Assembly: GCF_001677475.2 (NCBI RefSeq) | Contig: NZ_CP015229.1 | Origin: Escherichia coli | GTDB taxonomy: Bacteria > Pseudomonadota > Gammaproteobacteria > Enterobacterales > Enterobacteriaceae | Reading direction: 5' to 3' (one strand) | DNA length: 64,000 nucleotides | Part shown: positions 1 through 64,000 of the stretch, piece after piece | Position numbering within the stretch: the stretch's first letter is position 1 | How the letters are laid out: every line of letters starts with the position of its first letter | Position numbers and translations under genes: made by a program | Notes under the pieces: generated by a model | What the model saw: only the letters and a program-made list of their open reading frames with translations | Databases searched by the model: none | Told to the model about the DNA's origin: nothing

Positions 1-1434
1 AACTACCGTGAAAAATCCGTGGATGTGGTCTGCTATGACGAACTTTCCTCGTTCGAACCGGATGTTGAAAAAGAGGGTTCGCCAACCCTGCTGGGGGATA
101 AACGTATTGAGGGCTCTGTATGGCCAAAATCCATTCGCGGCTCGACGCCTAAAATCAAAGGCTCCTGCCAGATCGAAAAAGCCGCTAACGAGTCGGCACA
201 TTTCATGCGTTTTTATGTGCCCTGTCCGCACTGTGGGGGGGAGCAGTATCTGAAATTTGGCGATGATGCCTCGCCTTTCGGTCTTAAGTGGGAGAAGAAT
301 AAGCCAGAAAGTGTTTTCTACCTTTGTGAGCATCATGGCTGTGTGATCCATCAGTCTGAGCTTGACCAGAGTAACGGGCGGTGGATCTGTGAAAACACGG
401 GCATGTGGACCCGTGACGGCCTGATGTTTTTCAGCGCCCGGGGTGATGAAATTCCGCCGCCGCGCTCCATCACTTTCCATATCTGGACGGCGTACAGTCC
501 GTTCACCACCTGGGTACAGATTGTCTATGACTGGCTGGATGCACTGAAAGATCCCAACGGCCTGAAAACCTTTGTGAACACCACGCTGGGCGAGACCTAC
601 GAAGAGGCCGTGGGCGAAAAACTCGATCACCAGGTACTGATGGATAAGGTTGTGCGTTACACGGCGGCGGTGCCTGCCCGGGTGGTTTATCTGACGGCCG
701 GCATTGACTCGCAGCGAAACCGTTTTGAGATGTATGTCTGGGGATGGGCTCCGGGAGAGGAAGCCTTTCTGGTGGATAAAATCATCATTATGGGGCGTCC
801 CGATGAGGAAGAGACGCTGTTACGTGTGGATGCGGCGATCAACAAAAAATACCGCCATGCAGACGGAACCGAAATGACCATTTCCCGTGTCTGCTGGGAC
901 ATCGGGGGGATCGATGGCGAAATCGTTTATCAGAGGTCAAAAAAACACGGTGTTTTCCGGGTGCTGCCGGTAAAAGGCGCATCTGTCTATGGCAAGCCGG
1001 TGATCACCATGCCAAAAACCCGCAATCAGCGGGGCGTGTATCTGTGTGAAGTGGGGACGGACACCGCAAAAGAAATTCTCTATGCCCGTATGAGAGCCGA
1101 TCCCACGCCTGCGGATGAAGCCACGTCGTATGCCATCCGTTTTCCTGATGATCCGGAGATTTTTTCGCAGACAGAGGCGCAGCAACTGGTGGCGGAAGAG
1201 CTTGTGGAGAAGTGGGAAAAAGGAAAGATGCGTCTGCTGTGGGATAACAAAAAGCGGCGTAACGAAGCGCTGGACTGCCTGGTGTATGCCTACGCGGCAT
1301 TACGTGTGTCCGTGCAACGTTGGCAGCTTGATCTGGCTGTACTGGCAAAATCCCGGGAAGAAGAGACGACCCGGCCAACCCTTAAAGAACTGGCAGCGAA
1401 GCTGTCCGGAGGAGTGAATGGTTACAGTCGCTGA
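1..1434 (+). CDS. Phage terminase large subunit (lambda gpA-like); 5' end lies outside the window
   Basis: ORF 19..1434 is in frame from position 1; translation is collinear with the lambda gpA C-terminal nuclease/ATPase region; followed by W, B, C, D, E in lambda order. Confidence 0.9.
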   Translation, partial: NYREKSVDVVCYDELSSFEPDVEKEGSPTLLGDKRIEGSVWPKSIRGSTPKIKGSCQIEKAANESAHFMRFYVPCPHCGGEQYLKFGDDASPFGLKWEKNKPESVFYLCEHHGCVIHQSELDQSNGRWICENTGMWTRDGLMFFSARGDEIPPPRSITFHIWTAYSPFTTWVQIVYDWLDALKDPNGLKTFVNTTLGETYEEAVGEKLDHQVLMDKVVRYTAAVPARVVYLTAGIDSQRNRFEMYVWGWAPGEEAFLVDKIIIMGRPDEEETLLRVDAAINKKYRHADGTEMTISRVCWDIGGIDGEIVYQRSKKHGVFRVLPVKGASVYGKPVITMPKTRNQRGVYLCEVGTDTAKEILYARMRADPTPADEATSYAIRFPDDPEIFSQTEAQQLVAEELVEKWEKGKMRLLWDNKKRRNEALDCLVYAYAALRVSVQRWQLDLAVLAKSREEETTRPTLKELAAKLSGGVNGYSR

Positions 1435-1624
1435 ACTGCAGGCGCTGCGTCAGGCGCGCCTTGATTTATTAACCGGTAAACGGGTGGTGTCTGTCCAGAA
1501 AGATGGTCGCAGAATTGAATATACGGCGGCTTCTCTGGATGAGCTTAACCGGGCGATCAATGATGCGGAGTCGGTACTGGGGACAACCCGACGTCGCCGT
1601 CGTCCGCTGGGAGTGAGGTTATGA
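1418..1624 (+). CDS. Head-tail joining protein (lambda gpW-like)
   Basis: 68 aa, same length and position as lambda W; conserved TGKRV..VQKDGRR motif; overlaps the end of the terminase gene. Confidence 0.85.
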   Translation: MVTVAELQALRQARLDLLTGKRVVSVQKDGRRIEYTAASLDELNRAINDAESVLGTTRRRRRPLGVRL

Positions 1625-3213
1625 AACGAACGCCTGTCCTGATTGATGTGAACGGTGTTCCGCTTCGTGAGAGTCTCAGCTACAACGGGGGCGGCGCAGG
1701 ATTTGGCGGGCAAATGGCGGAGTGGTTGCCACCGGCGCAGAGTGCCGATGCGGCCCTGCTGCCCGCGTTGCGTCTGGGGAATGCCCGGGCAGATGATCTG
1801 GTGCGCAATAACGGAATAGCGGCTAATGCGGTTGCCCTGCATAAGGATCACATTGTCGGGCATATGTTTCTGATCAGCTACCGTCCGAACTGGCGCTGGC
1901 TGGGGATGCGGGAGACCGCAGCAAAAAGCTTTGTCGATGAGGTGGAGGCGTCCTGGTCGGAATACGCCGAAGGGATGTTTGGCGAGATCGACGTGGAAGG
2001 AAAACGCACGTTCACGGAATTTATCCGTGAAGGTGTGGGCGTTCATGCGTTTAACGGCGAAATCTTTGTGCAGCCGGTCTGGGATACGGAAACCACGCAG
2101 TTATTCCGTACGCGTTTTAAAGCTGTGAGTCCGAAACGGGTGGACACGCCTGGACACGGTATGGGGAACCGTTTTCTGCGGGCCGGTGTGGAGGTCGATC
2201 GATATGGCCGTGCCGTCGCGTACCATATCTGTGAGGATGATTTTCCGTTCTCTGGTAGTGGACGATGGGAACGGATCCCGCGTGAACTTCCCACCGGGCG
2301 TCCGGCCATGCTGCATATTTTCGAGCCGGTGGAGGACGGGCAGACCCGTGGGGCTAATCAGTTTTACAGCGTCATGGAACGGCTGAAGATGCTCGATTCC
2401 CTGCAGGCAACACAGCTTCAGTCGGCCATAGTGAAGGCGATGTATGCAGCGACGATTGAAAGTGAACTTGATACCGAAAAGGCCTTTGAATATATCGCCG
2501 GCGCGCCACAGGAGCAGAAGGATAATCCGCTTATTAATATTCTGGAGAAGTTCTCCAGCTGGTATGACACGAATAACGTGACACTGGGCGGAGTCAAAAT
2601 TCCGCACCTTTTCCCTGGTGATGATCTGAAACTACAGACTGCGCAGGATTCAGACAATGGATTTTCTGCACTTGAACAGGCGCTGCTGCGGTATATCGCC
2701 GCCGGTCTTGGCGTTTCCTACGAACAGTTGTCCCGTGATTACTCGAAGGTCAGTTACTCAAGTGCCCGCGCCTCCGCCAATGAGTCGTGGCGCTATTTTA
2801 TGGGGCGGCGAAAATTTATTGCGGCCCGGCTGGCCACGCAGATGTTTTCCTGCTGGCTGGAAGAGGCACTTCTTCGGGGGATTATTCGTCCGCCACGGGC
2901 ACGTTTTGATTTTTATCAGGCGCGATCAGCCTGGTCACGGGCAGAGTGGATTGGTGCCGGAAGAATGGCCATTGACGGGCTCAAGGAAGTCCAGGAATCA
3001 GTGATGCGCATTGAGGCCGGACTGAGCACGTATGAGAAAGAGCTGGCGCTAATGGGCGAGGATTATCAGGACATTTTCCGCCAGCAGGTCAGGGAATCTG
3101 CAGAGCGGCAAAAAGCCGGACTCTCACGTCCGGTGTGGATATCGCAGGCGTATCAGCAGCAGATAGCGGAGAGTCGCAGGCCGGAAGAGGAGACAACACC
3201 ACGTGAGACGTAA
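1621..3213 (+). CDS. Portal protein (lambda gpB-like)
   Basis: 530 aa ORF, ATGA overlap with the preceding gene, lambda B position and size. Confidence 0.9.
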   Translation: MKRTPVLIDVNGVPLRESLSYNGGGAGFGGQMAEWLPPAQSADAALLPALRLGNARADDLVRNNGIAANAVALHKDHIVGHMFLISYRPNWRWLGMRETAAKSFVDEVEASWSEYAEGMFGEIDVEGKRTFTEFIREGVGVHAFNGEIFVQPVWDTETTQLFRTRFKAVSPKRVDTPGHGMGNRFLRAGVEVDRYGRAVAYHICEDDFPFSGSGRWERIPRELPTGRPAMLHIFEPVEDGQTRGANQFYSVMERLKMLDSLQATQLQSAIVKAMYAATIESELDTEKAFEYIAGAPQEQKDNPLINILEKFSSWYDTNNVTLGGVKIPHLFPGDDLKLQTAQDSDNGFSALEQALLRYIAAGLGVSYEQLSRDYSKVSYSSARASANESWRYFMGRRKFIAARLATQMFSCWLEEALLRGIIRPPRARFDFYQARSAWSRAEWIGAGRMAIDGLKEVQESVMRIEAGLSTYEKELALMGEDYQDIFRQQVRESAERQKAGLSRPVWISQAYQQQIAESRRPEEETTPRET

Positions 3214-4708
3214 TCTTTCACACATTATTGCCGCAGCATTCAATGAACCGCTGCTTCTGGAGCCCGCCTATGCGCGGGTTTTCTTTTGCGCGCTCGGGCG
3301 CGAGATGGGGGCAGCAAGTCTTTCGGTACCACAACAACAGGTACAGCTTGATGCTCCCGGAATGCTGGCTGAAACGGACGAGTATATGGCCGGAGGTAAA
3401 CGACCGGCCCGTGTTTACCGGGTGGTGAACGGTATTGCTGTACTGCCGGTGACCGGCACGCTGGTGCACCGGCTGGGTGGTATGCGGCCATTTTCCGGAA
3501 TGACAGGCTATGACGGCATTGTCGCCTGTCTTCAGCAGGCAATGGCGGATAGCCAGGTGCGGGGCGTACTGCTGGACATTGACAGTCCGGGCGGGCAGGC
3601 CGCCGGCGCGTTTGACTGCGCTGACATGATTTACCGCCTCCGTCAGCAGAAGCCGGTCTGGGCACTGTGCAATGACACGGCCTGTTCTGCAGCCATGCTG
3701 CTGGCGTCGGCCTGCTCCCGACGGCTGGTTACCCAGACATCCCGTATCGGCTCCATTGGCGTGATGATGAGCCATGTCAGCTATGCCGGTCATCTGGCGC
3801 AGGCCGGTGTGGATATCACGCTGATTTACTCAGGGGCGCACAAGGTGGATGGCAATCAGTTTGAAGCGTTGCCGGCAGAGGTTCGCCAGGACATGCAGCA
3901 GCGGATTGATGCGGCGCGCCGGATGTTTGCCGAAAAAGTGGCGATGTATACCGGTCTGTCTGTTGATGCCATCACGGGAACAGAGGCTGCCGTTTTTGAA
4001 GGTCAGTCCGGCATTGAGGCCGGGCTGGCGGATGAATTAATCAATGCGTCGGATGCCATCAGTGTGATGGCCACGGCGCTGAACAGTAATGTCAGAGGAG
4101 GCACTATGCCGCAATTAACTGCAACGGAAGCCGCCGCGCAGGAGAACCAGCGAGTGATGGGGAGCCTGACATGCCAGGAAGCGAAAGGACGTGAACAGCT
4201 TGCCACGATGCTGGCAGGACAACAGGGCATGAGCGTTGAACAGGCCCGGGCGATTCTGGCCGCGGCGGCACCGCAGCAGCCGGTGGCATCCACGCAGAGT
4301 GAAGCCGATCGCATTATGGCGTGTGAAGAAGCGAACGGTCGTGAACAACTGGCGGCAACGCTGGCGGCGATGCCGGAGATGACGGTGGAAAAAGCCCGCC
4401 CGATCCTGGCTGCTTCACCGCAGGCGGATGCCGGACCATCACTCCGTGATCAGATCATGGCACTGGATGAGGCAAAAGGGGCTGAGGCGCAGGCTGAACA
4501 GCTGGCTGCCTGCCCGGGAATGACAGTGGAGAGCGCCCGGGCTGTGCTGGCTGCGGGATCAGGTAAGGCAGAACCGGTCTCTGCATCCACAACCGCCATG
4601 TTTGAACATTTCATGGCGAACCATTCACCGGCAGCGGTACAGGGTGGCGTGGCACAGACGTCAGCAGACGGTGATGCGGACGTGAAAATGCTCATGGCCA
4701 TGCCATGA
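3203..4708 (+). CDS. Capsid assembly protease C with nested scaffold (Nu3-like) C-terminal region; S49/ClpP-like peptidase
   Basis: 501 aa; N-terminal half has S49 protease-like motifs (DSPGG, SAA), C-terminal half is Ala/Gln-rich scaffold-like with three tandem repeats. Confidence 0.85.
   Translation: MRRNLSHIIAAAFNEPLLLEPAYARVFFCALGREMGAASLSVPQQQVQLDAPGMLAETDEYMAGGKRPARVYRVVNGIAVLPVTGTLVHRLGGMRPFSGMTGYDGIVACLQQAMADSQVRGVLLDIDSPGGQAAGAFDCADMIYRLRQQKPVWALCNDTACSAAMLLASACSRRLVTQTSRIGSIGVMMSHVSYAGHLAQAGVDITLIYSGAHKVDGNQFEALPAEVRQDMQQRIDAARRMFAEKVAMYTGLSVDAITGTEAAVFEGQSGIEAGLADELINASDAISVMATALNSNVRGGTMPQLTATEAAAQENQRVMGSLTCQEAKGREQLATMLAGQQGMSVEQARAILAAAAPQQPVASTQSEADRIMACEEANGREQLAATLAAMPEMTVEKARPILAASPQADAGPSLRDQIMALDEAKGAEAQAEQLAACPGMTVESARAVLAAGSGKAEPVSASTTAMFEHFMANHSPAAVQGGVAQTSADGDADVKMLMAMP
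4165..4555. repeat. Three tandem ~40-45 codon in-frame repeats inside the C/Nu3 scaffold region
   Basis: Repeated peptide unit (QEAKGREQLATMLA...VEQARAILAA / EEANGREQLAATLA...VEKARPILAA / DEAKGAEAQAEQLA...VESARAVLAA) read in the ORF translation. Confidence 0.5.
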
Positions 4709-4744
4709 AGTCAGTGCTGACCATCAATAGGAGGTTTTTACAAT

Positions 4745-5092
4745 ATGGTGACGAAAACCATCACTGAACAGCGTGCGGAAGTACGTATTTTTGCCGGTAA
4801 TGATCCGGCTCATACCGCCACAGGCAGCAGCGGGATTTCTCAGGCAACACCGGCACTGACGCCCCTGATGCTGGATGAGTCTACCGGGAAACTGGTGGTC
4901 TGGGACGGACAGAAAGCCGGTAGTGCGGCTGGCATACTGGTACTGCCGCTTGAAGGCACAGAGACGGTGCTGACGTATTACAAGTCGGGAACCTTTGCGA
5001 CGGAGGCAATCCACTGGCCTGAAAGTGTGGATGAACACAAAAAGGCCAACGCCTTTGCCGGCAGTGCCCTGAGTCACGCGGCGCTGCCGTAA
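4745..5092 (+). CDS. Head decoration protein (lambda gpD-like)
   Basis: 115 aa; conserved DPAHTAT, TPLMLD, WDG and YKSGTF motifs of lambda D. Confidence 0.9.
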   Translation: MVTKTITEQRAEVRIFAGNDPAHTATGSSGISQATPALTPLMLDESTGKLVVWDGQKAGSAAGILVLPLEGTETVLTYYKSGTFATEAIHWPESVDEHKKANAFAGSALSHAALP

Positions 5093-5149
5093 CACGTTAT
5101 CAGGCCACCGCGGTGGCCTGACTGATTTCTGAATGAAAGGAACTGATTT

Positions 5150-6178
5150 ATGGGATTGTTTACGACCCGCCAGTTGCTCGGTTATACCGAACAAAAAGTG
5201 AAATATCGTGCGCTGTTTCTGGAGCTGTTTTTCCGCCGTACGGTGAATTTCCATACCGAAGAGGTGATGCTGGACAAAATTACCGGAAAAACGCCGGTGG
5301 CGGCCTATGTCTCCCCGGTTGTTGAAGGAAAAGTGCTGCGTCATCGTGGTGGTGAAACCCGCGTGTTGCGTCCGGGCTACGTCAAGCCGAAACACGAATT
5401 TAATTACCAGCAGGCGGTTGAGCGCCTTCCTGGTGAAGATCCATCTCAACTGAACGATCCGGCTTACCGCCGTCTGCGTATCATTACCGATAACCTCAAA
5501 CAGGAAGAGCACGCGATTGTCCAGGTGGAAGAAATGCAGGCGGTAAATGCTGTGTTGTATGGCAAATACACCATGGAAGGAGACCAGTTCGAGAAAATTG
5601 AGGTCGATTTTGGCAGGTCGACGAAGAATAACATCACACAGGGTAGCGGTAAGGAATGGTCAAAACAGGATCGTGACACGTTCGATCCTACACATGATAT
5701 TGATCTTTACTGCGACCAGGCCAGCGGTCTTGTGAATATTGCCATCATGGACGGTACCGTTTGGCGTCTGCTGAATGGTTTTAAGCTGTTTCGCGAAAAA
5801 CTGGATACCCGTCGCGGTTCAAATTCACAACTCGAAACGGCAGTGAAAGATCTGGGCGCAGTGGTGTCCTTCAAGGGGTATTACGGCGATCTGGCTATTG
5901 TTGTGGCGAAAACGTCTTATATAGCAGAAGACGGTATCGAAAAACGTTATCTTCCAGATGGCATGCTGGTCCTGGGGAATACTGCTGCAGATGGGATCCG
6001 TTGTTACGGAGCCATTCAGGATGCGCAGGCGTTGTCCGAAGGTGTGGTGGCTTCTTCCCGTTATCCGAAACACTGGCTGACGGTGGGGGATCCTGCCCGT
6101 GAATTTACCATGACGCAGTCCGCACCGCTGATGGTGTTGCCGGACCCGGATGAGTTTGTGGTGGTACAGGTGAAATAA
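5150..6178 (+). CDS. Major capsid protein (lambda gpE-like)
   Basis: 342 aa; long collinear identity blocks with lambda E (PGYVKPKHE, AIVQVEEMQAV, KLDTRRGSNS, TGDPAREFTM). Confidence 0.95.
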   Translation: MGLFTTRQLLGYTEQKVKYRALFLELFFRRTVNFHTEEVMLDKITGKTPVAAYVSPVVEGKVLRHRGGETRVLRPGYVKPKHEFNYQQAVERLPGEDPSQLNDPAYRRLRIITDNLKQEEHAIVQVEEMQAVNAVLYGKYTMEGDQFEKIEVDFGRSTKNNITQGSGKEWSKQDRDTFDPTHDIDLYCDQASGLVNIAIMDGTVWRLLNGFKLFREKLDTRRGSNSQLETAVKDLGAVVSFKGYYGDLAIVVAKTSYIAEDGIEKRYLPDGMLVLGNTAADGIRCYGAIQDAQALSEGVVASSRYPKHWLTVGDPAREFTMTQSAPLMVLPDPDEFVVVQVK

Positions 6179-6185
6179 TCCGTGA

Positions 6186-6216
6186 GCGGGGGCGAAATGC
6201 CCCCGTGTCTTTTTTC
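6186..6216 (+). terminator. GC hairpin plus T-run directly after the major capsid gene
   Basis: gcgggggc-gaaat-gcccccg stem-loop followed by tgtctttttt. Confidence 0.5.
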
Positions 6217-6229
6217 ACAGGGGGCTGAT

Positions 6230-6604
6230 ATGGCAACGAAAGAGCAAAATCTGAAACGGCTTGATGAACTGGCCCTGATTCTGGGGCGTGAGCCGGATAT
6301 ATCCGGGAGTGCCGCAGAGATAGCGCAGCGGGTGGCGGAATGGGAAGAGGAAATGCAGTCATCCGGCGATGATGTACAGGTTATGAATATGGATATCCGG
6401 GAGCAGGAAACCGCGGCTCATGATGTTCGTGAGGAAACATCCGGCGCGTTAACGCGCATCAGAGTTCTGACCTGCCTCCATCTCTGTGGCATTGATGGTG
6501 AAACGGGGGAATCCGTTGAGCTTGCGGATGTTGGTCGGGTGATTCTGATTATGTCCTCAGATGCAAAAACACACGTTGATGGCGGAATGGCTGTTTATGC
6601 GTGA
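6230..6604 (+). CDS. DNA packaging protein FI-like
   Basis: Position between E and FII; acidic ~124 aa product; start chosen at the ATG at 6230 inside ORF 6182..6604. Confidence 0.65.
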   Translation: MATKEQNLKRLDELALILGREPDISGSAAEIAQRVAEWEEEMQSSGDDVQVMNMDIREQETAAHDVREETSGALTRIRVLTCLHLCGIDGETGESVELADVGRVILIMSSDAKTHVDGGMAVYA

Positions 6605-6950
6605 TTTTCAGAATGCCTTTGATGCCGCCCTTGCCGGGGTGGACAGTACGATTGTTGAAGTGATGGGCATCAGTGCGCAGTTCACCTCCGGTGCACAGCG
6701 TGGCGGCGAGGTTCATGGCGTTTTTGACGATCCGGAGTCGCTGGGTTTTGCCAGTAGTGGGATCCGTATTGAAGGAAGCAACCCGTCATTATTTGTGCTT
6801 ACGGATACGGTTTGTGCTGTACGGCGTGGTGACACGCTGACCATTAACGGCGAGATATTCTGGGTGGATCGTGTTTCTCCGGATGACGGAGGGAGTTGTT
6901 ATCTCTGGCTCAACCGGGGGCAACCACCTGCCGTTAACCGTCGCCGCTGA
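6597..6950 (+). CDS. Head-tail connector FII-like
   Basis: 117 aa from the internal ATG; C-terminus FWVDRVSPDDGGSC.LWL.RG.PPAVNRRR matches lambda FII. Confidence 0.85.
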   Translation: MRDFQNAFDAALAGVDSTIVEVMGISAQFTSGAQRGGEVHGVFDDPESLGFASSGIRIEGSNPSLFVLTDTVCAVRRGDTLTINGEIFWVDRVSPDDGGSCYLWLNRGQPPAVNRRR

Positions 6951-6961
6951 AAGGGGGATGT

Positions 6962-7540
6962 ATGGCCATAAAAGGTCTTGAGCAGGCCGTTGAAAACCTC
7001 AGCCGTATCAGCAAAACGGCGGTGCCTGGTGCCGCCGCAATGGCCATTAACCGCGTTGCTTCATCCGCGATATCGCAGTCGGCGTCACAGGTTGCCCGTG
7101 AGACAAAGGTACGCCGGAAACTGGTAAAGGAAAGGGCCAGGCTGAAAAGGGCCACGGTCAAAAATCCGCAGGCCAGAATCAAGGTTAACCGGGGGGATTT
7201 GCCCGTAATCAAGCTGGGTAACGCGCGGATTGTCCTGCCCCGACGCAGGCGTCGTAAAAAGGGGCAGCGTTCAGCCCTGAAAGGTGGCGGCAGCGTGCTT
7301 GTGGTGGGAAACCGTCGTATTCCCGGCGCGTTTATTCAGCAACTGAAAAATGGCCGCTGGCATGTTATGCAGCGTGTGGCCGGGAAAAACCGTTACCCCA
7401 TTGATGTAGTGAAAATCCCGATGGCGGTGCCGCTGACCACGGCGTTTAAACAAAATATTGAGCGGATACGGCGTGAACGTCTTCCGAAAGAGCTGGGCTA
7501 TGCGCTGCAGCATCAACTGAGGATGGTAATAAAGCGATGA
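6962..7540 (+). CDS. Minor tail protein Z-like
   Basis: 192 aa, lambda Z size and position. Confidence 0.85.
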   Translation: MAIKGLEQAVENLSRISKTAVPGAAAMAINRVASSAISQSASQVARETKVRRKLVKERARLKRATVKNPQARIKVNRGDLPVIKLGNARIVLPRRRRRKKGQRSALKGGGSVLVVGNRRIPGAFIQQLKNGRWHVMQRVAGKNRYPIDVVKIPMAVPLTTAFKQNIERIRRERLPKELGYALQHQLRMVIKR

Positions 7541-7932
7541 AACATACTGAACTCCGTGCAGCCGTACTGGATGCACTGGAGAAGCATGACACCGGGGCGA
7601 CGTTTTTTGATGGTCGCCCCGCTGTTTTTGATGAGGCGGATTTTCCGGCAGTTGCCGTTTATCTCACCGGCGCTGAATACACGGGCGAAGAGCTGGACAG
7701 CGATACCTGGCAGGCGGAGCTGCATATCGAAGTTTTCCTGCCTGCTCAGGTGCCGGATTCAGAGCTGGATGCGTGGATGGAGTCCCGGATTTATCCGGTG
7801 ATGAGTGATATCCCGGCACTGTCAGATTTGATCACCAGTATGGTGGCCAGCGGCTATGACTACCGGCGCGACGATGATGTGGGCCTGTGGAGTTCAGCCG
7901 ATCTGACTTATGTCATTACCTATGAAATGTGA
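7537..7932 (+). CDS. Tail terminator protein U-like
   Basis: 131 aa, lambda U size and position, ATGA overlap with Z. Confidence 0.9.
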
Positions 7933-7939
7933 GGACGCT

Positions 7940-8680
7940 ATGCCTGTACCAAATCCTACAATGCCGGTGAAAGGTGCCGGGACCACCCTGTGGGTTTATA
8001 AGGGGAGCGGTGACCCTTATGCGAATCCGCTTTCAGACGTTGACTGGTCGCGTCTGGCAAAAGTTAAAGACCTGACGCCCGGCGAACTGACCGCTGAGTC
8101 CTATGACGACAGCTATCTCGATGATGAAGATGCAGACTGGACTGCGACCGGGCAGGGGCAGAAATCCGCCGGAGATACCAGCTTCACGCTGGCGTGGATG
8201 CCCGGAGAGCAGGGGCAGCAGGCGCTGCTGGCGTGGTTTAATGAAGGTGATACCCGTGCCTATAAAATCCGCTTCCCGAACGGCACGGTCGATGTGTTCC
8301 GTGGCTGGGTGAGCAGTATCGGTAAGGCGGTGACGGCGAAGGAAGTGATCCCCCGTACGGTGAAGGTCACCAATGTGGGCCGTCCGTCAATGGCAGAAGA
8401 TCGCAGTACGGTAACAGCGGCAACCGGTATGACTGTGACGCCTGCCAGCTCCTCGGTGGTGAAAGGGCAGAGCACCACGCTGACCGTGGCATTCCAGCCG
8501 GAGGGCGCAACTGACAAGAGCTTCCGTGCGGTGTCAGCGGATAAAACAAAAGCCACCGTGTCGGTCAGTGGTATGACCATCACCGTGAAAGGCGTTGCTG
8601 CAGGCAAGGTCAACATTCCGGTTGTATCCGGTAATGGTGAACTTGCTGCGGTTGCAGAAATCACTGTCACCGACAGTTAA
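7940..8680 (+). CDS. Major tail tube protein V-like with C-terminal Ig-like domain
   Basis: 246 aa from the internal ATG; lambda V size; C-terminal Big_2-like segment. Confidence 0.9.
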
Positions 8681-8695
8681 TCCGGAGAGTCAGCG

Positions 8696-9118
8696 ATGTT
8701 CCTGAAAACCGAATCATTTGAACATAACGGCGTGACCGTCACGCTTTCTGAACTGTCAGCCCTGCAGCGTATTGAGCATCTCGCCCTGATGAAACGGCAG
8801 GCAGAACAGGCGGAGTCAGACAGCAACCGGCAGGTTACTGTGGAAGACGTCATCAGAACCGGTGCTTGTGTGGTGGCGATGTCCCTGTGGCATAACCATC
8901 CGAAGAAGACGCAGATGCCGTCCATGAATGAAGCCGTTAAACAGATTGAGCAGGAAGTGCTTACCACCTGGCCCACAGAGGCAATTTCTCATGCTGAAAA
9001 CGTGGTGTACCGGCTGTCCGGAATGTATGAGTTTGTGGTGAATGATGCCCCTGACCAGGCAGAGGACGCCGGGCCTGCAGAGCCTGTTTCTGCGGGAAAG
9101 TGTTCGACGGTGAGCTGA
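8696..9118 (+). CDS. Tail assembly chaperone G-like
   Basis: 140 aa; ends just after the slippery heptamer; followed by the -1 frame T ORF. Confidence 0.85.
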   Translation: MFLKTESFEHNGVTVTLSELSALQRIEHLALMKRQAEQAESDSNRQVTVEDVIRTGACVVAMSLWHNHPKKTQMPSMNEAVKQIEQEVLTTWPTEAISHAENVVYRLSGMYEFVVNDAPDQAEDAGPAEPVSAGKCSTVS

Positions 9119-9534
9119 GTTTTGCCCTGAAACTGGCGCGCGAGATGGGGCGACCCGACTGGCGTGCCATGCTTGCCGGGATGTCATCCACGGAGTATGC
9201 CGACTGGCACCGCTTTTACAGTACCCATTATTTTCATGATGTTCTGCTGGATATGCACTTTTCCGGGCTGACGTACACCGTACTCAGCCTGTTTTTCAGC
9301 GATCCGGATATGCATCCGCTGGATTTCAGTCTGCTGAACCGGCGCGAGGCTGACGAAGAGCCTGAAGATGATGTGCTGATGCAGAAAGCGGCAGGGCTTG
9401 CCGGAGGTGTCCGCTTTGGCCCGGACGGGAATGAAGTTATCCCTACTTCCCCGGATGTGGCGGACATGACGGAGGATGACGTAATGCTGATGACAGTATC
9501 AGAAGGGATCGCAGGAGGAGTCCGGTATGGCTGA
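8696..9534 (+). CDS. G-T fusion tail assembly chaperone produced by programmed -1 frameshift
   Basis: ORF 9100..9534 is in the -1 frame relative to G and overlaps its 3' end; slippery G GGA AAG at 9094-9100. Confidence 0.7.
9094..9100 (+). promoter_or_regulatory. Programmed -1 ribosomal frameshift slippery heptamer GGGAAAG (G/G-T)
   Basis: Heptamer sits in the G zero frame as G|GGA|AAG, 18 nt before the G stop; same signal as lambda G/GT. Confidence 0.7.
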
Positions 9535-12088
9535 ACCGGTAGGCGATCTGGTCGTTGATTTGAGTCTGGATGCGGCCAGATTTGACGAGCAGATGGCCAG
9601 AGTCAGGCGTCATTTTTCCGGTACGGAAAGTGATGCGAAAAAAACAGCGGCAGTCGTTGAACAGTCGCTGAGCCGACAGGTGCTGGCTGCACAGAAAGCG
9701 GGGATTTCCGTCGGGCAGTATAAAGCCGCCATGCGTATGCTGCCTGCACAGTTCACCGACGTGGCCACGCAGCTTGCAGGCGGGCAAAGTCCGTGGCTGA
9801 TCCTGCTGCAACAGGGGGGGCAGGTGAAGGACTCCTTCGGCGGGATGATCCCCATGTTCAGGGGGCTTGCCGGTGCGATCACTCTGCCGATGGTCGGGGC
9901 CACCTCGCTGGCGGTGGCGACCGGTGCGCTGGCGTATGCCTGGTATCAGGGCAACTCAACCCTGTCCGATTTCAACAAAACGCTGGTCCTTTCCGGCAAT
10001 CAGGCGGGACTGACGGCAGATCGTATGCTGGTCCTGTCCAGAGCCGGGCAGGCGGCAGGGCTGACGTTTAACCAGACCAGCGAGTCACTCAGCGCACTGG
10101 TTAAGGCGGGGGTAAGCGGTGAGGCTCAGATTGCGTCCATCAGCCAGAGTGTGGCGCGTTTCTCCTCTGCATCCGGCGTGGAGGTGGACAAGGTCGCTGA
10201 AGCCTTCGGGAAGCTGACCACAGACCCGACGTCGGGGCTGACGGCGATGGCACGCCAGTTCCATAACGTGACGGCGGAGCAGATTGCGTATGTTGCTCAG
10301 TTGCAGCGTTCCGGCGATGAAGCCGGGGCATTGCAGGCGGCGAACGAGGCCGCAACGAAAGGGTTTGATGACCAGACCCGCCGCCTGAAAGAGAACATGG
10401 GCACGCTGGAGACCTGGGCAGACAGGACTGCGCGGGCATTCAAATCCATGTGGGATGCGGTGCTGGATATTGGTCGTCCTGATACCGCGCAGGAGATGCT
10501 GATTAAGGCAGAGGCTGCGTTTAAGAAAGCAGACGACATCTGGAATCTGCGCAAGGATGATTATTTTGTTAACGATGAAGCGCGGGCGCGTTACTGGGAT
10601 GATCGTGAAAAGGCCCGTCTTGCGCTTGAAGCCGCCCGAAAGAAGGCTGAGCAGCAGACTCAACAGGACAAAAATGCGCAGCAGCAGAGCGATACCGAAG
10701 CGTCACGGCTGAAATATACCGAAGAGGCGCAGAAGGCTTACGAACGGCTGCAGACGCCGCTGGAGAAATATACCGCCCGTCAGGAAGAACTGAACAAGGC
10801 ACTGAAAGACGGGAAAATCCTGCAGGCGGATTACAACACGCTGATGGCGGCGGCGAAAAAGGATTATGAAGCGACGCTGAAAAAGCCGAAACAGTCCGGC
10901 GTGAAGGTGTCTGCGGGCGATCGTCAGGAAGACAGTGCTCATGCTGCCCTGCTGACGCTTCAGGCAGAACTCCGGACGCTGGAGAAGCATGCCGGAGCGA
11001 ATGAGAAAATCAGCCAGCAGCGCCGGGATTTGTGGAAGGCAGAAAGTCAGTTCGCGGTACTGGAGGAGGCGGCACAACGTCGCCAGCTGTCCGCACAGGA
11101 GAAATCCCTGCTGGCGCATAAAGATGAGACGCTGGAGTACAAACGCCAGCTGGCTGCACTTGGCGACAAGGTTACGTATCAGGAGCGCCTGAACGCGCTG
11201 GCGCAGCAGGCGGATAAATTCGCACAGCAGCAACGGGCAAAACGGGCCGCCATTGATGCGAAAAGCCGGGGGCTGACTGACCGGCAGGCAGAACGGGAAG
11301 CCACGGAACAGCGCCTGAAGGAACAGTATGGCGATAATCCGCTGGCGCTGAATAACGTCATGTCAGAGCAGAAAAAGACCTGGGCGGCTGAAGACCAGCT
11401 TCGCGGGAGCTGGATGGCAGGCCTGAAGTCCGGCTGGAGTGAGTGGGAAGAGAGCGCCACGGACAGTATGTCGCAGGTAAAAAGTGCAGCCACGCAGACC
11501 TTTGATGGTATTGCACAGAATATGGCGGCGATGCTGACCGGCAGTGAGCAGAACTGGCGCAGCTTCACCCGTTCCGTGCTGTCCATGATGACAGAAATTC
11601 TGCTTAAGCAGGCAATGGTGGGGATTGTCGGGAGTATCGGCAGCGCCATTGGCGGGGCTGTTGGTGGCGGCGCATCCGCGTCAGGCGGTACAGCCATTCA
11701 GGCCGCTGCGGCGAAATTCCATTTTGCAACCGGAGGATTTACGGGAACCGGCGGCAAATATGAGCCAGCGGGGATTGTTCACCGTGGTGAGTTTGTCTTC
11801 ACGAAGGAGGCAACCAGCCGGATTGGCGTGGGGAATCTTTACCGGCTGATGCGCGGCTATGCCACCGGCGGTTATGTCGGTACACCGGGCAGCATGGCAG
11901 ACAGCCGGTCGCAGGCGTCCGGGACGTTTGAGCAGAATAACCATGTGGTGATTAACAACGACGGCACGAACGGGCAGATAGGTCCGGCTGCTCTGAAGAC
12001 GGTGTATGACATGGCCCGCAAGGGTGCCCGTGATGAAATTCAGACACAGATGCGTGATGGTGGCCTGTTCTCCGGAGGTGGACGATGA
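9527..12088 (+). CDS. Tail tape measure protein H-like
   Basis: 853 aa, identical in length to lambda H; coiled-coil Ala/Gln-rich middle. Confidence 0.95.
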   Translation: MAEPVGDLVVDLSLDAARFDEQMARVRRHFSGTESDAKKTAAVVEQSLSRQVLAAQKAGISVGQYKAAMRMLPAQFTDVATQLAGGQSPWLILLQQGGQVKDSFGGMIPMFRGLAGAITLPMVGATSLAVATGALAYAWYQGNSTLSDFNKTLVLSGNQAGLTADRMLVLSRAGQAAGLTFNQTSESLSALVKAGVSGEAQIASISQSVARFSSASGVEVDKVAEAFGKLTTDPTSGLTAMARQFHNVTAEQIAYVAQLQRSGDEAGALQAANEAATKGFDDQTRRLKENMGTLETWADRTARAFKSMWDAVLDIGRPDTAQEMLIKAEAAFKKADDIWNLRKDDYFVNDEARARYWDDREKARLALEAARKKAEQQTQQDKNAQQQSDTEASRLKYTEEAQKAYERLQTPLEKYTARQEELNKALKDGKILQADYNTLMAAAKKDYEATLKKPKQSGVKVSAGDRQEDSAHAALLTLQAELRTLEKHAGANEKISQQRRDLWKAESQFAVLEEAAQRRQLSAQEKSLLAHKDETLEYKRQLAALGDKVTYQERLNALAQQADKFAQQQRAKRAAIDAKSRGLTDRQAEREATEQRLKEQYGDNPLALNNVMSEQKKTWAAEDQLRGSWMAGLKSGWSEWEESATDSMSQVKSAATQTFDGIAQNMAAMLTGSEQNWRSFTRSVLSMMTEILLKQAMVGIVGSIGSAIGGAVGGGASASGGTAIQAAAAKFHFATGGFTGTGGKYEPAGIVHRGEFVFTKEATSRIGVGNLYRLMRGYATGGYVGTPGSMADSRSQASGTFEQNNHVVINNDGTNGQIGPAALKTVYDMARKGARDEIQTQMRDGGLFSGGGR

Positions 12089-12414
12089 AGACCTTCCGCT
12101 GGAAAGTGAAACCCGGTATGGATGTGGCTTCGGTCCCTTCTGTAAGAAAGGTGCGCTTTGGTGATGGCTATTCCCAGCGAGCGCCTGCCGGGCTGAATGC
12201 CAACCTGAAAACGTACAGCGTGACGCTTTCTGTCCCCCGTGAGGAGGCCACGGTACTGGAGTCGTTTCTGGAAGAGCACGGGGGCTGGAAATCCTTTCTG
12301 TGGACGCCGCCTTATGAGTGGCGGCAGATAAAGGTGACCTGCGCAAAATGGTCGTCGCGGGTCAGTATGCTGCGTGTTGAGTTCAGCGCAGAGTTTGAAC
12401 AGGTGGTGAACTGA
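12085..12414 (+). CDS. Minor tail protein M-like
   Basis: 109 aa, lambda M size and position. Confidence 0.9.
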   Translation: MKTFRWKVKPGMDVASVPSVRKVRFGDGYSQRAPAGLNANLKTYSVTLSVPREEATVLESFLEEHGGWKSFLWTPPYEWRQIKVTCAKWSSRVSMLRVEFSAEFEQVVN

Positions 12415-13112
12415 TGCAGGATATCCGGCAGGAAACACTGAATGAATGCACCCGTGCGGAGCAGTCGGCCAGCGTGGTGCTCTGGGAAATCGACCTGACA
12501 GAGGTCGGTGGAGAACGTTATTTTTTCTGTAATGAGCAGAACGAAAAAGGTGAGCCGGTCACCTGGCAGGGGCGACAGTATCAGCCGTATCCCATTCAGG
12601 GGAGCGGTTTTGAACTGAATGGCAAAGGCACCAGTACGCGCCCCACGCTGACGGTTTCTAACCTGTACGGTATGGTCACCGGGATGGCGGAAGATCTGCA
12701 GAGTCTGGTCGGCGGAACGGTGGTCCGGCGTAAGGTTTACGCCCGTTTTCTGGATGCGGTGAACTTCGTCAACGGAAACAGTGACGCCGATCCGGAGCAG
12801 GAGGTGATCAGCCGCTGGCGCATCGAGCAGTGCAGCGAACTGAGCGCGGTGAGTGCCTCCTTTGTACTGTCCACGCCGACGGAAACGGATGGCGCTGTTT
12901 TTCCGGGACGTATCATGCTGGCCAACACCTGCACCTGGACCTATCGCGGTGACGAGTGCGGTTATAGCGGTCCGGCTGTCGCGGATGAATATGACCAGCC
13001 AACGTCCGATATCACGAAGGATAAATGCAGCAAATGCCTGAGCGGTTGTAAGTTCCGCAATAACGTCGGCAACTTTGGCGGCTTCCTTTCCATTAACAAA
13101 CTTTCGCAGTAA
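12414..13112 (+). CDS. Minor tail protein L-like
   Basis: 232 aa, lambda L size; conserved Cys cluster near the C-terminus. Confidence 0.9.
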   Translation: MQDIRQETLNECTRAEQSASVVLWEIDLTEVGGERYFFCNEQNEKGEPVTWQGRQYQPYPIQGSGFELNGKGTSTRPTLTVSNLYGMVTGMAEDLQSLVGGTVVRRKVYARFLDAVNFVNGNSDADPEQEVISRWRIEQCSELSAVSASFVLSTPTETDGAVFPGRIMLANTCTWTYRGDECGYSGPAVADEYDQPTSDITKDKCSKCLSGCKFRNNVGNFGGFLSINKLSQ

Positions 13113-13117
13113 ATCCC

Positions 13118-13861
13118 ATGACACAGACAGAATCAGCGATTCTGGCGCACGCCCGGCGATGTGCGCCAGCGGAGTCGTGCGGCTTCGTGGTGAGAACGCC
13201 GGAGGGGGAAAGATATTTTCCCTGCGTGAATATTTCCGGTGAGCCGGAGGCGTATTTCCGTATGTCGCCGGAAGACTGGCTGCAGGCAGAAATGCAGGGT
13301 GAGATTGTGGCGCTGGTCCACAGCCACCCCGGTGGTCTGCCCTGGCTGAGTGAGGCCGACCGGCGGCTGCAGGTGCAGAGTGATTTGCCGTGGTGGCTGG
13401 TCTGCCGGGGGACGATTCATAAGTTCCGCTGTGTGCCGCATCTCACCGGGCGGCGCTTTGAGCACGGTGTGACGGACTGTTACACACTGTTCCGGGATGC
13501 TTATCATCTGGCGGGGATTGAGATGCCGGATTTTCATCGCGAGGATGACTGGTGGCGTAACGGCCAGAATCTCTATCTGGATAATCTGGAGGCGACGGGG
13601 CTGTATCAGGTGCCGTTGTCAGCGGCACAGCCGGGCGATGTGCTGCTGTGCTGTTTTGGTTCATCGGTGCCGAATCACGCCGCAATTTACTGCGGCGACG
13701 GCGAGCTGCTGCACCATATTCCTGAACAACTGAGCAAACGAGAGAGGTACACCGACAAATGGCAGCGACGCACACACTCCCTCTGGCGTCACCGGGCATG
13801 GCGCGCATCTGCCTTTACGGGGATTTACAACGATTTGGTCGCCGCATCGACCTTCGTGTGA
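13118..13861 (+). CDS. Tail assembly protein K-like (JAB/MPN plus NlpC/P60 domains)
   Basis: 247 aa; HSHP JAB motif and Cys/His NlpC/P60-like C-terminal half. Confidence 0.9.
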   Translation: MTQTESAILAHARRCAPAESCGFVVRTPEGERYFPCVNISGEPEAYFRMSPEDWLQAEMQGEIVALVHSHPGGLPWLSEADRRLQVQSDLPWWLVCRGTIHKFRCVPHLTGRRFEHGVTDCYTLFRDAYHLAGIEMPDFHREDDWWRNGQNLYLDNLEATGLYQVPLSAAQPGDVLLCCFGSSVPNHAAIYCGDGELLHHIPEQLSKRERYTDKWQRRTHSLWRHRAWRASAFTGIYNDLVAASTFV

Positions 13862-14430
13862 AAACGGGGGCTGAAGCCATCCGGGCACTGGCCACACAGC
13901 TCCCGGCGTTTCGTCAGAAACTGAGCGACGGCTGGTATCAGGTACGGATTGCCGGGCGGGACGTCAGCACGTCCGGGTTAACGGCGCAGTTACATGAGAC
14001 TCTGCCTGATGGCGCTGTGATTCATATTGTTCCCAGAGTCGCCGGGGCCAAGTCAGGTGGCGTATTCCAGATTGTCCTGGGGGCTGCCGCCATTGCCGGA
14101 TCATTCTTTACCGCCGGAGCCACCCTTGCAGCATGGGGGGCAGCCATTGGGGCCGGTGGTATGACCGGCATCCTGTTTTCTCTCGGTGCCAGTATGGTGC
14201 TCGGTGGTGTGGCGCAGATGCTGGCACCGAAAGCCAGAACTCCCCGTACACAGACAACGGATAACGGTAAGCAGAACACCTATTTCTCCTCACTGGATAA
14301 CATGGTTGCCCAGGGCAATGTTCTGCCTGTTCTGTACGGGGAAATGCGCGTGGGGTCACGCGTGGTTTCTCAGGAGATCAGCACGGCAGACGAAGGGGAC
14401 GGTGGTCAGGTTGTGGTGATTGGTCGCTGA
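13759..14430 (+). CDS. Tail assembly protein I-like
   Basis: 223 aa, lambda I size; Gly/Ala-rich hydrophobic middle; overlaps the K 3' end. Confidence 0.85.
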   Translation: MAATHTLPLASPGMARICLYGDLQRFGRRIDLRVKTGAEAIRALATQLPAFRQKLSDGWYQVRIAGRDVSTSGLTAQLHETLPDGAVIHIVPRVAGAKSGGVFQIVLGAAAIAGSFFTAGATLAAWGAAIGAGGMTGILFSLGASMVLGGVAQMLAPKARTPRTQTTDNGKQNTYFSSLDNMVAQGNVLPVLYGEMRVGSRVVSQEISTADEGDGGQVVVIGR

Positions 14431-14490
14431 TGCAAAATGTTTTATGTGAAACCGCCTGCGGGCGGTTTTGTCATTTATGGAGCGTGAGGA

Positions 14491-15919
14491 ATGGGTAAAG
14501 GAAGCAGTAAGGGGCATACCCCGCGCGAAGCGAAGGACAACCTGAAGTCCACGCAGTTGCTGAGTGTGATCGATGCCATCAGCGAAGGGCCGGTTGAAGG
14601 TCCGGTGGATGGATTAAAAAGCGTGCTGCTGAACAGTACGCCGGTGCTGGACACTGAGGGGAATACCAACATCTCCGGTATCACGGTGGTGTTCCGTGCC
14701 GGTGAGCAGGAGCAGACACCGCCGGAGGGGTTTGAATCCTCCGGCTCCGAGACGGTGCTGGGTACGGAAGTGAAATATGACACGCCGATCACCCGCACCA
14801 TTACGTCTGCAAACATCGACCGTCTGCGCTTTACCTTCGGTGTACAGGCACTGGTGGAAACCACCTCAAAGGGTGACAGGAATCCGTCGGAAGTCCGTCT
14901 GCTGGTTCAGATACAACGTAACGGTGGCTGGGTGACGGAAAAAGACATCACCATTAAGGGCAAAACCACCTCGCAGTATCTGGCCTCGGTGGTGGTGGAT
15001 AACCTGCCGCCGCGCCCGTTTAATATCCGGATGCGCAGGATGACGCCGGACAGCACCACAGACCAGCTGCAGAACAAAACGCTCTGGTCGTCATACACCG
15101 AAATTATCGATGTGAAACAGGGCTACCCGAACACGGCACTGGTCGGCGTGCAGGTGGACTCGGAGCAGTTCGGCAGCCAGCAGGTGAGCCGTAATTATCA
15201 TCTGCGCGGGCGTATTCTGCAGGTGCCGTCGAATTATAACCCGCAGACGCGGCAATACAGCGGTATCTGGGACGGAACGTTTAAACCGGCATACAGCAAC
15301 AACATGGCCTGGTGTCTGTGGGATATGCTGACCCATCCGCGCTACGGCATGGGGAAACGTCTTGGTGCGGCGGATGTGGACAAATGGGCGCTGTATGTCA
15401 TCGGCCAGTACTGCGACCAGTCAGTACCGGACGGCTTTGGCGGCACGGAGCCGCGCATCACCTGTAATGCATACCTGACCACACAGCGCAAGGCGTGGGA
15501 TGTGCTCAGTGATTTCTGCTCGGCGATGCGCTGTATGCCGGTATGGAACGGGCAGACGCTGACGTTCGTGCAGGACCGACCATCAGATAAGGTGTGGACC
15601 TATAACCGCAGTAATGTGGTGATGCCGGATGATGGCGCGCCGTTCCGCTACAGCTTCAGCGCCCTGAAGGACCGCCATAATGCCGTTGAGGTGAACTGGA
15701 TTGACCCGAACAACGGCTGGGAGACGGCGACAGAGCTTGTTGAAGATACGCAGGCCATTGCCCGTTACGGTCGTAATGTCACGAAGATGGATGCCTTTGG
15801 CTGTACCAGCCGGGGGCAGGCACACCGCGCCGGGCTGTGGCTGATTAAAACGGAACTGCTGGAGACGCAGACCGTGGATTTCAGCGTGGGTGCTGAAGGG
15901 CTTCGCCATGTACCGGGTA
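14491..15919 (+). pseudogene. Tip attachment / host specificity protein J, N-terminal fragment, interrupted by an IS
   Basis: ORF 14491..15933 is collinear with lambda J through ...GLRHVPG, then runs into IS sequence and stops. Confidence 0.85.
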
Positions 15920-16010
15920 TGAGACGACAATAACTCAGTCCGCCTGGCGCCGATTATTCTGGCCGGTTTTGTAACCTGAGTGTCATTTACATGATCCAAC
16001 AGGAAATGGC

Positions 16011-17510
16011 GTGACGCTCAATACTTCTCAGGTCAGTTACTATATGACTCAGCGTAAGAAAGGTATAACTCAGCATATCTCGGCCATGAAGGCTGGTATC
16101 TCAGTCCGTTCTGGTCGTCGGATCGAAAAAGGAGAGTGGGCAAAAAACAGTGTTCGGCACTGGCGCACACGCAAAGATCCTCTGGAAGCTGTGTGGGACA
16201 GCATGCTTGTTCCTCTGTTGAAAGAGAGGCCGGCTCTGACACCAACAACTCTACTGGAGATGCTACAGGATAAATATCCCGGCCAGTACCCCAACAGCCT
16301 TCGAAGAACAATGCAACGGCGGGTTCGCGAATGGAAACTACAGTATGGTACAGAGCAGGAGGTCATGTTCCGCCAGCAACATCAGCCCGGCCTGCGAGGC
16401 CTGTCGGACTTTACTGAACTGAAAGGTGTAGTTGTCACCATCGCCGGTAAGTTGTTGGCGCATAAGTTGTATCACTTCCGTCTGGAATGGAGCCACTGGA
16501 GCTGGATGCGGGTTGTTCTGGGTGGTGAGAGCTTCTCTGCTCTGGCTGAAGGCCTGCAGGAAGCCCTCGGACAACTGGGCGGAGTGCCGGTAGAACATAA
16601 AACGGACAGCCTGAGGGCAGCATGGAAACAACAGGGCGAAGATGGACGCCGCGAGCTGACTGAGCGTTATGCTACTCTCTGTCAGCACTACGGAATGCAG
16701 GGCGTACACAATAATGCCGGTCGGGGCCACGAAAATGGCTCGGTTGAAAGTGCCCACGGACATCTGAAAAGGCGTATCTGTCAGGCGCTGATACTGCGGG
16801 GCAGTAACGACTTCAGCACCATAGAAGAATATCAGGCCTTCATCACTCAGCAGGTTATGCGGCACAACCGTAACAATCAGGATCTGGTCAAGGAAGAACG
16901 TCTTCATCTGAAACCGCTGCCGCTTCGTCGCAGTGCTGACTATGATGAGCTGACTGTGAGGGTTAGTCGCAGCAGTACCATCAATGTGAAGCACGTCGTC
17001 TACAGCGTACCTTCCCGGCTTGTAGGTCAACTGTTACGGGTCAGGTTATGGGACGATCGTCTGAGCTGTTACGTTGGCAGCAGCGAGGTCATGAGCTGCC
17101 CTCGCGTCAGACCAGAAAAAGGGAAGACGCGGGCCCGTCGTATCGACTTCCGACATGTGATCGACAGTCTGGCAAAAAAGCCCGGTGCGTTCTGCCATGC
17201 AACGCTGAGAAATGACATCCTGCCGGACGATGAATGGCGGAGGCTGTGGCGTCGCTTATGTAATCATCTGGAGCCCGATATGGCAGGAAGGCTGATGGTA
17301 CATGCCCTGAAACTGGCTGCAGGATACGACGATATCTCAGTCGTGGCAAAAGGTATGGAGCAGATGCTGAATACCCCGGGAAACGTGGATCTGCACCGGC
17401 TGATGCGCTTCCTGGGTATAAAAGAAAAGGCGTTGCCGGTAGTCAATGTGATACAGCATAACCTGAGCAGTTATGAGCAACTACTGCGTGGCAAGGGAGG
17501 TTCGCAGTGA
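16011..17510 (+). CDS. istA: IS21-family transposase IstA
   Basis: 499 aa; N-terminal HTH-like region plus DDE core; overlaps istB by 4 nt. Confidence 0.85.
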   Translation: MTLNTSQVSYYMTQRKKGITQHISAMKAGISVRSGRRIEKGEWAKNSVRHWRTRKDPLEAVWDSMLVPLLKERPALTPTTLLEMLQDKYPGQYPNSLRRTMQRRVREWKLQYGTEQEVMFRQQHQPGLRGLSDFTELKGVVVTIAGKLLAHKLYHFRLEWSHWSWMRVVLGGESFSALAEGLQEALGQLGGVPVEHKTDSLRAAWKQQGEDGRRELTERYATLCQHYGMQGVHNNAGRGHENGSVESAHGHLKRRICQALILRGSNDFSTIEEYQAFITQQVMRHNRNNQDLVKEERLHLKPLPLRRSADYDELTVRVSRSSTINVKHVVYSVPSRLVGQLLRVRLWDDRLSCYVGSSEVMSCPRVRPEKGKTRARRIDFRHVIDSLAKKPGAFCHATLRNDILPDDEWRRLWRRLCNHLEPDMAGRLMVHALKLAAGYDDISVVAKGMEQMLNTPGNVDLHRLMRFLGIKEKALPVVNVIQHNLSSYEQLLRGKGGSQ

Positions 17511-18262
17511 GCAATATCCATCACCTTGAACATAGCCTGCGTAAACTACGCCTGACACGAGTTGGAGCTGAATGGCACGCTCTGGAAAAACGAGCGCTGG
17601 CAGAAGGCTGGACACCATCGCGCTATCTTCTGACGCTATGCAATGAAGAACTCCTGTGGCGCGAGAGTGAAAAACTGCGTCGTTATAAAAAGGAGGCCCG
17701 GTTGCCAGTTGCCAAAACGCTGAGCGAATACGACTTCAGTCAGGTGCCGGAACTGAATGGAGCTCAGTTCCGGCAACTCTGTGAAACGACAGACTGGGTT
17801 GATGCAGGAGAAAACGTTCTGCTGTTCGGAGCCAGCGGGTTGGGGAAAAGCCATCTGGCGGCAGCGATCGTGGATGGCGTAGTAGGTCAGGGCTACCGGG
17901 CCCGGTTCTACAGCGCAGGAGAGCTGTTGCAGGAACTACGTAAAGCCAGAGCTCAGTTGAAACTGAATGAGCTGCTACTGAAACTGGATCGCTACCGGGT
18001 GATAGTGGTGGATGATCTTGGCTATGTCAAACGCGATAGTGCCGAAACGGGTGTGCTGTTCGAGTTAATAGCGCATCGCTATGAACGTGGGAGCCTGGTG
18101 ATAACCAGTAACCATCCGTTCAGCATGTGGGGCAGCATCTTCGTGGATGAGACTATGGCGGTGGCTGCGGCAGACAGGCTGATCCATCACGGATATATGT
18201 TCGAACTGAAAGGGGAAAGCTACAGGAAAAAGACAGCGAAGGCAGTAACAAGCGCGACTTGA
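17507..18262 (+). CDS. istB: IS21-family helper ATPase IstB
   Basis: 251 aa; Walker A GASGLGKSH and Walker B VIVVDDLGY. Confidence 0.9.
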   Translation: MSNIHHLEHSLRKLRLTRVGAEWHALEKRALAEGWTPSRYLLTLCNEELLWRESEKLRRYKKEARLPVAKTLSEYDFSQVPELNGAQFRQLCETTDWVDAGENVLLFGASGLGKSHLAAAIVDGVVGQGYRARFYSAGELLQELRKARAQLKLNELLLKLDRYRVIVVDDLGYVKRDSAETGVLFELIAHRYERGSLVITSNHPFSMWGSIFVDETMAVAAADRLIHHGYMFELKGESYRKKTAKAVTSAT

Positions 18263-18325
18263 TGTCGCCCTGAAGGGTGCGGCCAGTATAGTTGGCGCGA
18301 GTCGGCAAAACTAGTTGACGTCTAA

Positions 18326-20320
18326 TAACCGGGCGATGTCATTGAAATCTGCGATGATGACTATGCCGGTATCAGCACCGGTGGTCGCGTGCTGGCGGTG
18401 AACAGCCAGACCCGGACGCTGACGCTCGACCGTGAAATCACGCTGCCATCCTCCGGTACCACGCTGATAAGCCTGGTTGACGGAAGTGGTAATCCGGTCA
18501 GCGTGGAGGTTCAGTCCGTCACCGACGGACTTAAGGTGAAAGTGAACCGGGTTCCTGACGGCGTTGCAGAATACAGCGTGTGGGGGCTGAAGCTGCCGAC
18601 GCTGCGCCAGCGCCTGTTCCGCTGCGTGAGTATCCGTGAGAACGACGACGGCACGTATGCCATCACTGCCGTGCAGCATGTACCGGAAAAAGAAGCCATC
18701 GTGGATAACGGGGCGCACTTTGACGGCGACCAGAGCGGCACGGTGAATGGTGTCACGCCGCCAGCGGTGCAGCACCTGACCGCCGAAGTCACCGCAGACA
18801 GCGGGGAATATCAGGTGCTGGCGCGCTGGGACACGCCGAAGGTGGTGAAGGGCGTGAGCTTCCTGCTCCGTCTGACCGTAACAGCGGATGACGGCAGTGA
18901 GCGGCTGGTCAGCACGGCCCGGACGACGGAAACCACATACCGCTTCACGCAACTGGCGCTGGGGAACTACAGGCTGACAGTCCGGGCGGTAAATGCGTGG
19001 GGGCAGCAGGGCGATCCGGCGTCGGTATCGTTCCGGATTGCCGCACCGGCAGCACCGTCGAGGATTGAGCTGACGCCGGGCTATTTTCAGATAACCGCCA
19101 CGCCGCATCTTGCCGTTTATGACCCGACGGTACAGTTTGAGTTCTGGTTCTCGGAAAAGCGGATTACCGATATCAGGCAGGTTGAAACCACAGCCCGCTA
19201 TCTTGGTACGGCGCTGTACTGGATAGCCGCCAGTATCAATATCAAACCGGGCCATGATTATTACTTTTATATCCGCAGTGTGAACACCGTTGGCAAATCG
19301 GCATTCGTGGAGGGCGTCGGTCGGGCGAGCGATGATGCGGAAGGTTACCTGGATTTTTTCAAAGGCAAGATAACCGAATCCCATCTCGGTAAAGAGCTGC
19401 TGGAAAAAGTTGATTTGACGGAGGATAACGCCAGCAGACTGGATGAGTTTTCGAAAGAGTGGAAGGACGCTAACGATAAATGGAATGCCATGTGGGGCGT
19501 CAAAATTGAGCAGACCAAAGACGGCAAACATTATGTCGCGGGTATTGGCCTCAGCATGGAGGACACGGAGGAAGGCAAGCTGAGCCAGTTTCTGGTTGCC
19601 GCTAACCGTATCGCGTTTATTGACCCGGCAAACGGGAATGAAACGCCGATGTTTGTGGCGCAGGGCAACCAGATATTCATGAACGACGTGTTCCTGAAGC
19701 GCCTGACAGCCCCCACCATTACCAGCGGTGGCAGTCCTCCGGTATTTTCCCTGACATCAGACGGAAAGCTGACCGCTAAAAATGCGGATATCAGTGGTAG
19801 TGTGAATGCGAACTCAGGAACGCTCAACAATGTCACGATTAACCAGAACTGTACGATTAAGGGCATGCTGGAGGCGACTCAGGTCAGAGGTGACTTCGTT
19901 AAAGCTGTATCCAAATCATTTCCGAAACAGGCTGGTACGTGGGGTAACACGGAAACACCAAACGGGACGGTTACAGTCACCATCAGCGATGATCATAACT
20001 TTGACCGTCAAATCATTATTCCGCCCATTATCTTTAACGGAATAGCGTATAGCGATCCGGGAAGTGGTAATAACCCGGGAGGTACAAGATACACGGGTTA
20101 TGGTTTTGAAGTTCGCAAAAACGGTGTATTAATCGCATCCAGAGAAACTAAAGGGGCCATTCCCGGTAGCTACAGTGCGGTTATTGATATGCCGAGTGGC
20201 AGGGGAAGCGTCACTCTGGAGTTTAAGGTTTTCCATAAAGGCAATCAGTGGGCAGGTAATATCACCGACTGTACGGTGATTGTGACCAAAAAAGCCGCTT
20301 CCGGCATCAGTATTCGTTGA
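18326..20320 (+). pseudogene. Tip attachment / host specificity protein J, C-terminal fragment
   Basis: Frame continues the lambda J sequence ([13 protein letters not shown]...) directly after the IS; ORF 18389..20320 covers most of it. Confidence 0.85.
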
Positions 20321-20341
20321 AATTGTTATAACCCATATAAG

Positions 20342-20365
20342 GGCACCAGAAATGGTGCCTTTTTT
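20342..20365 (+). terminator. Rho-independent terminator after J
   Basis: ggcacca-gaaa-tggtgcc hairpin followed by tttttt. Confidence 0.6.
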
Positions 20366-20389
20366 ATTGCAGAAAAGCGAGAGGTAATT

Positions 20390-20989
20390 ATGCGTAAACT
20401 TTATGCCGCCATTTTGTCCGCAGCCATTTGTCTGGCCGTATCCGGTGCGCTTGCATGGGCATCTGAACATCAGTCCACGCTGAGCGCGGGGTATCTTCAT
20501 GCCCGGACCAACGTTCCCGGCAGTGATGATCTGAACGGGATTAACGTGAAATACCGTTATGAGTTTACGGATACGCTGGGGCTGGTGACGTCATTCAGCT
20601 ATGCAGGAGACAAGAATCGCCAGCTGACCCGTTACAGCGATACCCGCTGGCATGAAGATTCCGTGCGTAACCGCTGGTTCAGCGTGATGGCGGGGCCGTC
20701 TGTGCGCGTGAATGAATGGTTCAGCGCGTATGCGATGGCGGGTATGGCTTACAGCCGTGTTTCGACTTTTTCCGGGGATTACCTTCGCGTAACTGACAAC
20801 AAGGGGAAAACGCACGATGTGCTGACCGGAAGTGATGACGGTCGCCACAGCAACACGTCTCTGGCGTGGGGGGCTGGCGTGCAGTTTAACCCGACCGAAT
20901 CCGTGGCCATTGATATTGCTTATGAAGGTTCTGGCAGTGGTGACTGGCGCACTGACGGTTTCATCGTGGGTGTCGGTTATAAATTCTGA
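20390..20989 (+). CDS. lom: Lom-like outer membrane protein (Ail/Lom family)
   Basis: 199 aa, signal peptide, beta-barrel pattern ending in a C-terminal aromatic residue; lambda position right after J. Confidence 0.9.
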   Translation: MRKLYAAILSAAICLAVSGALAWASEHQSTLSAGYLHARTNVPGSDDLNGINVKYRYEFTDTLGLVTSFSYAGDKNRQLTRYSDTRWHEDSVRNRWFSVMAGPSVRVNEWFSAYAMAGMAYSRVSTFSGDYLRVTDNKGKTHDVLTGSDDGRHSNTSLAWGAGVQFNPTESVAIDIAYEGSGSGDWRTDGFIVGVGYKF

Positions 20990-21053
20990 TTAGCCAGGTA
21001 ACACAGTGTTATGACAGCCCGCCGGTTCAGGTGGGCTTTTTTGTGGGGGGAAT

Positions 21054-23993
21054 ATGGCAGTAAAGATTTCAGGTGTACTGAAAGACGGCACAGGAAAACC
21101 GGTACAGAACTGCACAATCCAGCTGAAAGCAAAACGTAACAGCACCACGGTGGTGGTGAACACGCTGGCCTCAGAAAATCCGGATGAAGCCGGGCGTTAT
21201 AGCATGGACGTTGAGTACGGTCAGTACAGCGTTATTCTGTTGGTGGAAGGATGCCCGCCGTCACATGCCGGGACCATCACCGTGTATGAAGATTCCCGAC
21301 CCGGTACGCTGAATGATTTTCTCGGTGCCATGACGGAGGATGATGCCCGTCCGGAGGCTCTGCGCCGTTTTGAACTGATGGTGGAAGAGGTGGCGCGTAA
21401 CGCGTCCGCGGTGGCACAGAACACGGCAGCCGCGAAGAAGTCAGCCGGCGATGCCGGCACATCTGCCCGTGAGGCGGCAACCCATGCGACTGATGCTGCA
21501 GATTCAGCACGTGCAGCCAGCACGTCAGCCGGACAGGCCGCGACGTCAGCTCAGGAGGCTTTTTCCTGCGCAGGAACGGCATCAGCAAAAGCCTCTGAGG
21601 CATCAAAAAGTGCTGCCGCTGCAGAGTCCTCAAAAAGCGCGGCGGCCACCAGTGCCGGTGCCGCGAAAACGTCTGAAACGAATGCTGCAGCGTCACAACA
21701 ATCAGCAGCCACTTCTGCATCCACCGCGACCACGAAAGCGTCAGAAGCTGCCACCTCAGCCCGGGATGCGTCGGCTTCAAAAGAGGCGGCAAAATCATCA
21801 GAAACGAGCGCAGCCTCGAGCGCAAGTAGTTCCGCTTCCTCGGCAACAGCGGCAGCAAATTCTGCGAAGGCGGCAAAAACGTCCGAGACGAACGCCAGGT
21901 CTTCTGAAACGGCAGCGGAACAGAGCGCCTCAGCTGCGGCAGGTTCAGAAACTACCGCTGCATCATCAGCCCGTGAGGCGTCAGTCAAAGCGGAGGAGGC
22001 TGCAGCCAGTGCCACTGCCGCCGGAAAATCGGCAGAAAGCGCCGCATCATCCGCTTCAACAGCCACAACGAAGGCTGGCGAAGCCACTGAACAGGCCAGC
22101 GCAGCAGCGAGGTCAGCTTCCGCAGCGAAGACATCCGAAACGAACGCGAAAGCGTCGGAAACCAGCGCAGAATCCTCAAAAACGGCTGCCGCATCGTCCG
22201 CCAGTTCGGCGGCGTCATCGGCCTCATCGGCGTCTGCTTCAAAAGATGAGGCGACCAGACAAGCGTCAGCAGCGAAGGGCAGCGCCACGACGGCATCCAC
22301 GAAGGCAACAGAGGCTGCTGGCAGTGCGACGGCGGCAGCACAGAGCAAAAGTACGGCGGAATCCGCGGCAACGCGCGCCGAGACAGCGGCAAAACGGGCA
22401 GAGGATATTGCATCCGCCGTGGCGCTTGAGGATGCGAGCACGACGAAAAAGGGGATAGTACAGCTCAGCAGTGCGACCAACAGCACTTCCGAGTCACAGG
22501 CGGCAACGCCAAAGGCAGTAAAAGCAGCCAATGACAATGCTGAGAAACGTCTGCAGAAAGATCAGAACGGTGCGGATATCCCTGGCAAAGACACCTTTAC
22601 GAAAAATATTGGTGCCTGCCGTGCCTTCGGTGGGTCAGTAAGCACAACAACAGGAAACTGGACGACTGCACAGTTTATCGAGTGGCTGGATTCTCAGGGA
22701 GCATTTAACCATCCATACTGGATGTGCAAGGGTTCCTGGTCTTATGGCAATAATAAAATCATTACTGATACTGGCTGCGGTAATATTCATCTCGCCGGAG
22801 CTGTCATTGAAGTAATGGGGATAAAGTCAGCGATGACGATCCGCATTACCACTCCGACTACATCCAGCGGTGGCGGAACAACCAACGCCCAGTTTACCTA
22901 TATTAATCACGGAACAGATTATTCACCTGGCTGGCGAAGGGACTATAACTCCAGAAATAAGCCAACGGCATCAGAGATCGGGGCGCTACCGTCAGGTGGA
23001 ACAGCAGTATCATCAGTTAATCTGGCTTCAAAAGGTCGGGTAGCCGCGCTGACAGACAATACGCAGGGGGCAGCAGGTCTTGAGTTATACGAGGTGTATA
23101 ACAACGGATATCCAACAGCGTATGGAAATATCATTCACCTGAAAGGGATGACAGCCGTTGGCGAAGGTGAGTTACTCATCGGCTGGAGTGGTACAAGCGG
23201 TGCTCATGCTCCGGCATTTATTCGTTCACGACGGGATACGACCGACGCAAACTGGTCGCCGTGGGCGCAGCTTTACACCTCGGCTCATCCTCCTGCAGAG
23301 TTTTATCCAGTCGGTGCACCAATCCCGTGGCCATCAGATACCGTTCCGTCTGGCTATGCCCTGATGCAGGGGCAGACTTTTGACAAATCTGCATACCCGA
23401 AACTTGCAGCGGCTTATCCGTCAGGCGTTATTCCTGATATGCGTGGCTGGACGATTAAGGGCAAGCCCGCCAGTGGTCGTGCCGTATTGTCTCAGGAACA
23501 GGACGGCATTAAATCGCACACCCACAGCGCCAGCGCATCCAGTACGGATTTGGGGACGAAAACCACATCGTCGTTTGATTACGGCACTAAATCCACGAAT
23601 AACACCGGTGCGCATACCCATAGTTTAAGTGGCAGCACGAATGCGGCTGGTAATCACAGCCATAGAGATGGCCGTCGATTTAACCCCAGTGTTTTTAAAG
23701 ATACTTATCAATATGGTTATACAAGCTCAGGTCAAAATACCTGGGGGGTACAAGGCTCAGTAGGTATGTCTACGGGGTGGTTAGCTAATACCAGTACAGA
23801 TGGTAATCATAGCCACTCACTGTCCGGTACAGCAGTATCTGCAGGTGCACACGCGCATACTGTCGGTATTGGTGCTCATACGCACTCCGTTGCGATAGGG
23901 TCACATGGACACACCATCACCGTTAACGCTGCTGGTAACGCGGAAAACACCGTCAAAAACATCGCATTTAACTATATTGTGAGGCTTGCATGA
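21054..23993 (+). CDS. stf: Side tail fibre protein Stf-like
   Basis: 979 aa; N-terminus matches the lambda Stf N-terminal domain; long Ala/Ser/Thr-rich repeat shaft; C-terminal His-x-His repeats. Confidence 0.9.
21380..22450. repeat. Low-complexity Ala/Ser/Thr/Glu-rich repeat region inside stf
   Basis: Roughly 350 codons of degenerate SAA/TSE/AAK repeats; GC-rich and free of stops in several frames. Confidence 0.6.
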
Positions 23994-24892
23994 TTACGCT
24001 CATTCTTTCTGCACCAGTAACAGAAATGGCTGAAGCATTTAAGCGGGTATTCGCAAATGCAGATAATGTGAATATTGTCGGAAAGCCATTTGAAACAATC
24101 AGGGAATTTGACTGCATGGTAAGTGCGGCAAACAGTTTCGGCCTGATGGATGGCGGTGTTGATGCCGCCATTACCGCATTCTTCGGTACTCAGTTACAGT
24201 CCCGCGTTCAGAATCATATTCTTCGTGAATATCTCGGCGAGCAGCCTGTAGGTTCTGCATTTGTTATTGAAACGGGGCATAATCATCATCCCTGGCTGGT
24301 ACATGCGCCAACAATGCGTGTTCCGCTGACAATTGACGGAACAGACGCTGTATATAACGCAACCTGGGCCGCTCTGCTTGCCATCTTTCAGCACAATAAA
24401 CACGCAACGACAGACAGGAAAATAAAAACGGTGGTATTCCCTGCAATGGGAGCCGGATGTGGTCAGGTGCCGTTTGAAAGTGTTGCCCGGCAGATGAAGC
24501 AGGCATGGGATAACTTTAATAAAAAAACAGAATCAATTAACTGGGAATACGCACAATCCCGCCAGTCGGCAGTATTTGGCACATATGCATACTGTCCGGG
24601 TAATTCTGTTTGCCGTTATGCGGATACTAAATATATTGGATGCGGCGATTATCGGACGTATTGCTCACGTTCCGGGCAGGTCTGTATTAACCCTGAACAT
24701 CAGGCTGATGATGTACTGATACAACATCAGGCTAATAACCGGTTTCGCCCTGGTTCGCATATACACCGGATTAATCCAGAAAATCCCGTAGGTAATGTCA
24801 TCTCTGGCGCACATAGCCACGGAAGTAGCATCGTTATTGGTGCTCACACCCATACGCTCAATAAACAATATTCTGTCTCTGATATTAAGTAG
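23990..24892 (+). CDS. Protein with macrodomain-like N-terminus (putative ADP-ribose binding/hydrolase) and Cys/His-rich fibre-tip-like C-terminus
   Basis: 300 aa; start overlaps the stf stop (ATGA); motifs [18 protein letters not shown] and [12 protein letters not shown] resemble the two macrodomain signature blocks; C-terminal GSHIH, GAHSHG, GAHTHT repeats. Confidence 0.6.
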
Positions 24893-24900
24893 AGGTGAAC

Positions 24901-25476
24901 ATGGATTTCAGAATGAGTGAACAACCACGGACCATAACAATTTATAATCTGCTGGCCGGAACTAATGAATTTATTGGTGAAGGTGATGCATATATTCCGC
25001 CTCATACAGGTCTGCCAGCAAACAGTACCGATATTGCACCGCCAGATATTCCGGCTGGCTTTGTGGCTGTTTTCAACAGTGATGAGGCATCGTGGCATCT
25101 CGTTGAAGACCATCGGGGTAAAACCGTCTATGACGTGGCTTCCGGCGACGCGTTATTTATTTCTGAACTTGGCCCATTACCGGAAAATGTCACTTGGTTA
25201 TCCCCGGAAGGGGAGTTTCAGAAGTGGAACGGCACAGCCTGGGTGAAGGATACGGAAGCAGAAAAACTGTTCCGGATCCGGGAGGCGGAAGAAACAAAAA
25301 ACAACCTGATGCAGGTAGCCAGTGAGCATATTGCGCCGCTTCAGGATGCTGCAGATCTGGAAATTGCAACGGAGGAAGAAATCTCGTTGCTGGAAGCATG
25401 GAAAAAGTATCGGGTATTGCTGAACCGTGTTGATACGTCAACTGCACAGGATATTGAATGGCCAGCACTGCCGTAG
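24901..25476 (+). CDS. tfa: Tail fibre assembly protein Tfa-like
   Basis: Collinear with lambda Tfa ([75 protein letters not shown]...). Confidence 0.9.
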
Positions 25477-25573
25477 GGTAAAACATATAAATTCTATAAT
25501 TAGATGTATCTTTCCATTTACGGCAAGGAAGGGGGCTTGGAAGACGTAAAGCATCTCACACCGAGATTATTTT

Positions 25574-26164
25574 TTATATGTCAGGTGTCTGAAGTTTTGC
25601 TTTGGCTCTTAAAATGGTTTGCCGCGAGGTTTTGAATTCCCGGGCAATGGCACTTATACTTACACCTGACTTAATTCGTTCGAATACCACCTGTTTCTGT
25701 TCTTCATTTAACACAGGTGGTCGACCAAAACGTTTCCCTGCGCCCCGGGCTCTTACTATCCCGGAATGAGTGCGTTCAAGTAAAAGGTCTCGTTCAAATT
25801 CAGCGACTGCTGAAATTACTTGCATCATCATTTTTCCTGTTGGACTGGTCAGGTCAATGCCCCCCAATGCTAAGCAATGCACTCTGATACCTGTTTCGGT
25901 CAGTTGTTCCACTGTTTTCCTGATATCCATTGCATTACAACCAAGGCGATCCAGTTTTGTCACAATCAATTGATCACCACATTTCAGGCGAGCAAGCAAC
26001 CGGTTAAAACCAGGACGCTCACTGGTTGCTGCTGAGCCGCTAATGTGTTCTTCGATTATTTGCTGAGGTTTGATTTTAAAACCTGCACTTTCGATTTCCC
26101 GGCGTTGATTTTCGGGGGTCTGATCCAGCGTTGATATCCGACAGTAAGCAAAAATTCGAGACAT
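25574..26164 (-). CDS. Small serine recombinase (resolvase/invertase family)
   Basis: 196 aa; N-terminal catalytic block YCRISTLDQ (Ser nucleophile), [11 protein letters not shown]-terminal HTH. Confidence 0.85.
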
Positions 26165-26543
26165 AGTGAGACTCTATACGAAATTGGTGTACATATCATA
26201 ATGCATATCCAAAAATTATTTCGCTTATTATTGTACATATTTGTATGTATACGTTCGAAAATAAACGAATTCGGATGCAGTCCCGTAATTTTGGTGTAAC
26301 CAAAAATCGATTTTTTGAAAAATGGCTTTAACTCGGTTTGTTTTTCGAACTCCGGGCGGACTCGAGGAAGACGAATAATAGTGTTGTATGTTATTTTAAC
26401 CAGATTTTAAGTTGTTTGGTCGTGGAAAAGTGGAGCAAAATGTTGTTAAAGTGGAAAAATGGTAAAAAAAGTAGGTTGTTGCGGAATAACGTAGTTGTTG
26501 ATATTTTTTTAATGCATTGAAAAATTATTTTTCAGGGGGGGTA

Positions 26544-26810
26544 TTACACTTTACCATTTAAATTTTGGTTGTCTTTAAGAACTGATATCGCTGTTTGTAA
26601 TAATTCTTTGTTATCCAGCCATGACTTTTTCTTTATGTTTCCTTCAATGTAATCAAGCAATGTTCTGGTATTGATAGGTCTTCCCTGTTTTGCTACTTCC
26701 ACGACAGCATCTCCCAGGATAATTCTGACTTCAGGAAGCTGCGCAGGGAACCACTTTAGGGTGTCTTTTGATTTCATGAAGATATTCCTTAAAATATTAT
26801 TGGTTTTCAT
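26544..26810 (-). CDS. Hypothetical protein in AT-rich prophage accessory region
   Basis: 88 aa ORF, the only ORF of 60 aa or more in a ~1.2 kb AT-rich stretch; no family recognised. Confidence 0.4.
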   Translation of the reverse strand: MKTNNILRNIFMKSKDTLKWFPAQLPEVRIILGDAVVEVAKQGRPINTRTLLDYIEGNIKKKSWLDNKELLQTAISVLKDNQNLNGKV

Positions 26811-27385
26811 TGCAATATTGTATGTCTGATTCAGGATATGTTGACTTATACATCGGTTTTGTCCGGGTTATTGGATATGCCAATCCCTAATTTTATTAGA
26901 GCATGACCAAAAATGCTGAATATGATAAGTAGTGAAGTGATTATCAGTATGCTGTTCATATAGCCTCGAATTAGTATGGTGTTATATATAATATAGTTGA
27001 CAATTTTTATCCTGGGTGTTCTTAAAGTTCGTAGATGAACCCTGTAGTTTCAGGTATACAGGAATGCTTACAGATAGCGGCAAAAGTCAGGAGGTTAATG
27101 GCGCAAACTGAAGGGGTAGCTGCGAACTAACTTAGGTAGAGACTCTACACGGATTCGGTTTAAAAGTATACATAGATAACAATTTTTATCTGAAGAAGAA
27201 AAATATTAAGGTGATATGGTCATATATACTTTAATGCGGAAGAATGAATGTGATGAGAGTGCTGTATCTGAATGGTTGAAAAACCGCAGACACGTCGTAT
27301 GCAAGAACGTGCTGCGGTTGGCTGGTGAACTTCCGATAGTGCGAGTATTGAATGATTTCCAGCCGTTACCGATTTTACGTGTTAA

Positions 27386-27634
27386 TTAGTGAACAAACCA
27401 CTCGTCAGCAGACTCCCAGGTATCTTTCAGAGTTTCCTGAACAAAAGTTTTAGCTGAATCTTTATCGGCGGTGCGCGTAACAGAAAGGCCATCGTTGCTG
27501 GTGGCTTTTACGATCACCTCTACATCGTCATAACGCTTACTGATGCGTCGAGTTAATTCTTCCTTTAACGCATCCACAGCACCGTTTGGCATTTTAGTCA
27601 TTTTCTCTTTGGCTATGCAGATCTCAATACGCAT
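27386..27634 (-). CDS. DinI-family protein (prophage-encoded DinI-like)
   Basis: 82 aa; MRIE..IAK...GA.DAL..EL.RRI and C-terminal [10 protein letters not shown] match the DinI family. Confidence 0.85.
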
Positions 27635-27647
27635 AAAAATCCCTCTA

Positions 27648-27695
27648 CACTGTGTTTGTATACAGTGTTATTTTTAACTGTATGAATAAACAGTG
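27648..27695 (-). promoter_or_regulatory. Two tandem LexA (SOS) boxes upstream of the dinI-like gene
   Basis: cACTGTgtttgtatACAGTg (27648-27667) and aaCTGTatgaataaACAGtg (27676-27695); both fit CTGT-N8-ACAG. Confidence 0.6.
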
Positions 27696-27853
27696 TCAAT
27701 AGAACAAAGATTGCTGCATGTACAAATGTTCTTTGGCTACAAATACACCTACTGATCATGTTCTGCTATGCTCTGATACCTCCAAAATGTACAATCAGCG
27801 GCATGAATTTTTCTTTGTACATATGATTGTACATAATCAAAGAGACAACAATT

Positions 27854-29440
27854 ATGACAAGCCTTTTGGCCGCAGAGGTAGCGAAAAGAAGAACCTTTGC
27901 AATTATTTCTCACCCGGACGCCGGTAAAACAACCATCACCGAGAAGGTGCTGCTGTTCGGACAGGCCATTCAGACCGCCGGTACAGTAAAAGGCCGTGGC
28001 TCTAACCAGCACGCTAAGTCGGACTGGATGGAGATGGAAAAGCAGCGTGGGATCTCCATTACCACGTCTGTGATGCAGTTTCCGTATCACGACTGCCTGG
28101 TTAACCTGCTCGACACCCCGGGGCACGAAGACTTCTCGGAAGATACCTATCGTACTCTGACGGCGGTGGACTGCTGCCTGATGGTTATCGACGCTGCAAA
28201 AGGTGTTGAAGATCGTACCCGCAAGCTGATGGAAGTTACCCGTCTGCGCGACACGCCGATCCTCACCTTTATGAACAAACTTGACCGTGATATCCGCGAC
28301 CCGATGGAGCTGCTCGATGAAGTTGAGAACGAGCTGAAAATCGGCTGTGCACCGATCACCTGGCCGATTGGCTGCGGCAAGCTGTTTAAAGGCGTTTACC
28401 ACCTTTATAAAGATGAAACCTATCTTTATCAGAGCGGTAAAGGCCACACCATTCAGGAAGTCCGCATTGTTAAAGGGCTGAATAACCCGGATCTCGATGC
28501 TGCGGTTGGTGAAGATCTGGCGCAGCAGCTGCGTGACGAACTGGAACTGGTGAAAGGCGCGTCTAACGAGTTCGACAAAGAGCTGTTCCTTGCGGGCGAA
28601 ATCACTCCGGTATTCTTCGGTACTGCGCTGGGTAACTTCGGCGTTGATCATATGCTGGATGGCCTGGTGGAGTGGGCCCCTGCGCCGATGCCGCGTCAGA
28701 CTGATACCCGTACCGTAGAGGCGAGCGAAGACAAATTTACCGGCTTCGTATTTAAAATTCAGGCCAACATGGACCCGAAACACCGCGACCGCGTGGCGTT
28801 TATGCGTGTGGTGTCCGGTAAATATGAAAAAGGCATGAAGCTGCGCCAGGTGCGTACTGCGAAAGATGTGGTGATCTCCGACGCGCTGACCTTTATGGCG
28901 GGTGACCGTTCGCACGTTGAAGAAGCGTATCCTGGCGATATCCTCGGCCTGCACAACCACGGCACCATTCAGATCGGCGACACCTTTACCCAGGGTGAGA
29001 TGATGAAGTTCACCGGTATTCCGAACTTCGCGCCAGAACTGTTCCGTCGTATCCGCCTGAAAGATCCGCTGAAGCAAAAACAGCTGCTTAAAGGGCTGGT
29101 ACAGCTTTCCGAAGAGGGCGCGGTGCAGGTGTTCCGTCCGATCTCCAACAACGATCTGATCGTTGGTGCGGTTGGTGTGCTGCAGTTTGATGTGGTGGTA
29201 GCGCGTCTGAAGAGCGAATACAACGTTGAAGCAGTGTATGAGTCAGTCAACGTTGCCACTGCCCGCTGGGTAGAATGTGCGGACGCGAAGAAATTCGAAG
29301 AGTTCAAGCGTAAGAACGAAAGCCAACTGGCGCTTGATGGCGGCGATAACCTCGCTTACATCGCTACCAGCATGGTCAATCTGCGCCTGGCGCAGGAACG
29401 TTATCCGGACGTTCAGTTCCACCAGACCCGCGAGCATTAA
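27854..29440 (+). CDS. prfC: Peptide chain release factor 3
   Basis: GTPase motifs [24 protein letters not shown]; full-length collinear RF3; start at the ATG at 27854 inside ORF 27827..29440. Confidence 0.95.
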
Positions 29441-29832
29441 TTCTTGCCTCCAGGGCGCGGTAGCCGCTGCGCCCTGTCAATTTCCCTTCCTTATTAGCCG
29501 CTTACGGAATGTTCTTAAAACATTCACTTTTGCTTATGTTTTCGCTGATATCCCGAGCGGTTTCAAAATTGTGATCTATATTTAACAAAGTAATGACATT
29601 TCTGACGGCGTTAAATACCGTTCAATGCGTAGATATCAGTATCTAAAGCCGTCGATTGTCATTCTACCGATATTAATAACTGATTCAGAGGCTGTAATGG
29701 TCGTTATTCATCACCCATCGCTTTTGTGATGGCGACCATTGACTTCTGTAGAGGGTGAAGTCTCTCCCTATTCAGCAATGCAACCTCGTGTTGCCAGGCT
29801 CAAATTACGAGCAAACATACAGGAATAAATCG

Positions 29833-30438
29833 ATGACTATGACAAGACTGAAGATTTCGAAAACTCTGCTGGCTGTAATGTTGACCTCTGCCGTCGCGAC
29901 CGGCTCTGCCTACGCGGAAAACAACGCACAGACTACCAATGAAAGCGCAGGGCAAAAAGTCGATAGCTCTATGAATAAAGTCGGTAATTTCATGGATGAC
30001 AGCGCCATCACCGCGAAAGTGAAGGCGGCGCTGGTGGATCATGACAACATCAAGAGCACCGATATCTCTGTCAAAACCGATCAAAAAGTCGTGACCCTGA
30101 GCGGTTTCGTTGAAAGCCAGGCTCAGGCCGAAGAGGCAGTGAAAGTGGCGAAAGGCGTTGAAGGGGTGACCTCTGTCAGCGACAAACTGCACGTTCGCGA
30201 CGCTAAAGAAGGCTCTGTGAAGGGCTACGCGGGTGACACCGCCACCACCAGTGAAATCAAAGCCAAACTGCTGGCGGACGATATCGTCCCTTCCCGTCAT
30301 GTGAAAGTTGAAACCACCGACGGCGTGGTTCAGCTCTCCGGTACCGTCGATTCCCAGGCACAGAGCGACCGTGCTGAAAGTATCGCCAAAGCGGTAGATG
30401 GTGTGAAAAGCGTTAAAAATGATCTGAAAACTAAGTAA
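29833..30438 (+). CDS. osmY: Osmotically inducible periplasmic protein OsmY (two BON domains)
   Basis: 201 aa from the internal ATG; signal peptide [28 protein letters not shown]. Confidence 0.95.
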
Positions 30439-30564
30439 TTCGTCGTAATTCGTCCTCCCGAACTTTGTCGGGAGGCGCGATGTGCACCACACTAAAAATA
30501 TCGCATTGAGTGATTTTCACGCTCATATCAAGCGGTGACATTAACTATGGTAAAGGAGACGCTT

Positions 30565-30726
30565 ATGTTTCGTTGGGGCATCATATTTCTGGTTATCGCG
30601 TTAATCGCCGCCGCACTTGGGTTTGGTGGTCTGGCCGGTACCGCTGCAGGCGCAGCTAAAATTGTCTTTGTCGTCGGGATTATTCTGTTCCTGGTGAGTT
30701 TGTTCATGGGCCGAAAACGACCCTAG
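30565..30726 (+). CDS. ytjA: Small membrane protein YtjA (DUF1328)
   Basis: 53 aa hydrophobic product [22 protein letters not shown]...; SD aaggag 7 nt upstream. Confidence 0.8.
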
Positions 30727-30757
30727 ATTTCAGACCATTAAGAAAATTTTATCCAAA

Positions 30758-30781
30758 GCCAGTCCAGCGGACTGGCTTTTG
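30758..30781 (+). terminator. Rho-independent terminator after ytjA
   Basis: gccagtcc-agcg-gactggc hairpin followed by tttt. Confidence 0.6.
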
Positions 30782-30847
30782 CGGTTTTAGCGAATAATAA
30801 ATTGCGTTACTTTGTCATTCTTTCACAACAAAAACAGGAAGGCAGAG

Positions 30848-31917
30848 GTGGGGCAGCGAATACCTGTAACGCTTGGTAATATTGCGCCGTTGTCGCTAAG
30901 GCCGTTCCAGCCTGGACGAATAGCTCTGGTGTGCGAAGGCGGCGGACAGCGTGGAATTTTCACGGCTGGCGTGCTGGATGAGTTTATGCGCGCGCAGTTT
31001 AATCCTTTCGATCTTTATCTCGGCACATCTGCCGGGGCGCAGAACCTCTCGGCGTATATCTGCAATCAGCCCGGTTACGCGCGCAAAGTCATCATGCGCT
31101 ATACCACAAAACGCGAATTTTTCGATCCATTGCGCTTTGTCCGTGGAGGAAATCTTATCGATCTCGACTGGCTGGTGGAGGCCACCGCAAGCCAGATGCC
31201 GTTGCAAATGGATACCGCAGCGCGGTTATTTGACAGCGGCAAATCGTTTTATATGTGCGCCTGTCGTCAGGATGACTATGCGCCGAATTACTTTTTGCCA
31301 ACTAAACAAAACTGGCTGGATGTGATTCGCTCCTCCAGTGCGATACCTGGCTTTTATCGTAGCGGAGTGTCGCTGGAAGGTATTAACTACCTGGATGGTG
31401 GGATCAGTGATGCGATCCCGGTTAAAGAGGCGGCAAGGCAGGGCGCTAAAACGTTAGTCGTCATCCGCACTGTGCCGTCACAAATGTACTACACGCCGCA
31501 GTGGTTCAAACGCATGGAACGCTGGCTGGGTGACAGTAGCCTGCAGCCGCTGGTCAATCTGGTGCAGCATCATGAAACCAGCTATCGTGACATTCAGCAA
31601 TTTATTGAGAAACCACCGGGCAAGCTGCGGATATTCGAAATTTATCCGCCGAAGCCATTACATAGTATCGCGCTTGGCAGTCGGATTCCGGCGCTGCGTG
31701 AAGACTATAAACTTGGGCGTTTATGCGGTCGTTATTTCCTCGCCACGGTCGGTAAATTATTGACTGAAAAAGCGCCGCTTACCCGCCATCTGGTGCCAGT
31801 GGTGACGCCGGAATCGATCGTTATTCCGCCTGCGCCAGTCGCCAACGATACGCTGGTTGCCGAAGTGAGCGATGCTCCGCAGGCGAACGACCCGACATTT
31901 AACAATGAGGATCTGGC

Positions 31918-31921
<4 letters not shown>
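30848..31921 (+). CDS. yjjU: Patatin-like phospholipase YjjU
   Basis: 357 aa from GTG at 30848 (SD aggaagg upstream); patatin motifs GGGQRG and GTSAG. Confidence 0.9.
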
Positions 31922-32899
<978 letters not shown>

Positions 32900-33763
32900 T
32901 TACAAATACAGCGCCGGGAATATTAAGCGGCTCACCCCGCGCACCTTTAATGCATCAGCCAACGGCTCAACGTCTTCCGGCGTGGCGCTCGCCCAGCTTT
33001 GCGCTTCGCCATACACGCCGTGGGCATGAAACGCGTTCAGGCGTACCGGAACATCGCCGACTCCCTTGATAAACGCCGCCAGTTCTTCGATGTGTTGCAA
33101 ATAATCCACCTGGCCAGGGATTACCAGCAAACGCAGTTCCGCCAGCTTACCGCGCTCTGCCAGCAAACAGATGCTGCGCTTAATCTGCTGATTATCGCGT
33201 CCGGTTAATTGCTGATGACATTCGCTCCCCCACGCTTTGAGATCGAGCATTGCGCCGTCGCACACCGGAAGCAATTTTTCCCAGCCGGTTTCGCTCAACA
33301 TGCCATTACTGTCCACCAGACAGGTGAGGTGGCGCAGTTGCGGATCATTTTTGATAGCAGTAAACAGCGCCACCACAAACGGTAGCTGGGTCGTGGCTTC
33401 GCCGCCGCTTACCGTTATCCCTTCGATAAACAGCACTGCTTTGCGGATATGGCTAAGCACCTCATCCACGCTCATGGACTGCGCCATTGGCGTGGCATGT
33501 TGCGGACACATCTTCAGGCAGGTATCACATTGCTCGCAGACCACAGCGTTCCACACCACTTTGCCGTCAACAATCTGCAACGCCTGATGCGGACACTGTG
33601 GCACGCACTCCCCACAGTCATTGCAGCGTCCCATCGTCCACGGATTGTGACAGTTTTTACAGCGCAGATTGCAGCCCTGCAAAAACAGAGCCAGACGACT
33701 GCCTGGCCCGTCAACGCAGGAGAAGGGGATAATCTTACTGACTAAAGCGCATCTGCTGTTCAT
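32900..33763 (-). CDS. yjjW: Glycyl-radical enzyme activating protein YjjW (radical SAM)
   Basis: 287 aa; CxxxCxxC radical-SAM cluster (GCNLRCKNC) plus extra Cys ferredoxin-like motifs. Confidence 0.9.
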
Positions 33764-35285
33764 GGCTTATCACGCGCGGCTGGCGTTCCAGAATACGAGT
33801 GTTGCGTGCTGCTTCTTCGCCTAGCCAGGTGGTGTTGGTGCGTGAACCTTCGGCGCGATATTTTTCTAAATCCGACAAACGCACCATATAACCGGTAACG
33901 CGAACCAGATCGTTACCGCTGACATTGGCGGTAAATTCACGCATTCCGGCTTTAAAGGCTCCGAGGCAAAGCTGTACCAGCGCCTGCGGATTACGTTTGA
34001 TGGTTTCGTCGAGCGTCAGAATATCGCTGATACCGGAATAATAATAAGCATGATGCGGGGCGACAGTTTGCAGATGGGTGATCGGATCTGGCTCATCGCC
34101 ATACGGCAAACGCGCGCCCGGCGTGGTGCCGATATCGGAACTGATCCCCGACTGTGCGTGTAACATGGCGCGTTTTTGCCAGCCATATTTCACGGGGGTA
34201 TTGGCGACAAACTCCGCCAGTTGCGCGCTGATGCGATAACCCACTTCATTTGCAGCAGCTTCTTTACCGTAACGTGCGACAATTCCTTCTTTCTCACACA
34301 GTAAGTTAACTGCTTCCGCCAGTCCGTACATGCCAAACATTGGCACAAAACGTTCAGGGTTAATCAGCCCTTCTTTCACCAGGAAGCTATTCTCAAAGAA
34401 GTGTGATTGTTGATAGAGGAATTCACACCGCGCATCGATGATGGCGATCTGCTGCTGGCAGTAGTGCGGTAGAGTGCGCGTAAAGAAGTCTTCCAGCGAT
34501 TCACTGCGCTCGGCAATGGCTTTCAGGTTAAGGCGTACCAGCGTGCTGCCACCACCCGCCAGCGGCAGTGAGTTGTAACAGCTCACAATCCCGTAGCCCC
34601 CTTTTGTGAAAATTTTATCATGCACCGGACCGTTGGCGATGTGCGGTTTGCTACATTCACAGATGTTTTTCGCCACTTCCAGCAGCAGGTCATCAGGGGT
34701 GATTTCAGGATCGTAGATAAAGGTCAGGTTCGGTGAAACCTGCTTCAACTCTGCGTCTGCACGTAAAATCGCACGGGTAATGGGCGAATCAGATGGGCCG
34801 ATATTGGCATGCATAAAGGCGTCTGGCAGGGTTCTGTCGAGGTAACGCCAGAAACGTTTTATTCGAATATCGATCTCGTCTTGTGTTAGAATTCTAACAT
34901 ACGGTTGCAACAACGCATCCAGTTGCCCCAGGTAGACCGGCATCGATGTGACCGACGGTACGTGGTGGTAAAGAATGGTCAGCAGAGAGAGTGCGTCATC
35001 AAGATCTTTCGCGCCTTCCAGCTCCAGCCATTCGGAACCGTTCGCCAGAAAACGGGCGTAATCGGGTAAGACATAGCGCGGTTTGTACGGCGCATGACCT
35101 TCAAACATATCGCAGATTACACCCTCATCCAGCGCGCGGCGGGCTTCGGCAGGAAGCTGCGGATAAGGCAGATTGTTTTCTGCTTCCAGTGCCAGAAAAT
35201 GGCGCTTCTGCTCCGGGCTAAGCACTGGGCTGGTGACAATTTGCTGGCAACGTTGTTGCAGTGCATTTTCATGAGAAGTGGGCAT
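33735..35285 (-). CDS. yjjI: YjjI, glycyl-radical-enzyme-like protein of unknown function
   Basis: 516 aa; conserved backbone position next to its activase yjjW. Confidence 0.9.
34605..34620. promoter_or_regulatory. Candidate DeoR operator OE (weak palindrome)
   Basis: TGTGAAAATTTTATCA centred 279 bp upstream of O1, the spacing I recall for deo OE-O1. Confidence 0.4.
34884..34899. promoter_or_regulatory. DeoR operator O1 (deoP1), lying inside the yjjI coding region
   Basis: Perfect 16-bp palindrome TGTTAGAATTCTAACA; centre is 599 bp upstream of the O2 palindrome. Confidence 0.6.
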
Positions 35286-35482
35286 CTTCTTTTCCTTTTA
35301 TGCCGAAGGTGATGCGCCATTGTAAGAAGTTTCGTGATGTTCACTTTGATCCTGATGCGTTTGCCACCACTGACGCATTCATTTGAAAGTGAATTATTTG
35401 AACCAGATCGCATTACAGTGATGCAAACTTGTAAGTAGATTTCCTTAATTGTGATGTATATCGAAGTGTGTTGCGGAGTAGA

Positions 35483-35498
35483 TGTTAGAATACTAACA
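35483..35498. promoter_or_regulatory. DeoR operator O2 (deoP2) upstream of deoC
   Basis: TGTTAGAATACTAACA palindrome 45 bp upstream of the deoC start; TGTGA-containing CRP/CytR-like sequence just upstream. Confidence 0.6.
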
Positions 35499-35542
35499 AA
35501 CTCGCAAGGTGAATTTTATTGGCGACAAGCCAGGAGAATGAA

Positions 35543-36322
35543 ATGACTGATCTGAAAGCAAGCAGCCTGCGTGCACTGAAATTGATGGACCTGACCACCC
35601 TGAATGACGACGACACCGACGAGAAAGTAATCGCTCTGTGTCATCAGGCCAAAACTCCGGTTGGCAATACCGCCGCTATCTGTATCTATCCTCGCTTTAT
35701 CCCAATTGCTCGCAAAACGCTGAAAGAGCAGGGTACCCCGGAAATCCGTATCGCTACGGTAACCAACTTCCCACACGGTAACGACGACATCGAAATCGCG
35801 CTGGCAGAAACCCGTGCGGCAATCGCCTACGGTGCTGATGAAGTTGACGTTGTGTTCCCGTACCGCGCGCTGATGGCGGGTAACGAGCAGGTTGGTTTTG
35901 ACCTGGTGAAAGCCTGTAAAGAGGCTTGCGCGGCAGCGAATGTACTGCTGAAAGTGATCATCGAAACCGGCGAACTAAAAGACGAAGCGCTGATCCGTAA
36001 AGCGTCTGAAATCTCCATCAAAGCGGGTGCTGACTTCATCAAAACCTCTACCGGTAAAGTGGCAGTGAACGCGACGCCGGAAAGCGCACGCATCATGATG
36101 GAAGTGATCCGTGATATGGGCGTAGAAAAAACCGTTGGTTTCAAACCGGCGGGCGGCGTGCGTACTGCGGAAGATGCGCAGAAATATCTCGCCATCGCAG
36201 ATGAACTGTTCGGTGCTGACTGGGCCGATGCGCGTCACTACCGCTTTGGCGCTTCCAGCCTGCTGGCAAGCCTGCTGAAGGCTCTGGGCCACGGCGACGG
36301 TAAGAGCGCCAGCAGCTACTAA
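35543..36322 (+). CDS. deoC: Deoxyribose-phosphate aldolase
   Basis: 259 aa from the internal ATG; first gene of deoCABD. Confidence 0.95.
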
Positions 36323-36399
36323 GGCTTGATTTGCCGGATGACGCAGCGATGCTCATCCGGTTCCCCGATTACCTCGTCTCTTTTCCACGGGAGGTTACC

Positions 36400-37722
36400 T
36401 TGTTTCTCGCACAAGAAATTATTCGTAAAAAACGTGATGGTCATGCGCTGAGCGATGAAGAAATTCGTTTCTTTATCAACGGTATTCGCGACAACACTAT
36501 CTCCGAAGGGCAGATTGCCGCCCTCGCGATGACCATTTTCTTCCACGATATGACAATGCCTGAGCGTGTCTCGCTGACCATGGCGATGCGAGATTCAGGA
36601 ACCGTTCTCGACTGGAAAAGCCTGCATCTGAATGGCCCGATTGTTGATAAACACTCGACCGGCGGCGTCGGCGATGTGACTTCGCTGATGTTGGGGCCGA
36701 TGGTCGCAGCCTGCGGCGGCTATATTCCGATGATCTCCGGTCGCGGCCTCGGTCATACTGGCGGTACGCTCGACAAACTGGAATCCATCCCTGGCTTCGA
36801 CATTTTCCCGGATGACAACCGTTTCCGCGAAATTATTAAAGACGTCGGCGTGGCGATTATCGGCCAGACCAGCTCACTGGCTCCGGCGGATAAACGTTTC
36901 TACGCGACCCGTGATATTACCGCAACCGTGGACTCCATCCCGCTGATCACTGCCTCGATCCTGGCGAAGAAACTGGCGGAAGGTCTGGATGCGTTGGTGA
37001 TGGACGTGAAAGTAGGTAGTGGTGCATTTATGCCGACCTACGAACTCTCTGAAGCCCTTGCCGAAGCGATTGTTGGCGTAGCTAACGGCGCGGGCGTGCG
37101 CACCACCGCGCTGCTCACCGATATGAATCAGGTACTGGCCTCCAGTGCAGGTAACGCGGTTGAGGTTCGTGAAGCAGTGCAGTTCCTGACGGGAGAATAT
37201 CGTAACCCGCGTCTGTTTGATGTCACGATGGCGCTGTGCGTTGAGATGCTTATCTCCGGCAAACTGGCGAAAGATGACGCCGAAGCGCGCGCGAAATTGC
37301 AGGCGGTGCTGGACAACGGTAAAGCGGCAGAAGTCTTTGGTCGTATGGTAGCGGCACAAAAAGGCCCGACTGACTTCGTTGAGAACTACGCGAAGTATCT
37401 ACCGACAGCGATGCTGACGAAAGCAGTCTATGCTGATACCGAAGGTTTTGTCAGTGAAATGGATACCCGTGCGCTGGGGATGGCAGTGGTTGCAATGGGC
37501 GGCGGACGCCGTCAGGCATCTGACACCATCGATTACAGCGTCGGCTTTACTGATATGGCGCGTCTGGGCGACCAGGTAGACGGTCAGCGTCCGCTGGCGG
37601 TTATCCACGCGAAAGACGAAAACAGCTGGCAGGAAGCGGCGAAAGCGGTGAAAGCGGCAATTAAACTTGCCGATAAAGCACCGGAAAGCACACCAACTGT
37701 CTATCGTCGTATCAGTGAATAA
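36400..37722 (+). CDS. deoA: Thymidine phosphorylase
   Basis: 440 aa from a TTG start at 36400 (product begins [14 protein letters not shown]); TGGVGD motif. Confidence 0.95.
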
Positions 37723-37752
37723 CGGTATACTGATCTGATCATTTAAATTTGA

Positions 37753-38997
<1,245 letters not shown>

Positions 38998-39076
38998 TAA
39001 TGGGTGCGGCTTGATGCCCTCACCCCGGCCCTCTCCCACAGGGAGAGGGTGAAAACATGTTGATAAGGATAAAACA

Positions 39077-39796
39077 ATGGCTACCCCACACATTAATGCA
39101 GAAATGGGCGATTTCGCTGACGTAGTTTTGATGCCAGGCGACCCGCTGCGTGCGAAGTATATTGCTGAAACTTTCCTTGAAGATGCCCGTGAAGTGAACA
39201 ACGTTCGCGGTATGCTGGGCTTCACCGGTACTTACAAAGGCCGCAAAATTTCCGTAATGGGTCACGGTATGGGTATCCCGTCCTGCTCCATCTACACCAA
39301 AGAACTGATCACCGATTTCGGCGTGAAGAAAATTATCCGCGTAGGCTCCTGTGGCGCTGTTCTGCCACACGTAAAACTGCGCGACGTCGTTATCGGTATG
39401 GGTGCCTGCACCGATTCCAAAGTTAACCGTATCCGTTTTAAAGACCATGACTTTGCCGCTATCGCTGACTTTGACATGGTGCGTAACGCGGTAGACGCGG
39501 CTAAAGCACTGGGCGTTGATGCTCGCGTTGGTAACCTGTTCTCCGCTGACCTGTTCTACTCTCCGGACGGCGAAATGTTCGACGTGATGGAAAAATACGG
39601 CATCCTCGGCGTGGAAATGGAAGCCGCTGGCATCTACGGCGTCGCTGCAGAATTTGGCGCGAAAGCCCTGACCATCTGCACCGTGTCTGACCACATCCGC
39701 ACTCACGAGCAGACCACTGCCGCTGAGCGTCAGACCACCTTCAACGACATGATCAAAATCGCACTGGAATCCGTTCTGCTGGGCGATAAAGAGTAA
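39077..39796 (+). CDS. deoD: Purine nucleoside phosphorylase
   Basis: 239 aa, full-length. Confidence 0.95.
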
Positions 39797-39825
39797 TTGT
39801 GTTTTGCTGAAAGGCGATTGCCTTG

Positions 39826-39858
39826 TGAAGCCGGAGCGGGAGACTGCTCCGGCTTTTT
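39826..39858 (+). terminator. Rho-independent terminator of the deo operon
   Basis: aagccggagc-gggagact-gctccggctt hairpin followed by ttttt. Confidence 0.7.
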
Positions 39859-39956
39859 AGTATCTATTCATCAATAGCAACTGATTTATAGATTTACTAT
39901 TATTTTTCATATGGATAGAAAATAAAATCCATTCAAGTATCTATTCACGAATCTAT

Positions 39957-40220
39957 TCATTTATGTTCAGCCGTCATCCAGGAAGGGCATATCAGCAACT
40001 CTGGTGGACAACCATAAATTTCTGCCATTTTGCTTTTGATGTTTGAGCTAAGTCGTTCCGTCTTTTCGATCTGTTTTAGAGAATTAATCGAGATACCTAA
40101 CATTTTACTTACTTCAGCAAGCGATAATTTATGCCTGATACGCACGGCGGCTAGCCAGGAAATACGCTGGCTGAACATTAAATTGATAATCTCCCGTTCC
40201 TGGTTTTCCAGATCGATCAT
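39957..40220 (-). CDS. Small XRE-family helix-turn-helix regulator (Cro/CI-like)
   Basis: 87 aa; HTH segment LSLAEVSKMLGISINSLKQIEKTE; SD aggaagg before the ATG; 31 bp downstream of the lplA stop on the same strand. Confidence 0.6.
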   Translation of the reverse strand: MIDLENQEREIINLMFSQRISWLAAVRIRHKLSLAEVSKMLGISINSLKQIEKTERLSSNIKSKMAEIYGCPPELLICPSWMTAEHK

Positions 40221-40251
40221 ATTTCCTTCCTTGGATATTTTAATCAGCGAG

Positions 40252-41268
40252 TTACCTTACCGCCCCCGCTATCCACGTCGACAACTCCCGTAGCTCTTTT
40301 TCCTGGTCCGGGAAGTCAACCAACAGCGCTTCGCACTCCTGTTGCAGCATATCCGCGCGGTACAGGCAGCCTTGCAGTCGCCCGGCGAGGGCTTCCAGCG
40401 GCGCGGGGTTGAGGCTGTCGGTAAACACCTGGGCGCGGGTGATATGGCCTTTTTCAACGTCGAAATGCAGTTCCACGCCGCCCCAGGTGAAGCGTTCATC
40501 CAGCAGATGCGAGAATGCCGGAGCCTGACCGAAGTTCCACTCCCAGCTACTCTGACGGGCAAAGGTTTCGGCGAAGTTTGGCAAGTCTGGCGTTTTGTCC
40601 GGGGAGATGATTTCCGCTTCCACGCGCTCGCCATAATGGGCGAAAAAGGCCTCGGTTATGGCCTCGCAAACCTGCTCATGGGTGATCCCCGGCAGCAGCT
40701 CGGTGAGGTTGGTCACGCGGGAACGCACTGAGGTAATGCCTTTCGCCGCCAGTTTCTTTTTATCCGGATTGAGATAGTTTGCCAGGCGGCTAAGGTCGGC
40801 ATTAAGCAGCAAGGTGCCGTGGTGGAAGCCACGATCTTTGGTTTCGCGATAGGCCGAGCCTGAGACTTTGCGGTCGCCTTCGGCGGTTTTCACCACCAGA
40901 TCGTTACGTCCAGACGCTTCGGCGCTGACGCCGAGCGCGTTCAGCGCATTGAGCACAATCGACGTGGAGATGGTTTTATCGTACTCCGGCTTTCCAGCCA
41001 TAAAGGTAAAACAGGTATTACCGAGATCGTGGAACACCGCGCCGCCACCGCTACTGCGCCGCGCCAGGCGGACGTTATCTTCTTCCATCCGCCGGGTATT
41101 ACACTCTTTCCACGGGTTTTGCGCGCGACCAATCACTACCGTGTCGGCATTGCGCCAGAGAAACAGAACGCGCTGCGTGGCGGGCATCTGGCGAAAAATA
41201 CACTCCTCCACCGCCAGGTTAAACCACGGGTCGTAAGAGTCAGAGATGAGCAGGCGTAATGTGGACAT
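40252..41268 (-). CDS. lplA: Lipoate-protein ligase A
   Basis: 338 aa, full-length. Confidence 0.95.
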
Positions 41269-41295
41269 AACGATTTCCTTTCTTGTAGTAATGGG

Positions 41296-41940
41296 TCACT
41301 CTTTTTTCTCGCTTTCTTCCTCTTCCGGCACCGGTTTGCTGGCGGTTAACAGGAAGGGCGATTGCTGCCAGCGGGTGCGTTTACCCTGTAGCAGCGTGCG
41401 GGTCAGCACTACGCCGATTGCCAGTGAGAGCAGCAACATCAGGCGTAAAATGTTAGTGGTGTTATCCACCTGTTGGGCTTCGGTGGCGAGCGTATGGGTG
41501 TCGAGCGTAAGGCGCAGATAGCCGAGCGGTCCGTTTTTCCCAGCAATTGGTTCGACAATCTGCTGGTTAAAATAGCCGCCCGCTTTTTTGCCGTCGAGCG
41601 CCAACCGGTCGCGCACTTCGACGCTTTCGCCAGAACGGGCGATAAGATCGCCTTGTTCGTCATACACGCCCGCGTCGAGGATACGGCTTTCATCCGTTAA
41701 CTGATCTAGGATCGCCTGAATGCGTTTTTCATCCGGTGAGTCGGTACGCATCAGCGGTGCAACGTTCAGCGTCACCTGACGCGCCAGGGTGCGGGCCAGT
41801 TCTTCCAGCTGTGGATTACGCTGTCGCTGGTGGTTTTGACTAAACCATGACGCTCCCTGCATCAGCGCCACTAACAAGGCAAGACAGAACAGGACAATCA
41901 CTGCCCGATGCAGCCGGAATTTCAGTTTTGTGCGAGTCAT
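41296..41940 (-). CDS. ytjB: Inner membrane protein YtjB (Smp)
   Basis: 214 aa; N-terminal transmembrane segment; conserved between lplA and serB. Confidence 0.9.
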   Translation of the reverse strand: MTRTKLKFRLHRAVIVLFCLALLVALMQGASWFSQNHQRQRNPQLEELARTLARQVTLNVAPLMRTDSPDEKRIQAILDQLTDESRILDAGVYDEQGDLIARSGESVEVRDRLALDGKKAGGYFNQQIVEPIAGKNGPLGYLRLTLDTHTLATEAQQVDNTTNILRLMLLLSLAIGVVLTRTLLQGKRTRWQQSPFLLTASKPVPEEEESEKKE

Positions 41941-42045
41941 CTTCCACCCTTTGAAAATTTGAGACTTAATGTTGCCAGAAGCAATGGATACAAGGTAGCC
42001 TCATGCGTTATTTTCCCTGCTTCGAACGATTTTACAGGAGCCTTA

Positions 42046-43014
42046 ATGCCTAACATTACCTGGTGCGACCTGCCTGAAGATGTCTCTTTATGGCCGGGTC
42101 TGCCTCTTTCATTAAGTGGTGATGAAGTGATGCCACTGGATTACCACGCAGGTCGTAGCGGCTGGCTGCTGTATGGTCGTGGGCTGGATAAACAACGTCT
42201 GACCCAATACCAGAGCAAACTGGGCGCGGCGATGGTGATTGTTGCCGCCTGGTGCGTGGAAGATTATCAGGTGATTCGTCTGGCAGGTTCACTCACCGCG
42301 CGGGCTACGCGCCTGGCCCATGAAGCGCAACTGGATGTCGCCCCGCTGGGGAAAATCCCGCACCTGCGCACGCCGGGTTTGCTGGTGATGGACATGGACT
42401 CCACCGCCATCCAGATTGAATGTATTGATGAAATTGCCAAACTGGCCGGAACGGGCGAGATGGTGGCGGAGGTAACCGAACGGGCGATGCGTGGGGAACT
42501 CGATTTTACCGCCAGCCTGCGCAGCCGTGTGGCGACGCTGAAAGGCGCTGACGCGAACATTTTGCAACAGGTGCGTGAAAATCTGCCGCTGATGCCAGGC
42601 TTAACGCAACTGGTGCTCAAGCTGGAAACGCTGGGCTGGAAAGTGGCGATTGCCTCCGGCGGCTTTACTTTCTTTGCTGAATATCTGCGCGACAAGCTGC
42701 GCCTGACCGCCGTGGTAGCTAATGAACTGGAGATCATGGACGGTAAATTTACCGGCAATGTGATCGGCGACATCGTAGACGCGCAGTACAAAGCTAATAC
42801 CCTGACCCGACTGGCACAGGAGTATGAAATCCCGCTGGCGCAGACCGTGGCGATTGGCGATGGTGCCAACGACCTGCCGATGATCAAAGCGGCAGGGCTG
42901 GGGATTGCCTACCATGCCAAGCCAAAAGTGAATGAAAAGGCGGAAGTCACCATCCGTCACGCTGACCTGATGGGGGTGTTCTGCATCCTCTCCGGCAGCC
43001 TGAATCAGAAGTAA
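42046..43014 (+). CDS. serB: Phosphoserine phosphatase
   Basis: 322 aa from the internal ATG; HAD motifs DMDST and GDGAND. Confidence 0.95.
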   Translation: MPNITWCDLPEDVSLWPGLPLSLSGDEVMPLDYHAGRSGWLLYGRGLDKQRLTQYQSKLGAAMVIVAAWCVEDYQVIRLAGSLTARATRLAHEAQLDVAPLGKIPHLRTPGLLVMDMDSTAIQIECIDEIAKLAGTGEMVAEVTERAMRGELDFTASLRSRVATLKGADANILQQVRENLPLMPGLTQLVLKLETLGWKVAIASGGFTFFAEYLRDKLRLTAVVANELEIMDGKFTGNVIGDIVDAQYKANTLTRLAQEYEIPLAQTVAIGDGANDLPMIKAAGLGIAYHAKPKVNEKAEVTIRHADLMGVFCILSGSLNQK

Positions 43015-43062
43015 TTGCACGCCCGTCATCCTGCGGGCGGCACAGCATTAACGAGGTACACC

Positions 43063-44445
43063 GTGGCAAAAGCTCCAAAACGCGCCTTTGTTTGTAATGA
43101 ATGCGGGGCAGATTATCCGCGCTGGCAAGGGCAGTGCAGCGCCTGTCATGCCTGGAACACCATCACCGAGGTGCGTCTTGCTGTGTCGCCAACGGTGGCG
43201 CGTAACGAGCGTCTCAGTGGCTATGCCGGTAGCGCCGGAGTGGCGAAAGTCCAGAAACTGTCGGATATCAGCCTTGAGGAATTGCCGCGTTTTTCTACCG
43301 GATTTAAAGAGTTCGACCGCGTACTAGGCGGTGGGGTAGTGCCGGGAAGCGCCATTCTGATTGGCGGTAACCCAGGTGCGGGGAAATCCACGCTGCTACT
43401 GCAAACGCTGTGCAAACTGGCCCAGCAGATGAAAACGCTGTATGTCACTGGCGAAGAGTCGCTGCAACAGGTGGCAATGCGCGCTCATCGCCTTGGCCTG
43501 CCGACTGACAATCTCAATATGTTGTCGGAAACCAGCATCGAGCAGATCTGCCTGATTGCCGAAGAAGAGCAACCGAAGCTGATGGTAATTGACTCCATCC
43601 AGGTGATGCATATGGCGGATGTTCAGTCATCGCCTGGCAGCGTGGCGCAGGTGCGTGAAACGGCGGCTTATCTGACGCGCTTCGCCAAAACACGCGGCGT
43701 GGCGATTGTCATGGTTGGGCACGTAACCAAAGATGGCTCGCTGGCTGGCCCTAAAGTGCTGGAACACTGTATCGACTGTTCGGTGCTTCTGGATGGCGAT
43801 GCCGACTCCCGTTTTCGCACCTTACGCAGCCATAAAAACCGCTTCGGCGCGGTGAATGAGCTGGGCGTCTTCGCGATGACTGAACAGGGGCTGCGTGAAG
43901 TCAGCAACCCTTCCGCCATCTTTTTAAGCCGCGGTGATGAAGTGACCTCCGGTAGCTCAGTGATGGTGGTATGGGAAGGAACGCGTCCACTGCTGGTGGA
44001 GATCCAGGCGCTGGTCGATCACTCGATGATGGCGAATCCACGCCGCGTCGCAGTAGGGCTGGAGCAAAACCGTCTGGCAATCCTGCTGGCGGTGCTGCAC
44101 CGTCACGGTGGGTTGCAAATGGCCGATCAGGATGTATTTGTTAACGTGGTCGGCGGCGTGAAGGTGACGGAAACCAGCGCCGATTTAGCGTTACTGCTGG
44201 CGATGGTTTCCAGCCTGCGTGACAGACCGCTGCCACAGGATCTGGTGGTGTTTGGTGAAGTCGGGCTGGCAGGGGAGATCCGCCCCGTGCCCAGCGGTCA
44301 GGAACGAATTTCAGAAGCGGCGAAACACGGTTTTCGCCGGGCGATTGTTCCGGCGGCTAACGTACCGAAAAAAGCGCCGGAAGGGATGCAGATTTTTGGC
44401 GTTAAAAAACTCTCCGACGCGCTTAGCGTGTTCGACGACTTATAA
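43063..44445 (+). CDS. radA: DNA repair protein RadA (Sms)
   Basis: 460 aa from GTG at 43063; N-terminal C4 zinc finger, Walker A GNPGAGKST, C-terminal Lon-like domain. Confidence 0.95.
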   Translation: MAKAPKRAFVCNECGADYPRWQGQCSACHAWNTITEVRLAVSPTVARNERLSGYAGSAGVAKVQKLSDISLEELPRFSTGFKEFDRVLGGGVVPGSAILIGGNPGAGKSTLLLQTLCKLAQQMKTLYVTGEESLQQVAMRAHRLGLPTDNLNMLSETSIEQICLIAEEEQPKLMVIDSIQVMHMADVQSSPGSVAQVRETAAYLTRFAKTRGVAIVMVGHVTKDGSLAGPKVLEHCIDCSVLLDGDADSRFRTLRSHKNRFGAVNELGVFAMTEQGLREVSNPSAIFLSRGDEVTSGSSVMVVWEGTRPLLVEIQALVDHSMMANPRRVAVGLEQNRLAILLAVLHRHGGLQMADQDVFVNVVGGVKVTETSADLALLLAMVSSLRDRPLPQDLVVFGEVGLAGEIRPVPSGQERISEAAKHGFRRAIVPAANVPKKAPEGMQIFGVKKLSDALSVFDDL

Positions 44446-44465
44446 TGAGGAATACGGAGGGAGAT

Positions 44466-45698
44466 ATGTCGTCATTTGATTACCTGAAAACTGCCATCAA
44501 GCAACAGGGCTGCACGCTACAGCAGGTAGCTGATGCCAGCGGTATGACCAAAGGGTATTTAAGCCAGTTACTGAATGCCAAAATTAAAAGCCCCAGCGCG
44601 CAAAAGCTGGAGGCGCTGCACCGTTTTTTGGGGCTTGAATTTCCCCGGCAGAAGAAAACCATTGGTGTCGTATTCGGTAAGTTCTACCCGCTGCATACCG
44701 GACATATCTACCTTATCCAGCGCGCCTGTAGCCAGGTTGACGAGCTGCATATCATTATGGGTTTTGACGATACCCGCGACCGCGCGTTGTTTGAAGACAG
44801 CGCCATGTCGCAGCAGCCCACCGTGCCGGATCGTCTGCGCTGGTTATTGCAAACCTTTAAATATCAGAAAAATATCCGTATTCATGCTTTCAACGAAGAG
44901 GGCATGGAGCCGTATCCGCACGGCTGGGATGTGTGGAGCAACGGCATCAAAAAGTTTATGGCTGAAAAGGGGATCCAGCCGGACCTGATCTACACCTCGG
45001 AAGAAGCCGATGCGCCACAGTATATGGAACATCTGGGGATCGAAACGGTGCTGGTCGATCCGAAGCGTACCTTTATGAGTATCAGCGGTGCGCAGATCCG
45101 CGAAAACCCGTTCCGCTACTGGGAATATATTCCCACCGAAGTGAAGCCGTTCTTTGTGCGTACCGTGGCGATCCTTGGCGGTGAGTCGAGCGGTAAATCC
45201 ACCCTGGTAAACAAACTTGCTAATATCTTCAACACTACCAGTGCATGGGAATATGGTCGCGATTATGTCTTTTCACACCTTGGCGGTGATGAGATCGCAT
45301 TGCAGTATTCCGACTACGATAAAATCGCGCTGGGACACGCTCAATACATTGATTTTGCAGTGAAATATGCCAATAAAGTGGCGTTTATTGACACTGATTT
45401 TGTCACTACCCAGGCGTTTTGTAAAAAGTACGAAGGGCGTGAGCATCCGTTCGTGCAGGCGCTGATCGATGAATACCGTTTTGATCTGGTTATCTTGCTG
45501 GAGAACAACACCCCTTGGGTGGCGGATGGTTTACGCAGCCTCGGCAGTTCGGTGGATCGCAAAGAGTTCCAGAACTTGCTGGTGGAGATGCTGGAAGAGA
45601 ACAATATCGAATTTGTGCGGGTTGAAGAGGACGATTACGACAGCCGTTTCCTGCGCTGTGTGGAGCTGGTGCGGGAGATGATGGGGGAGCAGAGATAA
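44466..45698 (+). CDS. nadR: NadR: NAD biosynthesis regulator / NMN adenylyltransferase / ribosylnicotinamide kinase
   Basis: 410 aa from the internal ATG; N-terminal HTH, GKFYPLHTGH adenylyltransferase motif, Walker A GGESSGKST. Confidence 0.95.
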   Translation: MSSFDYLKTAIKQQGCTLQQVADASGMTKGYLSQLLNAKIKSPSAQKLEALHRFLGLEFPRQKKTIGVVFGKFYPLHTGHIYLIQRACSQVDELHIIMGFDDTRDRALFEDSAMSQQPTVPDRLRWLLQTFKYQKNIRIHAFNEEGMEPYPHGWDVWSNGIKKFMAEKGIQPDLIYTSEEADAPQYMEHLGIETVLVDPKRTFMSISGAQIRENPFRYWEYIPTEVKPFFVRTVAILGGESSGKSTLVNKLANIFNTTSAWEYGRDYVFSHLGGDEIALQYSDYDKIALGHAQYIDFAVKYANKVAFIDTDFVTTQAFCKKYEGREHPFVQALIDEYRFDLVILLENNTPWVADGLRSLGSSVDRKEFQNLLVEMLEENNIEFVRVEEDDYDSRFLRCVELVREMMGEQR

Positions 45699-45736
45699 TC
45701 ATCTTTATAAGATGTTGAGTGGGATTACTAATTCAA

Positions 45737-45771
45737 AAGTGTACTTAGTACTCCATTTCGGTGTACAATGT
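45737..45771 (+). promoter_or_regulatory. Two operator-like 13-mers (GTGTAC-N3-GTAC) in the promoter of the toxin-antitoxin pair
   Basis: gtgtacttagtac (45737-45749) and gtgtacaatgtac (45759-45771), centres 22 bp apart, just upstream of the SD ggagggg and the ATG at 45790. Confidence 0.4.
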
Positions 45772-45789
45772 ACCTGCCAGGGAGGGGTG

Positions 45790-46122
45790 ATGGGCAAGGC
45801 GATAATATTTATAGAGACGCCAATGTTTACGCGTCAGATCAAGCAGATTGCAACCGATGATGAATTAAAGGAATTACAAAAAGAACTCATCGGAACTCCC
45901 GATAAAGGTGATCTCATTCAGCAGACTGGTGGATTGCGTAAAGTCCGAATGGCTGCGGGTTCACAGGGAAAAAGTGGCAGTGTCAGAATAATTTACTTTC
46001 TGGCGACGGAAGAGATTATTTATTTGATTATGGCCTATCCGAAAAATGCCAAAGATAGTCTGACAGATACGGAAAAAGCTCAACTAAAGAAGTTGACGAA
46101 ACTGCTCAAAGGCGAGGTATAA
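45790..46122 (+). CDS. RelE/ParE-superfamily toxin, HigB-2 / Gp49-like
   Basis: 110 aa; GTGGLRK-V/I-R ... GKSGS-RIIYF ... AYPKN...LT core matches HigB-2-type toxins as I recall them; toxin-first gene order. Confidence 0.65.
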   Translation: MGKAIIFIETPMFTRQIKQIATDDELKELQKELIGTPDKGDLIQQTGGLRKVRMAAGSQGKSGSVRIIYFLATEEIIYLIMAYPKNAKDSLTDTEKAQLKKLTKLLKGEV

Positions 46123-46123
46123 A

Positions 46124-46408
46124 ATGAGTTTTTTTGATGAGTTGAAAACCTCTCTGGAAGAGGCTGTCGAGATTAAACAAGGTTTAAAAGAACCTGCACG
46201 GGTGACCCGCTACGAAATTGCGGATGTTAAAGCTATTCGTGAGCAACTCAACGTTTCTCAAAGTGAGATGGCAAAAGCTCTGGGAACCAGTGTGGATACC
46301 ATTAAAAGCTGGGAATCGAAGCGAAGAAATCCTACGGGATTGGCTGCAAAAGTACTTGCCACAATTAAAGAAAATCCTGCCTTTTTCCGGGAACTTGCCT
46401 CCCATTAA
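46124..46408 (+). CDS. XRE-family HTH antitoxin, HigA-2-like
   Basis: 94 aa; starts 1 nt after the toxin stop; C-terminal HTH LNVSQSEMAKALGTSVDTIKSWESKRRNPTG. Confidence 0.65.
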   Translation: MSFFDELKTSLEEAVEIKQGLKEPARVTRYEIADVKAIREQLNVSQSEMAKALGTSVDTIKSWESKRRNPTGLAAKVLATIKENPAFFRELASH

Positions 46409-47224
46409 TCATTTAACTAATACCGGATGCGATGCTGGCGCGCCGCACCCGGCATTTTACGCATTACTTCGCAATACGCTTGTACTTGATACGCTTCGGC
46501 TCCAGCGCGTTTGCGCCCAGCGTGCGTTTTTTGTACTCTTCGTACTCGGTAAAGTTACCTTCGAAGAACTCAACTTTACCTTCATCCTGGTAGTCCAGGA
46601 CGTGGGTGGCGATATGGTCGAGGAACCAACGGTCGTGCGAGATAACCATCGCGCAGCCCGGGAACTCCAGCAGGGCGTTTTCCAGCGCGCGCAGGGTTTC
46701 GATATTCAGGTCGTTAGTTGGTTCGTCGAGCAGCAGCATGTTGCCGCCAACCTGCAGCAGCTTCGCCAGATGCAGACGACCGCGCTCACCACCGGAAAGT
46801 TCACCAACGCGTTTACCTTAAAGTTAAAGCGGCCAACGTAGGCGCGGCTTGGCATCTCGGTGTTGCCGATCTTCATGATATCCAGCCCGCCGGAAACTTC
46901 TTCCCAAACGGTTTTGCGGTTATCCATTGAGTCACGGAACTGATCAACCGATGCCAGTTTCACCGTTTCACCCAGAGTGATAGTGCCGCTGTCCGGCTGT
47001 TCCTGACCAGAGATCATACGGAACAACGTCGATTTGCCCGTACCGTTCGGACCGATGATCCCGACGATCGCTCCTTTCGGGATCGAGAAGCTCAGGGAGT
47101 CAATCAGCAGACGATCGCCATAGGATTTACGCAGGTTGCTGACTTCCAGCACTTTGTCGCCCAGACACGGTCCAGGTGGAATAAACAGTTCGTTGGTTTC
47201 GTTGCGTTTCTGATATTCGGTGCT
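46371..47224. repeat. Direct repeat copy 1 (~855 bp): antitoxin 3' end plus a decayed ettA 3' third
   Basis: About 95 percent identical to 51271-52126, with small deletions (for example ~14 bp near 46815) and scattered substitutions. Confidence 0.85.
46464..47224 (-). pseudogene. ettA 3'-terminal fragment (second ABC-F ATPase domain), frameshifted
   Basis: ORFs 46464..46739 and 46706..47152 together are collinear with the C-terminal ~250 aa of EttA but in two frames, with several substitutions relative to the intact copy. Confidence 0.85.
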
Positions 47225-47302
47225 TCATACTCCAACCGACCAGTTGCGTAGCCAGAATGCAATCAAATCTGACAGTCCGCTTCTGCGCGCGCTTTGGTCT
47301 AT

Positions 47303-47488
47303 TTACCGGAGTAAATCAGCGGGCCGTGGAAAATTATGCGCAGCGCTTCTGCTGATTTGCGTACCTTCGCTGATGATAAGTCCTGCACTAGCGCGCTGCG
47401 CGTAATAGTTCGCCATCATGTCAGTCGCAACGTCACCCGCACGGGAACGTGTCATCGGTGGCATTACAATACGGTTTTTTAATGGCAA
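47303..47488 (-). pseudogene. Old-yellow-enzyme family NADH:flavin oxidoreductase, N-terminal remnant
   Basis: 61 aa fragment PLKNRIVMPPMTRSRAGD...YYAQRASAGLIISEGTQIS is the conserved OYE N-terminal block; in-frame stop 9 codons upstream and no continuation. Confidence 0.5.
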
Positions 47489-47536
47489 CGCATTCAGCGC
47501 ATATTTAGCAAATTACGTAATGGGTCCCTTGCGCGG

Positions 47537-47749
47537 TTATTTGTACAGTTCGGCACTCATGGTGACGGTATTGCCCATGCGAGCGCTGGTGATTTTGTAT
47601 TCAGAGGCGTTTATCTCTTTCGCTTTCTGCGCAATAACCGCTTCAGCGGAATCCAGTGTTGTACCGGTTGCTGTCACGCTTTGCGCCGATGCGTTAAACG
47701 CCGCGACAGAGAAAAGAGAAGCTGTAAAAATTGCGATGATCGTTTTCAT
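47537..47749 (-). CDS. DUF1471 (YdgH/BhsA/McbA-like) small secreted protein
   Basis: 70 aa from the internal ATG; signal peptide MKTIIAIFTASLFSVAAFNASA; C-terminal ITSA...YK pattern of the family. Confidence 0.7.
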   Translation of the reverse strand: MKTIIAIFTASLFSVAAFNASAQSVTATGTTLDSAEAVIAQKAKEINASEYKITSARMGNTVTMSAELYK

Positions 47750-47906
47750 GTTTATATTCCAGAGTGTCTTAATTGTTTGGCGTTTATTAACGCGATGGGA
47801 AGAGAATACGCCTGCTGCCTGATAACATAAATGATACAAATGACAATAGACTATTCTGTTTTTGTTAATAATCAGACGCCGGACGTTCCGACGCCTGTCG
47901 ATCGCA

Positions 47907-48323
47907 TCAGGCAACAAAGTTGTCCTTCAGCGCCTTGAGACCATCCCGATAAATGCCGGTAAACAGCGCCTCGGCCTCTTCGTTCGTCACATTCACCGGG
48001 GTGAATTCACCGAACCATTCCACACGGGAAACCTGGCTGTCGGCGGTTTCATGAACGGTAATGGTGGAGAGGTAATCCACCACCGGGAACGGTGCCTGAA
48101 TAATGGAATAGGTATAACTGCGTTGACGGTTATCAAACGCTTCCAGACGTTCAACCACAGTGCCGCCGTCAGAGGTTGTCAGCGAACGAACGCGACCGCC
48201 TTCTGTCACCACGCTTTTCGGGATGAATGGCAGCCAGTCTGGCAGCGCATCAAAGCCGCCCATCAATTGCCATACTGCGTCGGCAGAAGCCGGAATTTCG
48301 ATCGATACAGTTGTTTTAGCCAT
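47907..48323 (-). CDS. SRPBCC-family (Bet v1-like / polyketide cyclase-like) protein
   Basis: 138 aa; size and secondary-structure pattern of SRPBCC ligand-binding proteins; co-directional with the reductase genes. Confidence 0.6.
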   Translation of the reverse strand: MAKTTVSIEIPASADAVWQLMGGFDALPDWLPFIPKSVVTEGGRVRSLTTSDGGTVVERLEAFDNRQRSYTYSIIQAPFPVVDYLSTITVHETADSQVSRVEWFGEFTPVNVTNEEAEALFTGIYRDGLKALKDNFVA

Positions 48324-48348
48324 GATAATTTTCTCTTAATTTGTAGGG

Positions 48349-49146
48349 TTACATTGTCAGGGTGTCGACGACGCCGCCATCGACGCGCAGGGCTGCCCCT
48401 GTGGTTGCCGAGGAAAGCGGTGACGCGAGATAAACCGCCAGATTCGCCACTTCTTCCACATCCGCCGCACGCTGGATGATGGAGCTCGGACGCGAGGTTT
48501 TAACAAACTCATCGGCCTGTTCACGCGCACTGCGCCCCGATTGTGCAGCGGCATCCGCCAGCATCTCTTTCAGGCCATCGGTAAAGGTTGGCCCTGGCAG
48601 AATGGCGTTGACGGTCACACCGGTCCCTGCCAGTCGTTTCGCCAGACCATGAGAAACCGCCAGATTCGCGGCTTTGGTGACGCCGTAGTTGATCATGTCG
48701 CCAGGGATTGCCACGCCGGATTCAGACGAGACAAAGATAATCCGCCCCCAGCCCTGTTTCGTCATGCCTGGCGCATAGTGACGCGCCAGACGAACGCCGG
48801 AGAGGACGTTGACGTTATAGAAGTGCATCCACTCATCATCCGGAACGCTAAAGAAATCTTTATCGTTAAAAATGCCCAGATTATTGACCAGCACATCAGC
48901 CGTTGGGACTGCAGCGATCAGCGCAGCCACGCCGTCTTCGGTGCTGAGATCGGCCACCACGCCGCGCAGTGACGCCGTGGGAGTTTGTGCCGCAATCGCA
49001 GCCATGGCATCATCAACGCCGCGCTGTTTACGGCCGACGACAACCACCGTTGCGCCTGCTTTTGCCAGTCCGGCGGCGATACCCTGCCCAATGCCGGAGG
49101 TTGAGCCGCTGACCACCGCGACTTTACCTGTCAGATCCAGTTTCAT
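48349..49146 (-). CDS. Short-chain dehydrogenase/reductase (SDR) family oxidoreductase
   Basis: 265 aa from the internal ATG MKLDLTGKVAVVSGSTSGIGQG (TGxxxGxG cofactor motif); NNLG motif. Confidence 0.85.
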   Translation of the reverse strand: MKLDLTGKVAVVSGSTSGIGQGIAAGLAKAGATVVVVGRKQRGVDDAMAAIAAQTPTASLRGVVADLSTEDGVAALIAAVPTADVLVNNLGIFNDKDFFSVPDDEWMHFYNVNVLSGVRLARHYAPGMTKQGWGRIIFVSSESGVAIPGDMINYGVTKAANLAVSHGLAKRLAGTGVTVNAILPGPTFTDGLKEMLADAAAQSGRSAREQADEFVKTSRPSSIIQRAADVEEVANLAVYLASPLSSATTGAALRVDGGVVDTLTM

Positions 49147-49165
49147 CGTTTTCTCACCAGGTTGA

Positions 49166-50176
49166 TTAACGGGTCGGCAGCGGAGCGTTTTCCGCAACCA
49201 GATTTTGACGGCGCATTTCTGCCCAGAATTCAGCCGGAACAGGCGCATTCAGTGCAGCCAGATCTTCTGCCATACGGCCAGGACGGCTGGAGCCAGGAAT
49301 AACCGCTGCAACGGCCGGGTTTGCCAGCGCGAACTGCAGCGCAGCTGCTTTAACGTTCACATTGAAACGTGTGGCAATGGCGTTAATTTGCGCCACTTTC
49401 TGCTGGATGGCCGCAGAGGCTTTCTGATATTCAAAGTGCTCGCCGCCTGCCAGTACGCCAGAGCTGTATGGACCGCCCACAACGATATCCACGTTCTGTT
49501 CCAGTGCTTCTGGCATCAGGCGTTGCAGCGCACGTTCGTGATCCAGCAGGGAATAACGCCCCGCCAGCAGGAAAGCATCTGGCTTCGGTTCGTCCAGCGC
49601 CAGCGTCAGTTCGCAAGGTTCGACGCGGTTCACACCTAGTCCCCAGGCTTTAATCACACCTTCGTCACGCAAACGTGTCAGTGCACGAAACGCACCGGTA
49701 CGGGCAATGTTGAACTGCTCCAGCCAGCTGTCACCGTAGAAGTCCTGCGCCGGGTCGTGGATCCAGACAATGTCCAGACGGTCTGTTTTCAGGCGTTTCA
49801 GGCTGTCTTCAATCGAGCGCAGCGTGGCGTCAGCAGAGTAGTCATTCAGAATTTTGTTTTTCAGGCCGTGTTCGAACAGGCCACCTTTTTCACCGAAATC
49901 CCGTTTTGCCGGATCTTCCATTTCGTCCAGCATGATGCGACCGACTTTGCTACTCAGAACGTATTCATCGCGTGGATACTGAGACAGCGCTTCACCCATG
50001 CGGATTTCAGAAAGGCCAGAGCCGTACAGCGGCGCGGTATCAAAGTAACGCACACCCAGGTTCCAGGCTTCGCTCACGGTGGCGTGGGCCTCTTCTTCCG
50101 GAATGGCACGGAACATGTTGCCGAGTGGTGCGCCGCCTAAGCCAATTTTGCCGGGGAGTAAATTTTTAATGCTCAT
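49166..50176 (-). CDS. Aldo-keto reductase family oxidoreductase
   Basis: 336 aa; AKR motifs (G.G...G, FDTAPLYG, IPGSSRP). Confidence 0.85.
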   Translation of the reverse strand: MSIKNLLPGKIGLGGAPLGNMFRAIPEEEAHATVSEAWNLGVRYFDTAPLYGSGLSEIRMGEALSQYPRDEYVLSSKVGRIMLDEMEDPAKRDFGEKGGLFEHGLKNKILNDYSADATLRSIEDSLKRLKTDRLDIVWIHDPAQDFYGDSWLEQFNIARTGAFRALTRLRDEGVIKAWGLGVNRVEPCELTLALDEPKPDAFLLAGRYSLLDHERALQRLMPEALEQNVDIVVGGPYSSGVLAGGEHFEYQKASAAIQQKVAQINAIATRFNVNVKAAALQFALANPAVAAVIPGSSRPGRMAEDLAALNAPVPAEFWAEMRRQNLVAENAPLPTR

Positions 50177-50309
50177 AAGATGTCCTCAATTATTCGGTTT
50201 GGGTTTGGGCGTTTTTTTGCTATCGCCCTGTGACGTGGATCACAATACCTTGCGAGGTTGTGACTTGATAGGACATAATTCGTCTGACTTAAGTCCTTTG
50301 AGGTCTAAC

Positions 50310-51197
50310 ATGATTGATTTACGCCAACTGAAGTACTTCGTGGTGGTCGCAGAAGAAGAGCACGTAGGACGCGCAGCCGAGCGATTACATATCTCGCAAT
50401 CGCCGCTGAGCCGCCAGATTGCACAACTGGAAGAACGGCTGGGGCTGACGCTGTTTGAGCGTAATCAGCAGCGCATTCGCCTGACCGCTGATGGACAGAC
50501 ATTCCTTGCCGAAACACGTTCGTTGCTGACACACGCCAACCGCCTGGAGTCGTTAGGCAAACGCCTGGGACGGGGGGAAGATGGTGGCTTGTGTATTGGC
50601 TATATCGAAAACGCCATGCATTCCGGTGTGCTTTCTACGGCGCTACGTACGTTACGTGTATCGCGTCCGAATGTGCATATCGCACTTTACAGCCAACCAC
50701 CGGCTACCCAGATTGAAGGCCTGCGCCAACGCAGTCTCGATTTTTCTCTGGTCGATACGCCGCCCACCGACAGCGAGCAGGATCTGGAATATATTCAGGT
50801 TCTGGATGATCGAATGTTGTTGGCCTTACCGCAAAATCATCCTCTGGCGCAGGAGGAAAATCTTGTTGCGTCACAACTTGGCGATGAGCAGTGGATTGCG
50901 GTGATTCATAACGACGATGCGCATTCTCGCGATCATTTTGTCGCCGCCTGTGTTAACGCCGGGTTTAATCCTGATATTCGCCTGGAAGCGGGTGAACCCC
51001 TCACGGCATTAGGTCTGGTCGCTGCGGGATTAGGTCTGGCCTTAATTCAAAATAGTCTGCGTCATAATGCGCCGGAAGGGGTGGTATTACGTGAATTGCC
51101 GTGGATGAATTATTCAACGCAATTATGGGCAGCCTGGCATAAAGCCAACCAACGTCCGCTGGTTTCCCATTTCCGCCAGATCCTGCGCGGTGAATAA
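50310..51197 (+). CDS. LysR-family transcriptional regulator, divergent from the AKR/SDR genes
   Basis: 295 aa from the internal ATG; N-terminal HTH LRQLKYFVVVAEEEHVGRAAERLHISQSPLSRQIAQLE; 133 bp divergent intergenic region. Confidence 0.85.
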   Translation: MIDLRQLKYFVVVAEEEHVGRAAERLHISQSPLSRQIAQLEERLGLTLFERNQQRIRLTADGQTFLAETRSLLTHANRLESLGKRLGRGEDGGLCIGYIENAMHSGVLSTALRTLRVSRPNVHIALYSQPPATQIEGLRQRSLDFSLVDTPPTDSEQDLEYIQVLDDRMLLALPQNHPLAQEENLVASQLGDEQWIAVIHNDDAHSRDHFVAACVNAGFNPDIRLEAGEPLTALGLVAAGLGLALIQNSLRHNAPEGVVLRELPWMNYSTQLWAAWHKANQRPLVSHFRQILRGE

Positions 51198-51270
51198 AAC
51201 GTTAAGCGGGAACCATGAGTTCCCGCTTGATTTGAGATGTCAGTCCGCATCTGAGCTAATACGCTTAAAG

Positions 51271-52126
51271 AAAATTTTGCTTTTTTCCGGGGACTAATCA
51301 TTTAACTAATACCGGATGCGATGCTGGCGCGCCGCATCCGGCATTTTACGCATTACTTCGCAATACGCTTGTACTTGATACGCTTCGGCTCCAGCGCGTC
51401 TGCGCCCAGCGTGCGTTTCTTGTACTCTTCGTACTCGGTAAAGTTACCTTCGAAGAACTCAACTTTACCTTCATCCTGGTAATCCAGAATGTGCGTGGCG
51501 ATACGGTCGAGGAACCAACGGTCGTGCGAGATAACCATCGCGCAGCCCGGGAACTCCAGCAGGGCGTTTTCCAGCGCGCGCAGGGTTTCGATATCCAGGT
51601 CGTTGGTTGGTTCGTCGAGCAGCAGCATGTTGCCGCCAACTTGCAGCAGCTTCGCCAGATGCAGACGACCGCGCTCACCGCCGGAGAGTTCACCAACGCG
51701 TTTACCCTGATCAACCCCTTTAAAGTTAAAGCGGCCAACGTAGGCGCGGCTTGGCATCTCGGTGTTGCCGATTTTCATGATATCCAGCCCGCCGGAAACT
51801 TCTTCCCAAACGGTTTTGCTGTTATCCATTGAGTCACGGAACTGATCAACCGATGCCAGTTTCACCGTTTCACCCAAAGTGATGGTGCCGCTGTCCGGCT
51901 GTTCCTGACCAGAGATCATACGGAACAGCGTCGATTTACCCGCACCGTTCGGACCGATGATCCCGACGATCGCCCCTTTCGGGATCGAGAAACTCAGGGA
52001 GTCAATCAGCAGACGATCGCCATAGGATTTACGCAGATTGCTGACTTCCAGCACTTTGTCGCCCAGACGCGGTCCAGGTGGAATAAACAGTTCGTTGGTT
52101 TCGTTACGTTTCTGATATTCGGTGCT
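51271..52126. repeat. Direct repeat copy 2 (~855 bp): degenerate antitoxin 3' remnant plus the intact ettA 3' third
   Basis: Partner of 46371-47224; here the ettA portion is intact and the ~40-bp antitoxin-end remnant carries a deletion. Confidence 0.85.
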
Positions 52127-53020
52127 GTTCAGTTCTTCAAAGCGCGCCAGACGTGCTTTACCTTTCGACTGACGGCCTTTAGTACCTTGACGTACCCACT
52201 CCAGCTCTTTCTCAATCGACTTACGACGCGCAGCTTCTTGTGAAGCTTCCTGCGCCAGACGCTGATCTTTCTGCTCCAGCCAGGAGGAGTAGTTACCTTC
52301 CCACGGAATACCTTCACCGCGGTCCAGTTCGAGGATCCAGCCCGCAACGTTATCGAGGAAGTAACGGTCGTGGGTAATCGCCACAACGGTGCCTTCGAAG
52401 TCGTGCAGGAAGCGTTCCAGCCAGGCCACGGATTCGGCATCCAGGTGGTTGGTCGGTTCGTCGAGCAGCAGCATGTCTGGTTTTTCCAGCAGCAGGCGGC
52501 ACAACGCCACGCGACGACGCTCACCACCGGAGAGGTTAGCGATTTTCGCGTCCCAGTCCGGCAGACGCAGCGCATCCGCCGCACGCTCCAGCTGAACGTT
52601 CAGGTTGTGACCGTCGTGAGCCTGAATGATCTCTTCCAGACGGCCTTGTTCAGCGGCCAGCTTGTCAAAATCGGCATCCGGATCGGCGTACAGTGCATAC
52701 ACTTCATCCAGGCGTTTCAGGGCGTTAACCACTTCAGAAACCGCTTCTTCAATGGACTCACGCACGGTGTGTTCCGGGTTCAGCTGCGGTTCCTGCGGCA
52801 GATAACCAATCTTGATATCCGGTTGCGGACGCGCTTCGCCTTCGATGTCTTTATCAATGCCCGCCATAATGCGCAGCAGGGTGGACTTACCCGCGCCGTT
52901 CAGACCCAGGACACCAATTTTTGCCCCAGGGAAGAAACTCAGAGAGATGTTTTTCAAAATATGACGTTTCGGCGGAACAACTTTGCCGACACGATGCATG
53001 GTATAAACGAATTGAGCCAC
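51353..53020 (-). CDS. ettA: Energy-dependent translational throttle protein EttA (ABC-F ATPase)
   Basis: 555 aa; two ABC domains with Walker A GLNGAGKST and GPNGAGKST and LSGGE signatures. Confidence 0.95.
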   Translation of the reverse strand: MAQFVYTMHRVGKVVPPKRHILKNISLSFFPGAKIGVLGLNGAGKSTLLRIMAGIDKDIEGEARPQPDIKIGYLPQEPQLNPEHTVRESIEEAVSEVVNALKRLDEVYALYADPDADFDKLAAEQGRLEEIIQAHDGHNLNVQLERAADALRLPDWDAKIANLSGGERRRVALCRLLLEKPDMLLLDEPTNHLDAESVAWLERFLHDFEGTVVAITHDRYFLDNVAGWILELDRGEGIPWEGNYSSWLEQKDQRLAQEASQEAARRKSIEKELEWVRQGTKGRQSKGKARLARFEELNSTEYQKRNETNELFIPPGPRLGDKVLEVSNLRKSYGDRLLIDSLSFSIPKGAIVGIIGPNGAGKSTLFRMISGQEQPDSGTITLGETVKLASVDQFRDSMDNSKTVWEEVSGGLDIMKIGNTEMPSRAYVGRFNFKGVDQGKRVGELSGGERGRLHLAKLLQVGGNMLLLDEPTNDLDIETLRALENALLEFPGCAMVISHDRWFLDRIATHILDYQDEGKVEFFEGNFTEYEEYKKRTLGADALEPKRIKYKRIAK

Positions 53021-53230
53021 GTTGGACTTCGCCTCTATGTTTATCGTGATGATGAGTTTTCAAAGGCGAAGTGTAGCCTGTTTCCTTATCTAATCCCAGC
53101 TGGTCAATCACCCTCGCAGTAAAAGTAAAAAAGTGTCCGTAACGTGGCGTAAACGGCAATGACTGGTTAGCATAAATCTATTACGCGGCATGACGCTGCA
53201 TTGATGTATTTACACTTAGAGGATGCGCTT

Positions 53231-55168
53231 GTGGAAAAAGCCAAACACGTTACCTGGCGGCTGTTGGCTGCCGGTGTCTGTCTGCTGACGGTCAGCAGCG
53301 TGGCGCGAGCCGACTCACTGGATGAGCAGCGTAGCCGCTACGCCCAAATCAAGCAGGCCTGGGATAATCGACAAATGGATGTGGTCGAACAAATGATGCC
53401 TGGACTGAAGGATTATCCGCTTTATCCCTACCTGGAATACCGTCAGATCACCGATGACCTGATGAATCAACCGGCGGTGACGGTCACTAACTTTGTTCGC
53501 GCTAACCCCACGCTTCCTCCCGCTCGCACGCTGCAATCTCGTTTCGTCAATGAACTGGCGCGGCGTGAAGACTGGCGTGGCTTGTTAGCCTTTAGCCCGG
53601 AAAAGCCCGGAACTACCGAAGCGCAATGTAATTACTACTATGCGAAATGGAACACCGGGCAGAGTGAAGAAGCCTGGCAAGGGGCGAAAGAGCTGTGGCT
53701 AACCGGCAAGAGCCAGCCTAACGCCTGTGACAAGTTATTTAGCGTCTGGCGTGCGTCAGGTAAACAAGATCCGCTGGCGTATTTAGAGCGTATCCGTCTG
53801 GCGATGAAAGCGGGTAACACTGGACTCGTAACAGTGCTGGCAGGGCAGATGCCTGCCGATTACCAGACTATCGCTTCGGCAATCATTTCACTGGCAAACA
53901 ATCCTAATACGGTACTGACCTTCGCGCGTACAACCGGCGCGACCGATTTTACCCGTCAAATGGCGGCGGTGGCGTTTGCCAGTGTGGCGCGGCAGGATGC
54001 TGAAAATGCACGGCTGATGATCCCATCGCTTGCCCAGGCGCAGCAGCTTAATGAAGATCAGATTCAGGAGCTGCGCGATATCGTCGCCTGGCGTTTGATG
54101 GGCAACGATGTCACCGACGAGCAGGCGAAATGGCGTGATGACGCCATTATGCGTTCGCAATCTACTTCGCTTATTGAACGCCGTGTGCGAATGGCGCTTG
54201 GCACCGGCGATCGTCGCGGCCTGAATACCTGGCTGGCGCGTTTGCCGATGGAGGCGAAAGAGAAAGATGAATGGCGTTACTGGCAGGCGGATTTACTGCT
54301 GGAACGCGGACGTGAAGCTGAAGCAAAAGAGATTTTGCATCAACTCATGCAACAGCGTGGTTTCTACCCGATGGTTGCAGCACAACGCATCGGCGAAGAG
54401 TATGAGCTGAAGATTGATAAAGCGCCGCAGAATGTTGACAGCGCCCTGACTCAGGGGCCGGAGATGGCGCGCGTGCGCGAGTTGATGTACTGGAATCTCG
54501 ATAACACCGCGCGTAGCGAGTGGGCCAATCTGGTGAAGAGCAAGTCTAAAACAGAGCAGGCTCAACTGGCGCGGTATGCTTTCAACAACCAATGGTGGGA
54601 TCTTAGCGTTCAGGCAACGATCGCCGGGAAGCTGTGGGATCATCTGGAAGAGCGATTCCCGCTGGCTTACAACGATCTTTTCAAACGTTACACCAGTGGG
54701 AAGGAGATCCCGCAAAGCTATGCGATGGCGATTGCCCGTCAGGAGAGCGCCTGGAATCCGAAAGTGAAATCGCCGGTAGGGGCCAGCGGCCTGATGCAGA
54801 TTATGCCGGGCACGGCGACCCATACGGTGAAGATGTTCTCTATTCCTGGTTATAGCAGCCCTGGGCAATTGCTGGATCCGGAAACGAATATCAACATTGG
54901 CACCAGTTACCTGCAATATGTTTATCAGCAATTTGGTAATAACCGTATTTTCTCCTCAGCAGCTTATAACGCCGGACCTGGACGGGTGCGAACCTGGCTT
55001 GGCAACAGCGCCGGGCGTATCGACGCTGTGGCATTTGTCGAGAGTATTCCGTTCTCCGAGACGCGCGGTTATGTGAAGAACGTGCTGGCTTATGACGCTT
55101 ACTACCGCTATTTCATGGGGGATAAACCGACGTTGATGAGCGCCACGGAATGGGGACGTCGTTACTGA
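53231..55168 (+). CDS. slt: Soluble lytic murein transglycosylase
   Basis: 645 aa from GTG at 53231 (start uncertain by a few codons; ORF opens at 53201); signal peptide; C-terminal lysozyme-like ES...GLMQIMP motif. Confidence 0.95.
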   Translation: MEKAKHVTWRLLAAGVCLLTVSSVARADSLDEQRSRYAQIKQAWDNRQMDVVEQMMPGLKDYPLYPYLEYRQITDDLMNQPAVTVTNFVRANPTLPPARTLQSRFVNELARREDWRGLLAFSPEKPGTTEAQCNYYYAKWNTGQSEEAWQGAKELWLTGKSQPNACDKLFSVWRASGKQDPLAYLERIRLAMKAGNTGLVTVLAGQMPADYQTIASAIISLANNPNTVLTFARTTGATDFTRQMAAVAFASVARQDAENARLMIPSLAQAQQLNEDQIQELRDIVAWRLMGNDVTDEQAKWRDDAIMRSQSTSLIERRVRMALGTGDRRGLNTWLARLPMEAKEKDEWRYWQADLLLERGREAEAKEILHQLMQQRGFYPMVAAQRIGEEYELKIDKAPQNVDSALTQGPEMARVRELMYWNLDNTARSEWANLVKSKSKTEQAQLARYAFNNQWWDLSVQATIAGKLWDHLEERFPLAYNDLFKRYTSGKEIPQSYAMAIARQESAWNPKVKSPVGASGLMQIMPGTATHTVKMFSIPGYSSPGQLLDPETNINIGTSYLQYVYQQFGNNRIFSSAAYNAGPGRVRTWLGNSAGRIDAVAFVESIPFSETRGYVKNVLAYDAYYRYFMGDKPTLMSATEWGRRY

Positions 55169-55192
55169 TCCGCACGTTTATGATATGCTATC

Positions 55193-55210
55193 GTACTCTT
55201 TAGCGAGTAC
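55193..55210 (+). promoter_or_regulatory. TrpR operator in the trpR promoter (autoregulation)
   Basis: GTACTCTTTAGCGAGTAC palindrome ~50 bp upstream of the trpR start; matches the trp operator GTACT...AGTAC pattern. Confidence 0.55.
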
Positions 55211-55242
55211 AACCGGGGGAGGCATTTTGCTTCCCCCGCTAA

Positions 55243-56105
<863 letters not shown>

Positions 56106-56144
56106 TCAGAAAATTAACGTTACAGCAGTATACGGAAAAAAAGC

Positions 56145-56792
56145 ATGTTACAGGTATACCTAGTCCGCCACGGTGAAACGCAGTGGAACGCCGAGCGACG
56201 TATTCAGGGCCAGTCTGACAGCCCGCTGACCGCCAAAGGTGAGCAACAGGCGATGCAGGTGGCAACCCGTGCCAAAGAGCTTGGCATTACGCATATCATC
56301 AGTAGCGATTTAGGACGCACCCGGCTTACGGCGGAAATCATCGCCCAGGCCTGCGGCTGTGACATCATCTTTGATTCTCGCCTGCGTGAATTAAACATGG
56401 GTGTGCTGGAAAAAAGACATATCGATTCTCTGACCGAAGAAGAAGAGAACTGGCGTCGGCAGCTGGTCAATGGCACCGTTGACGGGCGTATTCCTGAAGG
56501 CGAGTCAATGCAGGAGCTCAGCGATCGCGTCAATGCGGCACTGGAATCTTGCCGGGACTTACCGCAGGGAAGCCGACCGCTGCTGGTGAGCCACGGTATT
56601 GCACTGGGATGCCTGGTGAGTACGATTCTCGGATTACCAGCATGGGCAGAGCGTCGCTTACGTCTGCGTAACTGTTCTATTTCGCGCGTGGATTATCAGG
56701 AAAGCCTGTGGCTGGCGTCTGGCTGGGTCGTTGAAACCGCAGGGGACATCTCGCATCTGGACGCCCCTGCATTAGATGAGCTGCAGCGTTAA
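56145..56792 (+). CDS. gpmB: Probable phosphoglycerate mutase GpmB (YtjC), histidine phosphatase family
   Basis: 215 aa; RHGETQWN catalytic motif. Confidence 0.9.
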   Translation: MLQVYLVRHGETQWNAERRIQGQSDSPLTAKGEQQAMQVATRAKELGITHIISSDLGRTRLTAEIIAQACGCDIIFDSRLRELNMGVLEKRHIDSLTEEEENWRRQLVNGTVDGRIPEGESMQELSDRVNAALESCRDLPQGSRPLLVSHGIALGCLVSTILGLPAWAERRLRLRNCSISRVDYQESLWLASGWVVETAGDISHLDAPALDELQR

Positions 56793-57658
56793 CGACGGAT
56801 CGGAATCAGCAGTTCACAGCGCAGATTAATTGGGCGATCTCCTGCTTTGGCATCTTCTGCCGGGTAGTATCGCTCAATATCCTGACCTTTACGGCGCGTC
56901 AGATTGAGCATTGGCATGCACGTTCCGTATACCGTCAGGATAAACTCCTGCACGCCGGTTCCCAGACCTTCATAGGTAAACATCACATATTCGCCGCCCT
57001 GCAGCATCACCGGATGCCCCGTCAGTACATAGCCATCTGCCTGATCCTGGGCTAACGCGGTGGTATAGAATACCTCTTGTTCGTCGTCTTTATCCTGACT
57101 CGGACGCGTTTCATTCAGGCCGTAGAGCACCGGCGGAATGGTCGGAGCGTTGCCGAGAAAATCGTGCCAGAACTGATAACGCATTTCATGGCGGAAATCA
57201 GAGATTTGCTCCAGCGAACAGGAGTAGCTCTGGGTAACACCAATCAGCGGCGTATCTTCAAGGGTGACAAATTTGTGCTCTGGCATAGTGAATTCACCCA
57301 GACGCAGCGGCGGGCGAATACCAAAGGCGCTCCATTCAGGAGAACGGCGGTAAAGTGCAGGAGTCTGGGCAAACTGCTTCTTGAATGCGCGGGTAAATGT
57401 CTGTTGAGAGTCGAAGCGGTATTGCAGCGCGATGTCCAGAATCGGACGCGCAGTCAGGCGTAGTGCGACCGCCGATTTCGACAAACGACGAGCACGAATA
57501 TACGCGCCAATAGCATGGCCAGTGACATCTTTAAACATTCTCTGTAAGTGCCACTTGGAATAACCTGCTTTCGCCGCTACATTGTCGAGCGACAGGGGCT
57601 GATCCAGATGACCTTCCAGCCAGATTAAAAGGTCGCGAATAATGCCGGCCTGATCCAT
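56789..57658 (-). CDS. rob: Right origin-binding protein Rob (AraC/XylS family)
   Basis: 289 aa; N-terminal dual HTH AraC domain plus GyrI-like C-terminal domain. Confidence 0.95.
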   Translation of the reverse strand: MDQAGIIRDLLIWLEGHLDQPLSLDNVAAKAGYSKWHLQRMFKDVTGHAIGAYIRARRLSKSAVALRLTARPILDIALQYRFDSQQTFTRAFKKQFAQTPALYRRSPEWSAFGIRPPLRLGEFTMPEHKFVTLEDTPLIGVTQSYSCSLEQISDFRHEMRYQFWHDFLGNAPTIPPVLYGLNETRPSQDKDDEQEVFYTTALAQDQADGYVLTGHPVMLQGGEYVMFTYEGLGTGVQEFILTVYGTCMPMLNLTRRKGQDIERYYPAEDAKAGDRPINLRCELLIPIRR

Positions 57659-57868
57659 AAAATATCCTCATCCTTTCAACAACGAGCACCTGACATCAGG
57701 TAATTGGATAATAGCATTTTTTGCTGTTTTAGCATTCAGTGTTTTTTTCTTAGTAGAGTATGTTTTAGGGCTTGACGGAAATAAAAGTATTGAGATTTTG
57801 TTCTTAATCAATATGTTATTTACCGTGACGAACTAATTGCTCGTGTAATAGATAAAAATGGTAACAAT

Positions 57869-58342
57869 ATGAAATACAAGCATTTGATCCTATCTTTAAG
57901 CCTGATAATGCTAGGGCCATTGGCTCATGCAGAAGAAATTGGTTCGGTCGACACCGTATTTAAAATGATCGGCCCGGATCACAAAATTGTTGTGGAAGCC
58001 TTTGACGATCCCGATGTGAAAAATGTCACCTGTTATGTGAGCCGGGCGAAAACCGGTGGTATTAAAGGGGGATTGGGTCTGGCGGAAGATACCTCCGATG
58101 CGGCCATTTCTTGTCAGCAAGTCGGGCCGATTGAACTTTCGGATCGTATTAAAAACGGCAAAGCTCAGGGCGAGGTAGTATTCAAAAAACGCACGTCCCT
58201 GGTCTTTAAGTCGTTACAGGTCGTGCGCTTTTATGACGCCAAACGCAACGCGCTCGCTTATCTGGCTTACTCCGACAAAGTTGTAGAAGGTTCGCCGAAA
58301 AACGCGATTAGCGCGGTTCCTGTCATGCCGTGGCGGCAATAA
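57869..58342 (+). CDS. creA: CreA periplasmic protein
   Basis: 157 aa with signal peptide, immediately upstream of creBC. Confidence 0.9.
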
Positions 58343-58354
58343 CAGAGGCGATTT

Positions 58355-59044
58355 ATGCAACGGGAAACGGTCTGGTTAGTGGAAGATGAGCAAGGGATAG
58401 CCGACACGCTGGTCTACATGTTGCAGCAGGAAGGTTTTGCCGTCGAGGTCTTTGAGCGAGGCTTGCCGGTGCTGGATAAAGCTCGCCAGCAGGTTCCCGA
58501 TGTCATGATTCTCGACGTTGGTTTGCCTGATATCAGTGGCTTTGAATTGTGCCGCCAGTTACTGGCGCTCCATCCGGCGTTACCTGTACTGTTCCTGACG
58601 GCCCGAAGTGAAGAGGTCGATCGCCTGCTTGGGCTGGAAATTGGCGCTGACGACTATGTGGCTAAACCGTTTTCACCCCGCGAAGTGTGCGCCAGGGTGC
58701 GCACCTTACTGCGTCGGGTGAAGAAGTTCTCGACGCCGTCTCCCGTCATCCGTATTGGTCATTTTGAATTGAATGAACCCGCGGCGCAGATCAGCTGGTT
58801 TGACACGCCATTAACGCTGACGCGGTATGAGTTTTTATTGCTGAAGACGTTACTCAAGTCGCCAGGCCGCGTCTGGTCCCGCCAGCAACTGATGGATAGC
58901 GTGTGGGAAGATGCGCAGGACACCTACGATCGCACCGTCGATACCCACATTAAAACGCTGCGTGCCAAGCTGCGCGCCATCAACCCCGATCTTTCACCGA
59001 TTAATACTCATCGCGGCATGGGATATAGCCTGAGGGGCCTGTAA
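58355..59044 (+). CDS. creB: Two-component response regulator CreB
   Basis: 229 aa; receiver domain plus OmpR-type winged helix. Confidence 0.95.
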   Translation: MQRETVWLVEDEQGIADTLVYMLQQEGFAVEVFERGLPVLDKARQQVPDVMILDVGLPDISGFELCRQLLALHPALPVLFLTARSEEVDRLLGLEIGADDYVAKPFSPREVCARVRTLLRRVKKFSTPSPVIRIGHFELNEPAAQISWFDTPLTLTRYEFLLLKTLLKSPGRVWSRQQLMDSVWEDAQDTYDRTVDTHIKTLRAKLRAINPDLSPINTHRGMGYSLRGL

Positions 59045-60468
59045 TGCGTATCGGCATGCGGTTGTTGCTGGGCTATTTTTTACTGGTGGCGGTGGCGGCC
59101 TGGTTCGTACTGGCTATTTTTGTCAAAGAAGTTAAACCGGGCGTGCGAAGAGCAACGGAGGGGACGTTGATCGACACCGCAACGTTGCTGGCGGAGCTGG
59201 CGCGTCCCGATTTGCTCTCTGGGGACCCAACGCATGGGCAACTGGCGCAGGCGTTTAATCAGCTACAACATCGCCCGTTTCGCGCCAATATCGGTGGCAT
59301 TAACAAAGTGCGCAATGAATATCATGTCTATATGACCGATGCGCAGGGCAAGGTATTGTTCGATTCGGCAAATAAAGCCGTTGGACAGGATTATTCGCGC
59401 TGGAATGACGTCTGGCTAACGTTGCGTGGTCAGTATGGTGCGCGCAGCACGTTGCAAAATCCTGCCGATCCCGAAAGTTCGGTGATGTATGTTGCCGCGC
59501 CGATTATGGACGGCTCGCGGCTTATTGGCGTTTTGAGCGTAGGCAAACCGAACGCGGCGATGGCTCCGGTCATTAAACGCAGCGAGCGGCGAATTTTATG
59601 GGCCAGCGCCATTTTGTTGGGGATTGCACTGGTGATTGGCGCAGGCATGGTTTGGTGGATCAACCGCTCCATTGCCCGGCTCACTCGCTATGCTGATTCC
59701 GTCACTGACAATAAGCCCGTTCCTCTTCCCGATCTCGGTAGTAGCGAGCTGCGTAAACTCGCGCAGGCGCTGGAAAGTATGCGCATGAAGCTGGAAGGGA
59801 AAAACTATATTGAGCAGTATGTTTATGCGTTAACCCATGAGCTAAAAAGCCCACTGGCGGCGATTCGTGGCGCGGCGGAAATTTTACGCGAAGGTCCGCC
59901 GCCTGAAGTAGTGGCTCGTTTTACTGACAACATTCTGACGCAAAATGCGCGTATGCAGGCATTGGTAGAAACGTTACTACGCCAGGCAAGACTGGAGAAT
60001 CGTCAGGAAGTCGTTCTGACTGCTGTTGATGTGGCGGCATTATTTCGCCGCGTCAGCGAAGCGCGCACCGTGCAGTTGGCAGAAAAAAACATCACTTTGC
60101 ATGTTATGCCTACTGAGGTTAACGTTGCTGCTGAACCGGCGTTACTGGAGCAGGCGCTGGGGAATTTACTGGATAACGCCATCGATTTTACCCCCGAGAG
60201 CGGTCGCATAACGCTAAGCGCCGAAGTGGATCAGGAACACGTCACACTTAAGGTGCTGGATACCGGTAGTGGTATTCCTGACTACGCGCTGTCACGTATT
60301 TTTGAACGCTTTTACTCTTTGCCGCGTGCAAATGGGCAAAAAAGCAGCGGTCTGGGGTTGGCGTTCGTCAGTGAGGTCGCCCGTTTGTTTAACGGCGAAG
60401 TCACGCTGCGCAACGTGCAGGAAGGTGGCGTGCTGGCCTCGCTTCGACTTCACCGTCACTTCACATAG
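59044..60468 (+). CDS. creC: Sensor histidine kinase CreC
   Basis: 474 aa; transmembrane N-terminus, H-box HELKSPLAAIRG, ATPase G-boxes. Confidence 0.95.
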   Translation: MRIGMRLLLGYFLLVAVAAWFVLAIFVKEVKPGVRRATEGTLIDTATLLAELARPDLLSGDPTHGQLAQAFNQLQHRPFRANIGGINKVRNEYHVYMTDAQGKVLFDSANKAVGQDYSRWNDVWLTLRGQYGARSTLQNPADPESSVMYVAAPIMDGSRLIGVLSVGKPNAAMAPVIKRSERRILWASAILLGIALVIGAGMVWWINRSIARLTRYADSVTDNKPVPLPDLGSSELRKLAQALESMRMKLEGKNYIEQYVYALTHELKSPLAAIRGAAEILREGPPPEVVARFTDNILTQNARMQALVETLLRQARLENRQEVVLTAVDVAALFRRVSEARTVQLAEKNITLHVMPTEVNVAAEPALLEQALGNLLDNAIDFTPESGRITLSAEVDQEHVTLKVLDTGSGIPDYALSRIFERFYSLPRANGQKSSGLGLAFVSEVARLFNGEVTLRNVQEGGVLASLRLHRHFT

Positions 60469-60525
60469 CTTCAAATTCTTCCCACATAGCCTTCGTATCC
60501 TGCTGCCATTGCAAAGGAGAAGACT

Positions 60526-61878
60526 ATGTTGAAATCCCCCCTGTTCTGGAAAATGACCACCTTGTTTGGTGCAGTATTGCTGTTGTTGATTCCGATAATG
60601 CTGATTCGGCAGGTGATTGTCGAACGTGCCGATTACCGTAGCGATGTGGAAGATGCGATTCGCCAAAGTACCAGCGGGCCGCAAAAACTCGTTGGGCCGC
60701 TCATCGCTATTCCTGTGACCGAGCTTTATACGGTGCAGGAAGACGATAAAACCGTGGAGCGGAAACGAAGTTTTATCCATTTTTGGTTACCTGAGTCATT
60801 GATGGTTGATGGCAATCAGAACGTGGAAGAACGCAAGATAGGGATTTATACCGGTCAGGTCTGGCACAGTGATTTAACGCTAAAAGCCGATTTCGATGTT
60901 TCGCGTCTTAGCGAACTCGACGCGCCAAATATCACCTTAGGCAAGCCATTTATTGTGATTATCGTCGGGGATGCGCGTGGTATTGGTGTGGTGAAAGCGC
61001 CTGAAGTTAACGGAACAGCGCTGTCCATCGAACCCGGTACCGGGTTAGAGCAAGGCGGGCAGGGCGTGCATATCCCTTTACCTGAAGGGGACTGGCGGAA
61101 GCAGAACCTGAAGCTGAATATGGCCCTGAATTTAAGCGGTACCGGCGATCTTTCTGTGGTGCCTGCCGGGCGTAATAGCGAAATGACCTTAACCAGCAAC
61201 TGGCCGCATCCCAGTTTTTTAGGTGATTTTCTACCAGCCAAACGGGAAGTTAGCGAGTCAGGTTTTCAGGCGCAATGGCAAAGCAGCTGGTTTGCTAATA
61301 ATCTCGGTGAGCGTTTTGCTTCAGGCAATGATACCGGCTGGGAAAACTTCCCGGCGTTTAGCGTCGCAGTAACGACGCCAGCCGATCAATACCAATTAAC
61401 TGACCGGGCGACTAAGTACGCCATTCTGCTGATTGCGCTGACTTTTATGGCGTTCTTTGTTTTTGAAACGCTCACCGCGCAACGTTTACACCCAATGCAA
61501 TATTTACTGGTGGGGCTTTCATTAGTGATGTTTTATTTGCTCCTACTGGCGTTTTCTGAACATACCGGTTTTACCGTGGCATGGATAATCGCCAGTCTGA
61601 TTGGGGCGTTAATGAATGGTATTTATTTGCAGGCGGTATTGAAAGGCTGGCGCAACAGCATGTTGTTTACCCTCGCGCTGTTGCTGCTGGATGGTGTGAT
61701 GTGGGGACTGCTCAACTCTGCCGATAGCGCGCTGTTGTTGGGAACCAGTGTGCTGGTGGTGGCGCTGGCCGGCATGATGTTTGTGACTCGTAATATCGAC
61801 TGGTATGCGTTTTCACTGCCGAAAATGAAAGCCAGTAAAGAAGTTACAACGGACGATGAATTACGTATCTGGAAATAA
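60526..61878 (+). CDS. creD: Inner membrane protein CreD
   Basis: 450 aa; multiple C-terminal transmembrane helices; follows creC. Confidence 0.9.
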   Translation: MLKSPLFWKMTTLFGAVLLLLIPIMLIRQVIVERADYRSDVEDAIRQSTSGPQKLVGPLIAIPVTELYTVQEDDKTVERKRSFIHFWLPESLMVDGNQNVEERKIGIYTGQVWHSDLTLKADFDVSRLSELDAPNITLGKPFIVIIVGDARGIGVVKAPEVNGTALSIEPGTGLEQGGQGVHIPLPEGDWRKQNLKLNMALNLSGTGDLSVVPAGRNSEMTLTSNWPHPSFLGDFLPAKREVSESGFQAQWQSSWFANNLGERFASGNDTGWENFPAFSVAVTTPADQYQLTDRATKYAILLIALTFMAFFVFETLTAQRLHPMQYLLVGLSLVMFYLLLLAFSEHTGFTVAWIIASLIGALMNGIYLQAVLKGWRNSMLFTLALLLLDGVMWGLLNSADSALLLGTSVLVVALAGMMFVTRNIDWYAFSLPKMKASKEVTTDDELRIWK

Positions 61879-61890
61879 GGCTGAAAAATA

Positions 61891-61920
61891 AAAACGGCGC
61901 TAAAAAGCGCCGTTTTTTTT
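61891..61920. terminator. Bidirectional rho-independent terminator between creD and arcA
   Basis: aaaacggcgc-taaaaa-gcgccgtttttttt, with A-run and T-run on either side of the stem. Confidence 0.75.
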
Positions 61921-61937
61921 GACGGTGGTAAAGCCGA

Positions 61938-62654
61938 TTAATCTTCCAGATCACCGCAGAAGCGATAACCTTCACCGTGAATGGTGGCGATGATTTCCGG
62001 CGTATCCGGCGTAGATTCGAAATGTTTACGAATACGGCGGATCGTCACGTCTACAGTACGGTCGTGCGGTTTCAGCTCACGGCCGGTCATTTTCTTCAGC
62101 AGTTCAGCACGAGACTGAATTTTGCCTGGGTTTTCACAGAAGTGAAGCATGGCGCGGAACTCGCTGCGCGGCAGCTTGTACTGCTCGCCATCAGGGCCGA
62201 TCAACGAACGGCTGTTGATGTCCAGTTCCCAACCATTGAACTTGTAGCTTTCAACGCTACGACGTTCTTCGCTGACAGTACCCAGATTCATGGTACGGGA
62301 CAGCAGGTTGCGTGCACGAATAGTCAGTTCACGCGGGTTGAACGGTTTGGTGATGTAGTCATCTGCACCGATTTCGAGGCCGAGAATTTTATCGACTTCG
62401 TTGTCACGGCCAGTCAGGAACATCAACGCAACATTCGCCTGCTCGCGCAGTTCACGCGCTAACAGAAGACCGTTCTTACCCGGCAGATTGATATCCATGA
62501 TCACCAGGTTGATGTCATATTCAGAGAGGATCTGATGCATTTCCGCGCCATCTGTCGCTTCGAAAACATCATAGCCTTCCGCTTCGAAAATACTTTTCAA
62601 CGTGTTGCGTGTTACCAACTCGTCTTCAACGATAAGAATGTGCGGGGTCTGCAT
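61938..62654 (-). CDS. arcA: Aerobic respiration control response regulator ArcA
   Basis: 238 aa; receiver domain plus OmpR-type DNA-binding domain. Confidence 0.95.
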
Positions 62655-62749
62655 GTTTGCTACCTAAATTGCCAACTAAATCGAAACAGGAAGTACAAAA
62701 GTCCCTGACCTGCCTGATGCATGCTGCAAATTAACATGATCGGCGTAAC

Positions 62750-62890
62750 ATGACTAAAGTACGTAATTGCGTTCTTGATGCACTTTCCATCAACGTCAAC
62801 AACATCATTAGCTTGGTCGTGGGTACTTTCCCTCAGGACCCGACAGTGTCAAAAACGGCTGTCATCCTAACCATTTTAACAGCAACATAA
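62750..62890 (+). CDS. yjjY: Small protein YjjY
   Basis: 46-codon ORF MTKVRNCVLDALSINVNNIISLVVGTFPQDPTVSKTAVILTILTAT read directly from the sequence; matches my recollection of K-12 YjjY; below the ORF-track length cutoff. Confidence 0.55.
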   Translation: MTKVRNCVLDALSINVNNIISLVVGTFPQDPTVSKTAVILTILTAT

Positions 62891-63289
62891 CAGGCTAAGA
62901 GGGGCCGGACACCCAATAAAACTACGCTTCGTTGACATATATCAAGTTCAATTGTAGCACGTTAACAGTTTGATGAAATCATCGTATCTAAATGCTAGCT
63001 TTCGTCACATTATTTTAATAATCCAACTAGTTGCATCATACAACTAATAAACGTGGTGAATCCAATTGTCGAGATTTATTTTTTATAAAATTATCCTAAG
63101 TAAACAGAAGGATATGTAGCATTTTTTAACAATTAAACCGTTAGTACAGTCAGGAAATAGTTTAGCCTTTTTTAAGCTAAGTAAAGGGCTTTTTCTGCGA
63201 CTTACGTTAAGAATTTGTAAATTCGCACCGCGTAATAAGTTGACAGTGATCACCCTGTTCGCGGTTATTTGGTCAAGAAGAGTGGCAAT

Positions 63290-63976
63290 ATGCGTATAAC
63301 GATTATTCTGGTCGCGCCCGCCAGAGCAGAAAATATTGGGGCAGCGGCGCGGGCAATGAAAACGATGGGGTTTAGCGAACTGCGGATTGTCGATAGTCAG
63401 GCACATCTGGAGCCAGCCACCCGCTGGGTCGCACATGGATCTGGTGATATTATTGATAATATTAAATTTTTCCCGACACTGGCTGAATCATTACACGATG
63501 TCGATTTCACTGTCGCCACCACTGCGCGCAGTCGGGCGAAATATCATTACTACGCTACGCCAGTAGAACTGGTGCCGCTGTTAGAGGAAAAATCTTCATG
63601 GATGAGCCATGCCGCGCTGGTGTTTGGCCGCGAAGATTCCGGGCTGACTAACGAAGAGTTAGCGTTGGCTGACGTTCTTACTGGTGTGCCGATGGTGGCG
63701 GATTATCCTTCGCTCAATCTGGGGCAGGCGGTGATGGTCTATTGCTATCAATTAGCAACATTAATACAACAACCGGCGAAAAGTGACGCAACGGCAGACC
63801 AACATCAACTGCAAGCTTTACGCGAACGAGCCATGGCATTGCTGACAACTCTGGCAGTGGCAGATGACATAAAACTGGTCGACTGGTTACAACAACGCCT
63901 GGGGCTTTTAGAGCAACGAGACACGGCAATGTTGCACCGTTTGCTGCATGATATTGAAAAAAATATCACCAAATAA
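63290..63976 (+). CDS. yjtD: SpoU-type tRNA/rRNA methyltransferase YjtD (LasT)
   Basis: 228 aa from the internal ATG; SPOUT fold motifs. Confidence 0.9.
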   Translation: MRITIILVAPARAENIGAAARAMKTMGFSELRIVDSQAHLEPATRWVAHGSGDIIDNIKFFPTLAESLHDVDFTVATTARSRAKYHYYATPVELVPLLEEKSSWMSHAALVFGREDSGLTNEELALADVLTGVPMVADYPSLNLGQAVMVYCYQLATLIQQPAKSDATADQHQLQALRERAMALLTTLAVADDIKLVDWLQQRLGLLEQRDTAMLHRLLHDIEKNITK

Positions 63977-64000
63977 AAAACGCCTAAGTAAGTATTTTTC

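Follow-up and report, generated by a model that had tools for sequence, protein, structure and literature searches.

The serine recombinase in the right arm of this Escherichia coli prophage is, as judged from its relatives and from the DNA that surrounds it, a leftover resolvase of a Tn3-family transposon and not a Gin/Cin/Pin-type invertase that has lost its fibre segment. Its gene belongs to an accessory block located at about positions 25477-27915 of the window (the whole 64-kb stretch of DNA that was analysed), in a lambda-like prophage integrated in the 5' end of prfC. With a probability of about three in four, we read this block as a mosaic of four independent known units, namely a fossil mini-Tn3, ynaM-ydfK, a dinI-like gene and the P arm of attR, all of which appear to be read on the minus strand. 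The block is of the ordinary lambda-like E. coli type, and almost all of its features, including the module that carries the recombinase, were already known; what is new is the assignment of the recombinase to a Tn3-type resolvase fossil instead of a Din-type invertase.

The comparison with homologous prophages, which the original prediction had proposed, was run against K-12 Rac. Between 25477 and 27325 the DNA is about 88-100% identical, by segment, to the right end of this prophage (pinR, ynaE/ydfK, ynaM). The tfa-pin spacer is identical throughout (100%), the pin coding sequence, ydfK and ynaM reach 99.3%, 97% and 96.5%, respectively, and the value for the res-like stretch is 87.6%. The RefSeq annotation of identical DNA contains the same gene set. 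Gene content, order and orientation are as in the right ends of both K-12 Rac (tfaR-pinR-ynaE-ynaM) and Qin (tfaQ-pinQ-ydfK-ynfT), which likewise carry inverted-repeat and res remnants, Cys76 and AGGAA flanks. However, while the Rac and Qin modules end at ttcC or ydfJ, here ynaM is followed by the dinI-like gene, presumably controlled by LexA, and by attR within the 5' end of prfC; this copy also differs from that of Rac by a 60-bp indel on the 3' side of ydfK. The pin element was found (at least 80% coverage) in 2731 of 5426 complete E. coli genomes and also in sequenced phages (2H10 and the ECOR-host PhiR phages). The match to phage lambda itself is limited to tfa, in agreement with the proposal that the region is the counterpart of the lambda b region, which the accessory block replaces.

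The GC content drops to 0.32-0.41 over about 26150-27350, as compared with about 0.5 in the flanks, and the roughly 1.2 kb of AT-rich DNA originally described is thus present. A low G+C content is usual for horizontally acquired moron DNA. The single open reading frame of at least 60 aa reported for this stretch (88 aa, without a recognised family) does exist, but it belongs to the YdfK/YnaE family, and mechanical ORF calling yielded two further 60-aa ORFs. No tRNA genes were found, none of the five proteins of the region matched a PADLOC defence model, and the search for RNA families in the AT-rich DNA yielded nothing beyond a CssrB match that, at 24 bits, stayed below the gathering score of 76.

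Table 1. Features of the accessory block and of the adjoining prfC gene, in positions of the window.
Feature	Position	Strand	Basis or remark
AGGAA, left copy of a 5-bp direct repeat resembling a target-site duplication	25526..25530		Matched pentamer at 26365-26369
IR_L, Tn3-family 38-bp terminal inverted repeat (remnant), directly beyond the stop codon of the recombinase	25531..25568	+	Alignment
pinR/pinQ-type small serine recombinase, TnpR-derived, 196 aa, with Cys76 at the Tn3/gamma-delta Arg71 position	25574..26164	-	Profile and identity comparisons
res subsite III-like dyad, closest to the gene and nearly intact; minus-strand sequence TGTACACCAATTTCGTATAGAG	26172..26193	-	Alignment
res subsite II-like dyad, degenerate, holding one of the TGTACATAT motifs	26203..26240	-	Alignment
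res subsite I-like dyad, presumed former crossover site, degenerate	26251..26278	-	Alignment
Remnant of a Tn3-family tnpA 3' end	26279..26325	-	Three-way alignment with L011 and L003
IR_R, remnant of a Tn3-family terminal inverted repeat, in the opposite orientation to IR_L	26326..26364	-	Alignment
AGGAA, right copy of the 5-bp direct repeat	26365..26369		Abuts the outer end of IR_R
GTGGAAAAGTGG / GTGGAAAAATGG pair, 3' flank of ydfK	26422..26462 (GTGGAAAAGTGG 26422-26433, GTGGAAAAATGG 26451-26462)		Sequence match
ydfK/ynaE, cold-shock-induced 77-aa protein	26544..26777	-	RefSeq annotation; 97% nucleotide identity to K-12 ynaE
ynaM/ynfT, 37-aa hydrophobic small protein	26846..26959	-	NCBIfam NF041477, 59.9 bits against a cut-off of 35
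Putative promoter and ~200-nt leader of ynaM-ydfK, with both 12-bp repeat copies inside	26960..27194	-	Predicted promoter
dinI-like gene, 82 aa	27386..27634	-	NF007893 and phrog_189; RefSeq 'DinI-like family protein'
Two perfect LexA-box matches, CTGT-N8-ACAG, overlapping the predicted dinI-like promoter	27650-27665, 27678-27693		Motif search
Four TGTACA(T/A)A motifs, P arm of attR, including the motif at 27819-27839	27719..27833	+	Comparison with 2H10 attP
prfC with phage-supplied promoter and first ~16 codons	27854..29440	+	Annotation; K-12 comparison
att core ATTATTTCTCACCC, within the prfC coding sequence; prophage right end	27902..27915		Three-way identity

A probable Tn3-family remnant between tfa and ydfK

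The 196-aa recombinase lies on the minus strand, as had been described, and matches the Pfam profiles Resolvase (8.5e-36) and HTH_7 (8.6e-11). A phmmer search reached Gin (1.9e-28) and gamma-delta resolvase (4.4e-22), both of them distant matches, and PHROGs assigns the protein to phrog_125, 'DNA invertase'. Its closest characterised relatives are not Din invertases: the protein is 84% identical to a TnpR that adjoins a Tn3-family transposase but only 37% identical to PinE, so that the Gin/Cin/Pin-type context originally proposed did not hold. The relatives at 73-84% identity are divergent to Tn3-family transposases with about 160 bp between the two genes (159-160 bp at loci L005 and L008); they include the TnpR proteins of transposons on E. 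coli pOkiPb01706_1 (84%) and Y. pestis pJARS35 (73%), with which the recombinase shares a conserved helix-turn-helix domain. In its DNA-binding domain the protein is close to TnpR proteins, whose sites read TGTCCGAAA, and has almost no identity to PinE, whose pix site reads TTCTCCCAAACC. As the recombinase falls outside the Gin/Cin/Pin lineage, there is no lost fibre segment to explain.

In the TnpR transposons the tnpR stop codon abuts a 38-bp terminal inverted repeat, and the same is true here. IR_L aligns with the canonical repeat GGGGTCCGCTTGGAAAACGGAAAATATCCCACGCTAAG, which is placed likewise beside tnpR in the plasmid transposons L008 and L003, and it is the best match to the reference repeat in the 64-kb window (25/38, against a background mean of 9.5 and sd of 2.7). 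IR_R, compared with the res-side inverted repeat of L003, also gave the best match of the whole window (26/38, same background). The two best matches thus flank the gene, in inverted orientation. An AGGAA pair brackets the putative element and is kept in Rac and in a diverged APEC copy. As a target-site duplication the pair is only suggestive, since its position hinges on a 3-nt deletion read in IR_L; the ungapped alignment places the start of IR_L at 25528.

Upstream of pin, the DNA can be aligned column by column with the three dyad-symmetric res subsites of the relatives. The subsite III-like dyad aligns with TGTACACCCATTTCGTACAGA, found upstream of plasmid tnpR genes, the subsite II-like dyad with TATCCGAAAGTCAGCGAAATTACTTTCGGACA in L003, and the subsite I-like dyad with TGTCCGAAATCGACCGGTTTCGGACA in L003 and TGTCCGAAACCGGTCATTTTCGGTCA in L008. 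The half-sites of subsites I and II retain only 6-7 of 9 positions of the TGTCCGAAA consensus (6/9 and 7/9 in subsite II), and the -10 hexamer of pin is weakened from TATAAT to TATGAT. The motifs beside the start of the recombinase gene, which had been pointed out as possible protein-binding or recombination sites, find a probable explanation here: by this alignment with Tn3-family resolvase relatives the TGTACATAT motifs would be decayed res subsites. A further resemblance of 24 nt, between the pin leader (26168-26191) and the ynaM promoter (27139-27162), was considered as an operator shared by pin and ynaM and discarded as chance; a 19/24 match is expected, by estimate, about 10 times in 8 kb, and in the APEC lineage, where the ancestral GAAGATCTC is preserved in the leader of pin, the resemblance is weaker.

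Beyond subsite I, a three-way alignment with the tnpA-distal end of a complete transposon (L011) and with the plasmid mini-element L003 identified about 47 bp of a tnpA 3' end; no transposase ORF is left. Taken together, the segment at 25526-26369 has the anatomy of a fossil, non-autonomous 834-bp mini-Tn3, made of an inverted repeat, tnpR (pinR/pinQ), a three-subsite res, the tnpA tail and an inverted repeat, which would have been inserted between tfa and ydfK in the ancestor of Rac/Qin-type prophages. It differs from the complete TnpR transposons by the missing transposase, by Cys in place of Arg71, by the degenerate subsites I and II and -10 hexamer, and by its single copy per prophage, which leaves no partner site for resolution. 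The repeat-res-tnpR-repeat layout is also that of the plasmid copy L003, in which the repeats are canonical and residue 76 is Arg; no matching 5-bp flanks were found around L003, so it adds no evidence for mobility. An empty site, that is tfa joined to ydfK without the pin element, was found in 0 of 5426 genomes. Direct proof of the insertion is thus lacking, nothing points to recent mobility, and insertion by transposition is suggested by the anatomy alone.

TIMEs and mobile insertion cassettes are non-autonomous Tn3 derivatives bounded by Tn3-family inverted repeats, lacking a transposase and flanked by 5-bp repeats, as is the element described here. Unlike them, this mini-Tn3 carries tnpR and res, is apparently fixed, and has repeats that, through divergence, now match the reference at about 65-70%.

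Cold-shock, putative SOS and attachment-site units

The supposed 88-aa orphan is the 77-aa cold-shock protein YdfK/YnaE. HMM and structure searches, as had been recommended, gave a named gene in families PF27475 (YnaE) and phrog_2718 (2.8e-47); 92 of 94 homologues carry a precomputed PF27475 assignment, and 'cold shock protein YdfK' is the name given to the top homologue clusters (96-97% protein identity). Evidence for the protein and for its induction at low temperature comes from the K-12 YdfK/YnaE proteins, detected by top-down mass spectrometry at about 8.75 kDa after refrigeration (PMC5594050). The AlphaFold model (pLDDT 78), a small helical bundle, had as its best Foldseek match the small helical regulator YmgB/AriR (PDB 2oxl; TM 0.68/0.83, the latter target-normalised; rmsd 1.8 Å over 59 columns; E 0.069), at 15% identity, and we take this predicted likeness only as a lead.

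Upstream lies ynaM/ynfT, a gene missed in the original prediction, whose K-12 product YnaM was verified by epitope tagging (PMC6001520). A sigma-70-like TTCAGA-18-TATACT on the minus strand (27194..27165) would place the transcription start of ynaM-ydfK ahead of a leader of about 200 nt. Folding of this leader showed no excess of structure (z = -0.03) of the kind looked for in an RNA thermosensor, and nothing was found in the literature on a link between ydfK and csp UTRs. ynaM-ydfK would form a cold-shock-induced pair with a conserved promoter block and leader, and within this DNA fall both copies of the 12-bp direct repeat ACAATTTTTATC (27000-27011 and 27179-27190), which, like the promoter block, do not vary among four lineages.

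All repeats named in the original prediction (GTGGAAAAGTGG/GTGGAAAAATGG, TGTACA and ACAATTTTTATC) are present at the positions given, and they are not individually beyond chance, as there are 33 comparable direct-repeat families in 8 kb. The GTGGAAAAGTGG / GTGGAAAAATGG pair is identical in Rac, the diverged APEC copy and L010; no structural variation was seen at the pair, and its conservation is no better than that of its surroundings. As to the deletion junctions proposed for the repeat pairs, none was found at the 12-bp repeat among the best 12 matches, each of which covered an undeleted 379-bp span in two pieces. The window contains 11 copies of TGTACA, where 13.5 would be expected, although 6 of the 11 are clustered in a 1.65-kb stretch of the block (26188, 26232, 27719, 27788, 27816 and 27828).

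These TGTACA motifs had been treated as one type at the recombinase start and upstream of prfC. Our data separate them, since the TGTACATA motifs near prfC are found in phage 2H10 on either arm of attP, a placement like that of integrase arm-type sites, and are thus distinct from the TGTACATAT motifs of the putative res remnants. The tandem TTGTACATATG-N-TTGTACATAATG recurs in the P' arm of 2H10 attP, beside int, and is absent from K-12 attB; the TGTACATA motifs are therefore probably arm-type sites, to which, by precedent, the integrase would bind. The att core is identical in the window, 2H10 attP and K-12 prfC, with the sequences diverging on opposite sides, and the 5' end of prfC differs from that of K-12 up to the core. 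The P arm of attR would thus comprise arm-type repeats together with a replacement promoter and N-terminus for prfC.

Between these two units, and following the AT-rich stretch as had been noted, is the dinI-like gene. Its product matched phrog_189 (RecA filament binding protein DinI, 4.4e-31) and NF007893 (72.5 bits, 3e-20); the latter score is below the NCBIfam equivalog cut-off of 111, which indicates a phage paralogue and not the chromosomal dinI. The 64 kb contain 3 perfect LexA-box matches, where 0.76 would be expected, and two of these overlap a promoter-like TTGACA-18-AAAAAT (27699..27670, minus strand) in front of the gene. This arrangement is like that of the DinI/SOS regulon, and by precedent the gene would be controlled by LexA and induced in the SOS response.

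Function of the recombinase

Codon 76 of the recombinase is TGT, while the relatives have CGT. Arg occupies this position in 115 of 120 homologue cluster representatives, and Cys is confined to clusters from prophages, which through their representatives comprise about 3,950 member sequences; the Din invertases compared (Gin, PinE) also have Arg. By alignment, position 76 is the equivalent of the catalytic Arg71 of Tn3 resolvase. With respect to the Tn3 catalytic set (Y6, R8, S10, D36, R68, R71), the protein has Y7, R9, S11, E39 (common to the relatives) and R73, and it retains the helix-turn-helix domain and every catalytic residue but one. In Tn3 resolvase, R71A and R71K abolished recombination and slowed cleavage at least 1000-fold, while site I was still bound (PMC2794168). 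Strand exchange by the prophage protein would therefore be strongly reduced, and with subsites I and II decayed and no second res in cis it should be unable to run a local switch. It would still bind subsite III, which is intact, and what remains of subsite II across its own promoter, repressing itself as TnpR does; both binding and self-repression are proposed by analogy. The dN/dS ratio was 0.33-0.38 between the two diverged Cys lineages and 0.04-0.10 among TnpR genes (single sequence pairs in each case). Arg-bearing variants 86-92% identical to the recombinase were considered as ancestral prophage forms, but the one examined (P0008 in L010) proved to be a recombinant with a plasmid-type 5' patch.

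The original prediction saw in this gene a Gin/Cin/Pin-type invertase with a lost or hidden target, and in the nearby repeats the crossover sites of an inversion or deletion switch, or else a silenced moron. The gene does adjoin tail-fibre genes, as gin, cin and pin do, it bears the 'Pin' name and the PHROGs label, its repeats are real, and its product is a small serine recombinase with the fold and C-terminal helix-turn-helix of Gin (Mu), Cin (P1), Pin (e14) and Hin. Nevertheless, apart from its much closer kinship to TnpR, the gene is convergent with tfa and does not read away from a segment, in which it differs from the Din invertases. No invertible segment bounded by 26-bp crossover sites of the hix/gix/cix/pix type, no crossover site and no structural variant was found: the ORF listing contains no opposite-strand stf/tfa copies, as had been recognised from the start, and the 64 kb contain 0 matches to the Din-type crossover motif AAACCNNGGTTT (at most 1 mismatch) and 0 to the e14 pix 16-mer (at most 3 mismatches). 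The inverted repeats of the region are short and at chance level, the other repeats are accounted for as putative res remnants, promoter DNA and integrase arm sites, and a published BLAST survey detected no inversions in Rac or Qin (PMC12529663). We found no evidence for a recombinase-controlled switch, considering also the undeleted 12-bp repeats among the best-ranked genomes and the lack of empty sites; this explanation is already largely refuted and highly improbable.

The statement that the target of the recombinase is unknown is also partly out of date, as PinQ was reported in 2025 to invert the P segment of e14 in trans (PMC12529663). According to that view PinQ/PinR is an active invertase that generates a chimeric StfE2 and thereby blocks adsorption of phage T2, which would make it the operator of an anti-phage switch with its target outside the window. 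T2 survivors overproducing PinQ carried a 1797-bp inversion, qPCR gave 88% inverted segment with PinQ overproduced against 30% in the wild type, the effect was abolished by deleting stfP, stfE or e14, and pinQ/pinR transcripts rose 14-fold on T2 infection (PMC12529663). The 88% inversion and the protection from T2 argue for catalytic activity in trans and against our preferred reading. On the other hand, every PinQ overproduction strain listed has a pinE+ background (PMC12529663), and in our view an invertase that is freely reversible would be expected to settle near 50:50, PinE having given 49%, so that 88% looks like bias or selection. Moreover, Cys76 replaces the residue whose loss abolishes recombination by Tn3 resolvase, the DNA-binding domain is TnpR-like and not PinE-like, and no pix-like site lies within the window. 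Cys76 and the delta-pinE result of the same study (PMC12529663) make direct catalysis by PinQ questionable, and we regard an active invertase as rather doubtful.

A further proposal is that the recombinase gene and its sites are functionless, decaying transposon junk that hitch-hikes in a widespread prophage module. The lost catalytic Arg, the degenerate subsites I and II, the weakened -10 hexamer, the deleted tnpA, the relaxed dN/dS (about 0.35) and the faster divergence of the res region than of the coding sequence are all in its favour. Yet the 591-bp ORF is intact in two lineages at a dS of about 0.2 from each other and present in about 2,700 complete genomes as well as in sequenced phages, dN/dS remains clearly under 1, no other catalytic or DNA-binding residue has been lost, and delta-pinQ phenotypes have been published (PMC12529663). 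We consider mere decay unlikely. Tentatively, PinR/PinQ may instead be an exapted resolvase, which lost Arg71 (now Cys76) early in its history within prophages, has nevertheless been maintained and acts mainly as a sequence-specific DNA-binding protein and not as a strand-exchange enzyme. Such a protein could repress itself at the res remnants, and it could modulate or partner a true invertase such as PinE.

Implications for pinR and pinQ

E. coli K-12 and thousands of other genomes carry copies of this module, and as an object the finding is ordinary. Its value is corrective, because pinR and pinQ are routinely read as orphan Din-type invertases, and the 2025 phage-defence model rests on that reading (PMC12529663). 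The inverted repeats, the decayed res, the 84% identity to TnpR and Cys76 point instead to a Tn3-family resolvase fossil, which removes the puzzle of the missing invertible segment, and a resolvase origin explains why plasmid resolvases carry the label "pinR" in plasmid genomics papers. If the exapted-resolvase reading is true, the PinQ-driven inversion of the e14 P segment would be indirect, and PinR/PinQ would represent a serine recombinase domesticated into a regulator.

The prophage module and the ancestry of its recombinase

The DNA under study is a real, ordinary and already named prophage module. RefSeq labels identical DNA as a recombinase (pinR/pinQ), cold shock protein YdfK, a YnaM/YnfT family protein, a DinI-like family protein and prfC, and of 5,426 complete E. 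coli genomes searched by megablast with positions 25477-27826, 5,397 matched in part and 147 over nearly the full length. In the K-12 prophage Rac, the counterpart of 25477-27325 begins at the tfaR stop codon, takes in pinR, ynaE and ynaM, and ends about 370 bp upstream of ynaM. The module is also present in sequenced phage genomes, among them 2H10 (98.9%) and several PhiR phages recorded on ECOR13. As phage lambda itself matches only tfa, the likeness to the lambda b region drawn in the original prediction was apt. The open reading frames (ORFs), the AT-rich stretch (G+C 0.32-0.41 over about 26150-27350, with flanks of about 0.5) and the short repeats that it described were all found where it had placed them. 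Its 88-aa ORF exists but is not the only one of 60 aa or more in the AT-rich DNA, since two further 60-aa ORFs exist mechanically, and the 37-aa gene ynaM had been missed.

Features of the module and its surroundings (window positions; genes from the ORF table; identity to K-12 Rac where available)
Feature	Position	Strand	Identity to Rac	Remark
300-aa ORF	23990-24892	plus
Rfam IS009 match	25244-25442	plus
tfa-pin spacer			100%
AGGAA, left	25526-25530
Terminal repeat, left	25531-25568
Recombinase ORF (pin), 196 aa	25574-26164	minus	99.3%	identity of coding sequence
res-like stretch directly upstream of pin			87.6%
res subsite III	26172-26193			relatives TGTACACCCATTTCGTACA; nearly intact
res subsite II	26203-26240			relatives TATCCGAAAGTCAGCGAAATTACTTTCGGACA; half-sites match 6-7 of 9
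res subsite I	26251-26278			relatives TGTCCGAAATCGACCGGTTTCGGACA; half-sites degenerate
Terminal repeat, right	26326-26364			inverted orientation
AGGAA, right	26365-26369
Stretch 3' of ydfK, 60 bp	26481-26541
88-aa ORF holding the real 77-aa gene ydfK	26544-26810	minus	97%	identity of ydfK
ynaM			96.5%
ACAATTTTTATC, two copies	27000-27011; 27179-27190
Sigma-70-like site	27194..27165	minus
dinI-like ORF, 82 aa	27386-27634	minus
CTGT-N8-ACAG boxes	27650-27665; 27678-27693
Core ATTATTTCTCACCC	27902-27915
prfC	after dinI-like ORF	plus

A protein search with the window recombinase returned thousands of homologues, and the set at 73-84% identity consisted of plasmid-borne "recombinase family proteins". 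Relatives in Y. pestis pJARS35 and E. coli pOkiPb01706_1 are divergent from a Tn3-family transposase gene, with about 160 bp between the two, in the classical tnpA-res-tnpR order of Tn3-family transposons. In a direct comparison, a TnpR located beside a Tn3-family transposase was 84% identical to the window recombinase, whereas PinE, the DNA invertase of prophage e14, was 37% identical to it and scarcely matched its DNA-binding domain at all. Of the solved structures, gamma-delta resolvase and Gin each matched only distantly. These sequence comparisons indicate that the window recombinase derives from a transposon resolvase. A literature search retrieved no paper tying PinR/PinQ to Tn3-family elements, which does not prove that none exists.

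Upstream of pin, the sequence can be aligned with res of the Tn3-family relatives; subsites II and III are separated by DNA that includes a -10-like hexamer, TATGAT in the window versus TATAAT in the relatives. The TGTACATAT-type motifs that had been pointed out at the recombinase start are present, and the alignment identifies them as half-sites of subsites II and III. The recombinase's own sites appear, by this alignment, to be decayed remnants of res.

Boundaries of the proposed fossil element and its catalytic residue

In the complete transposon the canonical 38-bp inverted repeat GGGGTCCGCTTGGAAAACGGAAAATATCCCACGCTAAG adjoins the tnpR stop codon, and a recognisable counterpart occupies the same place in the window. 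Past res, about 47 bp correspond by alignment to the tnpA 3' end, and beyond this remnant lies the second terminal repeat. When the whole 64 kb was scanned on both strands with two reference repeats, these two sites were the best 38-mers (25/38 and 26/38 matches; background mean 9.5, sd 2.7). Tn3-family elements make 5-bp duplications, and the AGGAA found at both outer ends would fit such a duplication, the left boundary being uncertain by 3 nt. A plasmid copy (L003, E. coli pRHB17-C09_2) shares the repeat-res-tnpR-repeat layout, with canonical repeats and without a transposase, implying that the element is a recurrent internal-deletion derivative. No unoccupied tfa-ydfK junction was found among the 5,426 genomes, and a lineage 10% diverged in nucleotides, at the Qin position, shares both the insertion and its flanks, so the insertion is old and fixed.

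The plasmid element (2786-3637, 852 bp) has an intact res and no matching 5-bp flanks; this inverted repeat-res-tnpR-inverted repeat element was found at a coverage of at least 80% in 142 plasmids.

The window, Rac, the diverged APEC copy and phage 2H10 all have TGT (Cys) as codon 76, and every transposon relative has CGT (Arg). The aligned residue is Arg71 in the gamma-delta and Tn3 resolvases and the matching Arg in Gin; the window protein keeps all remaining residues of the catalytic set. An alignment of the window protein with 120 cluster representatives of its homologues showed Arg here in 115; Cys was confined to the other five, which represent the abundant E. coli prophage clusters and about 3,950 member sequences. 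In Tn3 resolvase the R71A and R71K substitutions made recombination undetectable and cleavage at least 1000-fold slower, while site I was still bound (PMC2794168). The dN/dS was 0.33-0.38 between the two Cys lineages and 0.04-0.10 among TnpR genes, suggesting that constraint on the Cys lineages is relaxed, not absent.

Arg-bearing variants occur at 86-92% identity. The one examined, at 86%, is the pin of L010 (GCA_910593615.1, positions 2615-3700), which lies in the same prfC prophage context and is a chimera: a patch of plasmid TnpR type spans the proximal res, the TATAAT hexamer and the 5' part of the gene with Arg76, and outside this patch it is identical to the window. This implies that exchange between plasmid tnpR and prophage pin still occurs.

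Accessory genes and the attachment site

The 88-aa protein, previously assigned to no recognised family, turned out in a family search to be YdfK, whose real length is 77 aa and whose family (PF27475, phrog_2718) is narrow and enterobacterial. Cold-shock transcripts of YdfK and YnaE are known, and top-down mass spectrometry after refrigeration detected the proteins at ~8.75 kDa (PMC5594050), a mass that agrees with the 77-aa form; YnaM has been confirmed by epitope tagging (PMC6001520). The AlphaFold model of YdfK is a small helical bundle (pLDDT 78) whose only notable PDB match was YmgB/AriR (TM 0.68/0.83, rmsd 1.8 A, E 0.069), a predicted likeness that we take as a lead only.

One copy of the 12-bp repeat ACAATTTTTATC lies within the spacer of the sigma-70-like site TTCAGA-18-TATACT and the other precedes the ynaM start by about 40 nt. 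Neither copy varies among four lineages, nor does the promoter block. This DNA is best read as a putative promoter and leader of a ynaM-ydfK unit, for which a cold-induced start is predicted near 27160 on the minus strand. No deletion junction at the repeat was seen among the best-ranked genomes, and folding of the leader gave no structure beyond expectation (z = -0.03). The GTGGAAAAGTGG/GTGGAAAAATGG pair, located in the ydfK 3' flank, is conserved, and no explanation was found for it. The 60-bp stretch 3' of ydfK, missing from K-12 Rac and the APEC copy, holds the AT-rich palindrome TGAAAAATTATTTTTCA and is also present in L010. Between 26168-26191 (pin leader and subsite III, GAGACTCTATACGAAATTGGTGTA) and 27139-27162 (start of the putative ynaM-ydfK leader, GAGACTCTACACGGATTCGGTTTA), 19 of 24 bases are shared, a likeness that is estimated to be at chance level and is less marked in the APEC lineage; it would be of interest should PinR be a DNA-binding regulator.

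Upstream of the dinI-like gene, two perfect CTGT-N8-ACAG boxes overlap a promoter-like TTGACA-18-AAAAAT site; the whole window has three such boxes, with 0.76 expected. The obvious inference is that this gene would be under SOS control, with a LexA-dependent start predicted near 27665 on the minus strand.

K-12 prfC diverges from the window upstream of the core ATTATTTCTCACCC, whereas the attP of phage 2H10 is shared up to the core and diverges after it. Divergence on opposite sides implies that the phage inserts within the 5' end of prfC, bringing a new promoter and N-terminus with it. In 27854-27915 the prfC promoter and first ~16 codons are replaced by phage sequence, and the N-terminus is unlike that of K-12. 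The TGTACATA motifs upstream of prfC are present, as the original prediction stated. They are situated in the P arm, the same tandem pair also occurs in the attP P' arm adjoining int, and attB has none. The P-arm TTGTACATA repeats show the pattern expected of integrase arm-type sites, and we regard the likeness of the TGTACATA motifs to res half-sites as most probably a coincidence.

Several observations concern the tail-fibre neighbourhood. The 300-aa ORF between stf and tfa overlaps the stf stop codon and hits phrog_2613, a family of unknown function, at 1e-148. The first ~180 aa of the protein resemble macro-domain (ADP-ribose-binding) families, and at the C-terminus there is a tail-fibre-tip-like GAHTH motif, which corresponds to DNA repeat D13, shared with the stf 3' end. 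PADLOC gave no match for this ORF. The full-length match to Rfam IS009 (RF02111; 220.9 bits, gathering score 117) falls wholly within tfa, in the 3' half of its coding sequence; this stretch is conserved and persists as 126 bp in a prophage that has another fibre gene. The several 140-335-aa ORFs on both strands of 21400-22540, in other frames over the Ala/Ser-rich repeats of the 979-aa side tail fibre gene (GC about 0.6), look like by-products of repetitive composition, not genes.

PinQ function and the absence of a local switch

Kirigo et al. reported that overproduced PinQ, 99% identical to PinR, brought the 1797-bp P segment of e14 to 88% inversion and overproduced PinE to 49%, and that inversion yields a chimeric StfE2, which blocks T2 adsorption (PMC12529663). 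The P segment thus answers, in the published sense, the question of the recombinase target left open by the original prediction, which was right in seeing no invertible fibre segment. The recombinase-controlled switch that it considered possible was not found in the window, in agreement with a BLAST survey that detected inversions in e14 only and none in Rac or Qin (PMC12529663).

Even though inversion of the P segment by PinQ has been reported, the Cys at position 76, the resolvase ancestry and a DNA-binding domain unlike that of PinE make direct catalysis by PinQ at pix, the PinE crossover site, uncertain. That its effect is indirect, through modulation of PinE or through selection, is a live alternative. 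We re-read pinR/pinQ as the resolvase of a fossil mini-Tn3, with decayed sites and Cys at the position of a catalytic arginine, which explains the puzzle of a recombinase without an invertible segment beside it. This re-reading of pinR/pinQ is a useful addition and casts testable doubt on a recent mechanistic claim.

Follow-up and report, generated by a model that had tools for sequence, protein, structure and literature searches.

A probable LexA-repressed dinI-like cargo cassette with a conserved two-hairpin 3′ element near attR of a lambdoid prophage in Escherichia coli prfC

Introduction

DinI of E. coli K-12 is encoded by a chromosomal SOS gene and contacts RecA through a hydrophobic pocket (L13, L21, W71, W77 and F78) and an acidic patch (E24, E69 and D76) (PMC9926225). 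The chromosomal dinI orthologues of about 60 species carry one LexA box, located 33–41 nt before the ATG. [quoted passage not shown]

Prophage-borne dinI homologues are known from the Salmonella prophages Gifsy-1, -2 and -3, in which they are located in the early region, behind one LexA box, and form one operon with an antirepressor gene (gfoA/gftA) and irsA. The operon is needed for induction because it includes these two genes. Experiments have shown that DNA damage induces the dinI homologues of the Gifsy prophages and that this depends on the LexA box (PMC3121763, PMC8072944). In E. coli, DinI-like proteins are encoded by phages 2H10, mEp460, CP-1639 and VT1-Sakai H0001, the cdtI phage and many Stx1 and Stx2 phages (94–100% identical to the protein studied here), as well as by BP-4795 (60%). 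Their genes likewise come last on the prophage map and are annotated as DinI or DNA-damage-inducible protein. A different class of elements, the integrative conjugative elements of the SXT/R391 family, integrates in the 5′ end of prfC (PMC2786100), which is also the target of the prophage described below.

This work describes a dinI-like gene in a 64-kb stretch of E. coli DNA, the whole of which is referred to as the window. A defective lambda-like prophage occupies prfC, and this gene is its last, 268 bp inside attR. With its own promoter and terminator it occupies ~420 bp (27279–27699, minus strand), and its organization indicates that it is probably a self-contained, LexA-repressed cargo gene (‘moron’) at the attR end of this lambdoid prophage. 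There is a good chance that it would act as a host-type SOS gene that happens to be carried by a prophage, neither part of the lytic programme nor wired to prfC. The gene itself does not differ from the copies in the E. coli phages listed above; compared to K-12 dinI, it is prophage-borne, has two operators and has a different 3′ UTR. Its unexpected part, as judged from alignments, is a 3′ two-hairpin element that is more conserved than any other part of the cassette, the protein included. Our literature search found no description of the two-operator promoter, the LexA dependence or the 3′ element of this cassette, nor direct evidence for LexA control of the cassette in E. coli or Stx phages. 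One array study reported a probe, c0943, labeled ‘dinI-like’ and not tied to the present subfamily, that moved with SOS genes (PMC2817434).

Results

The open reading frame at 27386–27634 on the minus strand (stop codon included) encodes a protein of 82 aa and is preceded by a ribosome-binding site, GAGGGA, read from the sequence at 27640–27645 (minus strand), 5 nt before the ATG. The first-pass annotation had called the gene a DinI-family member located at the prophage end. Family membership is corroborated by matches to the Pfam DinI profile PF06183 over its full length (positions 1–63 of 63; E = 1.2e-19; 70.8 bits against a curated threshold of 24.2 bits), to E. coli DinI (PDB 1GHH/7YWA; E = 7.9e-13) and to PHROG 189, ‘RecA filament binding protein DinI’ (E = 4e-31), of which the 82-aa protein covers the C-terminal half of 151 profile positions. 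The chain consists of one DinI domain and lacks an additional N-terminal half. With 72.5 bits it does not reach the cut-off of 111 of the NCBIfam DinI equivalog NF007893. By sequence, it belongs to a paralogous ‘DinI-like’ branch and is not the orthologue of chromosomal dinI. As such a paralogue, only 49% identical to K-12 DinI, it could affect RecA differently from DinI itself.

Both proteins belong to a common fold family, are of nearly equal length and share the N-terminus MRIE and a C-terminal WESAD(D/E)WF helix, and both genes have a LexA-boxed promoter. The positions through which E. coli DinI contacts RecA correspond in a pairwise alignment to M15, L23, W73, W79 and F80 for the pocket and to E26, D71 and E78 for the acidic patch. 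All eight are kept, five as identical residues and three as conservative replacements (L13M, E69D and D76E). Identity to the Gifsy homologues is lower (42.5%).

In the region, the top-ranking promoter-like site combines a perfect −35 hexamer, TTGACA (27694–27699, minus strand), with a −10-like hexamer, TAAAAA (27671–27676, minus strand), over a 17-bp spacer. The −10 is a tentative assignment that lacks the customary final T and has an equivalent, TAAAWA, in relatives; AAAAAT (27670–27675, minus strand, 18-bp spacer) is an alternative, and the transcription start is predicted only, near 27662–27665. Two CTGT-N8-ACAG palindromes, offset by 28 bp, fall on the spacer and on the predicted start. 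The proximal LexA box (box 1; 27648–27667, core 27650–27665), which reads CACTGTGTTTGTATACAGTG on the plus strand, covers the predicted start, and the distal one (box 2; 27676–27695, core 27678–27693), AACTGTATGAATAAACAGTG on the plus strand, fills the space between the −35 and the −10-like hexamer. Fifteen nucleotides separate box 1 from the ATG at 27634 and box 2 extends to 59 nt upstream of it, in agreement with the earlier description of two tandem boxes 15–60 bp before the start codon. Box 1 is close to the LexA box of Gifsy-1 dinI, CTGTGTTTATATACAG, which is similarly found just upstream of a ribosome-binding site, with GTAGAGGGA shared by both genes. A terminator-like call on the plus strand (27647–27668) was discarded as an artefact that consists of the box 1 palindrome beside the A/T-rich −10.

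Both are of the E. coli LexA box type (CTG-N10-CAG, TACTG(TA)5CAGTA). We scored every 20-mer of the window with a LexA matrix built from 25 K-12 operators, which themselves score 12.8–27.5 bits. Box 2 (23.9 bits; heterology-like index ~4.5) and box 1 (19.2 bits) rank first and second and both fall within the range of the training operators, and the third-ranked 20-mer scores 14.2 bits. The motif CTGT-N8-ACAG occurs three times in the 64 kb against 0.76 expected, the third match, an unrelated one, being at 11579; because 3 of 100 shuffles also reach three matches, this count alone is weak evidence. For two matches within one given 60-bp stretch, the expected number estimated from the window density is ~1e-7 to 1e-6.

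The layout is conserved well beyond this prophage. Among 12 diverged promoters from six genera (E. coli, BP-4795, Citrobacter, Pantoea, Trabulsiella, Mixta and Erwinia; protein identity down to 58%), the invariant columns are those of the −35 (TTGA-AC) and the CTG/CAG arms of both boxes, whereas the box interiors, the flanks and the spacing between the boxes (24–28 bp) vary. Both boxes are kept in all 73 same-type loci, which are spread over 10 different upstream contexts, and the same TTGACA and two-box layout precedes MsgA-like genes of the DinI family with ~30% identity. Given the strength of the operators, their placement in the promoter and their conservation, the DinI-like gene is very likely under LexA control. 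The first-pass annotation had proposed the same, and its proposal gains support, as a prediction, from operator quality, a near-consensus promoter, conservation and the likeness to Gifsy-1.

Similarity to other loci begins at the −35, which forms the outer edge of the conserved cassette, and stops after the terminator hairpin; upstream of the −35 it breaks off immediately. No ORF is present between the stop codon and the terminator, which ends ~107 nt past the stop. Equipped with a promoter and a terminator of its own and encoded opposite to the late operon, the cassette forms an autonomous unit. Of 5426 complete E. coli genomes, 1512 contain it, and a single genome has up to nine matches to the cassette query when the fossil between ykgJ and ecpE and partial copies are counted. 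It had also been suggested that LexA control would induce the gene together with the prophage. Induction by DNA damage is indeed what the promoter predicts; the coupling to the prophage is imprecise for an autonomous unit on the opposite strand, and the cassette would fire upon LexA cleavage whether the prophage is induced or not. The window prophage, moreover, carries an IS21-family insertion in gpJ.

The right prophage boundary is marked by an att core, ATTATTTCTCACCC (27902–27915), which lies within prfC (attR) and was delimited by a three-way alignment of the window, K-12 and the attL of a twin prophage in strain M114. The core is identical at that attL, where a 5′ fragment of prfC remains, and the twin is 99.7–99.9% identical to the window prophage over the shared late region. 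Because the core lies inside prfC, the DinI-like gene is the last prophage gene, as had been proposed, and the phage supplies both the upstream region and the first 16 codons of prfC. These codons (27854–27901, plus strand) differ from the native N-terminus in the three-way alignment, and the phage-borne att arm that forms the new upstream region (27700–27853) is unlike the native yjjG-prfC spacer of K-12. The prophage thus rebuilds its target gene with a replacement start and upstream region, which agrees with the view of the first-pass annotation that the promoter region of prfC is re-created. A replacement prfC 5′ end and promoter are reportedly also supplied by SXT/R391, an observation attributed to Hochhut and Waldor in 1999. 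Those are conjugative elements, whereas the window element is a lambdoid prophage, and we know of no DinI cassette at an SXT/R391 prfC junction.

The transcript of the cassette would end in a conserved 3′ UTR element of 100 nt (27279–27378, minus strand; fold −31.9 kcal/mol, z −3.6). On this strand the element consists of a leader, GTAAAATCGGTAAC (27365–27378), hairpin 1 (27320–27364; stem GGCUGG/CCAGCC, loop core CAUUCAAUACUCGCACUAUCG at 27334–27354), hairpin 2 (27284–27319) with a conserved loop, UUCUUGCAUACGA, and a U-run (27279–27283). Since this U-run follows, hairpin 2 here acts as an intrinsic terminator. The element is a conserved structured 3′ end that shares the terminator of the mRNA, as in 3′-UTR-derived sRNAs. 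Among relatives with 60–72% identical proteins, identity is 85% in hairpin 1 and its surroundings (40 of 47 positions), 45% at third codon positions and 43–52% over the first 21 nt past the stop. Because conservation is higher in the 3′ UTR than in the coding sequence, the protein may not be the sole or even the main payload of the cassette.

Covariation was assessed on 84 variants, the 21-nt core of which is invariant by construction because it served as the search pattern. In hairpin 1, five of the seven pairs show double changes and 90% of the cells pair. The covariation score is 0.213 compared to 0.131 ± 0.008 for shuffles (0 of 500 as high), a significance that the shuffle statistics overstate since the sequences are related and hence not independent; among slid controls, the highest score is 0.104. 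The stem of hairpin 2 varies freely and pairs in all variants when each is folded separately, and its loop is conserved. RNAalifold on a first alignment of 17 sequences had recovered hairpin 1 without covariation and had missed hairpin 2 because bulges misaligned its 3′ arm, a problem that was resolved by folding the variants singly and by the wider set of 84.

Nearly every complete E. coli genome (5412 of 5426) contains the element, the median being three copies. The same element is found 3′ of the MsgA-like DinI genes with a two-box promoter, and it also occurs without a DinI gene: at the left end of Qin in K-12, near 1,632,480–1,632,580 of MG1655, behind a P4-like int, behind lambda int-attP-sib and beside an ssrA att site. 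No Rfam family matches it on its strand, and it is never annotated in the genome annotations searched.

Several candidate identities of the element were rejected. The match to Rfam CssrB (RF02799) falls short of the gathering score (24 bits versus 76), is on the opposite strand and concerns hairpin 2 only. The K-12 sRNA EcsR2 is encoded in the yagU-ykgJ spacer, i.e. on the other side of ykgJ. The 3′ UTR of K. pneumoniae dinI shows no similarity. Pairing of loop 1 with the translation start of its own mRNA (UCAAUAC/GUAUUGA; −21.4 kcal/mol) is equaled by 14% of shuffles. A small plus-strand ORF (LAGELPIVRVLNDFQ, 27216–27389) has no family match and an unconserved start and length; it is interrupted by an in-frame stop in MsgA-type variants, and the stem changes are compensatory for pairing yet non-synonymous in this ORF.

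It is conceivable, although we lean against it, that an RNA is the main selected product of the cassette, with the 100-nt 3′ end as an SOS-induced regulatory or stabilizing RNA and the ORF as secondary. Such an RNA could be a small RNA derived from the 3′ UTR, like DinR, or a cis element, and either is compatible with LexA control. [quoted passage not shown] Given the copies without a DinI gene, the element may instead have a general role at module junctions or as a terminator. A U-run is missing from many copies, strand preference is slight, neither a DinR-like sequence nor an Rfam family was found, and the covariation statistics carry the dependence and the built-in core invariance noted above. 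As a tentative proposal, then, the LexA-controlled transcript might end in a hitherto undescribed, widespread structured RNA of ~100 nt, either an SOS-induced regulator or a signal for RNA stability or processing. Equally tentatively, this RNA might be a phage counterpart of DinR, to which it bears no sequence similarity, distributed over lambdoid and other temperate enterobacterial phages and typically placed behind DinI-family genes with double LexA operators. If so, most E. coli strains carry several copies, including K-12 (the left end of Qin and the ykgJ-ecpE fossil), and the best-studied bacterium would have a new regulatory element that is linked to SOS and spread by phages.

Discussion

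We prefer to read the locus as a self-contained, LexA-repressed cargo gene, for which the following working is proposed. In undamaged cells, LexA dimers would occupy both operators, in the −35/−10 spacer and over the predicted start, and would exclude RNA polymerase. Upon DNA damage, RecA filaments would trigger self-cleavage of LexA and the promoter would fire, as expected from the SOS paradigm and the homologous Gifsy promoters. The induced transcript would be a monocistronic mRNA of ~385 nt that ends at the hairpin and U-run at 27279–27319. Its 82-aa product most likely binds in the groove of the RecA filament and stabilizes it; at high dose it may damp the co-protease activity of RecA toward UmuD, LexA and CI-type repressors.

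As such, the gene is of a known kind and a predictable addition to the SOS regulon. It is ordinary and widespread: thousands of genomes, together with many Stx, Cdt and laboratory lambdoid phages, have it annotated as DinI-like, and the LexA finding by itself matters little. Dosage could matter: with several strongly promoted and tightly repressed copies, the threshold or timing could move both for prophage induction, that of Shiga-toxin phages included, and for SOS mutagenesis.

An alternative holds that the two divergent units share the boxes and that prfC, its promoter replaced by phage DNA, thereby becomes SOS-regulated in lysogens. The first-pass annotation had raised an influence of the boxes on prfC, placing them ~160–200 bp upstream of it. 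The distance is accurate (161–204 bp from the ATG at 27854), and the entire upstream region and the first 16 codons of prfC are phage-derived, as this alternative needs. The influence itself finds no support. LexA represses through promoter occlusion, and the box edge at 27693 lies 97 bp from the nearer of two weak −10-like hexamers on the prfC strand (TACAAT, 27790–27795, plus strand) and 139 bp from the other (CATAAT, 27832–27837, plus strand), i.e. at least 97 bp from either. Our scan of the plus strand returned no promoter above threshold in the phage-borne arm and none overlapping the boxes. The arm further contains four TGTACA motifs (27719–27724, 27788–27793, 27816–27821 and 27828–27833). 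The boxes also belong to a cassette that is bounded by its own −35 and recurs beside 10 unrelated flanks. At ~100 bp or more from every −10-like element of prfC, the boxes are very unlikely to affect the gene, and we rejected regulation of prfC through the boxes on the grounds of geometry and cassette boundaries.

The cargo gene could otherwise be the SOS trigger of the prophage, i.e. an antirepressor module under LexA control, comparable to Gifsy dinI-gfoA or to tum of coliphage 186. We regard this as slightly more improbable still, and the same holds for its corollary, that cleavage of LexA and not of the phage repressor would induce the phage. LexA-controlled dinI-antirepressor operons do exist in the Gifsy prophages, Tum has a DinI-like half (PMC3121763), and the match to PHROG 189 is to the C-terminal half of the profile. 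In 186 and PSP3, however, antirepressor activity resides outside the DinI part (PMC3121763), and the window protein is a DinI domain alone. While the Gifsy genes share their operon with gfoA/gftA and irsA in the early region, the window unit is monocistronic, at attR and with two boxes, and no ORF precedes its terminator. The CI-type repressor of the near-identical M114 prophage, used as a proxy as the window is without the immunity region, has a self-cleaving Peptidase_S24 domain (E = 6.6e-19). The absence of a downstream ORF, the terminator and the self-cleaving CI of the twin largely refute an antirepressor operon of the Gifsy or 186 type.

That the two palindromes are chance matches or relics, and the gene constitutive or silent, is the least credible reading: the background density of 0.76 CTGT-N8-ACAG per 64 kb, the unrelated match at 11579 and the imperfect −10 leave some room for it, but the boxes are the two best-scoring sites of the window, sit exactly in the promoter, have conserved arms with variable interiors across genera and are both kept in 73 of 73 loci.

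A DinI-family gene under predicted LexA control

The ORF at the prophage end (27386-27634, minus strand) encodes an 82-aa protein that the first-pass annotation had assigned to the DinI family. This assignment is borne out by matches to Pfam PF06183 (E 1.2e-19), the E. coli DinI structures 1GHH/7YWA (E 7.9e-13) and PHROG 189 (E 4e-31). Cryo-EM of RecA-DinI has identified a hydrophobic pocket (L13, L21, W71, W77 and F78) and an acidic patch (E24, E69 and D76) as determinants of contact and function (PMC9926225). Aligned with DinI, the window protein has M15, L23, W73, W79 and F80 at the pocket positions and E26, D71 and E78 at the patch positions, so that 8/8 contact residues are identical or conservative. 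It shares 49% identity with DinI and scores 72.5 on the NCBI DinI equivalog model, below the cut-off of 111. Judged by its sequence, the protein is a DinI paralogue. Such a phage-borne protein, freed early by LexA cleavage, could stabilise filaments, and at high dose could compete with UmuD and CI-type repressors. In Salmonella, deletion of the Gifsy dinI homologues left induction unchanged (PMC3121763).

On the coding strand of the gene (minus), a perfect -35 hexamer TTGACA (27699-27694) and a -10-like hexamer TAAAAA (27676-27671) enclose a distal LexA box (box 2, 27678-27693), which takes up all but one of the 17 spacer bases. A proximal box (box 1, 27650-27665) begins five bases past TAAAAA, where it would overlie the predicted start site, and is followed by GAGGGA, five further bases and the ATG. 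Both boxes match CTGT-N8-ACAG and are spaced 28 bp apart. With one further match, the window holds three such sites against 0.76 expected; at least three occurred in 3/100 shuffles, so the count alone is unimpressive. An approximate LexA matrix built on 25 K-12 operators ranks the two boxes first and second among all 20-mers of the 64 kb (23.9 and 19.2 bits). The next-best window match reaches 14.2 bits, and real operators range from 12.8 to 27.5. The earlier observation of two well-formed LexA boxes is confirmed. A weak LexA-like site, TGCTGTTTTAGCATTCAGTG (57722-57741), scores 13.7 bits, at the low end of the operator range, and lies in the spacer of rob-like and creA-like ORFs, as judged by ORF sizes.

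The DinI family was scanned in one genome per species, yielding 80 loci. Among those encoding proteins 56-99% identical to the window protein (E. coli, Citrobacter, Pantoea, Trabulsiella, Mixta, Erwinia, plus two assemblies of doubtful label), the order TTGACA, box, A/T-rich hexamer, box prevails, whereas chromosomal dinI orthologues (≤ 51% identity) mostly have one box, 33-41 nt upstream of the ATG. When 12 two-box promoters were aligned, TTGA-AC was invariant, as were the CTG and CAG arms in each box, while the box interiors, the inter-box distance and all upstream sequence varied. On this alignment, invariant arms around variable interiors are the footprint expected under selection for LexA binding, and the variable spacing (24-28 bp) argues against a strict need for helical phasing of the two LexA dimers.

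Box 1 resembles the box of Gifsy-1 dinI (CTGTGTTTATATACAG, 19 nt from the ATG), and the ribosome-binding site that follows the latter (GTAGAGGGA) resembles that of the window. For the Gifsy dinI homologues, experiments established damage induction, protein accumulation and a requirement for the LexA-box region (PMC3121763), and transcriptomics confirms a 5- to 23-fold induction (PMC8072944); LexA occupancy of Klebsiella dinI was detected by ChIP (PMC10907235). Because of the matrix ranks, the conserved arms and the Gifsy and Klebsiella precedents, LexA very likely represses the dinI-like gene. Our literature search found no description of LexA control for this E. coli/Stx-phage cassette. The main reading of the first-pass annotation, a DinI gene under predicted LexA control, is right at that level of prediction, and the gene is a well-supported, if ordinary, addition to the known LexA-controlled prophage DinI homologues.

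A portable cassette

The transcription unit ends about 107 nt past the stop codon in a terminator composed of a GC-rich hairpin and five U's (27319-27279). No ORF was found between the dinI-like stop and this terminator in the window, and a 128-nt stretch covering the 3' UTR folds with -31.9 kcal/mol (z = -3.6). Among 80 viral-contig loci with a 98-100% identical protein, similarity runs exactly from the -35 to just past the terminator hairpin, with at least 10 unrelated contexts on each side. The dinI-like unit (27279-27699) is a portable cassette. All 73 loci whose upstream sequence is long enough keep both boxes, 72 of them at 28-bp spacing. Of 5426 complete E. coli genomes, 1512 carry the cassette (≥ 80% of a 431-bp query), and a single genome can have as many as nine matches to the query, including partial copies and a fossil in the ykgJ-ecpE spacer. 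The same gene is terminal on the maps of phages 2H10, cdtI, mEp460, CP-1639, VT1-Sakai (H0001) and BP-4795, and stands at the map end of many Stx1 and Stx2 phages.

A conserved two-hairpin element in the 3' UTR

The only feature able to raise the interest of the cassette is its conserved 3' element (27279-27378, minus strand), comprising hairpin 1 (27320-27364) and hairpin 2 (27284-27319). Conservation was compared between the window and relatives with 60-72% identical proteins. Third codon positions are essentially saturated (45% identity) and the first 21 nt past the stop show 43-52%, whereas the 47 nt from position 22 past the stop reach 85%. Within the same comparison, the loop of hairpin 2 is kept and its stem changes freely, with pairing always preserved. 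Across 84 distinct variants, 90% of cells of the 7-bp hairpin 1 stem are paired, and five of seven pairs show double (compensatory) changes, 27 variants having A-U in place of G-C, for example. Covariation scores 0.213, compared with 0.131±0.008 for shuffles (0/500) and at most 0.104 with the partner slid; the variants being mutually related, these figures are not to be taken as probabilities, and core invariance in this set is by construction. G-U pairs and folding energies slightly prefer the dinI strand.

A 101-nt query located the element in 5412/5426 complete E. coli genomes (median 3, maximum 11 copies), and no copy coincides with an annotated feature. At least 120 viral contigs contain the invariant 21-mer CATTCAATACTCGCACTATCG; of 99 testable loci among the matches listed, only about 40% have a DinI gene of the window type upstream. 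The element also follows MsgA-like DinI-family genes (MFVELVYDKR..., ~30% identical), several of which are likewise preceded by TTGACA and two LexA boxes. It is further found behind a P4-like integrase gene and behind lambda int-attP-sib, and it immediately adjoins an ssrA-type attachment site. It stands alone at the left end of K-12 Qin, in the interval between the ydfJ remnant and ynfT (MG1655 ~1,632,480-1,632,580; L289:3470-3580). In the ykgJ-ecpE spacer, it accompanies a decayed dinI-like gene common to nearly all E. coli (C600, L083:2380-2780; BL21, L084:2380-2780; MG1655, L288); this fossil retains ~94% identity to the window in the element and ~80% in the coding remnant. Placements of the element include L083:2501-2652 and loci L168, L183, L213 and L216.

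The element may be an SOS-induced 3'-UTR RNA, for which DinR offers a precedent, or it may be a stabilising or processing signal. It may also act as a terminator at module junctions, although this leaves the conservation of the loop unexplained. A coding role for the plus-strand ORF across the element was rejected, as the ORF lacks conservation and the changes in the stem would alter its amino acids, and pairing with the start region of its own gene is no better than chance. No Rfam family matches the element, and identity with EcsR2 or DinR was ruled out. The Shigella sRNA family CssrB (RF02799) shares hairpin 2 alone with the element, on the opposite strand: its end is the reverse complement of hairpin 2 and the remaining model is unmatched here (27179-27316, plus strand, 24 bits; L289:3534-3671, minus strand, 19.5 bits; gathering score 76). 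CssrB would thus appear to have been defined adjoining another copy of the cassette.

The prophage, its attachment site and prfC

Positions 1 to ~27915 belong to a lambdoid prophage, of which they cover the late half and the right end; prfC starts at 27854 and is followed by ordinary chromosome. A twin in strain M114, 99.7-99.9% identical across the shared 25.6 kb, is a complete element between yjjG and prfC. Its integrase adjoins yjjG and is followed by a CI-like repressor and the replication, lysis, head and tail genes; the other end carries a pin-type recombinase, ydfK, a YnaM/YnfT peptide and a 'DinI-like family protein' adjoining prfC.

Alignment of the window, native K-12 and the M114 left junction places the crossover core ATTATTTCTCACCC at 27902-27915, within prfC. 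Left of this core, the window shows no similarity to the native K-12 yjjG-prfC spacer; therefore, the upstream region and first 16 codons of prfC are phage-supplied. The replacement start (27854-27915) is one residue shorter, with about six residues changed, and a stub of the original start remains at the left attachment site in M114. Conjugative SXT/R391 elements reportedly rebuild prfC in the same way (Hochhut and Waldor, 1999). The prfC 5' end is the integration target of these elements (PMC2786100) as well as of the window prophage. Four TGTACA motifs lie within 118 bp (27717-27835) between the dinI-like promoter and the core (palindrome consensus TTGTACAWA), and 6/16 window-wide matches to a relaxed motif fall there. 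Probably, and most simply, they serve in the attachment arm as sites for integrase or an accessory protein. The palindromes overlap whatever promoter drives prfC now.

The earlier suggestion that the LexA boxes may affect prfC has the geometry right (161-204 bp upstream), but regulation of prfC by them is unlikely. A promoter scan revealed no prfC-strand promoter near the boxes, the only -10-like hexamers seen being TACAAT (27790) and CATAAT (27832), which lie 97 and 139 bp, respectively, from the closer box, and elsewhere the cassette adjoins unrelated DNA.

An induction switch is likewise not supported. In Gifsy and 186, a LexA-controlled antirepressor lies beside or is fused to the DinI part, whereas the window cassette has neither arrangement, being monocistronic with a single-domain product. 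Judged by proxy from M114, as the immunity region lies beyond the window, the CI repressor has a Peptidase_S24 domain (E 6.6e-19), and RecA-stimulated self-cleavage should therefore be the route by which that phage is induced. The M114 CI-like repressor gene also contains a well-formed, A/T-centred CTGT-N8-ACAG, CTGTATGTAAAAACAG (L001:42959-42974), which may be chance.

A 2.4-kb IS21-family element (15918-18327; IstA-like 499 aa, IstB 251 aa, imperfect terminal inverted repeats), missing from the M114 twin, interrupts tail-tip gene J. The window copy is thus defective, unable to produce infectious tails. A 300-aa ORF (23990-24892, plus strand) between the side tail fibre and tail-fibre assembly genes is a macro-domain protein by twin-prophage annotation, an unusual type of cargo there. 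A full-length Rfam IS009 match (RF02111; 25244-25442, plus strand; 220.9 bits, gathering score 117) lies within the 3' portion of the assembly gene.

Follow-up and report, generated by a model that had tools for sequence, protein, structure and literature searches.

A hybrid prfC gene at the right end of a lambdoid prophage in Escherichia coli

The prophage end and the prfC gene at the junction

The window, a stretch of 64,000 nucleotides of E. coli DNA (contig NZ_CP015229.1), contains the right-hand portion of a lambdoid prophage (1..27901, plus strand), which consists of a late, structural module, tail fibre genes, an invertase, a DinI-like gene and the P arm of an attachment site, and which is followed directly by a prfC gene for RF3. 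Pfam domains detected in the prophage include GpJ, tail fibre, resolvase and DinI, and positions 1-21403 are about 97% identical to lambda-like phages (Lambda_4C10, phage 21, PhiR63_2) over 69-71% of the query. The lambda-type morphogenesis module, with its GpJ domains and its ~97% match, identifies the prophage as lambdoid. Neither cdt nor stx was found between the tail genes and the DinI-like gene of this prophage.

The last phage gene before the junction is the DinI-like gene (27386..27634, minus strand; Pfam PF06183, DinI, E = 1.2e-19). The same gene is labelled 'DinI-like family protein' in strain YDC107, and its counterpart in phage cdtI is orf30, which adjoins attP. Two palindromes of the form CTG-N10-CAG with AT-rich spacers, CTGTGTTTGTATACAG (27650-27665) and CTGTATGAATAAACAG (27678-27693), lie 28 bp apart and overlap a promoter-like site of the DinI-like gene (TTGACA-18-AAAAAT, 27699-27670, minus strand). 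In this form both palindromes conform to the LexA consensus, which suggests that the phage dinI homologue may be SOS-controlled through LexA binding at these putative boxes. Besides, the first palindrome together with a run of T (27647-27668) resembles a terminator on the plus strand, facing prfC.

Further upstream, the tail-tip gene J (14491-20320) is split into an N-terminal part (14491-15933) and a C-terminal part (18389-20320), and an element of the IS21 family lies within it, with a transposase-like ORF at 16011-17510 and an IstB ATPase at 17507-18262. Since J is disrupted by this element, this copy of the prophage is probably no longer viable or infectious. In the region 23990-26164, the ORFs for tail fibre and tail fibre assembly are immediately followed by a Pin/Gin-type serine recombinase (25574-26164, minus strand; Pfam Resolvase and HTH_7), which suggests an invertible host-range segment. 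A repeat search found neither the ends of the IS inside J nor a clear invertible segment; near the recombinase it returned only a weak 14-nt inverted repeat (24125-24138 / 25612-25625).

From the sequence and the ORF list, the ATG of the window prfC is at position 27854, and the gene (27854..29440, plus strand; 528 aa) joins a phage-derived 5' end to a host-derived body, as the ORF list and BLASTP show. A preliminary description of this locus had stated that phage DNA reaches prfC with no host gene in between, that the first residues of PrfC depart from the K-12 start, and that the protein is otherwise collinear. All three statements proved right. The nearest gene upstream is the DinI-like gene, preceded by prophage tail genes, and yjjG, whose presence upstream would have spoken for another arrangement, is not at the junction: in YDC107 it is found about 47 kb upstream, beside attL and the integrase. 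The K-12 PrfC N-terminus is MTLSPYLQEVAKRR (529 aa; K-12-derived Stbl4, L001:2478-4067), and BLASTP as well as direct comparison with K-12 show that the window PrfC starts differently. Residues 9-529 of the K-12 protein are 100% identical to residues 8-528 of the window protein (BLASTP). The difference between hybrid and native RF3 is thus confined to the first 7 residues (8 in the native protein), and within them to residues 3-7, the hybrid being one residue shorter. The reading frame is restored in a 528-aa ORF in which codons 8-16 are kept through synonymous changes alone, and the YDC107 annotation of the same hybrid ORF is an intact prfC (WP_000202563.1).

Attachment sites, core and distribution

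The junction was resolved by a four-way alignment in which attP was taken from the free phage cdtI, attL from YDC107, attR from the window, and attB from K-12 and strain 405. The attL site and the integrase gene lie outside the window and were read in YDC107 and PhiR63_1, which stand in for the source genome; YDC107 is 99.9% identical to the window over 801 bp at the junction (megablast). The gene order in YDC107 is rsmC-holD-rimI-yjjG, about 47 kb upstream, then a 69-bp pseudogene annotated as 'missing its C-terminus', then a tyrosine integrase.

The only stretch identical in attP, attL, attR and attB is the 14-bp core ATTATTTCTCACCC (27902..27915, plus strand), the site of strand exchange, which covers prfC codons 17-21 (IISHP). 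In attP, the phage-left sequence is followed by ATTATTTCTCACCC and the phage-right sequence (CAATAATTAA...), and in attB the native prfC 5' end is followed by ATTATTTCTCACCC and GGACGCCGG..., while attL consists of the native prfC 5' end, the core and phage-right sequence, and attR of phage-left sequence, the core and host sequence. The four sites fit the Campbell model, P-O-P' x B-O-B' giving B-O-P' and P-O-B', exactly. The expectation that a duplicated core would be found at the other prophage end was borne out in YDC107, as the same 14 bp are common to the window attR, the YDC107 attL and the empty prfC locus. The core had further been placed within the first ~40 nt of prfC; it does overlap the 5' end of the gene, but it occupies nt 49-62 (27902-27915). 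Depositors of the Stx2c/Stx1a prophage records LC727876-902 annotate the same 14 bp as 'duplication due to insertion'. In phage cdtI, attP sits between the DinI-like orf30 and the integrase orf32, and the free-phage genomes of cdtI, 2H10 and Ayreon all carry an uninterrupted attP flanked by the DinI-like gene and int.

On the B' side, the host-derived part of prfC (27916..29440, plus strand) is identical to the empty-site strain 405 from the core to at least 28100. Strain 405 has the window sequence on the right-hand side of the core and the native one on the left-hand side, and the attR of Stx2c_PV98-693 combines the same phage 5' end with a K-12-type downstream haplotype; these patterns indicate that the origin of the sequence switches exactly at the core. 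We also considered a longer core, in which downstream differences from K-12 (AAA ACA, GGC TCT etc.) would be phage-derived, and rejected it, as the empty-site strain 405 carries these differences too. To the left of the core, the phage supplies prfC codons 1-16 (27854..27901, plus strand), which are identical in the cdtI attP and differ from attB and attL, and, before the ATG, an initiation region (27840..27853, plus strand; AAGAGACAACAATT) that resembles the native AAGAAGAAAGAATT and may serve as ribosome-binding site (RBS).

The module is widely distributed. The whole DinI-prfC junction (megablast of 27300-28100) was found in 644 of the 5426 complete E. coli genomes, and in the other E. coli genomes the match started only near 27874; a junction that recurs to this extent is not due to chance. 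The phage-type 5' end (116 bp, 27800-27915) is present in 699 of the 5426 genomes (~13%) and was located at prfC in every sampled row, the set including O145:H28, O111:H8 and the ExPEC strain IHE3034. Among phages, window positions 27700-27915 are at least 99% identical in 33 records, including the isolated phages cdtI, 2H10 and Ayreon. The P arm and codons 1-16 are conserved at the same level (>=99%) in cdtI, 2H10, Ayreon, PhiR63_1 and Stx1a/Stx2c phages, and over positions 27386-27914 the window is 99.2% identical to cdtI, 99.8% to 2H10 and 100% to PhiR63_1.

Strain SCU-306 (NZ_CP053231.1, L009:2094-2665; 87% identity) was the one divergent E. coli hit; it was examined as a variant and rejected on account of an indel-ridden assembly. 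Its attR is annotated with a frameshift in DinI and with prfC as a pseudogene that lacks the N-terminus, a decay that is most likely an artefact of assembly errors. The phage-type prfC 5' end occurs two or three times in some E. coli genomes, and plasmids carry two of the copies. Such multiplicity could stem from prophages arranged in tandem at prfC, a case discussed in PMC10132054, or from attP sites of copies that are unintegrated or reside on plasmids.

Two other origins of the junction have to be weighed against phage integration. The divergent N-terminus could be ordinary allelic variation of prfC, or a recombination tract, with a prophage upstream by coincidence, and synonymous polymorphism among strains does exist in prfC downstream of the core. 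However, the divergent 48 nt adjoin phage DNA without a break in free-phage genomes lacking any other prfC sequence, prophage-free genomes keep the native 5' end even where, as in strain 405, the rest of prfC equals that of the window, and the native 5' end persists as a remnant at attL, all of which makes this explanation extremely improbable. We give just as little credence to the junction being the work of a conjugative element of the SXT/R391 type rather than of a phage. Such integrative and conjugative elements (ICEs) target the same codons and rebuild the N-terminus in the same way, as seen at the ICE attR of E. coli XH1815, and their integrases are homologous to that of the phage, but the window has lambdoid DNA (J, tail fibres, DinI-like gene) on the left side of the core, the left arm equals the cdtI attP and is unlike the right end of the ICE with its setR, and the supplied N-terminus differs. 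To the left of the core, the window and the XH1815 attR share little apart from a short CCTTTGC stretch adjoining the core, and a search of the window attR for the marks of an SXT/R391 ICE, i.e., setR or conjugation genes and an ICE-type prfC 5' end, found neither, the upstream DNA being lambdoid. We therefore hold with high confidence that window positions 27635-27915 are the attR of a lambdoid prophage carrying the prfC-type module of cdt-I/Stx phages, with a hybrid RF3. The integration event proposed in the preliminary description is supported by these data and matches the published case (PMC2323221).

Translation and expression of the hybrid gene

Based on the structure of the four attachment sites, we propose the following scheme. 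The phage attP was recombined with the 14-bp core ATTATTTCTCACCC in codons 17-21 of prfC by a tyrosine integrase that belongs to the IntSXT subgroup and whose gene is predicted at the opposite end of the prophage, beyond the window. A remnant of 23 codons at attL would be what is left of the native promoter region, RBS and codons 1-16. The P arm carries its own prfC initiation region and codons 1-16, and integration therefore regenerates a full-length, in-frame prfC. The hybrid gene would then be transcribed from phage DNA and give a functional product, as we infer from the features considered below.

Codons 1-7 of the phage-supplied segment encode a peptide different from that of the host, whereas codons 8-16 encode EVAKRRTFA as in the host, despite 8 nucleotide differences in 27 nt, all of which (8/8) are synonymous. 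In a simulation with random placements of 8 substitutions, the peptide was kept in 1 of 10^6 cases. A divergence that is synonymous only is a signature of selection on the translated product, and argues that the hybrid is translated. Selection was assessed by comparison with the host prfC, the phage copies being too uniform; diverged copies of the phage-borne prfC 5' segment were sought for a selection test among the 33 phage records and none was found, all 33 being at least 99% identical. Wherever a sampled lysogen had a well-assembled genome, its hybrid ORF proved to be uninterrupted and was labelled prfC.

The source of transcription is less evident. The preliminary description had the phage supplying both a replacement start and a promoter. 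The first part stands, in the form of the RBS region and codons 1-16, whereas for the second a sigma-70 consensus scan of the plus strand upstream of 27854 returned no site at threshold. The same scan detected a site at threshold, TTGCCT-16-TAAAAT, in the native K-12 yjjG-prfC spacer. In a weighted scan, the best plus-strand candidate was TTTTCT-17-CATAAT (27809-27837), which is weaker than the native TTGCCT-16-TAAAAT; all these promoter calls are consensus matches only. We rejected this candidate as the promoter of the hybrid gene because it is weak and because transcription would begin past the putative RBS, with the RBS-like AAGAG cut off.

These scans bear on the sole live rival of our reading, namely that the insertion silences prfC, leaving an intact ORF that has lost its promoter and is not expressed, a loss that would be tolerated because prfC is not essential. 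The lack of a threshold site before 27854, where the native spacer has one, is in line with silencing, and so is the terminator-like score, on the plus strand, of the palindrome and T-run at 27647-27668. Ogura et al. (2007; PMC2323221) call the expression of prfC in such lysogens unknown and report that prfC is absent from the essential-gene list. On the other hand, many real promoters escape consensus scans, and a promoter has been reported for the analogous junction of SXT. The RBS-like AAGAG is retained at a native-like spacing, the module is conserved at >=99% in the 33 phage records, and the hybrid ORF is intact in the sampled genomes of the 699-genome set. EVAKRRTFA, too, is retained through 8 synonymous changes, an outcome with a chance of about 1e-6. 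On these grounds we regard silencing as unlikely and, given the retained peptide, the hybrid gene as very probably expressed.

The integrase, its candidate arm-type sites and related elements at prfC

The YDC107 integrase (L003:14753-15976), next to which the attL with the native prfC remnant is found, is 98% identical to the cdtI integrase. It contains the domains Arm-DNA-bind_3 (PF13356, E = 1.9e-16), Phage_int_M (PF22022) and Phage_integrase (PF00589), and is 38% identical over its full length (404 aa, E = 7e-89) to the integrase of the ICE R997. Its N-terminal DUF4102/Arm-DNA-bind_3 domain and its catalytic Phage_integrase domain, together with this likeness, place it in the IntSXT subgroup. 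The cdt1 phage integrase and IntSXT have been placed in one cluster, both inserting at prfC (Smyshlyaev 2021, PMC8138268).

The P arm in the window holds four TGTACA motifs (at 27719, 27788, 27816 and 27828; 27719..27833), which are candidate arm-type sites of the integrase. The last two form a tandem pair with a spacing of 12 bp, 86 and 74 bp before the core. The 64-kb window contains 11 TGTACA in total, about the chance expectation, and 4 of the 11 fall within the 115 bp before the hybrid start. Four further TGTACA are found past the core, in the part of the P' arm just upstream of int; they are conserved in cdtI, YDC107 and PhiR63_1, although the bases around them vary. In R997, pairs of GTGTACAAA occur in both arms, 12-13 bp apart, the P-arm pair lying 87 and 75 bp before the core. 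The Morganella morganii element pMM1680-3 and the Pantoea alfalfae element p1_CQ10, whose integrases are 50% and 57% identical, respectively, to that of the prfC phage, have pairs of GTGTACATA with a 12-bp spacing upstream of int (L012:1180-1200 and 1440-1470 in the former, L013:1455-1480 in the latter), so that GTGTACA(A/T)A pairs with a spacing of 12-13 bp flank the att/int region in R997 as well as in the Morganella and Pantoea elements. Judging from this recurrence in sequence, the TGTACA repeats are probably the arm-type sites to which integrases of this clade bind with their N-terminal domain. A search of the literature in the searchable library for TGTACA arm sites returned only unrelated papers and no description of them.

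Two of the records used here deserve a comment. The Morganella pMM1680-3 is a 39-kb circle in which DinI-like gene, att and int follow one another in the same order; it resembles a phage genome that was deposited as a plasmid. R997 (NZ_KY433363.1, 'plasmid pR997'; L007:1-30, L008:1555-1569) is an SXT/R391 ICE listed as a circular plasmid. The ends of NZ_KY433363.1 join ...TTTGCTATCATC to ATTATTTCCCACCCTGATGCC, with six core bases doubled, and the junction is therefore not a true attP.

The insertion at prfC and the change of the RF3 N-terminus have been known since 2007, and prfC is an established integration hot spot, used by cdt-I phages, Stx phages and the SXT/R391 resistance elements alike. 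Ogura et al. (2007) described an Stx1 phage in prfC of O103, with the N-terminal residues of RF3 changed and the native RBS and promoter removed (PMC2323221), and both Stx1a and Stx2c phages have been found at prfC (Nakamura et al. 2023, PMC10132054). In the passages of PMC2786100, PMC8409611 and PMC5812530 that cite Hochhut & Waldor (1999), SXT/R391 ICEs are described as inserting at prfC. The small addition made here is that TGTACA repeats in both att arms are common to this phage module, SXT/R391 and other relatives of the integrase. The present case also illustrates that an intragenic phage attachment site can be recognised from raw sequence alone.

The closest known systems are the cdt-I and Stx phages of prfC. 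The Cdt-I phage (AB285204), reportedly described by Asakura in 2007, as well as 2H10, Ayreon and the Stx1a/Stx2c prfC prophages, have a P arm and a copy of the prfC 5' end that are 99-100% identical to those of the window, with the same 14-bp core, the same order of DinI-like gene, attP and int, and the published consequence for RF3. The window prophage differs from them in its cargo and in its mosaic late genes, as it has neither cdt nor stx between the tail genes and the DinI-like gene and its J is interrupted by the IS21-family element. Its late genes are ~97% identical to those of the lambda/phage 21 type, which use other att sites, while its att module is that of cdtI, 2H10 and PhiR63_1, and this difference in affinity points to an int/att cassette that moves between lambdoid backbones.

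Insertion into a coding gene with preservation of its frame is also seen in other lambdoid prophages, such as phage 21 and e14 at icd and Rac at ttcA, where the element provides a substitute gene end. The insertion at icd replaces the 3' end, so that no promoter or RBS needs to be supplied, whereas in the window the 5' end is concerned. Elements specific for dusA, e.g., IMEVchUSA3 (PMC8409611), likewise enter a conserved gene at its 5' end, but with another target gene and another integrase, and with a longer altered segment (35 residues, 61% identity).

The comparison with SXT/R391 reaches further. Seven E. coli genomes were found with an ICE of this type at prfC, and in XH1815 the ICE attR reads ...ACCTTTGCT ATCATCTCC CACCCGGACGCC..., again with a hybrid RF3. 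Compared with the phage attR, this site indicates that ICE and phage exchange strands within the same few codons (IISHP), and each of them brings its own codons 1 to ~17, with a new N-terminus ending in KRRTFA before the core. The ICE integrase belongs to the clade of the phage integrase (38% identity, same domain set), and TGTACA-type repeats are found in both att arms, with the tandem pair at 87/75 bp in the ICE and 86/74 bp in the phage. Differences are evident as well: SXT/R391 is a conjugative element and the window prophage a phage, the peptide supplied by the ICE (MANQDFLNEIN) is different, and setR abuts the ICE attR where the DinI-like gene abuts that of the phage. Besides, the ICE core differs from the E. 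coli attB at three positions, so that the ICE-derived sequence extends further, to ATCATCTCC, and only the ICE junction, not the phage one, has a reported promoter.

Taking these likenesses in sequence together, we offer only tentatively the idea, which we consider possible but rather doubtful, that the att modules of the phage and of SXT/R391 are one homologous recombination module. If this were true, an integrase bound beside the hybrid start could make the expression of RF3 depend on the state of the element, and phages and ICEs could compete for, or be arrayed in tandem at, each other's regenerated cores. The TGTACA arm sites, if real, would help to predict such competition or tandem insertion of toxin phages and resistance ICEs at one locus.

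Follow-up and report, generated by a model that had tools for sequence, protein, structure and literature searches.

Replacement of the hipH toxin ORF by a reverse-oriented, antitoxin-like gene beside a conserved box array between deoD and lplA of Escherichia coli

Layout of the deoD-lplA interval and its two alleles

The DNA analyzed here, which we call the window, is a stretch of 64,000 nucleotides from Escherichia coli in which deoD (39077-39796, plus strand) and lplA (40252-41268, minus strand) form the conserved left and right flanks of a short interval. Downstream of deoD, a terminator hairpin, GCCGGAGC...GCTCCGGC followed by a run of T (39830-39858, plus strand), can be read from the sequence; it is common to both allele types described below and was not called by a simple terminator scan. 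The DNA between this terminator and the next gene is AT-rich and carries four copies of a short direct repeat on the plus strand, which we number R1 to R4. The distal copy, R1 (39862-39870), matches ATCTATTCA exactly and lies 65 nt upstream of R2, as in K-12. R2 (39927-39935) is degenerate, reading ATCCATTCA with one mismatch to ATCTATTCA, and R3 (39939-39947) and R4 (39951-39959) are again exact. The whole 64-kb window contains three exact matches to ATCTATTCA, a number reached by 0 of 100 shuffles (shuffle mean 0.32). A preliminary description of this DNA had counted the three copies correctly, but the range it gave for them, 39867-39960, starts about 5 nt off, and it missed the one-mismatch copy. 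Between R1 and R2 lies a 56-nt spacer (39871-39926) that is as long as its K-12 counterpart but diverged from it. A TTTTCA within the spacer (39904-39909, plus strand) is kept, and locus comparison finds it conserved in both allele types and across genera.

The gene that follows is encoded on the minus strand (39957-40220), begins with ATG, and specifies an 87-aa protein of XRE fold that is identical to RefSeq WP_000566150.1. This is the small helix-turn-helix (HTH) ORF that had been described as lying 31 bp past lplA, and it is present as described: the HTH gene is downstream of lplA on the same strand, across a gap of 31 bp (40221-40251) in which a terminator scan found no terminator and in which a strong Shine-Dalgarno region, CCAAGGAAGGAAAT (40224-40234, minus strand), can be read ahead of the ATG. 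At the other end of the gene, the final TCA of R4 is its TGA stop codon on the minus strand. On the plus strand, 3 nt past R4, a relic ATG (39963-39965) occupies the position of the hipH start codon, and homology to K-12 stops just beyond it.

The K-12 order given in the preliminary description is correct: hipH (also named yjjJ; 443 aa, plus strand) stands between deoD and lplA, and the stop codons of hipH and lplA abut. The two alleles are homologous throughout the repeat region, up to a point just after the hipH ATG; past the cassette, homology resumes at the lplA stop codon, which is exactly where the replaced segment stops. In other words, the HTH allele is one in which the hipH ORF, from just past its ATG to the lplA stop, has been replaced by the reverse-oriented 87-aa gene. 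The shared flank was detected in 5416 of 5426 complete E. coli genomes, with the HTH segment in 4073 and hipH in 1348 of the same 5426, these two counts coming from separate genome lists with a small overlap possible. The earlier suggestion that a kinase and a lone HTH gene alternate at this locus is borne out by these counts. The hipH allele is found in backgrounds such as K-12 and ST131 (EC958), and the HTH allele in O157:H7, BL21 and ATCC 8739. The flanks of strains YJ4 (hipH) and AVS0282 (HTH) are nearly identical, indicating that the cassettes have been exchanged by homologous recombination. Balancing selection, considered on the basis of flank divergence, was set aside, as the flanks are mosaic with no consistent allele association.

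Variation in the region extends beyond the cassette. The last ~100 bp of lplA (40252-40350) have 5-14 differing sites per 100 relative to other strains, whichever cassette these carry, and the next few hundred bp of lplA are usually less variable. The deoB-deoD spacer (38998-39076) is 79 bp long in the window and contains a palindromic unit, CCCTCTCCC...GGGAGAGGG; K-12 and EC958 have a different spacer of 56 bp with another hairpin, making this a second variable intergenic segment in the deo operon. Individual strains also carry disrupted cassettes: in E. coli MB22 (locus L007), an IS5-like ISKpn26 element sits inside the HTH gene, and in E. coli WB61 (L005), hipH is cut to its first ~64 codons, with NN in the record at the junction.

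The box array upstream of hipH

All four copies of ATCTATTCA in K-12 are perfect: one comes just past the deoD terminator, and the other three form a tandem set whose end is 3 nt away from the hipH ATG. The array is found both in K-12 and at distant hipH loci, so the repeats did not come with the HTH gene, and the tie between repeats and regulator that the preliminary description had implied gives way to a different one: the repeats are the ancestral upstream array of hipH. We refer to the ATCTATTCA array as HipH boxes, a name coined in this analysis. Its layout is constant, with one distal box, an interval of 63-66 nt including a spacer with a predicted sigma-70 promoter, and two to four boxes at a 12-nt period, usually with 0-4 nt from the last box to the ATG; the distal-proximal distance of 63-66 nt holds over the intact arrays in other genera. 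The array of the window fits this layout, with boxes starting at 39862, 39927, 39939 and 39951 and 65 nt from R1 to R2. The hipH ORF that would follow 0-4 nt past the last box is absent from the window, where only the relic ATG is left.

To survey the gap across genera, we compared loci from 80 species, each anchored on LplA. E. albertii, a Citrobacter, Kosakonia, Pseudocitrobacter, Leclercia and Silvania have hipH in the deoD-lplA gap, each with an array. The gene is also syntenic in Salmonella, Erwinia and Pantoea, beside deoD or ytjB-serB, and there 65-66 nt separate the distal box from the first proximal one; the array is present in each. Across Enterobacterales, hipH is the ancestral occupant of the position between deoD and lplA/ytjB. 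Most genera have an empty gap of 43-100 bp, and no boxes were found in these empty gaps among the LplA-anchored loci of the 80 species. The 76-bp gap of E. whittamii (L008) keeps ATTCATCAAT right past the terminator, apparently the end of R1 and the start of the spacer, and the empty state in that species is thus a secondary deletion. Other Enterobacteriaceae (L031, L037, L039, L061, L064, L074 and L085) have unrelated small inserts in the gap, which by eye include REP-associated tyrosine transposase-like ORFs, fimbrial-like secreted proteins, a lipoprotein, a membrane protein and a 406-aa secreted protein.

The array extends well beyond this order. A metagenome scan for two boxes 3 nt apart returned 120 contigs, at least 27 of which encode hipH homologues (34-48% identity, GC 0.43-0.67); the scan selected on boxes, most of the 120 matches are unrelated tandem repeats, and the hits beside hipH alone were used. 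In the homologues examined, the start codon follows the proximal boxes, usually at a distance of 0-6 nt, and most have a distal box as well. As an independent test, two hipH genes from Rhodanobacteraceae were picked with protein similarity as the sole criterion, and each has boxes at -89, -24 and -12, i.e., with a 65-nt distal-proximal distance, in unrelated gene neighborhoods. All these hipH homologues keep a predicted recognition helix of the form SQ(A/P)(T/S)xSR in proteins that have otherwise diverged. Because the boxes are conserved together with this invariant helix, we infer that the HipH boxes most likely serve as an operator that HipH binds with its own N-terminal HTH. Tagged YjjJ gave no binding sites in a ChIP-exo experiment (bioRxiv 10.1101/2021.06.10.447994), which is a weak argument against HipH binding the boxes.

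Published work on K-12 places promoter elements within the same module. The K-12 hipH promoter has been predicted as TTTTCA-18-TCTATT (PMC3946193), which makes the conserved TTTTCA its -35 element and puts its -10 element in box R2; by genomic SELEX, the deoD-yjjJ spacer of K-12 was assigned both a sigma-70 RNA polymerase site and H-NS (PMC3946193). At the -10 position within R2 (39928-39933), the window reads TCCATT versus TCTATT in K-12. Consensus scans of the module called no promoter, the sole minus-strand match overlapping the start codon. Reg-Seq identified two repressor sites at the yjjJ promoter, one of them attributed to MarA (PMC7567609), and a MarA site in the K-12 spacer is plausible. 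As an identity for the boxes themselves, we considered TorR, ArgR, OxyR, DnaA and MarA sites, and none fits across the distant arrays, in which the 3-nt spacers vary. We also looked for inverted partners of the boxes in the spacer; one pair is 83% complementary, but matches of comparable quality occur in K-12, where the DNA is just as AT-rich, and neither L021 nor L024 conserves the pair. Our literature searches returned nothing relevant on the repeat sequence or on the hipH/HTH dimorphism, and in the literature searched we found no earlier description of what appears to be a deeply conserved hipH operator array.

The 87-aa protein and its relatives

Pfam HTH_3 matches residues 23-76 of the 87-aa protein with 29.4 bits, above the curated cut-off of 23 (E=8e-7), and Sigma70_r4 gives a marginal cross-match (25.3 bits versus 24.1); no curated NCBIfam family fits. 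The AF2 model is confident (pLDDT 88.7) and predicts a generic XRE five-helix fold with an extra N-terminal helix, and its closest PDB structures are CylR2, C.BclI, SinR, P22 c2 and 434 Cro, with target-normalized TM-scores of 0.6-0.77 and no Foldseek E-value below 0.019.

Among 5.8 billion proteins searched, orthologues came only from Escherichia and Shigella, and a full HMMER scan of 1.84 billion cluster representatives gave 38 matches. Four lineages have an orthologue of 86-87 aa shortly after lplA, namely a divergent Escherichia lineage (87% identity), Superficieibacter (54%, by tblastn), an enterobacterial MAG (51%, by tblastn) and a metagenome contig (44%). Each of these genes has its stop codon within the last box, the relation to R4 described for the window holding in L009, L021, L024 and L088.

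The nearest non-orthologous relatives are proteins of 95-133 aa found in metagenomes, plasmids and phages. Most of them combine a RelB-like N-terminal region with a C-terminal HTH_3 domain, and in six of the six contexts examined a RelE/ParE toxin gene lies directly upstream of the related antitoxin. Alignment covers the C-terminal ~75 residues of these relatives only, as the 87-aa protein does not have their N-terminal domain. It has also lost the Q-S...S-Q recognition-helix pattern of the antitoxin relatives, and its orthologues differ from one another in this helix (I-N-S-L-K-Q, P-D-A-L-K-R, P-E-S-L-A-R and A-E-A-L-K-R). No toxin gene stands immediately upstream of the 87-aa gene, where lplA is 31 bp away, and no kinase operon partner is present, the neighbors being lplA and deoD. 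Judged by these alignments, the 87-aa gene derives from a solo antitoxin, its closest relatives being the C-terminal, DNA-binding halves of RelE/ParE-associated antitoxins. The preliminary description had suggested that the regulator may be antitoxin-like, which agrees with its nearest relatives being RelE/ParE-linked antitoxins, but a kinship with HipB or Cro/CI is not supported: against HipB, BLASTP returned no alignment, and hhalign recovered only a generic 31-column HTH core.

The operators of such proteins offer a further comparison. HipB recognizes the operator consensus TATCC-N8-GGATA, and no match to this consensus was visible on reading the module of the window. The RelE/ParE modules in L093, L094 and L098-L101 have CTTAT-N4-6-ATAAG palindromes in their promoter regions, which are probably the operators of the related antitoxin family; the module of the window contains no such palindrome.

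Three other candidates were rejected in the course of this comparison. The HTH gene is not an inverted copy of the N-terminal HTH of hipH, as the two have no BLASTP similarity and the latter is a MarR-like winged helix versus an XRE domain. A seemingly 72%-identical homologue, P0033 (L091 and L092), proved to be a C-to-T converted artifact (P to L, S to F, R to W/C and A to V changes), its source probably being bisulfite-type reads assembled as a genome. Finally, a small plus-strand ORF starting at the relic ATG is open for 27 codons in Escherichia, but its start and frame are not conserved in L021 and L024, and we treat it as a by-product of the antisense frame.

The retained array and the role of the HTH gene

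Boxes in HTH-type loci have 0.44 mismatches each, as compared with 0.35 in hipH loci and 1.27 in gene-less remnants, and their conservation in HTH-type loci holds across genera with saturated synonymous sites. In a set of 11 E. coli sequences of the HTH type, segregating sites number 0.070 per nt in the non-coding module, versus 0.161 at third positions of the HTH gene and 0.278 at third positions of lplA. Of the four HTH-type lineages sampled, three conserve the module in the absence of hipH, and L088 keeps one box only. Since the boxes are conserved where hipH is gone, something must still be using them there. Gene conversion from hipH alleles as the force preserving them was rejected, the shared tract being only ~40 bp and lying between allele-specific sequences.

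The explanation that we favor, with a probability of roughly 0.4 for the whole, is that alleles were swapped long ago at a conserved toxin locus and that this left the 87-aa protein acting on the box and promoter module retained from hipH. The structural and evolutionary part of this account, i.e., the swap itself, is very likely, and the mechanistic part is less likely than not. The 87-aa gene would be expressed on a read-through transcript from lplA, and its product may be a small DNA-binding repressor on the retained module. The retained promoter would run antisense to the HTH gene and lplA, and the 87-aa protein might either keep this orphan convergent promoter silent or make up a sense/antisense switch together with it. 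Several points speak against such a mechanism. The recognition helix has lost the pattern of the antitoxin relatives, and its residues vary among orthologues beside boxes that do not change; palindromes are the usual targets of XRE dimers, and the boxes are direct repeats; L088 retains the gene with a single box; consensus scans called no promoter in the module; ChIP-exo of tagged YjjJ gave no sites; and the ~1705 genomes with the nonsense allele described below keep four perfect boxes. That a RelE/ParE-type antitoxin DNA-binding domain was captured at the hipH locus and then retargeted to the HipH-box array seems unlikely to us. If it were so, a toxin and an unrelated repressor would be long-lived alternative alleles under one conserved operator, and the HipH boxes would be a family-wide autoregulatory operator.

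It is possible, though we doubt it, that the 87-aa protein is instead a solo XRE regulator or a protein-binding adaptor with targets elsewhere and that the boxes are kept for an unrelated reason; this could be binding by a host factor, or a functional antisense RNA that starts from the retained promoter and controls the HTH gene or lplA. A recognition helix that is variable and partly acidic beside boxes that are invariant would be expected under this alternative, as would the persistence of the gene without the array in L088 and the conservation of the -35 TTTTCA and its spacing in HTH-type loci of three genera. Host factors are also on record at this site, with MarA and a second repressor on the K-12 yjjJ promoter (PMC7567609) and H-NS at the spacer (PMC3946193). 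However, the boxes decay where both genes are gone, which ties their value to a cassette gene. A host factor common to Enterobacterales and Rhodanobacteraceae and always present with hipH is less parsimonious than the invariant helix of HipH, and selection for promoter activity sits poorly with the box overlapping the -10 element, which has a -10-weakening change in two of three genera.

Whether the HTH gene has any function left can be asked of its own sequence evolution. Between genera, dS is 1.25-2.07 for the HTH gene, i.e., saturated, and 0.90-1.48 for lplA, and dN/dS of the HTH gene is ~0.25-0.3, with some pairwise values of 0.56-0.60. Within Escherichia, 18 synonymous and 21 non-synonymous changes segregate over ~54 and 207 sites, respectively. 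Together, these values indicate that the HTH gene is old and under purifying selection. Of eight further E. coli loci, two, namely L105 and L106 (E. coli 2013C-4830 and 602354), have a nonsense allele, Q49* (CAA to TAA in the recognition helix; equivalent to 40074-40076 of the window), on a haplotype that also encodes L16 and F57 in the HTH gene. Using a 171-nt query running from R2 to codon 49 at 99% identity or higher, we found the Q49* haplotype in ~1705 of 5426 genomes, i.e., ~42% of HTH-type genomes and 31% of all, and the HTH gene is thus dispensable in a large clade. In this haplotype, R2 is perfect (ATCTATTCA, with TCTATT at the -10 position; equivalent to 39930 of the window), giving four perfect boxes, and the intact Escherichia alleles sampled have ATCC or ATAC at R2 in 10 of 10 cases. 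The association of a perfect R2 with Q49* comes from a single lineage, and Q49* appears to be one haplotype as opposed to many independent hits.

These data bear on another alternative, which we consider unlikely, namely that hipH was destroyed by the insertion of a RelE/ParE toxin-antitoxin system of which the HTH gene is the slowly decaying remainder, with little or no function at least in E. coli, and that the locus is heading for the empty state seen in most genera. The spread of the Q49* haplotype, the IS5-family insertion within the HTH gene of one strain, the E. whittamii gap that is empty save for its R1 fragment, like the empty gaps of most genera, and the higher pairwise dN/dS values of 0.56-0.60 would all be at home in such a scenario. 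In contrast, an ORF kept intact at 86-87 aa in four lineages at a dS of 1.25-2.07 and a dN/dS of ~0.25-0.3, the within-Escherichia ratio of synonymous to non-synonymous polymorphism, and a nonsense allele that is apparently a single haplotype all argue against it. Lastly, it is very unlikely that the 87-aa protein is a trans-acting antitoxin or immunity factor binding HipH or another HipA-family kinase: the 88-aa XRE protein HipB does rescue YjjJ toxicity in trans (PMC9948734), the gene occupies the exact position of the toxin gene and its relatives are antitoxins, but the HTH gene and hipH are nearly mutually exclusive in E. coli, specific similarity to HipB was found by neither BLASTP nor hhalign, the RelB-like N-terminal domain of the relatives is absent, those relatives pair with RelE/ParE toxins and not with kinases, and the nonsense haplotype in ~42% of HTH-type genomes weakens the idea further.

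Returning to the allele swap, the locus is more than a lone regulator: a solo gene of antitoxin descent has replaced a toxin ORF, precisely and long ago. About three quarters of sequenced E. coli have no hipH and have an antitoxin-like gene instead, ~40% of those with the nonsense allele, so hipH results from K-12 and ST131 do not transfer to most strains, O157:H7 and BL21 included. The three natural genotypes (hipH, intact HTH and Q49*) are ready-made comparisons. The HTH allele with its retained control sequence gives a direct handle on the control of the poorly understood hipH toxin, and the box array, present from Enterobacterales to Rhodanobacteraceae, makes with the invariant helix a testable candidate operator for HipH autoregulation. 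The conservation of the boxes without hipH remains a real puzzle.

Among the closest known systems is the monocistronic HipH/YjjJ locus itself (Gerdes et al. 2021, PMC8262856), described as a HipA-family toxin without an adjacent antitoxin, the control of which was stated to be unknown. The HTH allele shares with it the chromosomal slot and the upstream box and promoter module, but HipH/YjjJ is a 443-aa kinase with a MarR-like winged HTH, encoded on the opposite strand and with no similarity to the 87-aa protein. HipB resembles the 87-aa protein in size (88 aa) and XRE fold, and it is reported to counteract YjjJ/HipH (PMC9948734), but the 87-aa protein has no BLASTP similarity to it, with hhalign aligning 31 columns, and has no kinase partner. 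Antitoxins of RelE/ParE-first modules supply the best non-orthologous matches from the 1.84 billion representatives and the plasmid and phage collections (31-38% identity over residues 3-77), examples being those of Pasteurella phage Pmp14 (XYO02381.1), Leclercia plasmid pZ96-1_2 (WP_225988006.1) and a Serratia plasmid (WP_129941838.1), and they have the motifs VSLLAAWRI and LAE(I/V)Y.C in common with the 87-aa protein. They differ in being ~120 aa long with an N-terminal domain of ~45 aa and in having a toxin, both of which the 87-aa protein lacks, and the latter has an altered recognition helix and an extra C-terminal tail, LLICPSWM..EHK. With regard to the box array only, parC/ParR of plasmid R1, an iteron-flanked autoregulated promoter, is similar in having short direct repeats of helical-scale period on both sides of a promoter, and the HipH boxes differ from it in their 12-nt period and their arrangement as one distal and two to four proximal boxes. 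Solo or orphan antitoxins and anti-addiction modules, as known generally from type II toxin-antitoxin systems, are likewise toxin-less chromosomal genes of antitoxin families under selection. What sets the present case apart from them is that the orphan has replaced a toxin of an unrelated family and adjoins that toxin's putative operator array.

Follow-up and report, generated by a model that had tools for sequence, protein, structure and literature searches.

It is highly likely, in our assessment, that the two small genes between nadR and ettA in the window analysed here (the whole stretch of 64,000 nucleotides of Escherichia coli DNA) constitute a chromosomal type II toxin-antitoxin (TA) operon of the HigB-2/HigA-2 family, which is autorepressed via palindromes, is ancient at this site and has decayed in most E. 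coli. To judge from its sequence, the operon is very probably functional. The first gene would encode a ribosome-dependent mRNA endonuclease of the RelE fold, and the product of the coupled second gene would wrap around this toxin with a poorly ordered N-terminal segment and thereby inactivate it. The C-terminal XRE helix-turn-helix (HTH) domain of this antitoxin would dimerise and bind both GTAC-N3-GTAC palindromes, which overlap the putative -35 and -10 elements of the operon, such that the antitoxin, assisted by the toxin as a corepressor, would silence the promoter from which it is expressed. Once the labile antitoxin is lost, the toxin would be set free and translation would be arrested. 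As a mobile addiction module that is also found on small Enterobacterales plasmids, the cassette would have reached the nadR-ettA site before the extant E. coli lineages diversified, and most of these lineages, that of K-12 included, would later have decayed it to a toxin-less 'nadS' relic. The present data directly support that the pair belongs to this family, that the catalytic residues are intact, that the two genes are coupled and that the palindromes are conserved among family members.

The cassette itself is already known. It is annotated in RefSeq as 'RelE/ParE family toxin' and 'NadS family protein', and a TA survey lists an identical cassette, located at the same nadR-ettA site of E. 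coli NRG857c/CFT073, as TA30, 'parE-3/yiaG-2' (PMC7232551). In that survey, the toxin is called ParE-like and the spacer of K-12 is described as 'lacking these TA genes', whereas our analysis points to a HigB-2/PF06296 toxin and to a relic in K-12. Neither the survey nor RefSeq reports experiments on, or an operator for, the E. coli cassette, and no experimental work on it was found in the literature. The impact on the field is small, as the HigB-2/HigA-2 family has been characterised structurally and biochemically in Vibrio and Acinetobacter.

Gene arrangement and expression signals

The features of the locus are listed in Table 1. As noted in the initial annotation, the two open reading frames are separated by a single base (position 46123). 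Indeed, the locus presents the general layout of a type II TA system, with two small, adjacent, co-directional genes, a 1-nt gap and constant pairing in relatives. The start of the toxin gene was assigned to the ATG at 45790 and not to an in-frame upstream ATG at 45712, in agreement with homologous N-termini (VSHAIEFIET/MGKAIIFIET). The GAGG motif that serves the second gene lies within the first, which makes translational coupling of the antitoxin gene to the toxin gene plausible, and the relic in K-12 still contains this stretch. Among homologues, the conserved MS(F/I)F start of the antitoxin is mostly located 1 nt after the toxin stop codon or in a 4-nt overlap with it, and larger gaps between the two genes are found at three loci (L017, L019 and L050).

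The interval between the antitoxin gene and the convergent ettA gene contains a GC-rich, REP-like stem-loop, the stability of which is not significantly above that of shuffled sequences (z only -1.4). It was not called in a terminator scan, and we suggest only weakly that it may act as a bidirectional terminator. A search of positions 45500-46600 against Rfam yielded zero matches.

Table 1. Positions (in window coordinates) of genes and of putative signals in and around the cassette
Feature	Position	Strand	Remarks
nadR	ends 45698		followed by a 91-bp spacer before the toxin ORF
Distal box GTGTACTTAGTAC	45739-45751		GTAC-N3-GTAC palindrome; covers the would-be -35 position
Candidate -35, TGTACT	45740-45745	+	18-bp spacer to the candidate -10; 3/6 consensus matches
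Proximal box GTGTACAATGTAC	45761-45773		GTAC-N3-GTAC palindrome
Candidate -10, TACAAT	45764-45769	+	inside the proximal box; putative, read from the sequence
Toxin Shine-Dalgarno GGGAGGGG	45780-45787	+	2 nt 5' of the ATG at 45790
Toxin gene	45790-46122	+	110 aa; ATG 45790, TAA 46120-46122; predicted by homology to be a HigB-2-type RelE-superfamily mRNA endonuclease (PF06296)
Antitoxin ribosome-binding site GAGG	46114-46117	+	within the 3' end of the toxin gene
Antitoxin gene	46124-46408	+	94 aa; ATG 46124, TAA 46406-46408; NadS family, HigA-2-like
REP-like GC-rich stem-loop	46423-46452		between the antitoxin gene and convergent ettA; -16.2 kcal/mol

Relationship of the two proteins to HigB-2 and HigA-2

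The toxin matches Pfam family PF06296 with 40.2 bits (cut-off 27) over residues 13-106, and HigB-2 of Vibrio cholerae is likewise recognised by PF06296 only (33.5 bits). The initial annotation had classified the toxin as Gp49/HigB-2-type, and the motif that it quoted, TGGLRKVRMAAGSQGKSGSVRIIYF...AYPKN, is present. While the HigB-2 part of this designation stands, the Gp49 part does not: the score against Gp49/PF05973, the profile then proposed for the search, is 19.6 bits and thus below the cut-off of 23.9, the match is partial (residues 43-105) and overlaps that of PF06296, and Gp49 was consequently rejected as the toxin family. When the toxin sequence was compared with solved structures, the best matches were all V. 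cholerae HigB-2 (E 7.5e-17, residues 6-102).

An AlphaFold (AF2) model of the toxin, built from 24 homologues (pLDDT 86), displays the element order beta-alpha-alpha-beta-beta-beta-alpha and the same fold as solved HigB-2, with strands at residues 6-9, 49-55, 64-71 and 76-84 and helices at 11-20, 23-35 and 93-109. A further helix at 57-62 is of low confidence, and the corresponding loop is disordered in HigB-2. In a fold search of the PDB with this model, ranks 1-11 were all HigB-2 (TM 0.73-0.83), the next match having an E-value of 8e-3, and the structural alignment with HigB-2 gave 34-36% identity. Furthermore, residues R53, R66, Y83 and K85 align with R51, R64, Y82 and K84 of HigB-2 and are invariant in 24 aligned toxins. 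The latter four are active-site residues, the mutation of which reduces HigB-2 activity 170- to 3000-fold, and relatives have been shown to act as ribosome-dependent RNases that are neutralised by the N-terminus of their antitoxin (PMC5416850). By homology, the toxin would therefore be a HigB-2-type, ribosome-dependent mRNA endonuclease, and it should be filed under HigB-2/PF06296, not under ParE or Gp49.

The antitoxin is covered over its full length (residues 1-94 of 94) by NCBIfam NF041265, the NadS equivalog (182.6 bits, cut-off 60). Its HTH is C-terminal, as had been proposed: the HTH_3 profile matches residues 35-79 with 40.4 bits. HigA-2 was the best match among solved structures by sequence (E 2e-6) and occupied the top eight positions of the fold search, with a TM of 0.77-0.87 and an rmsd of 1.4-2.1 Å for the C-terminal domain. 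With the V. cholerae proteins as the best solved matches of both gene products by sequence and by predicted fold, in the latter case clearly ahead of the next families, the original reading of the locus as a HigB-2/HigA-2-like, toxin-first TA pair is upheld.

The antitoxin model consists of an N-terminal helix (residues 3-18), a disordered linker (19-34) and a five-helix C-terminal XRE HTH domain (35-93). The N-terminal part is of low confidence, with a pLDDT of 53-59 for the helix and below 50 for residues 22-29 of the linker. Foldseek aligned the whole length of the antitoxin with chain A of 5JAA. No sequence alignment of residues 1-32 with HigA-2 was obtained, so for this part we speak of resemblance only: in the model, the N-terminal half appears to match the modular layout of HigA-2, which is a likeness and not proof. 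A resemblance to MqsA is confined to the HTH domain. Membership of that family was rejected, as TIGR03830 scored 38 bits against a cut-off of 61.8 over the C-terminal 60 residues only, and PF15731 20.5 against 30 (a weak match, E 5.6e-4). The 94-residue antitoxin contains zero cysteines.

The V. cholerae pair (VCA0468/0469; PDB 5JA8, 5JAA, 5J9I and 8A0X; PMC5416850, PMC11006873) thus shares with the E. coli pair the toxin-first order, the toxin length (~110 aa, versus 110 aa here), the PF06296 family and the four catalytic residues, as well as an antitoxin with a C-terminal XRE HTH behind an N-terminal part that, in the E. coli protein, is predicted to be disordered, and a TGTAC-containing operator, putative in E. 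coli, that overlaps the promoter. In contrast to the E. coli pair, which lies between core genes, it resides in a superintegron. The HigB2/HigA2 pair of Acinetobacter baumannii plasmid pAB120 is alike in toxin family and toxin-first operon, and experiments have established its RNase activity, its role in plasmid stabilisation and the repression of the operon by its own antitoxin, for which the toxin serves as corepressor (PMC5906591). It differs in being plasmid-borne and less than 60% identical, and its operator sequence is undefined in that report.

Putative operator and promoter

The two boxes upstream of the toxin gene, GTGTACTTAGTAC and GTGTACAATGTAC, are 13 bp long each and lie 22 bp apart from start to start. 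Apart from these two, the 64-kb window contains no exact match to GTGTACNNNGTAC, so that they are well beyond chance, and with one mismatch allowed there are seven matches versus 1.7 expected. The tandem elements are hence as the initial annotation had described them, and its idea that they represent an operator for autoregulation gained considerable support from the comparison with relatives. Of 50 distinct homologous loci, 45 have a GTAC-N3-GTAC element no more than 150 nt upstream of the toxin start, embedded in otherwise unrelated sequence, versus five copies in the 346 kb of those loci that lie elsewhere. The consensus of these boxes, GGTGTAC-wwT-GTACAC, is an inverted repeat. Seven of the 50 upstream regions carry two boxes, six of them at a spacing of 20-22 bp, as in the window. 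Moreover, both boxes are identical in E. coli B2, ST131 and O169:H41 and in E. fergusonii, while neighbouring bases of the spacer vary. The boxes are, on this comparative evidence, very probably the operator of the antitoxin.

The TACAAT hexamer within the proximal box is likely to represent the -10 element, and in homologues the box similarly overlaps candidates of the TACnnT type. A scan of positions 45600-46520 with the sigma-70 consensus called no promoter upstream of the toxin gene, because the candidate -35 is too weak, and so we infer the promoter from the hexamers only.

V. cholerae HigA-2 binds the inverted repeat TGTACGC-N5-GCGTACA, which contains TGTAC and overlaps the -10 (PMC11006873). 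This single operator, the only one solved for HigA-2, has arms of 7 bp around a 5-bp spacer, as opposed to the two GTAC-N3-GTAC boxes, 22 bp apart, observed here, and its GTAC cores are 13 bp apart, compared to 7 bp in the E. coli boxes. Of the base-contacting residues R68, E71, N72 and R77 of HigA-2, which correspond to D58, K61, S62 and R67 of the antitoxin, three of four differ. Since both the half-site geometry and these residues differ, the binding mode cannot simply be transferred from V. cholerae. Across the homologues of the E. coli antitoxin, the recognition-helix region, TSVDTIKSWExKRRNPTGLAAKVL, is almost invariant. A closer analogy to the operator layout may be offered by MqsA. The mqsRA promoter carries two palindromes of the AACCT-N3-AGGTT type. 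MqsA recognises such a palindrome with a 3-bp spacer (PMC4894380), and the C-terminal HTH of the antitoxin resembles MqsA-C (PDB 3FMY; TM 0.76, rmsd 1.4 Å). The MqsR/MqsA system differs in the sequence of its palindrome and in the zinc-binding N-terminal domain of MqsA, which is absent here, and the toxin of the present pair is not MqsR-like. The family-wide GTAC-N3-GTAC element represents a ready candidate operator, in contrast with the single long operator of V. cholerae HigA-2.

History of the nadR-ettA site and alternative explanations

The initial annotation had regarded the cassette as an insertion after nadR into a site that in K-12 is short and empty. The K-12 nadR-ettA spacer is in fact 307 bp long (see also PMC7232551) and, when aligned to the window, contains ~22 nt from the end of the toxin gene, a 1-nt gap and ~110 nt of the antitoxin gene, followed by REP sequence. 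As the K-12 spacer retains the end of the toxin gene and the start of the antitoxin gene, it is to be read from this alignment as a deletion relic of the cassette and not as an empty site. The direction of the event was therefore misjudged: K-12 carries a deletion scar, and its toxin-deletion junction is present in 3617 of 5426 complete E. coli genomes. A synthetic query for the precise empty site, in which the nadR stop (TAATCAT) was joined to the post-antitoxin sequence, gave no single-piece junction among the matches listed. All high-coverage matches listed consisted of two pieces on either side of a K-12-type spacer, and thus no empty-site allele was found among them.

The K-12 remnant is a 55-aa ORF without an HTH, which PGAP names nadS. 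It is translated according to PIRT-seq, and nadS has been described as 'co-conserved with nadR' (PMC12350097). The relics of REL606, Nissle, YJ3, O45:H2 and WP9 have an ATG-to-ATA change and a frameshift, and K-12-type relics carry PGAP pseudogene flags. The 'nadS' small protein of K-12, described recently as newly expressed beside nadR, is a truncated antitoxin that lacks the DNA-binding domain, which should temper functional speculation.

At least five allelic states occur at the site: the intact cassette, the K-12-type relic, a REP-only spacer (AR_451), a 4-kb island to which a relic of the antitoxin gene is fused (439 genomes) and a disrupted state in which an IS element separates nadR from the toxin gene. 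The REP sequence of the AR_451 type matches many places. The suggestion of a small insertion hotspot is thus correct insofar as the site is variable; this variation, however, reflects mostly decay, REP elements, an IS element and the neighbouring 4-kb island, and not repeated small insertions.

The intact cassette was found in 672 of the 5426 complete E. coli genomes, always on the chromosome, as counted by a 424-nt stretch of promoter plus toxin gene at ≥80% coverage and ≥95% identity, with reading frames checked in seven sampled copies. Among seven copies from E. coli and E. fergusonii, 0-2 non-synonymous versus 1-7 synonymous differences were observed in toxin and antitoxin. E. fergusonii ATCC 35469 carries the cassette at nadR-ettA, with a toxin protein identical to that of the window. 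It follows from this shared position that the cassette is old at this site and that most E. coli have lost it.

Beyond these species, a scan of one genome per species produced 57 related loci of 48-82% identity in Serratia, Enterobacter, Pectobacterium, Pantoea, Xenorhabdus, Photorhabdus, Yersinia, Halomonas/Vreelandella, Thioalkalivibrio and others. In 56 of these loci the toxin gene is followed by the antitoxin gene; the remaining locus ends 9 nt past the toxin match. An ettA orthologue is adjacent in none of the 57, a count from which absence of the cassette from the nadR-ettA site of other genera cannot be concluded, since the scan was not exhaustive (it listed no Escherichia locus, although the cassette is present in ATCC 11775 and E. 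fergusonii). Copies of ~80% identity are located on 4-7 kb plasmids of Yersinia, Citrobacter, Pectobacterium, Hafnia, Serratia, Shigella and Klebsiella, and since such copies occupy plasmids of many Enterobacterales, the original arrival of the cassette must have been by transfer. The small-plasmid copies, for example those on 5.2-kb plasmids of Yersinia ruckeri and 7-kb plasmids of Shigella boydii, show 78-83% protein identity and have the same gene pair with GTAC-N3-GTAC upstream. Unlike the chromosomal E. coli cassette, with its two boxes and ATG start, the small-plasmid copies lie on mobilisable 4-7 kb plasmids and usually have one box and a GTG start. In addition, tblastn matches were obtained on 272 Acinetobacter plasmids.

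Numerous TA pairs on chromosomes have little or no activity. In an alternative explanation, the present pair would be a domesticated or inactive relic, with a non-toxic toxin and with NadS as an ordinary transcription factor, perhaps tied to nadR or NAD metabolism. Such a role would be in keeping with the name nadS, with the co-conservation with nadR reported for it (PMC12350097) and with the fixed nadR-adjacent position in E. coli and E. fergusonii. The translation of the K-12 fragment would also be accommodated, as would the fact that the antitoxin outlives the toxin gene in K-12-type genomes and at three loci of the scan (L053, L054 and L058). We nevertheless consider this explanation quite improbable. 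In other genera the antitoxin gene is tied to the toxin gene (56/57 loci) and not to ettA (0/57), many copies reside on 4-7 kb plasmids, the toxin retains its catalytic residues and few non-synonymous changes are seen, while the K-12-type fragment lacks the HTH, often lacks a start codon and is flagged by PGAP as a pseudogene.

Several RelE-superfamily TA pairs protect against phages, and the main chromosomal role of the pair might accordingly be sought in abortive infection, with the toxin being released upon shut-off of host transcription, rather than in addiction or stabilisation. Patchy presence and absence across strains would fit with this, and both proteins match phage or prophage PHROG families of unknown function over their full length (phrog_5869, 101 bits; phrog_2104, 78.5 bits). 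Phage genomes are nonetheless a rare location for the pair, with just six distant copies (<60% identical) in 50,697 phage records; PADLOC defence models gave no match beyond generic HTH; the flanking genes are core genes with no defence genes among the neighbours; and the experimentally demonstrated role of a relative is plasmid maintenance. Phage defence as the main role is, on balance, highly improbable. We hence retain the interpretation as an autorepressed HigB-2/HigA-2-type operon, for which we infer toxicity, neutralisation and DNA binding of the E. coli cassette.

As a weaker side reading, the translated 55-aa relic of K-12, in which the first 22 residues of the antitoxin N-terminus are unchanged, may still neutralise incoming plasmid toxins of the HigB-2 type and thus act in anti-addiction. 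This proposal was downgraded in view of the ATG-to-ATA change and frameshift in many strains and the pseudogene flags.

Recombination clearly shuffles the nadR-ettA region, as judged from sequence divergence. Cassette-bearing genomes have unusually deep nadR alleles (dS 0.25-0.34), whereas in the same backgrounds dS is 0.015-0.054 for the cassette copies and 0.065-0.088 for the 3' end of ettA. It is conceivable, though rather unlikely, that the intact cassette is an addictive allele which moves between chromosomes by homologous recombination, re-invades lineages that hold a relic and crosses between E. coli and E. fergusonii. In one ST131 strain, nadR, the spacer and the cassette are almost exactly those of E. 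fergusonii ATCC 35469, while 69 of 1233 nadR positions distinguish it from the B2 type strain.

nadR alleles and the boundaries of the cassette

Comparison of nadR from the window with four other loci (L001, L067, L068 and L069) revealed extreme synonymous polymorphism between E. coli lineages, with dS values of 0.25-0.34 alongside a dN of about 0.001. The synonymous depth among these lineages equals the distance to E. fergusonii and, furthermore, the ST131 strain 5392 and E. fergusonii ATCC 35469 carry near-identical alleles of nadR plus cassette. Together, these sequence comparisons suggest inter-species recombination at the nadR-cassette region.

The cassette is bracketed exactly by a 7-bp direct repeat, TAATCAT, present at the nadR stop (45696-45702) and at the antitoxin stop (46406-46412). 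This repeat could be an insertion scar or a product of chance, the probability of chance agreement being about 1 in 256 (four bases after TAA). The junction query found no empty-site allele fitting the repeat among the matches listed.

Features of the nadR-ettA region in the window and in E. coli K-12
Feature	Coordinates	Strand	Remark
nadR	window 44466-45698		compared with L001, L067, L068, L069
E. coli K-12 nadR-ettA spacer	L002 2049-2355		window counterpart 46101-46240
ettA 3' fragment, frameshifted	window 46464-47224	-	directly after cassette
Island, ~4 kb	window 47225-~51300		between ettA fragment and intact ettA
Intact ettA	window 51353-53020	-	beyond island

Variant and decayed cassettes

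In E. coli Z1323HEC0355, an IS (represented by an 'integrase core domain' gene; L063 1463-2563) lies between nadR and the toxin gene, and similarity to the window spacer restarts only at about window position 45735, shortly before the first operator box. In this strain the IS may affect how the cassette is expressed.

The GTAC-N3-GTAC box is absent from the homologous cassettes of an Enterobacter MAG (L017), Lelliottia (L019) and Pseudenterobacter (L050), which have in common a different upstream sequence; their toxin C-termini are altered and their toxin and antitoxin genes are separated by 17-78 nt. These three may represent a sub-lineage in which regulation is organised differently. Three further cassettes carry truncated toxin genes (66 aa in L053, 94 aa in L054 and 79 aa in L058) next to an intact antitoxin gene of 94 aa, the same order of decay, toxin before antitoxin, as in E. 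coli K-12.

The small K-12 ORF 'nadS', 55 aa long, encodes a truncated form of the 94-aa antitoxin that lacks the HTH: residues 1-38 are retained, with full identity over the first 22, and a REP-derived tail follows. The eight nucleotide differences from the intact antitoxin gene all fall within codons 21-38.

A 100% toxin match was also returned by the PLSDB record NZ_CP134663.1; this 4.9-Mb E. coli 'plasmid' is evidently a chromosome misfiled among plasmids, and should not count towards plasmid carriage.

The ettA fragment and the adjoining island

The island that separates the two copies of ettA sequence encodes a truncated OYE-like gene, DUF1471, SRPBCC, SDR and aldo/keto reductase proteins and LysR, and is carried by 482 of the 5426 complete E. 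coli genomes searched. Its end, TCATACTCCAACCGACC, has two different left partners: the ettA fragment in the window and in strain GF43, the only other carrier of this junction, versus the antitoxin relic, joined at codon ~43 in place of the ettA fragment, in 439 genomes.
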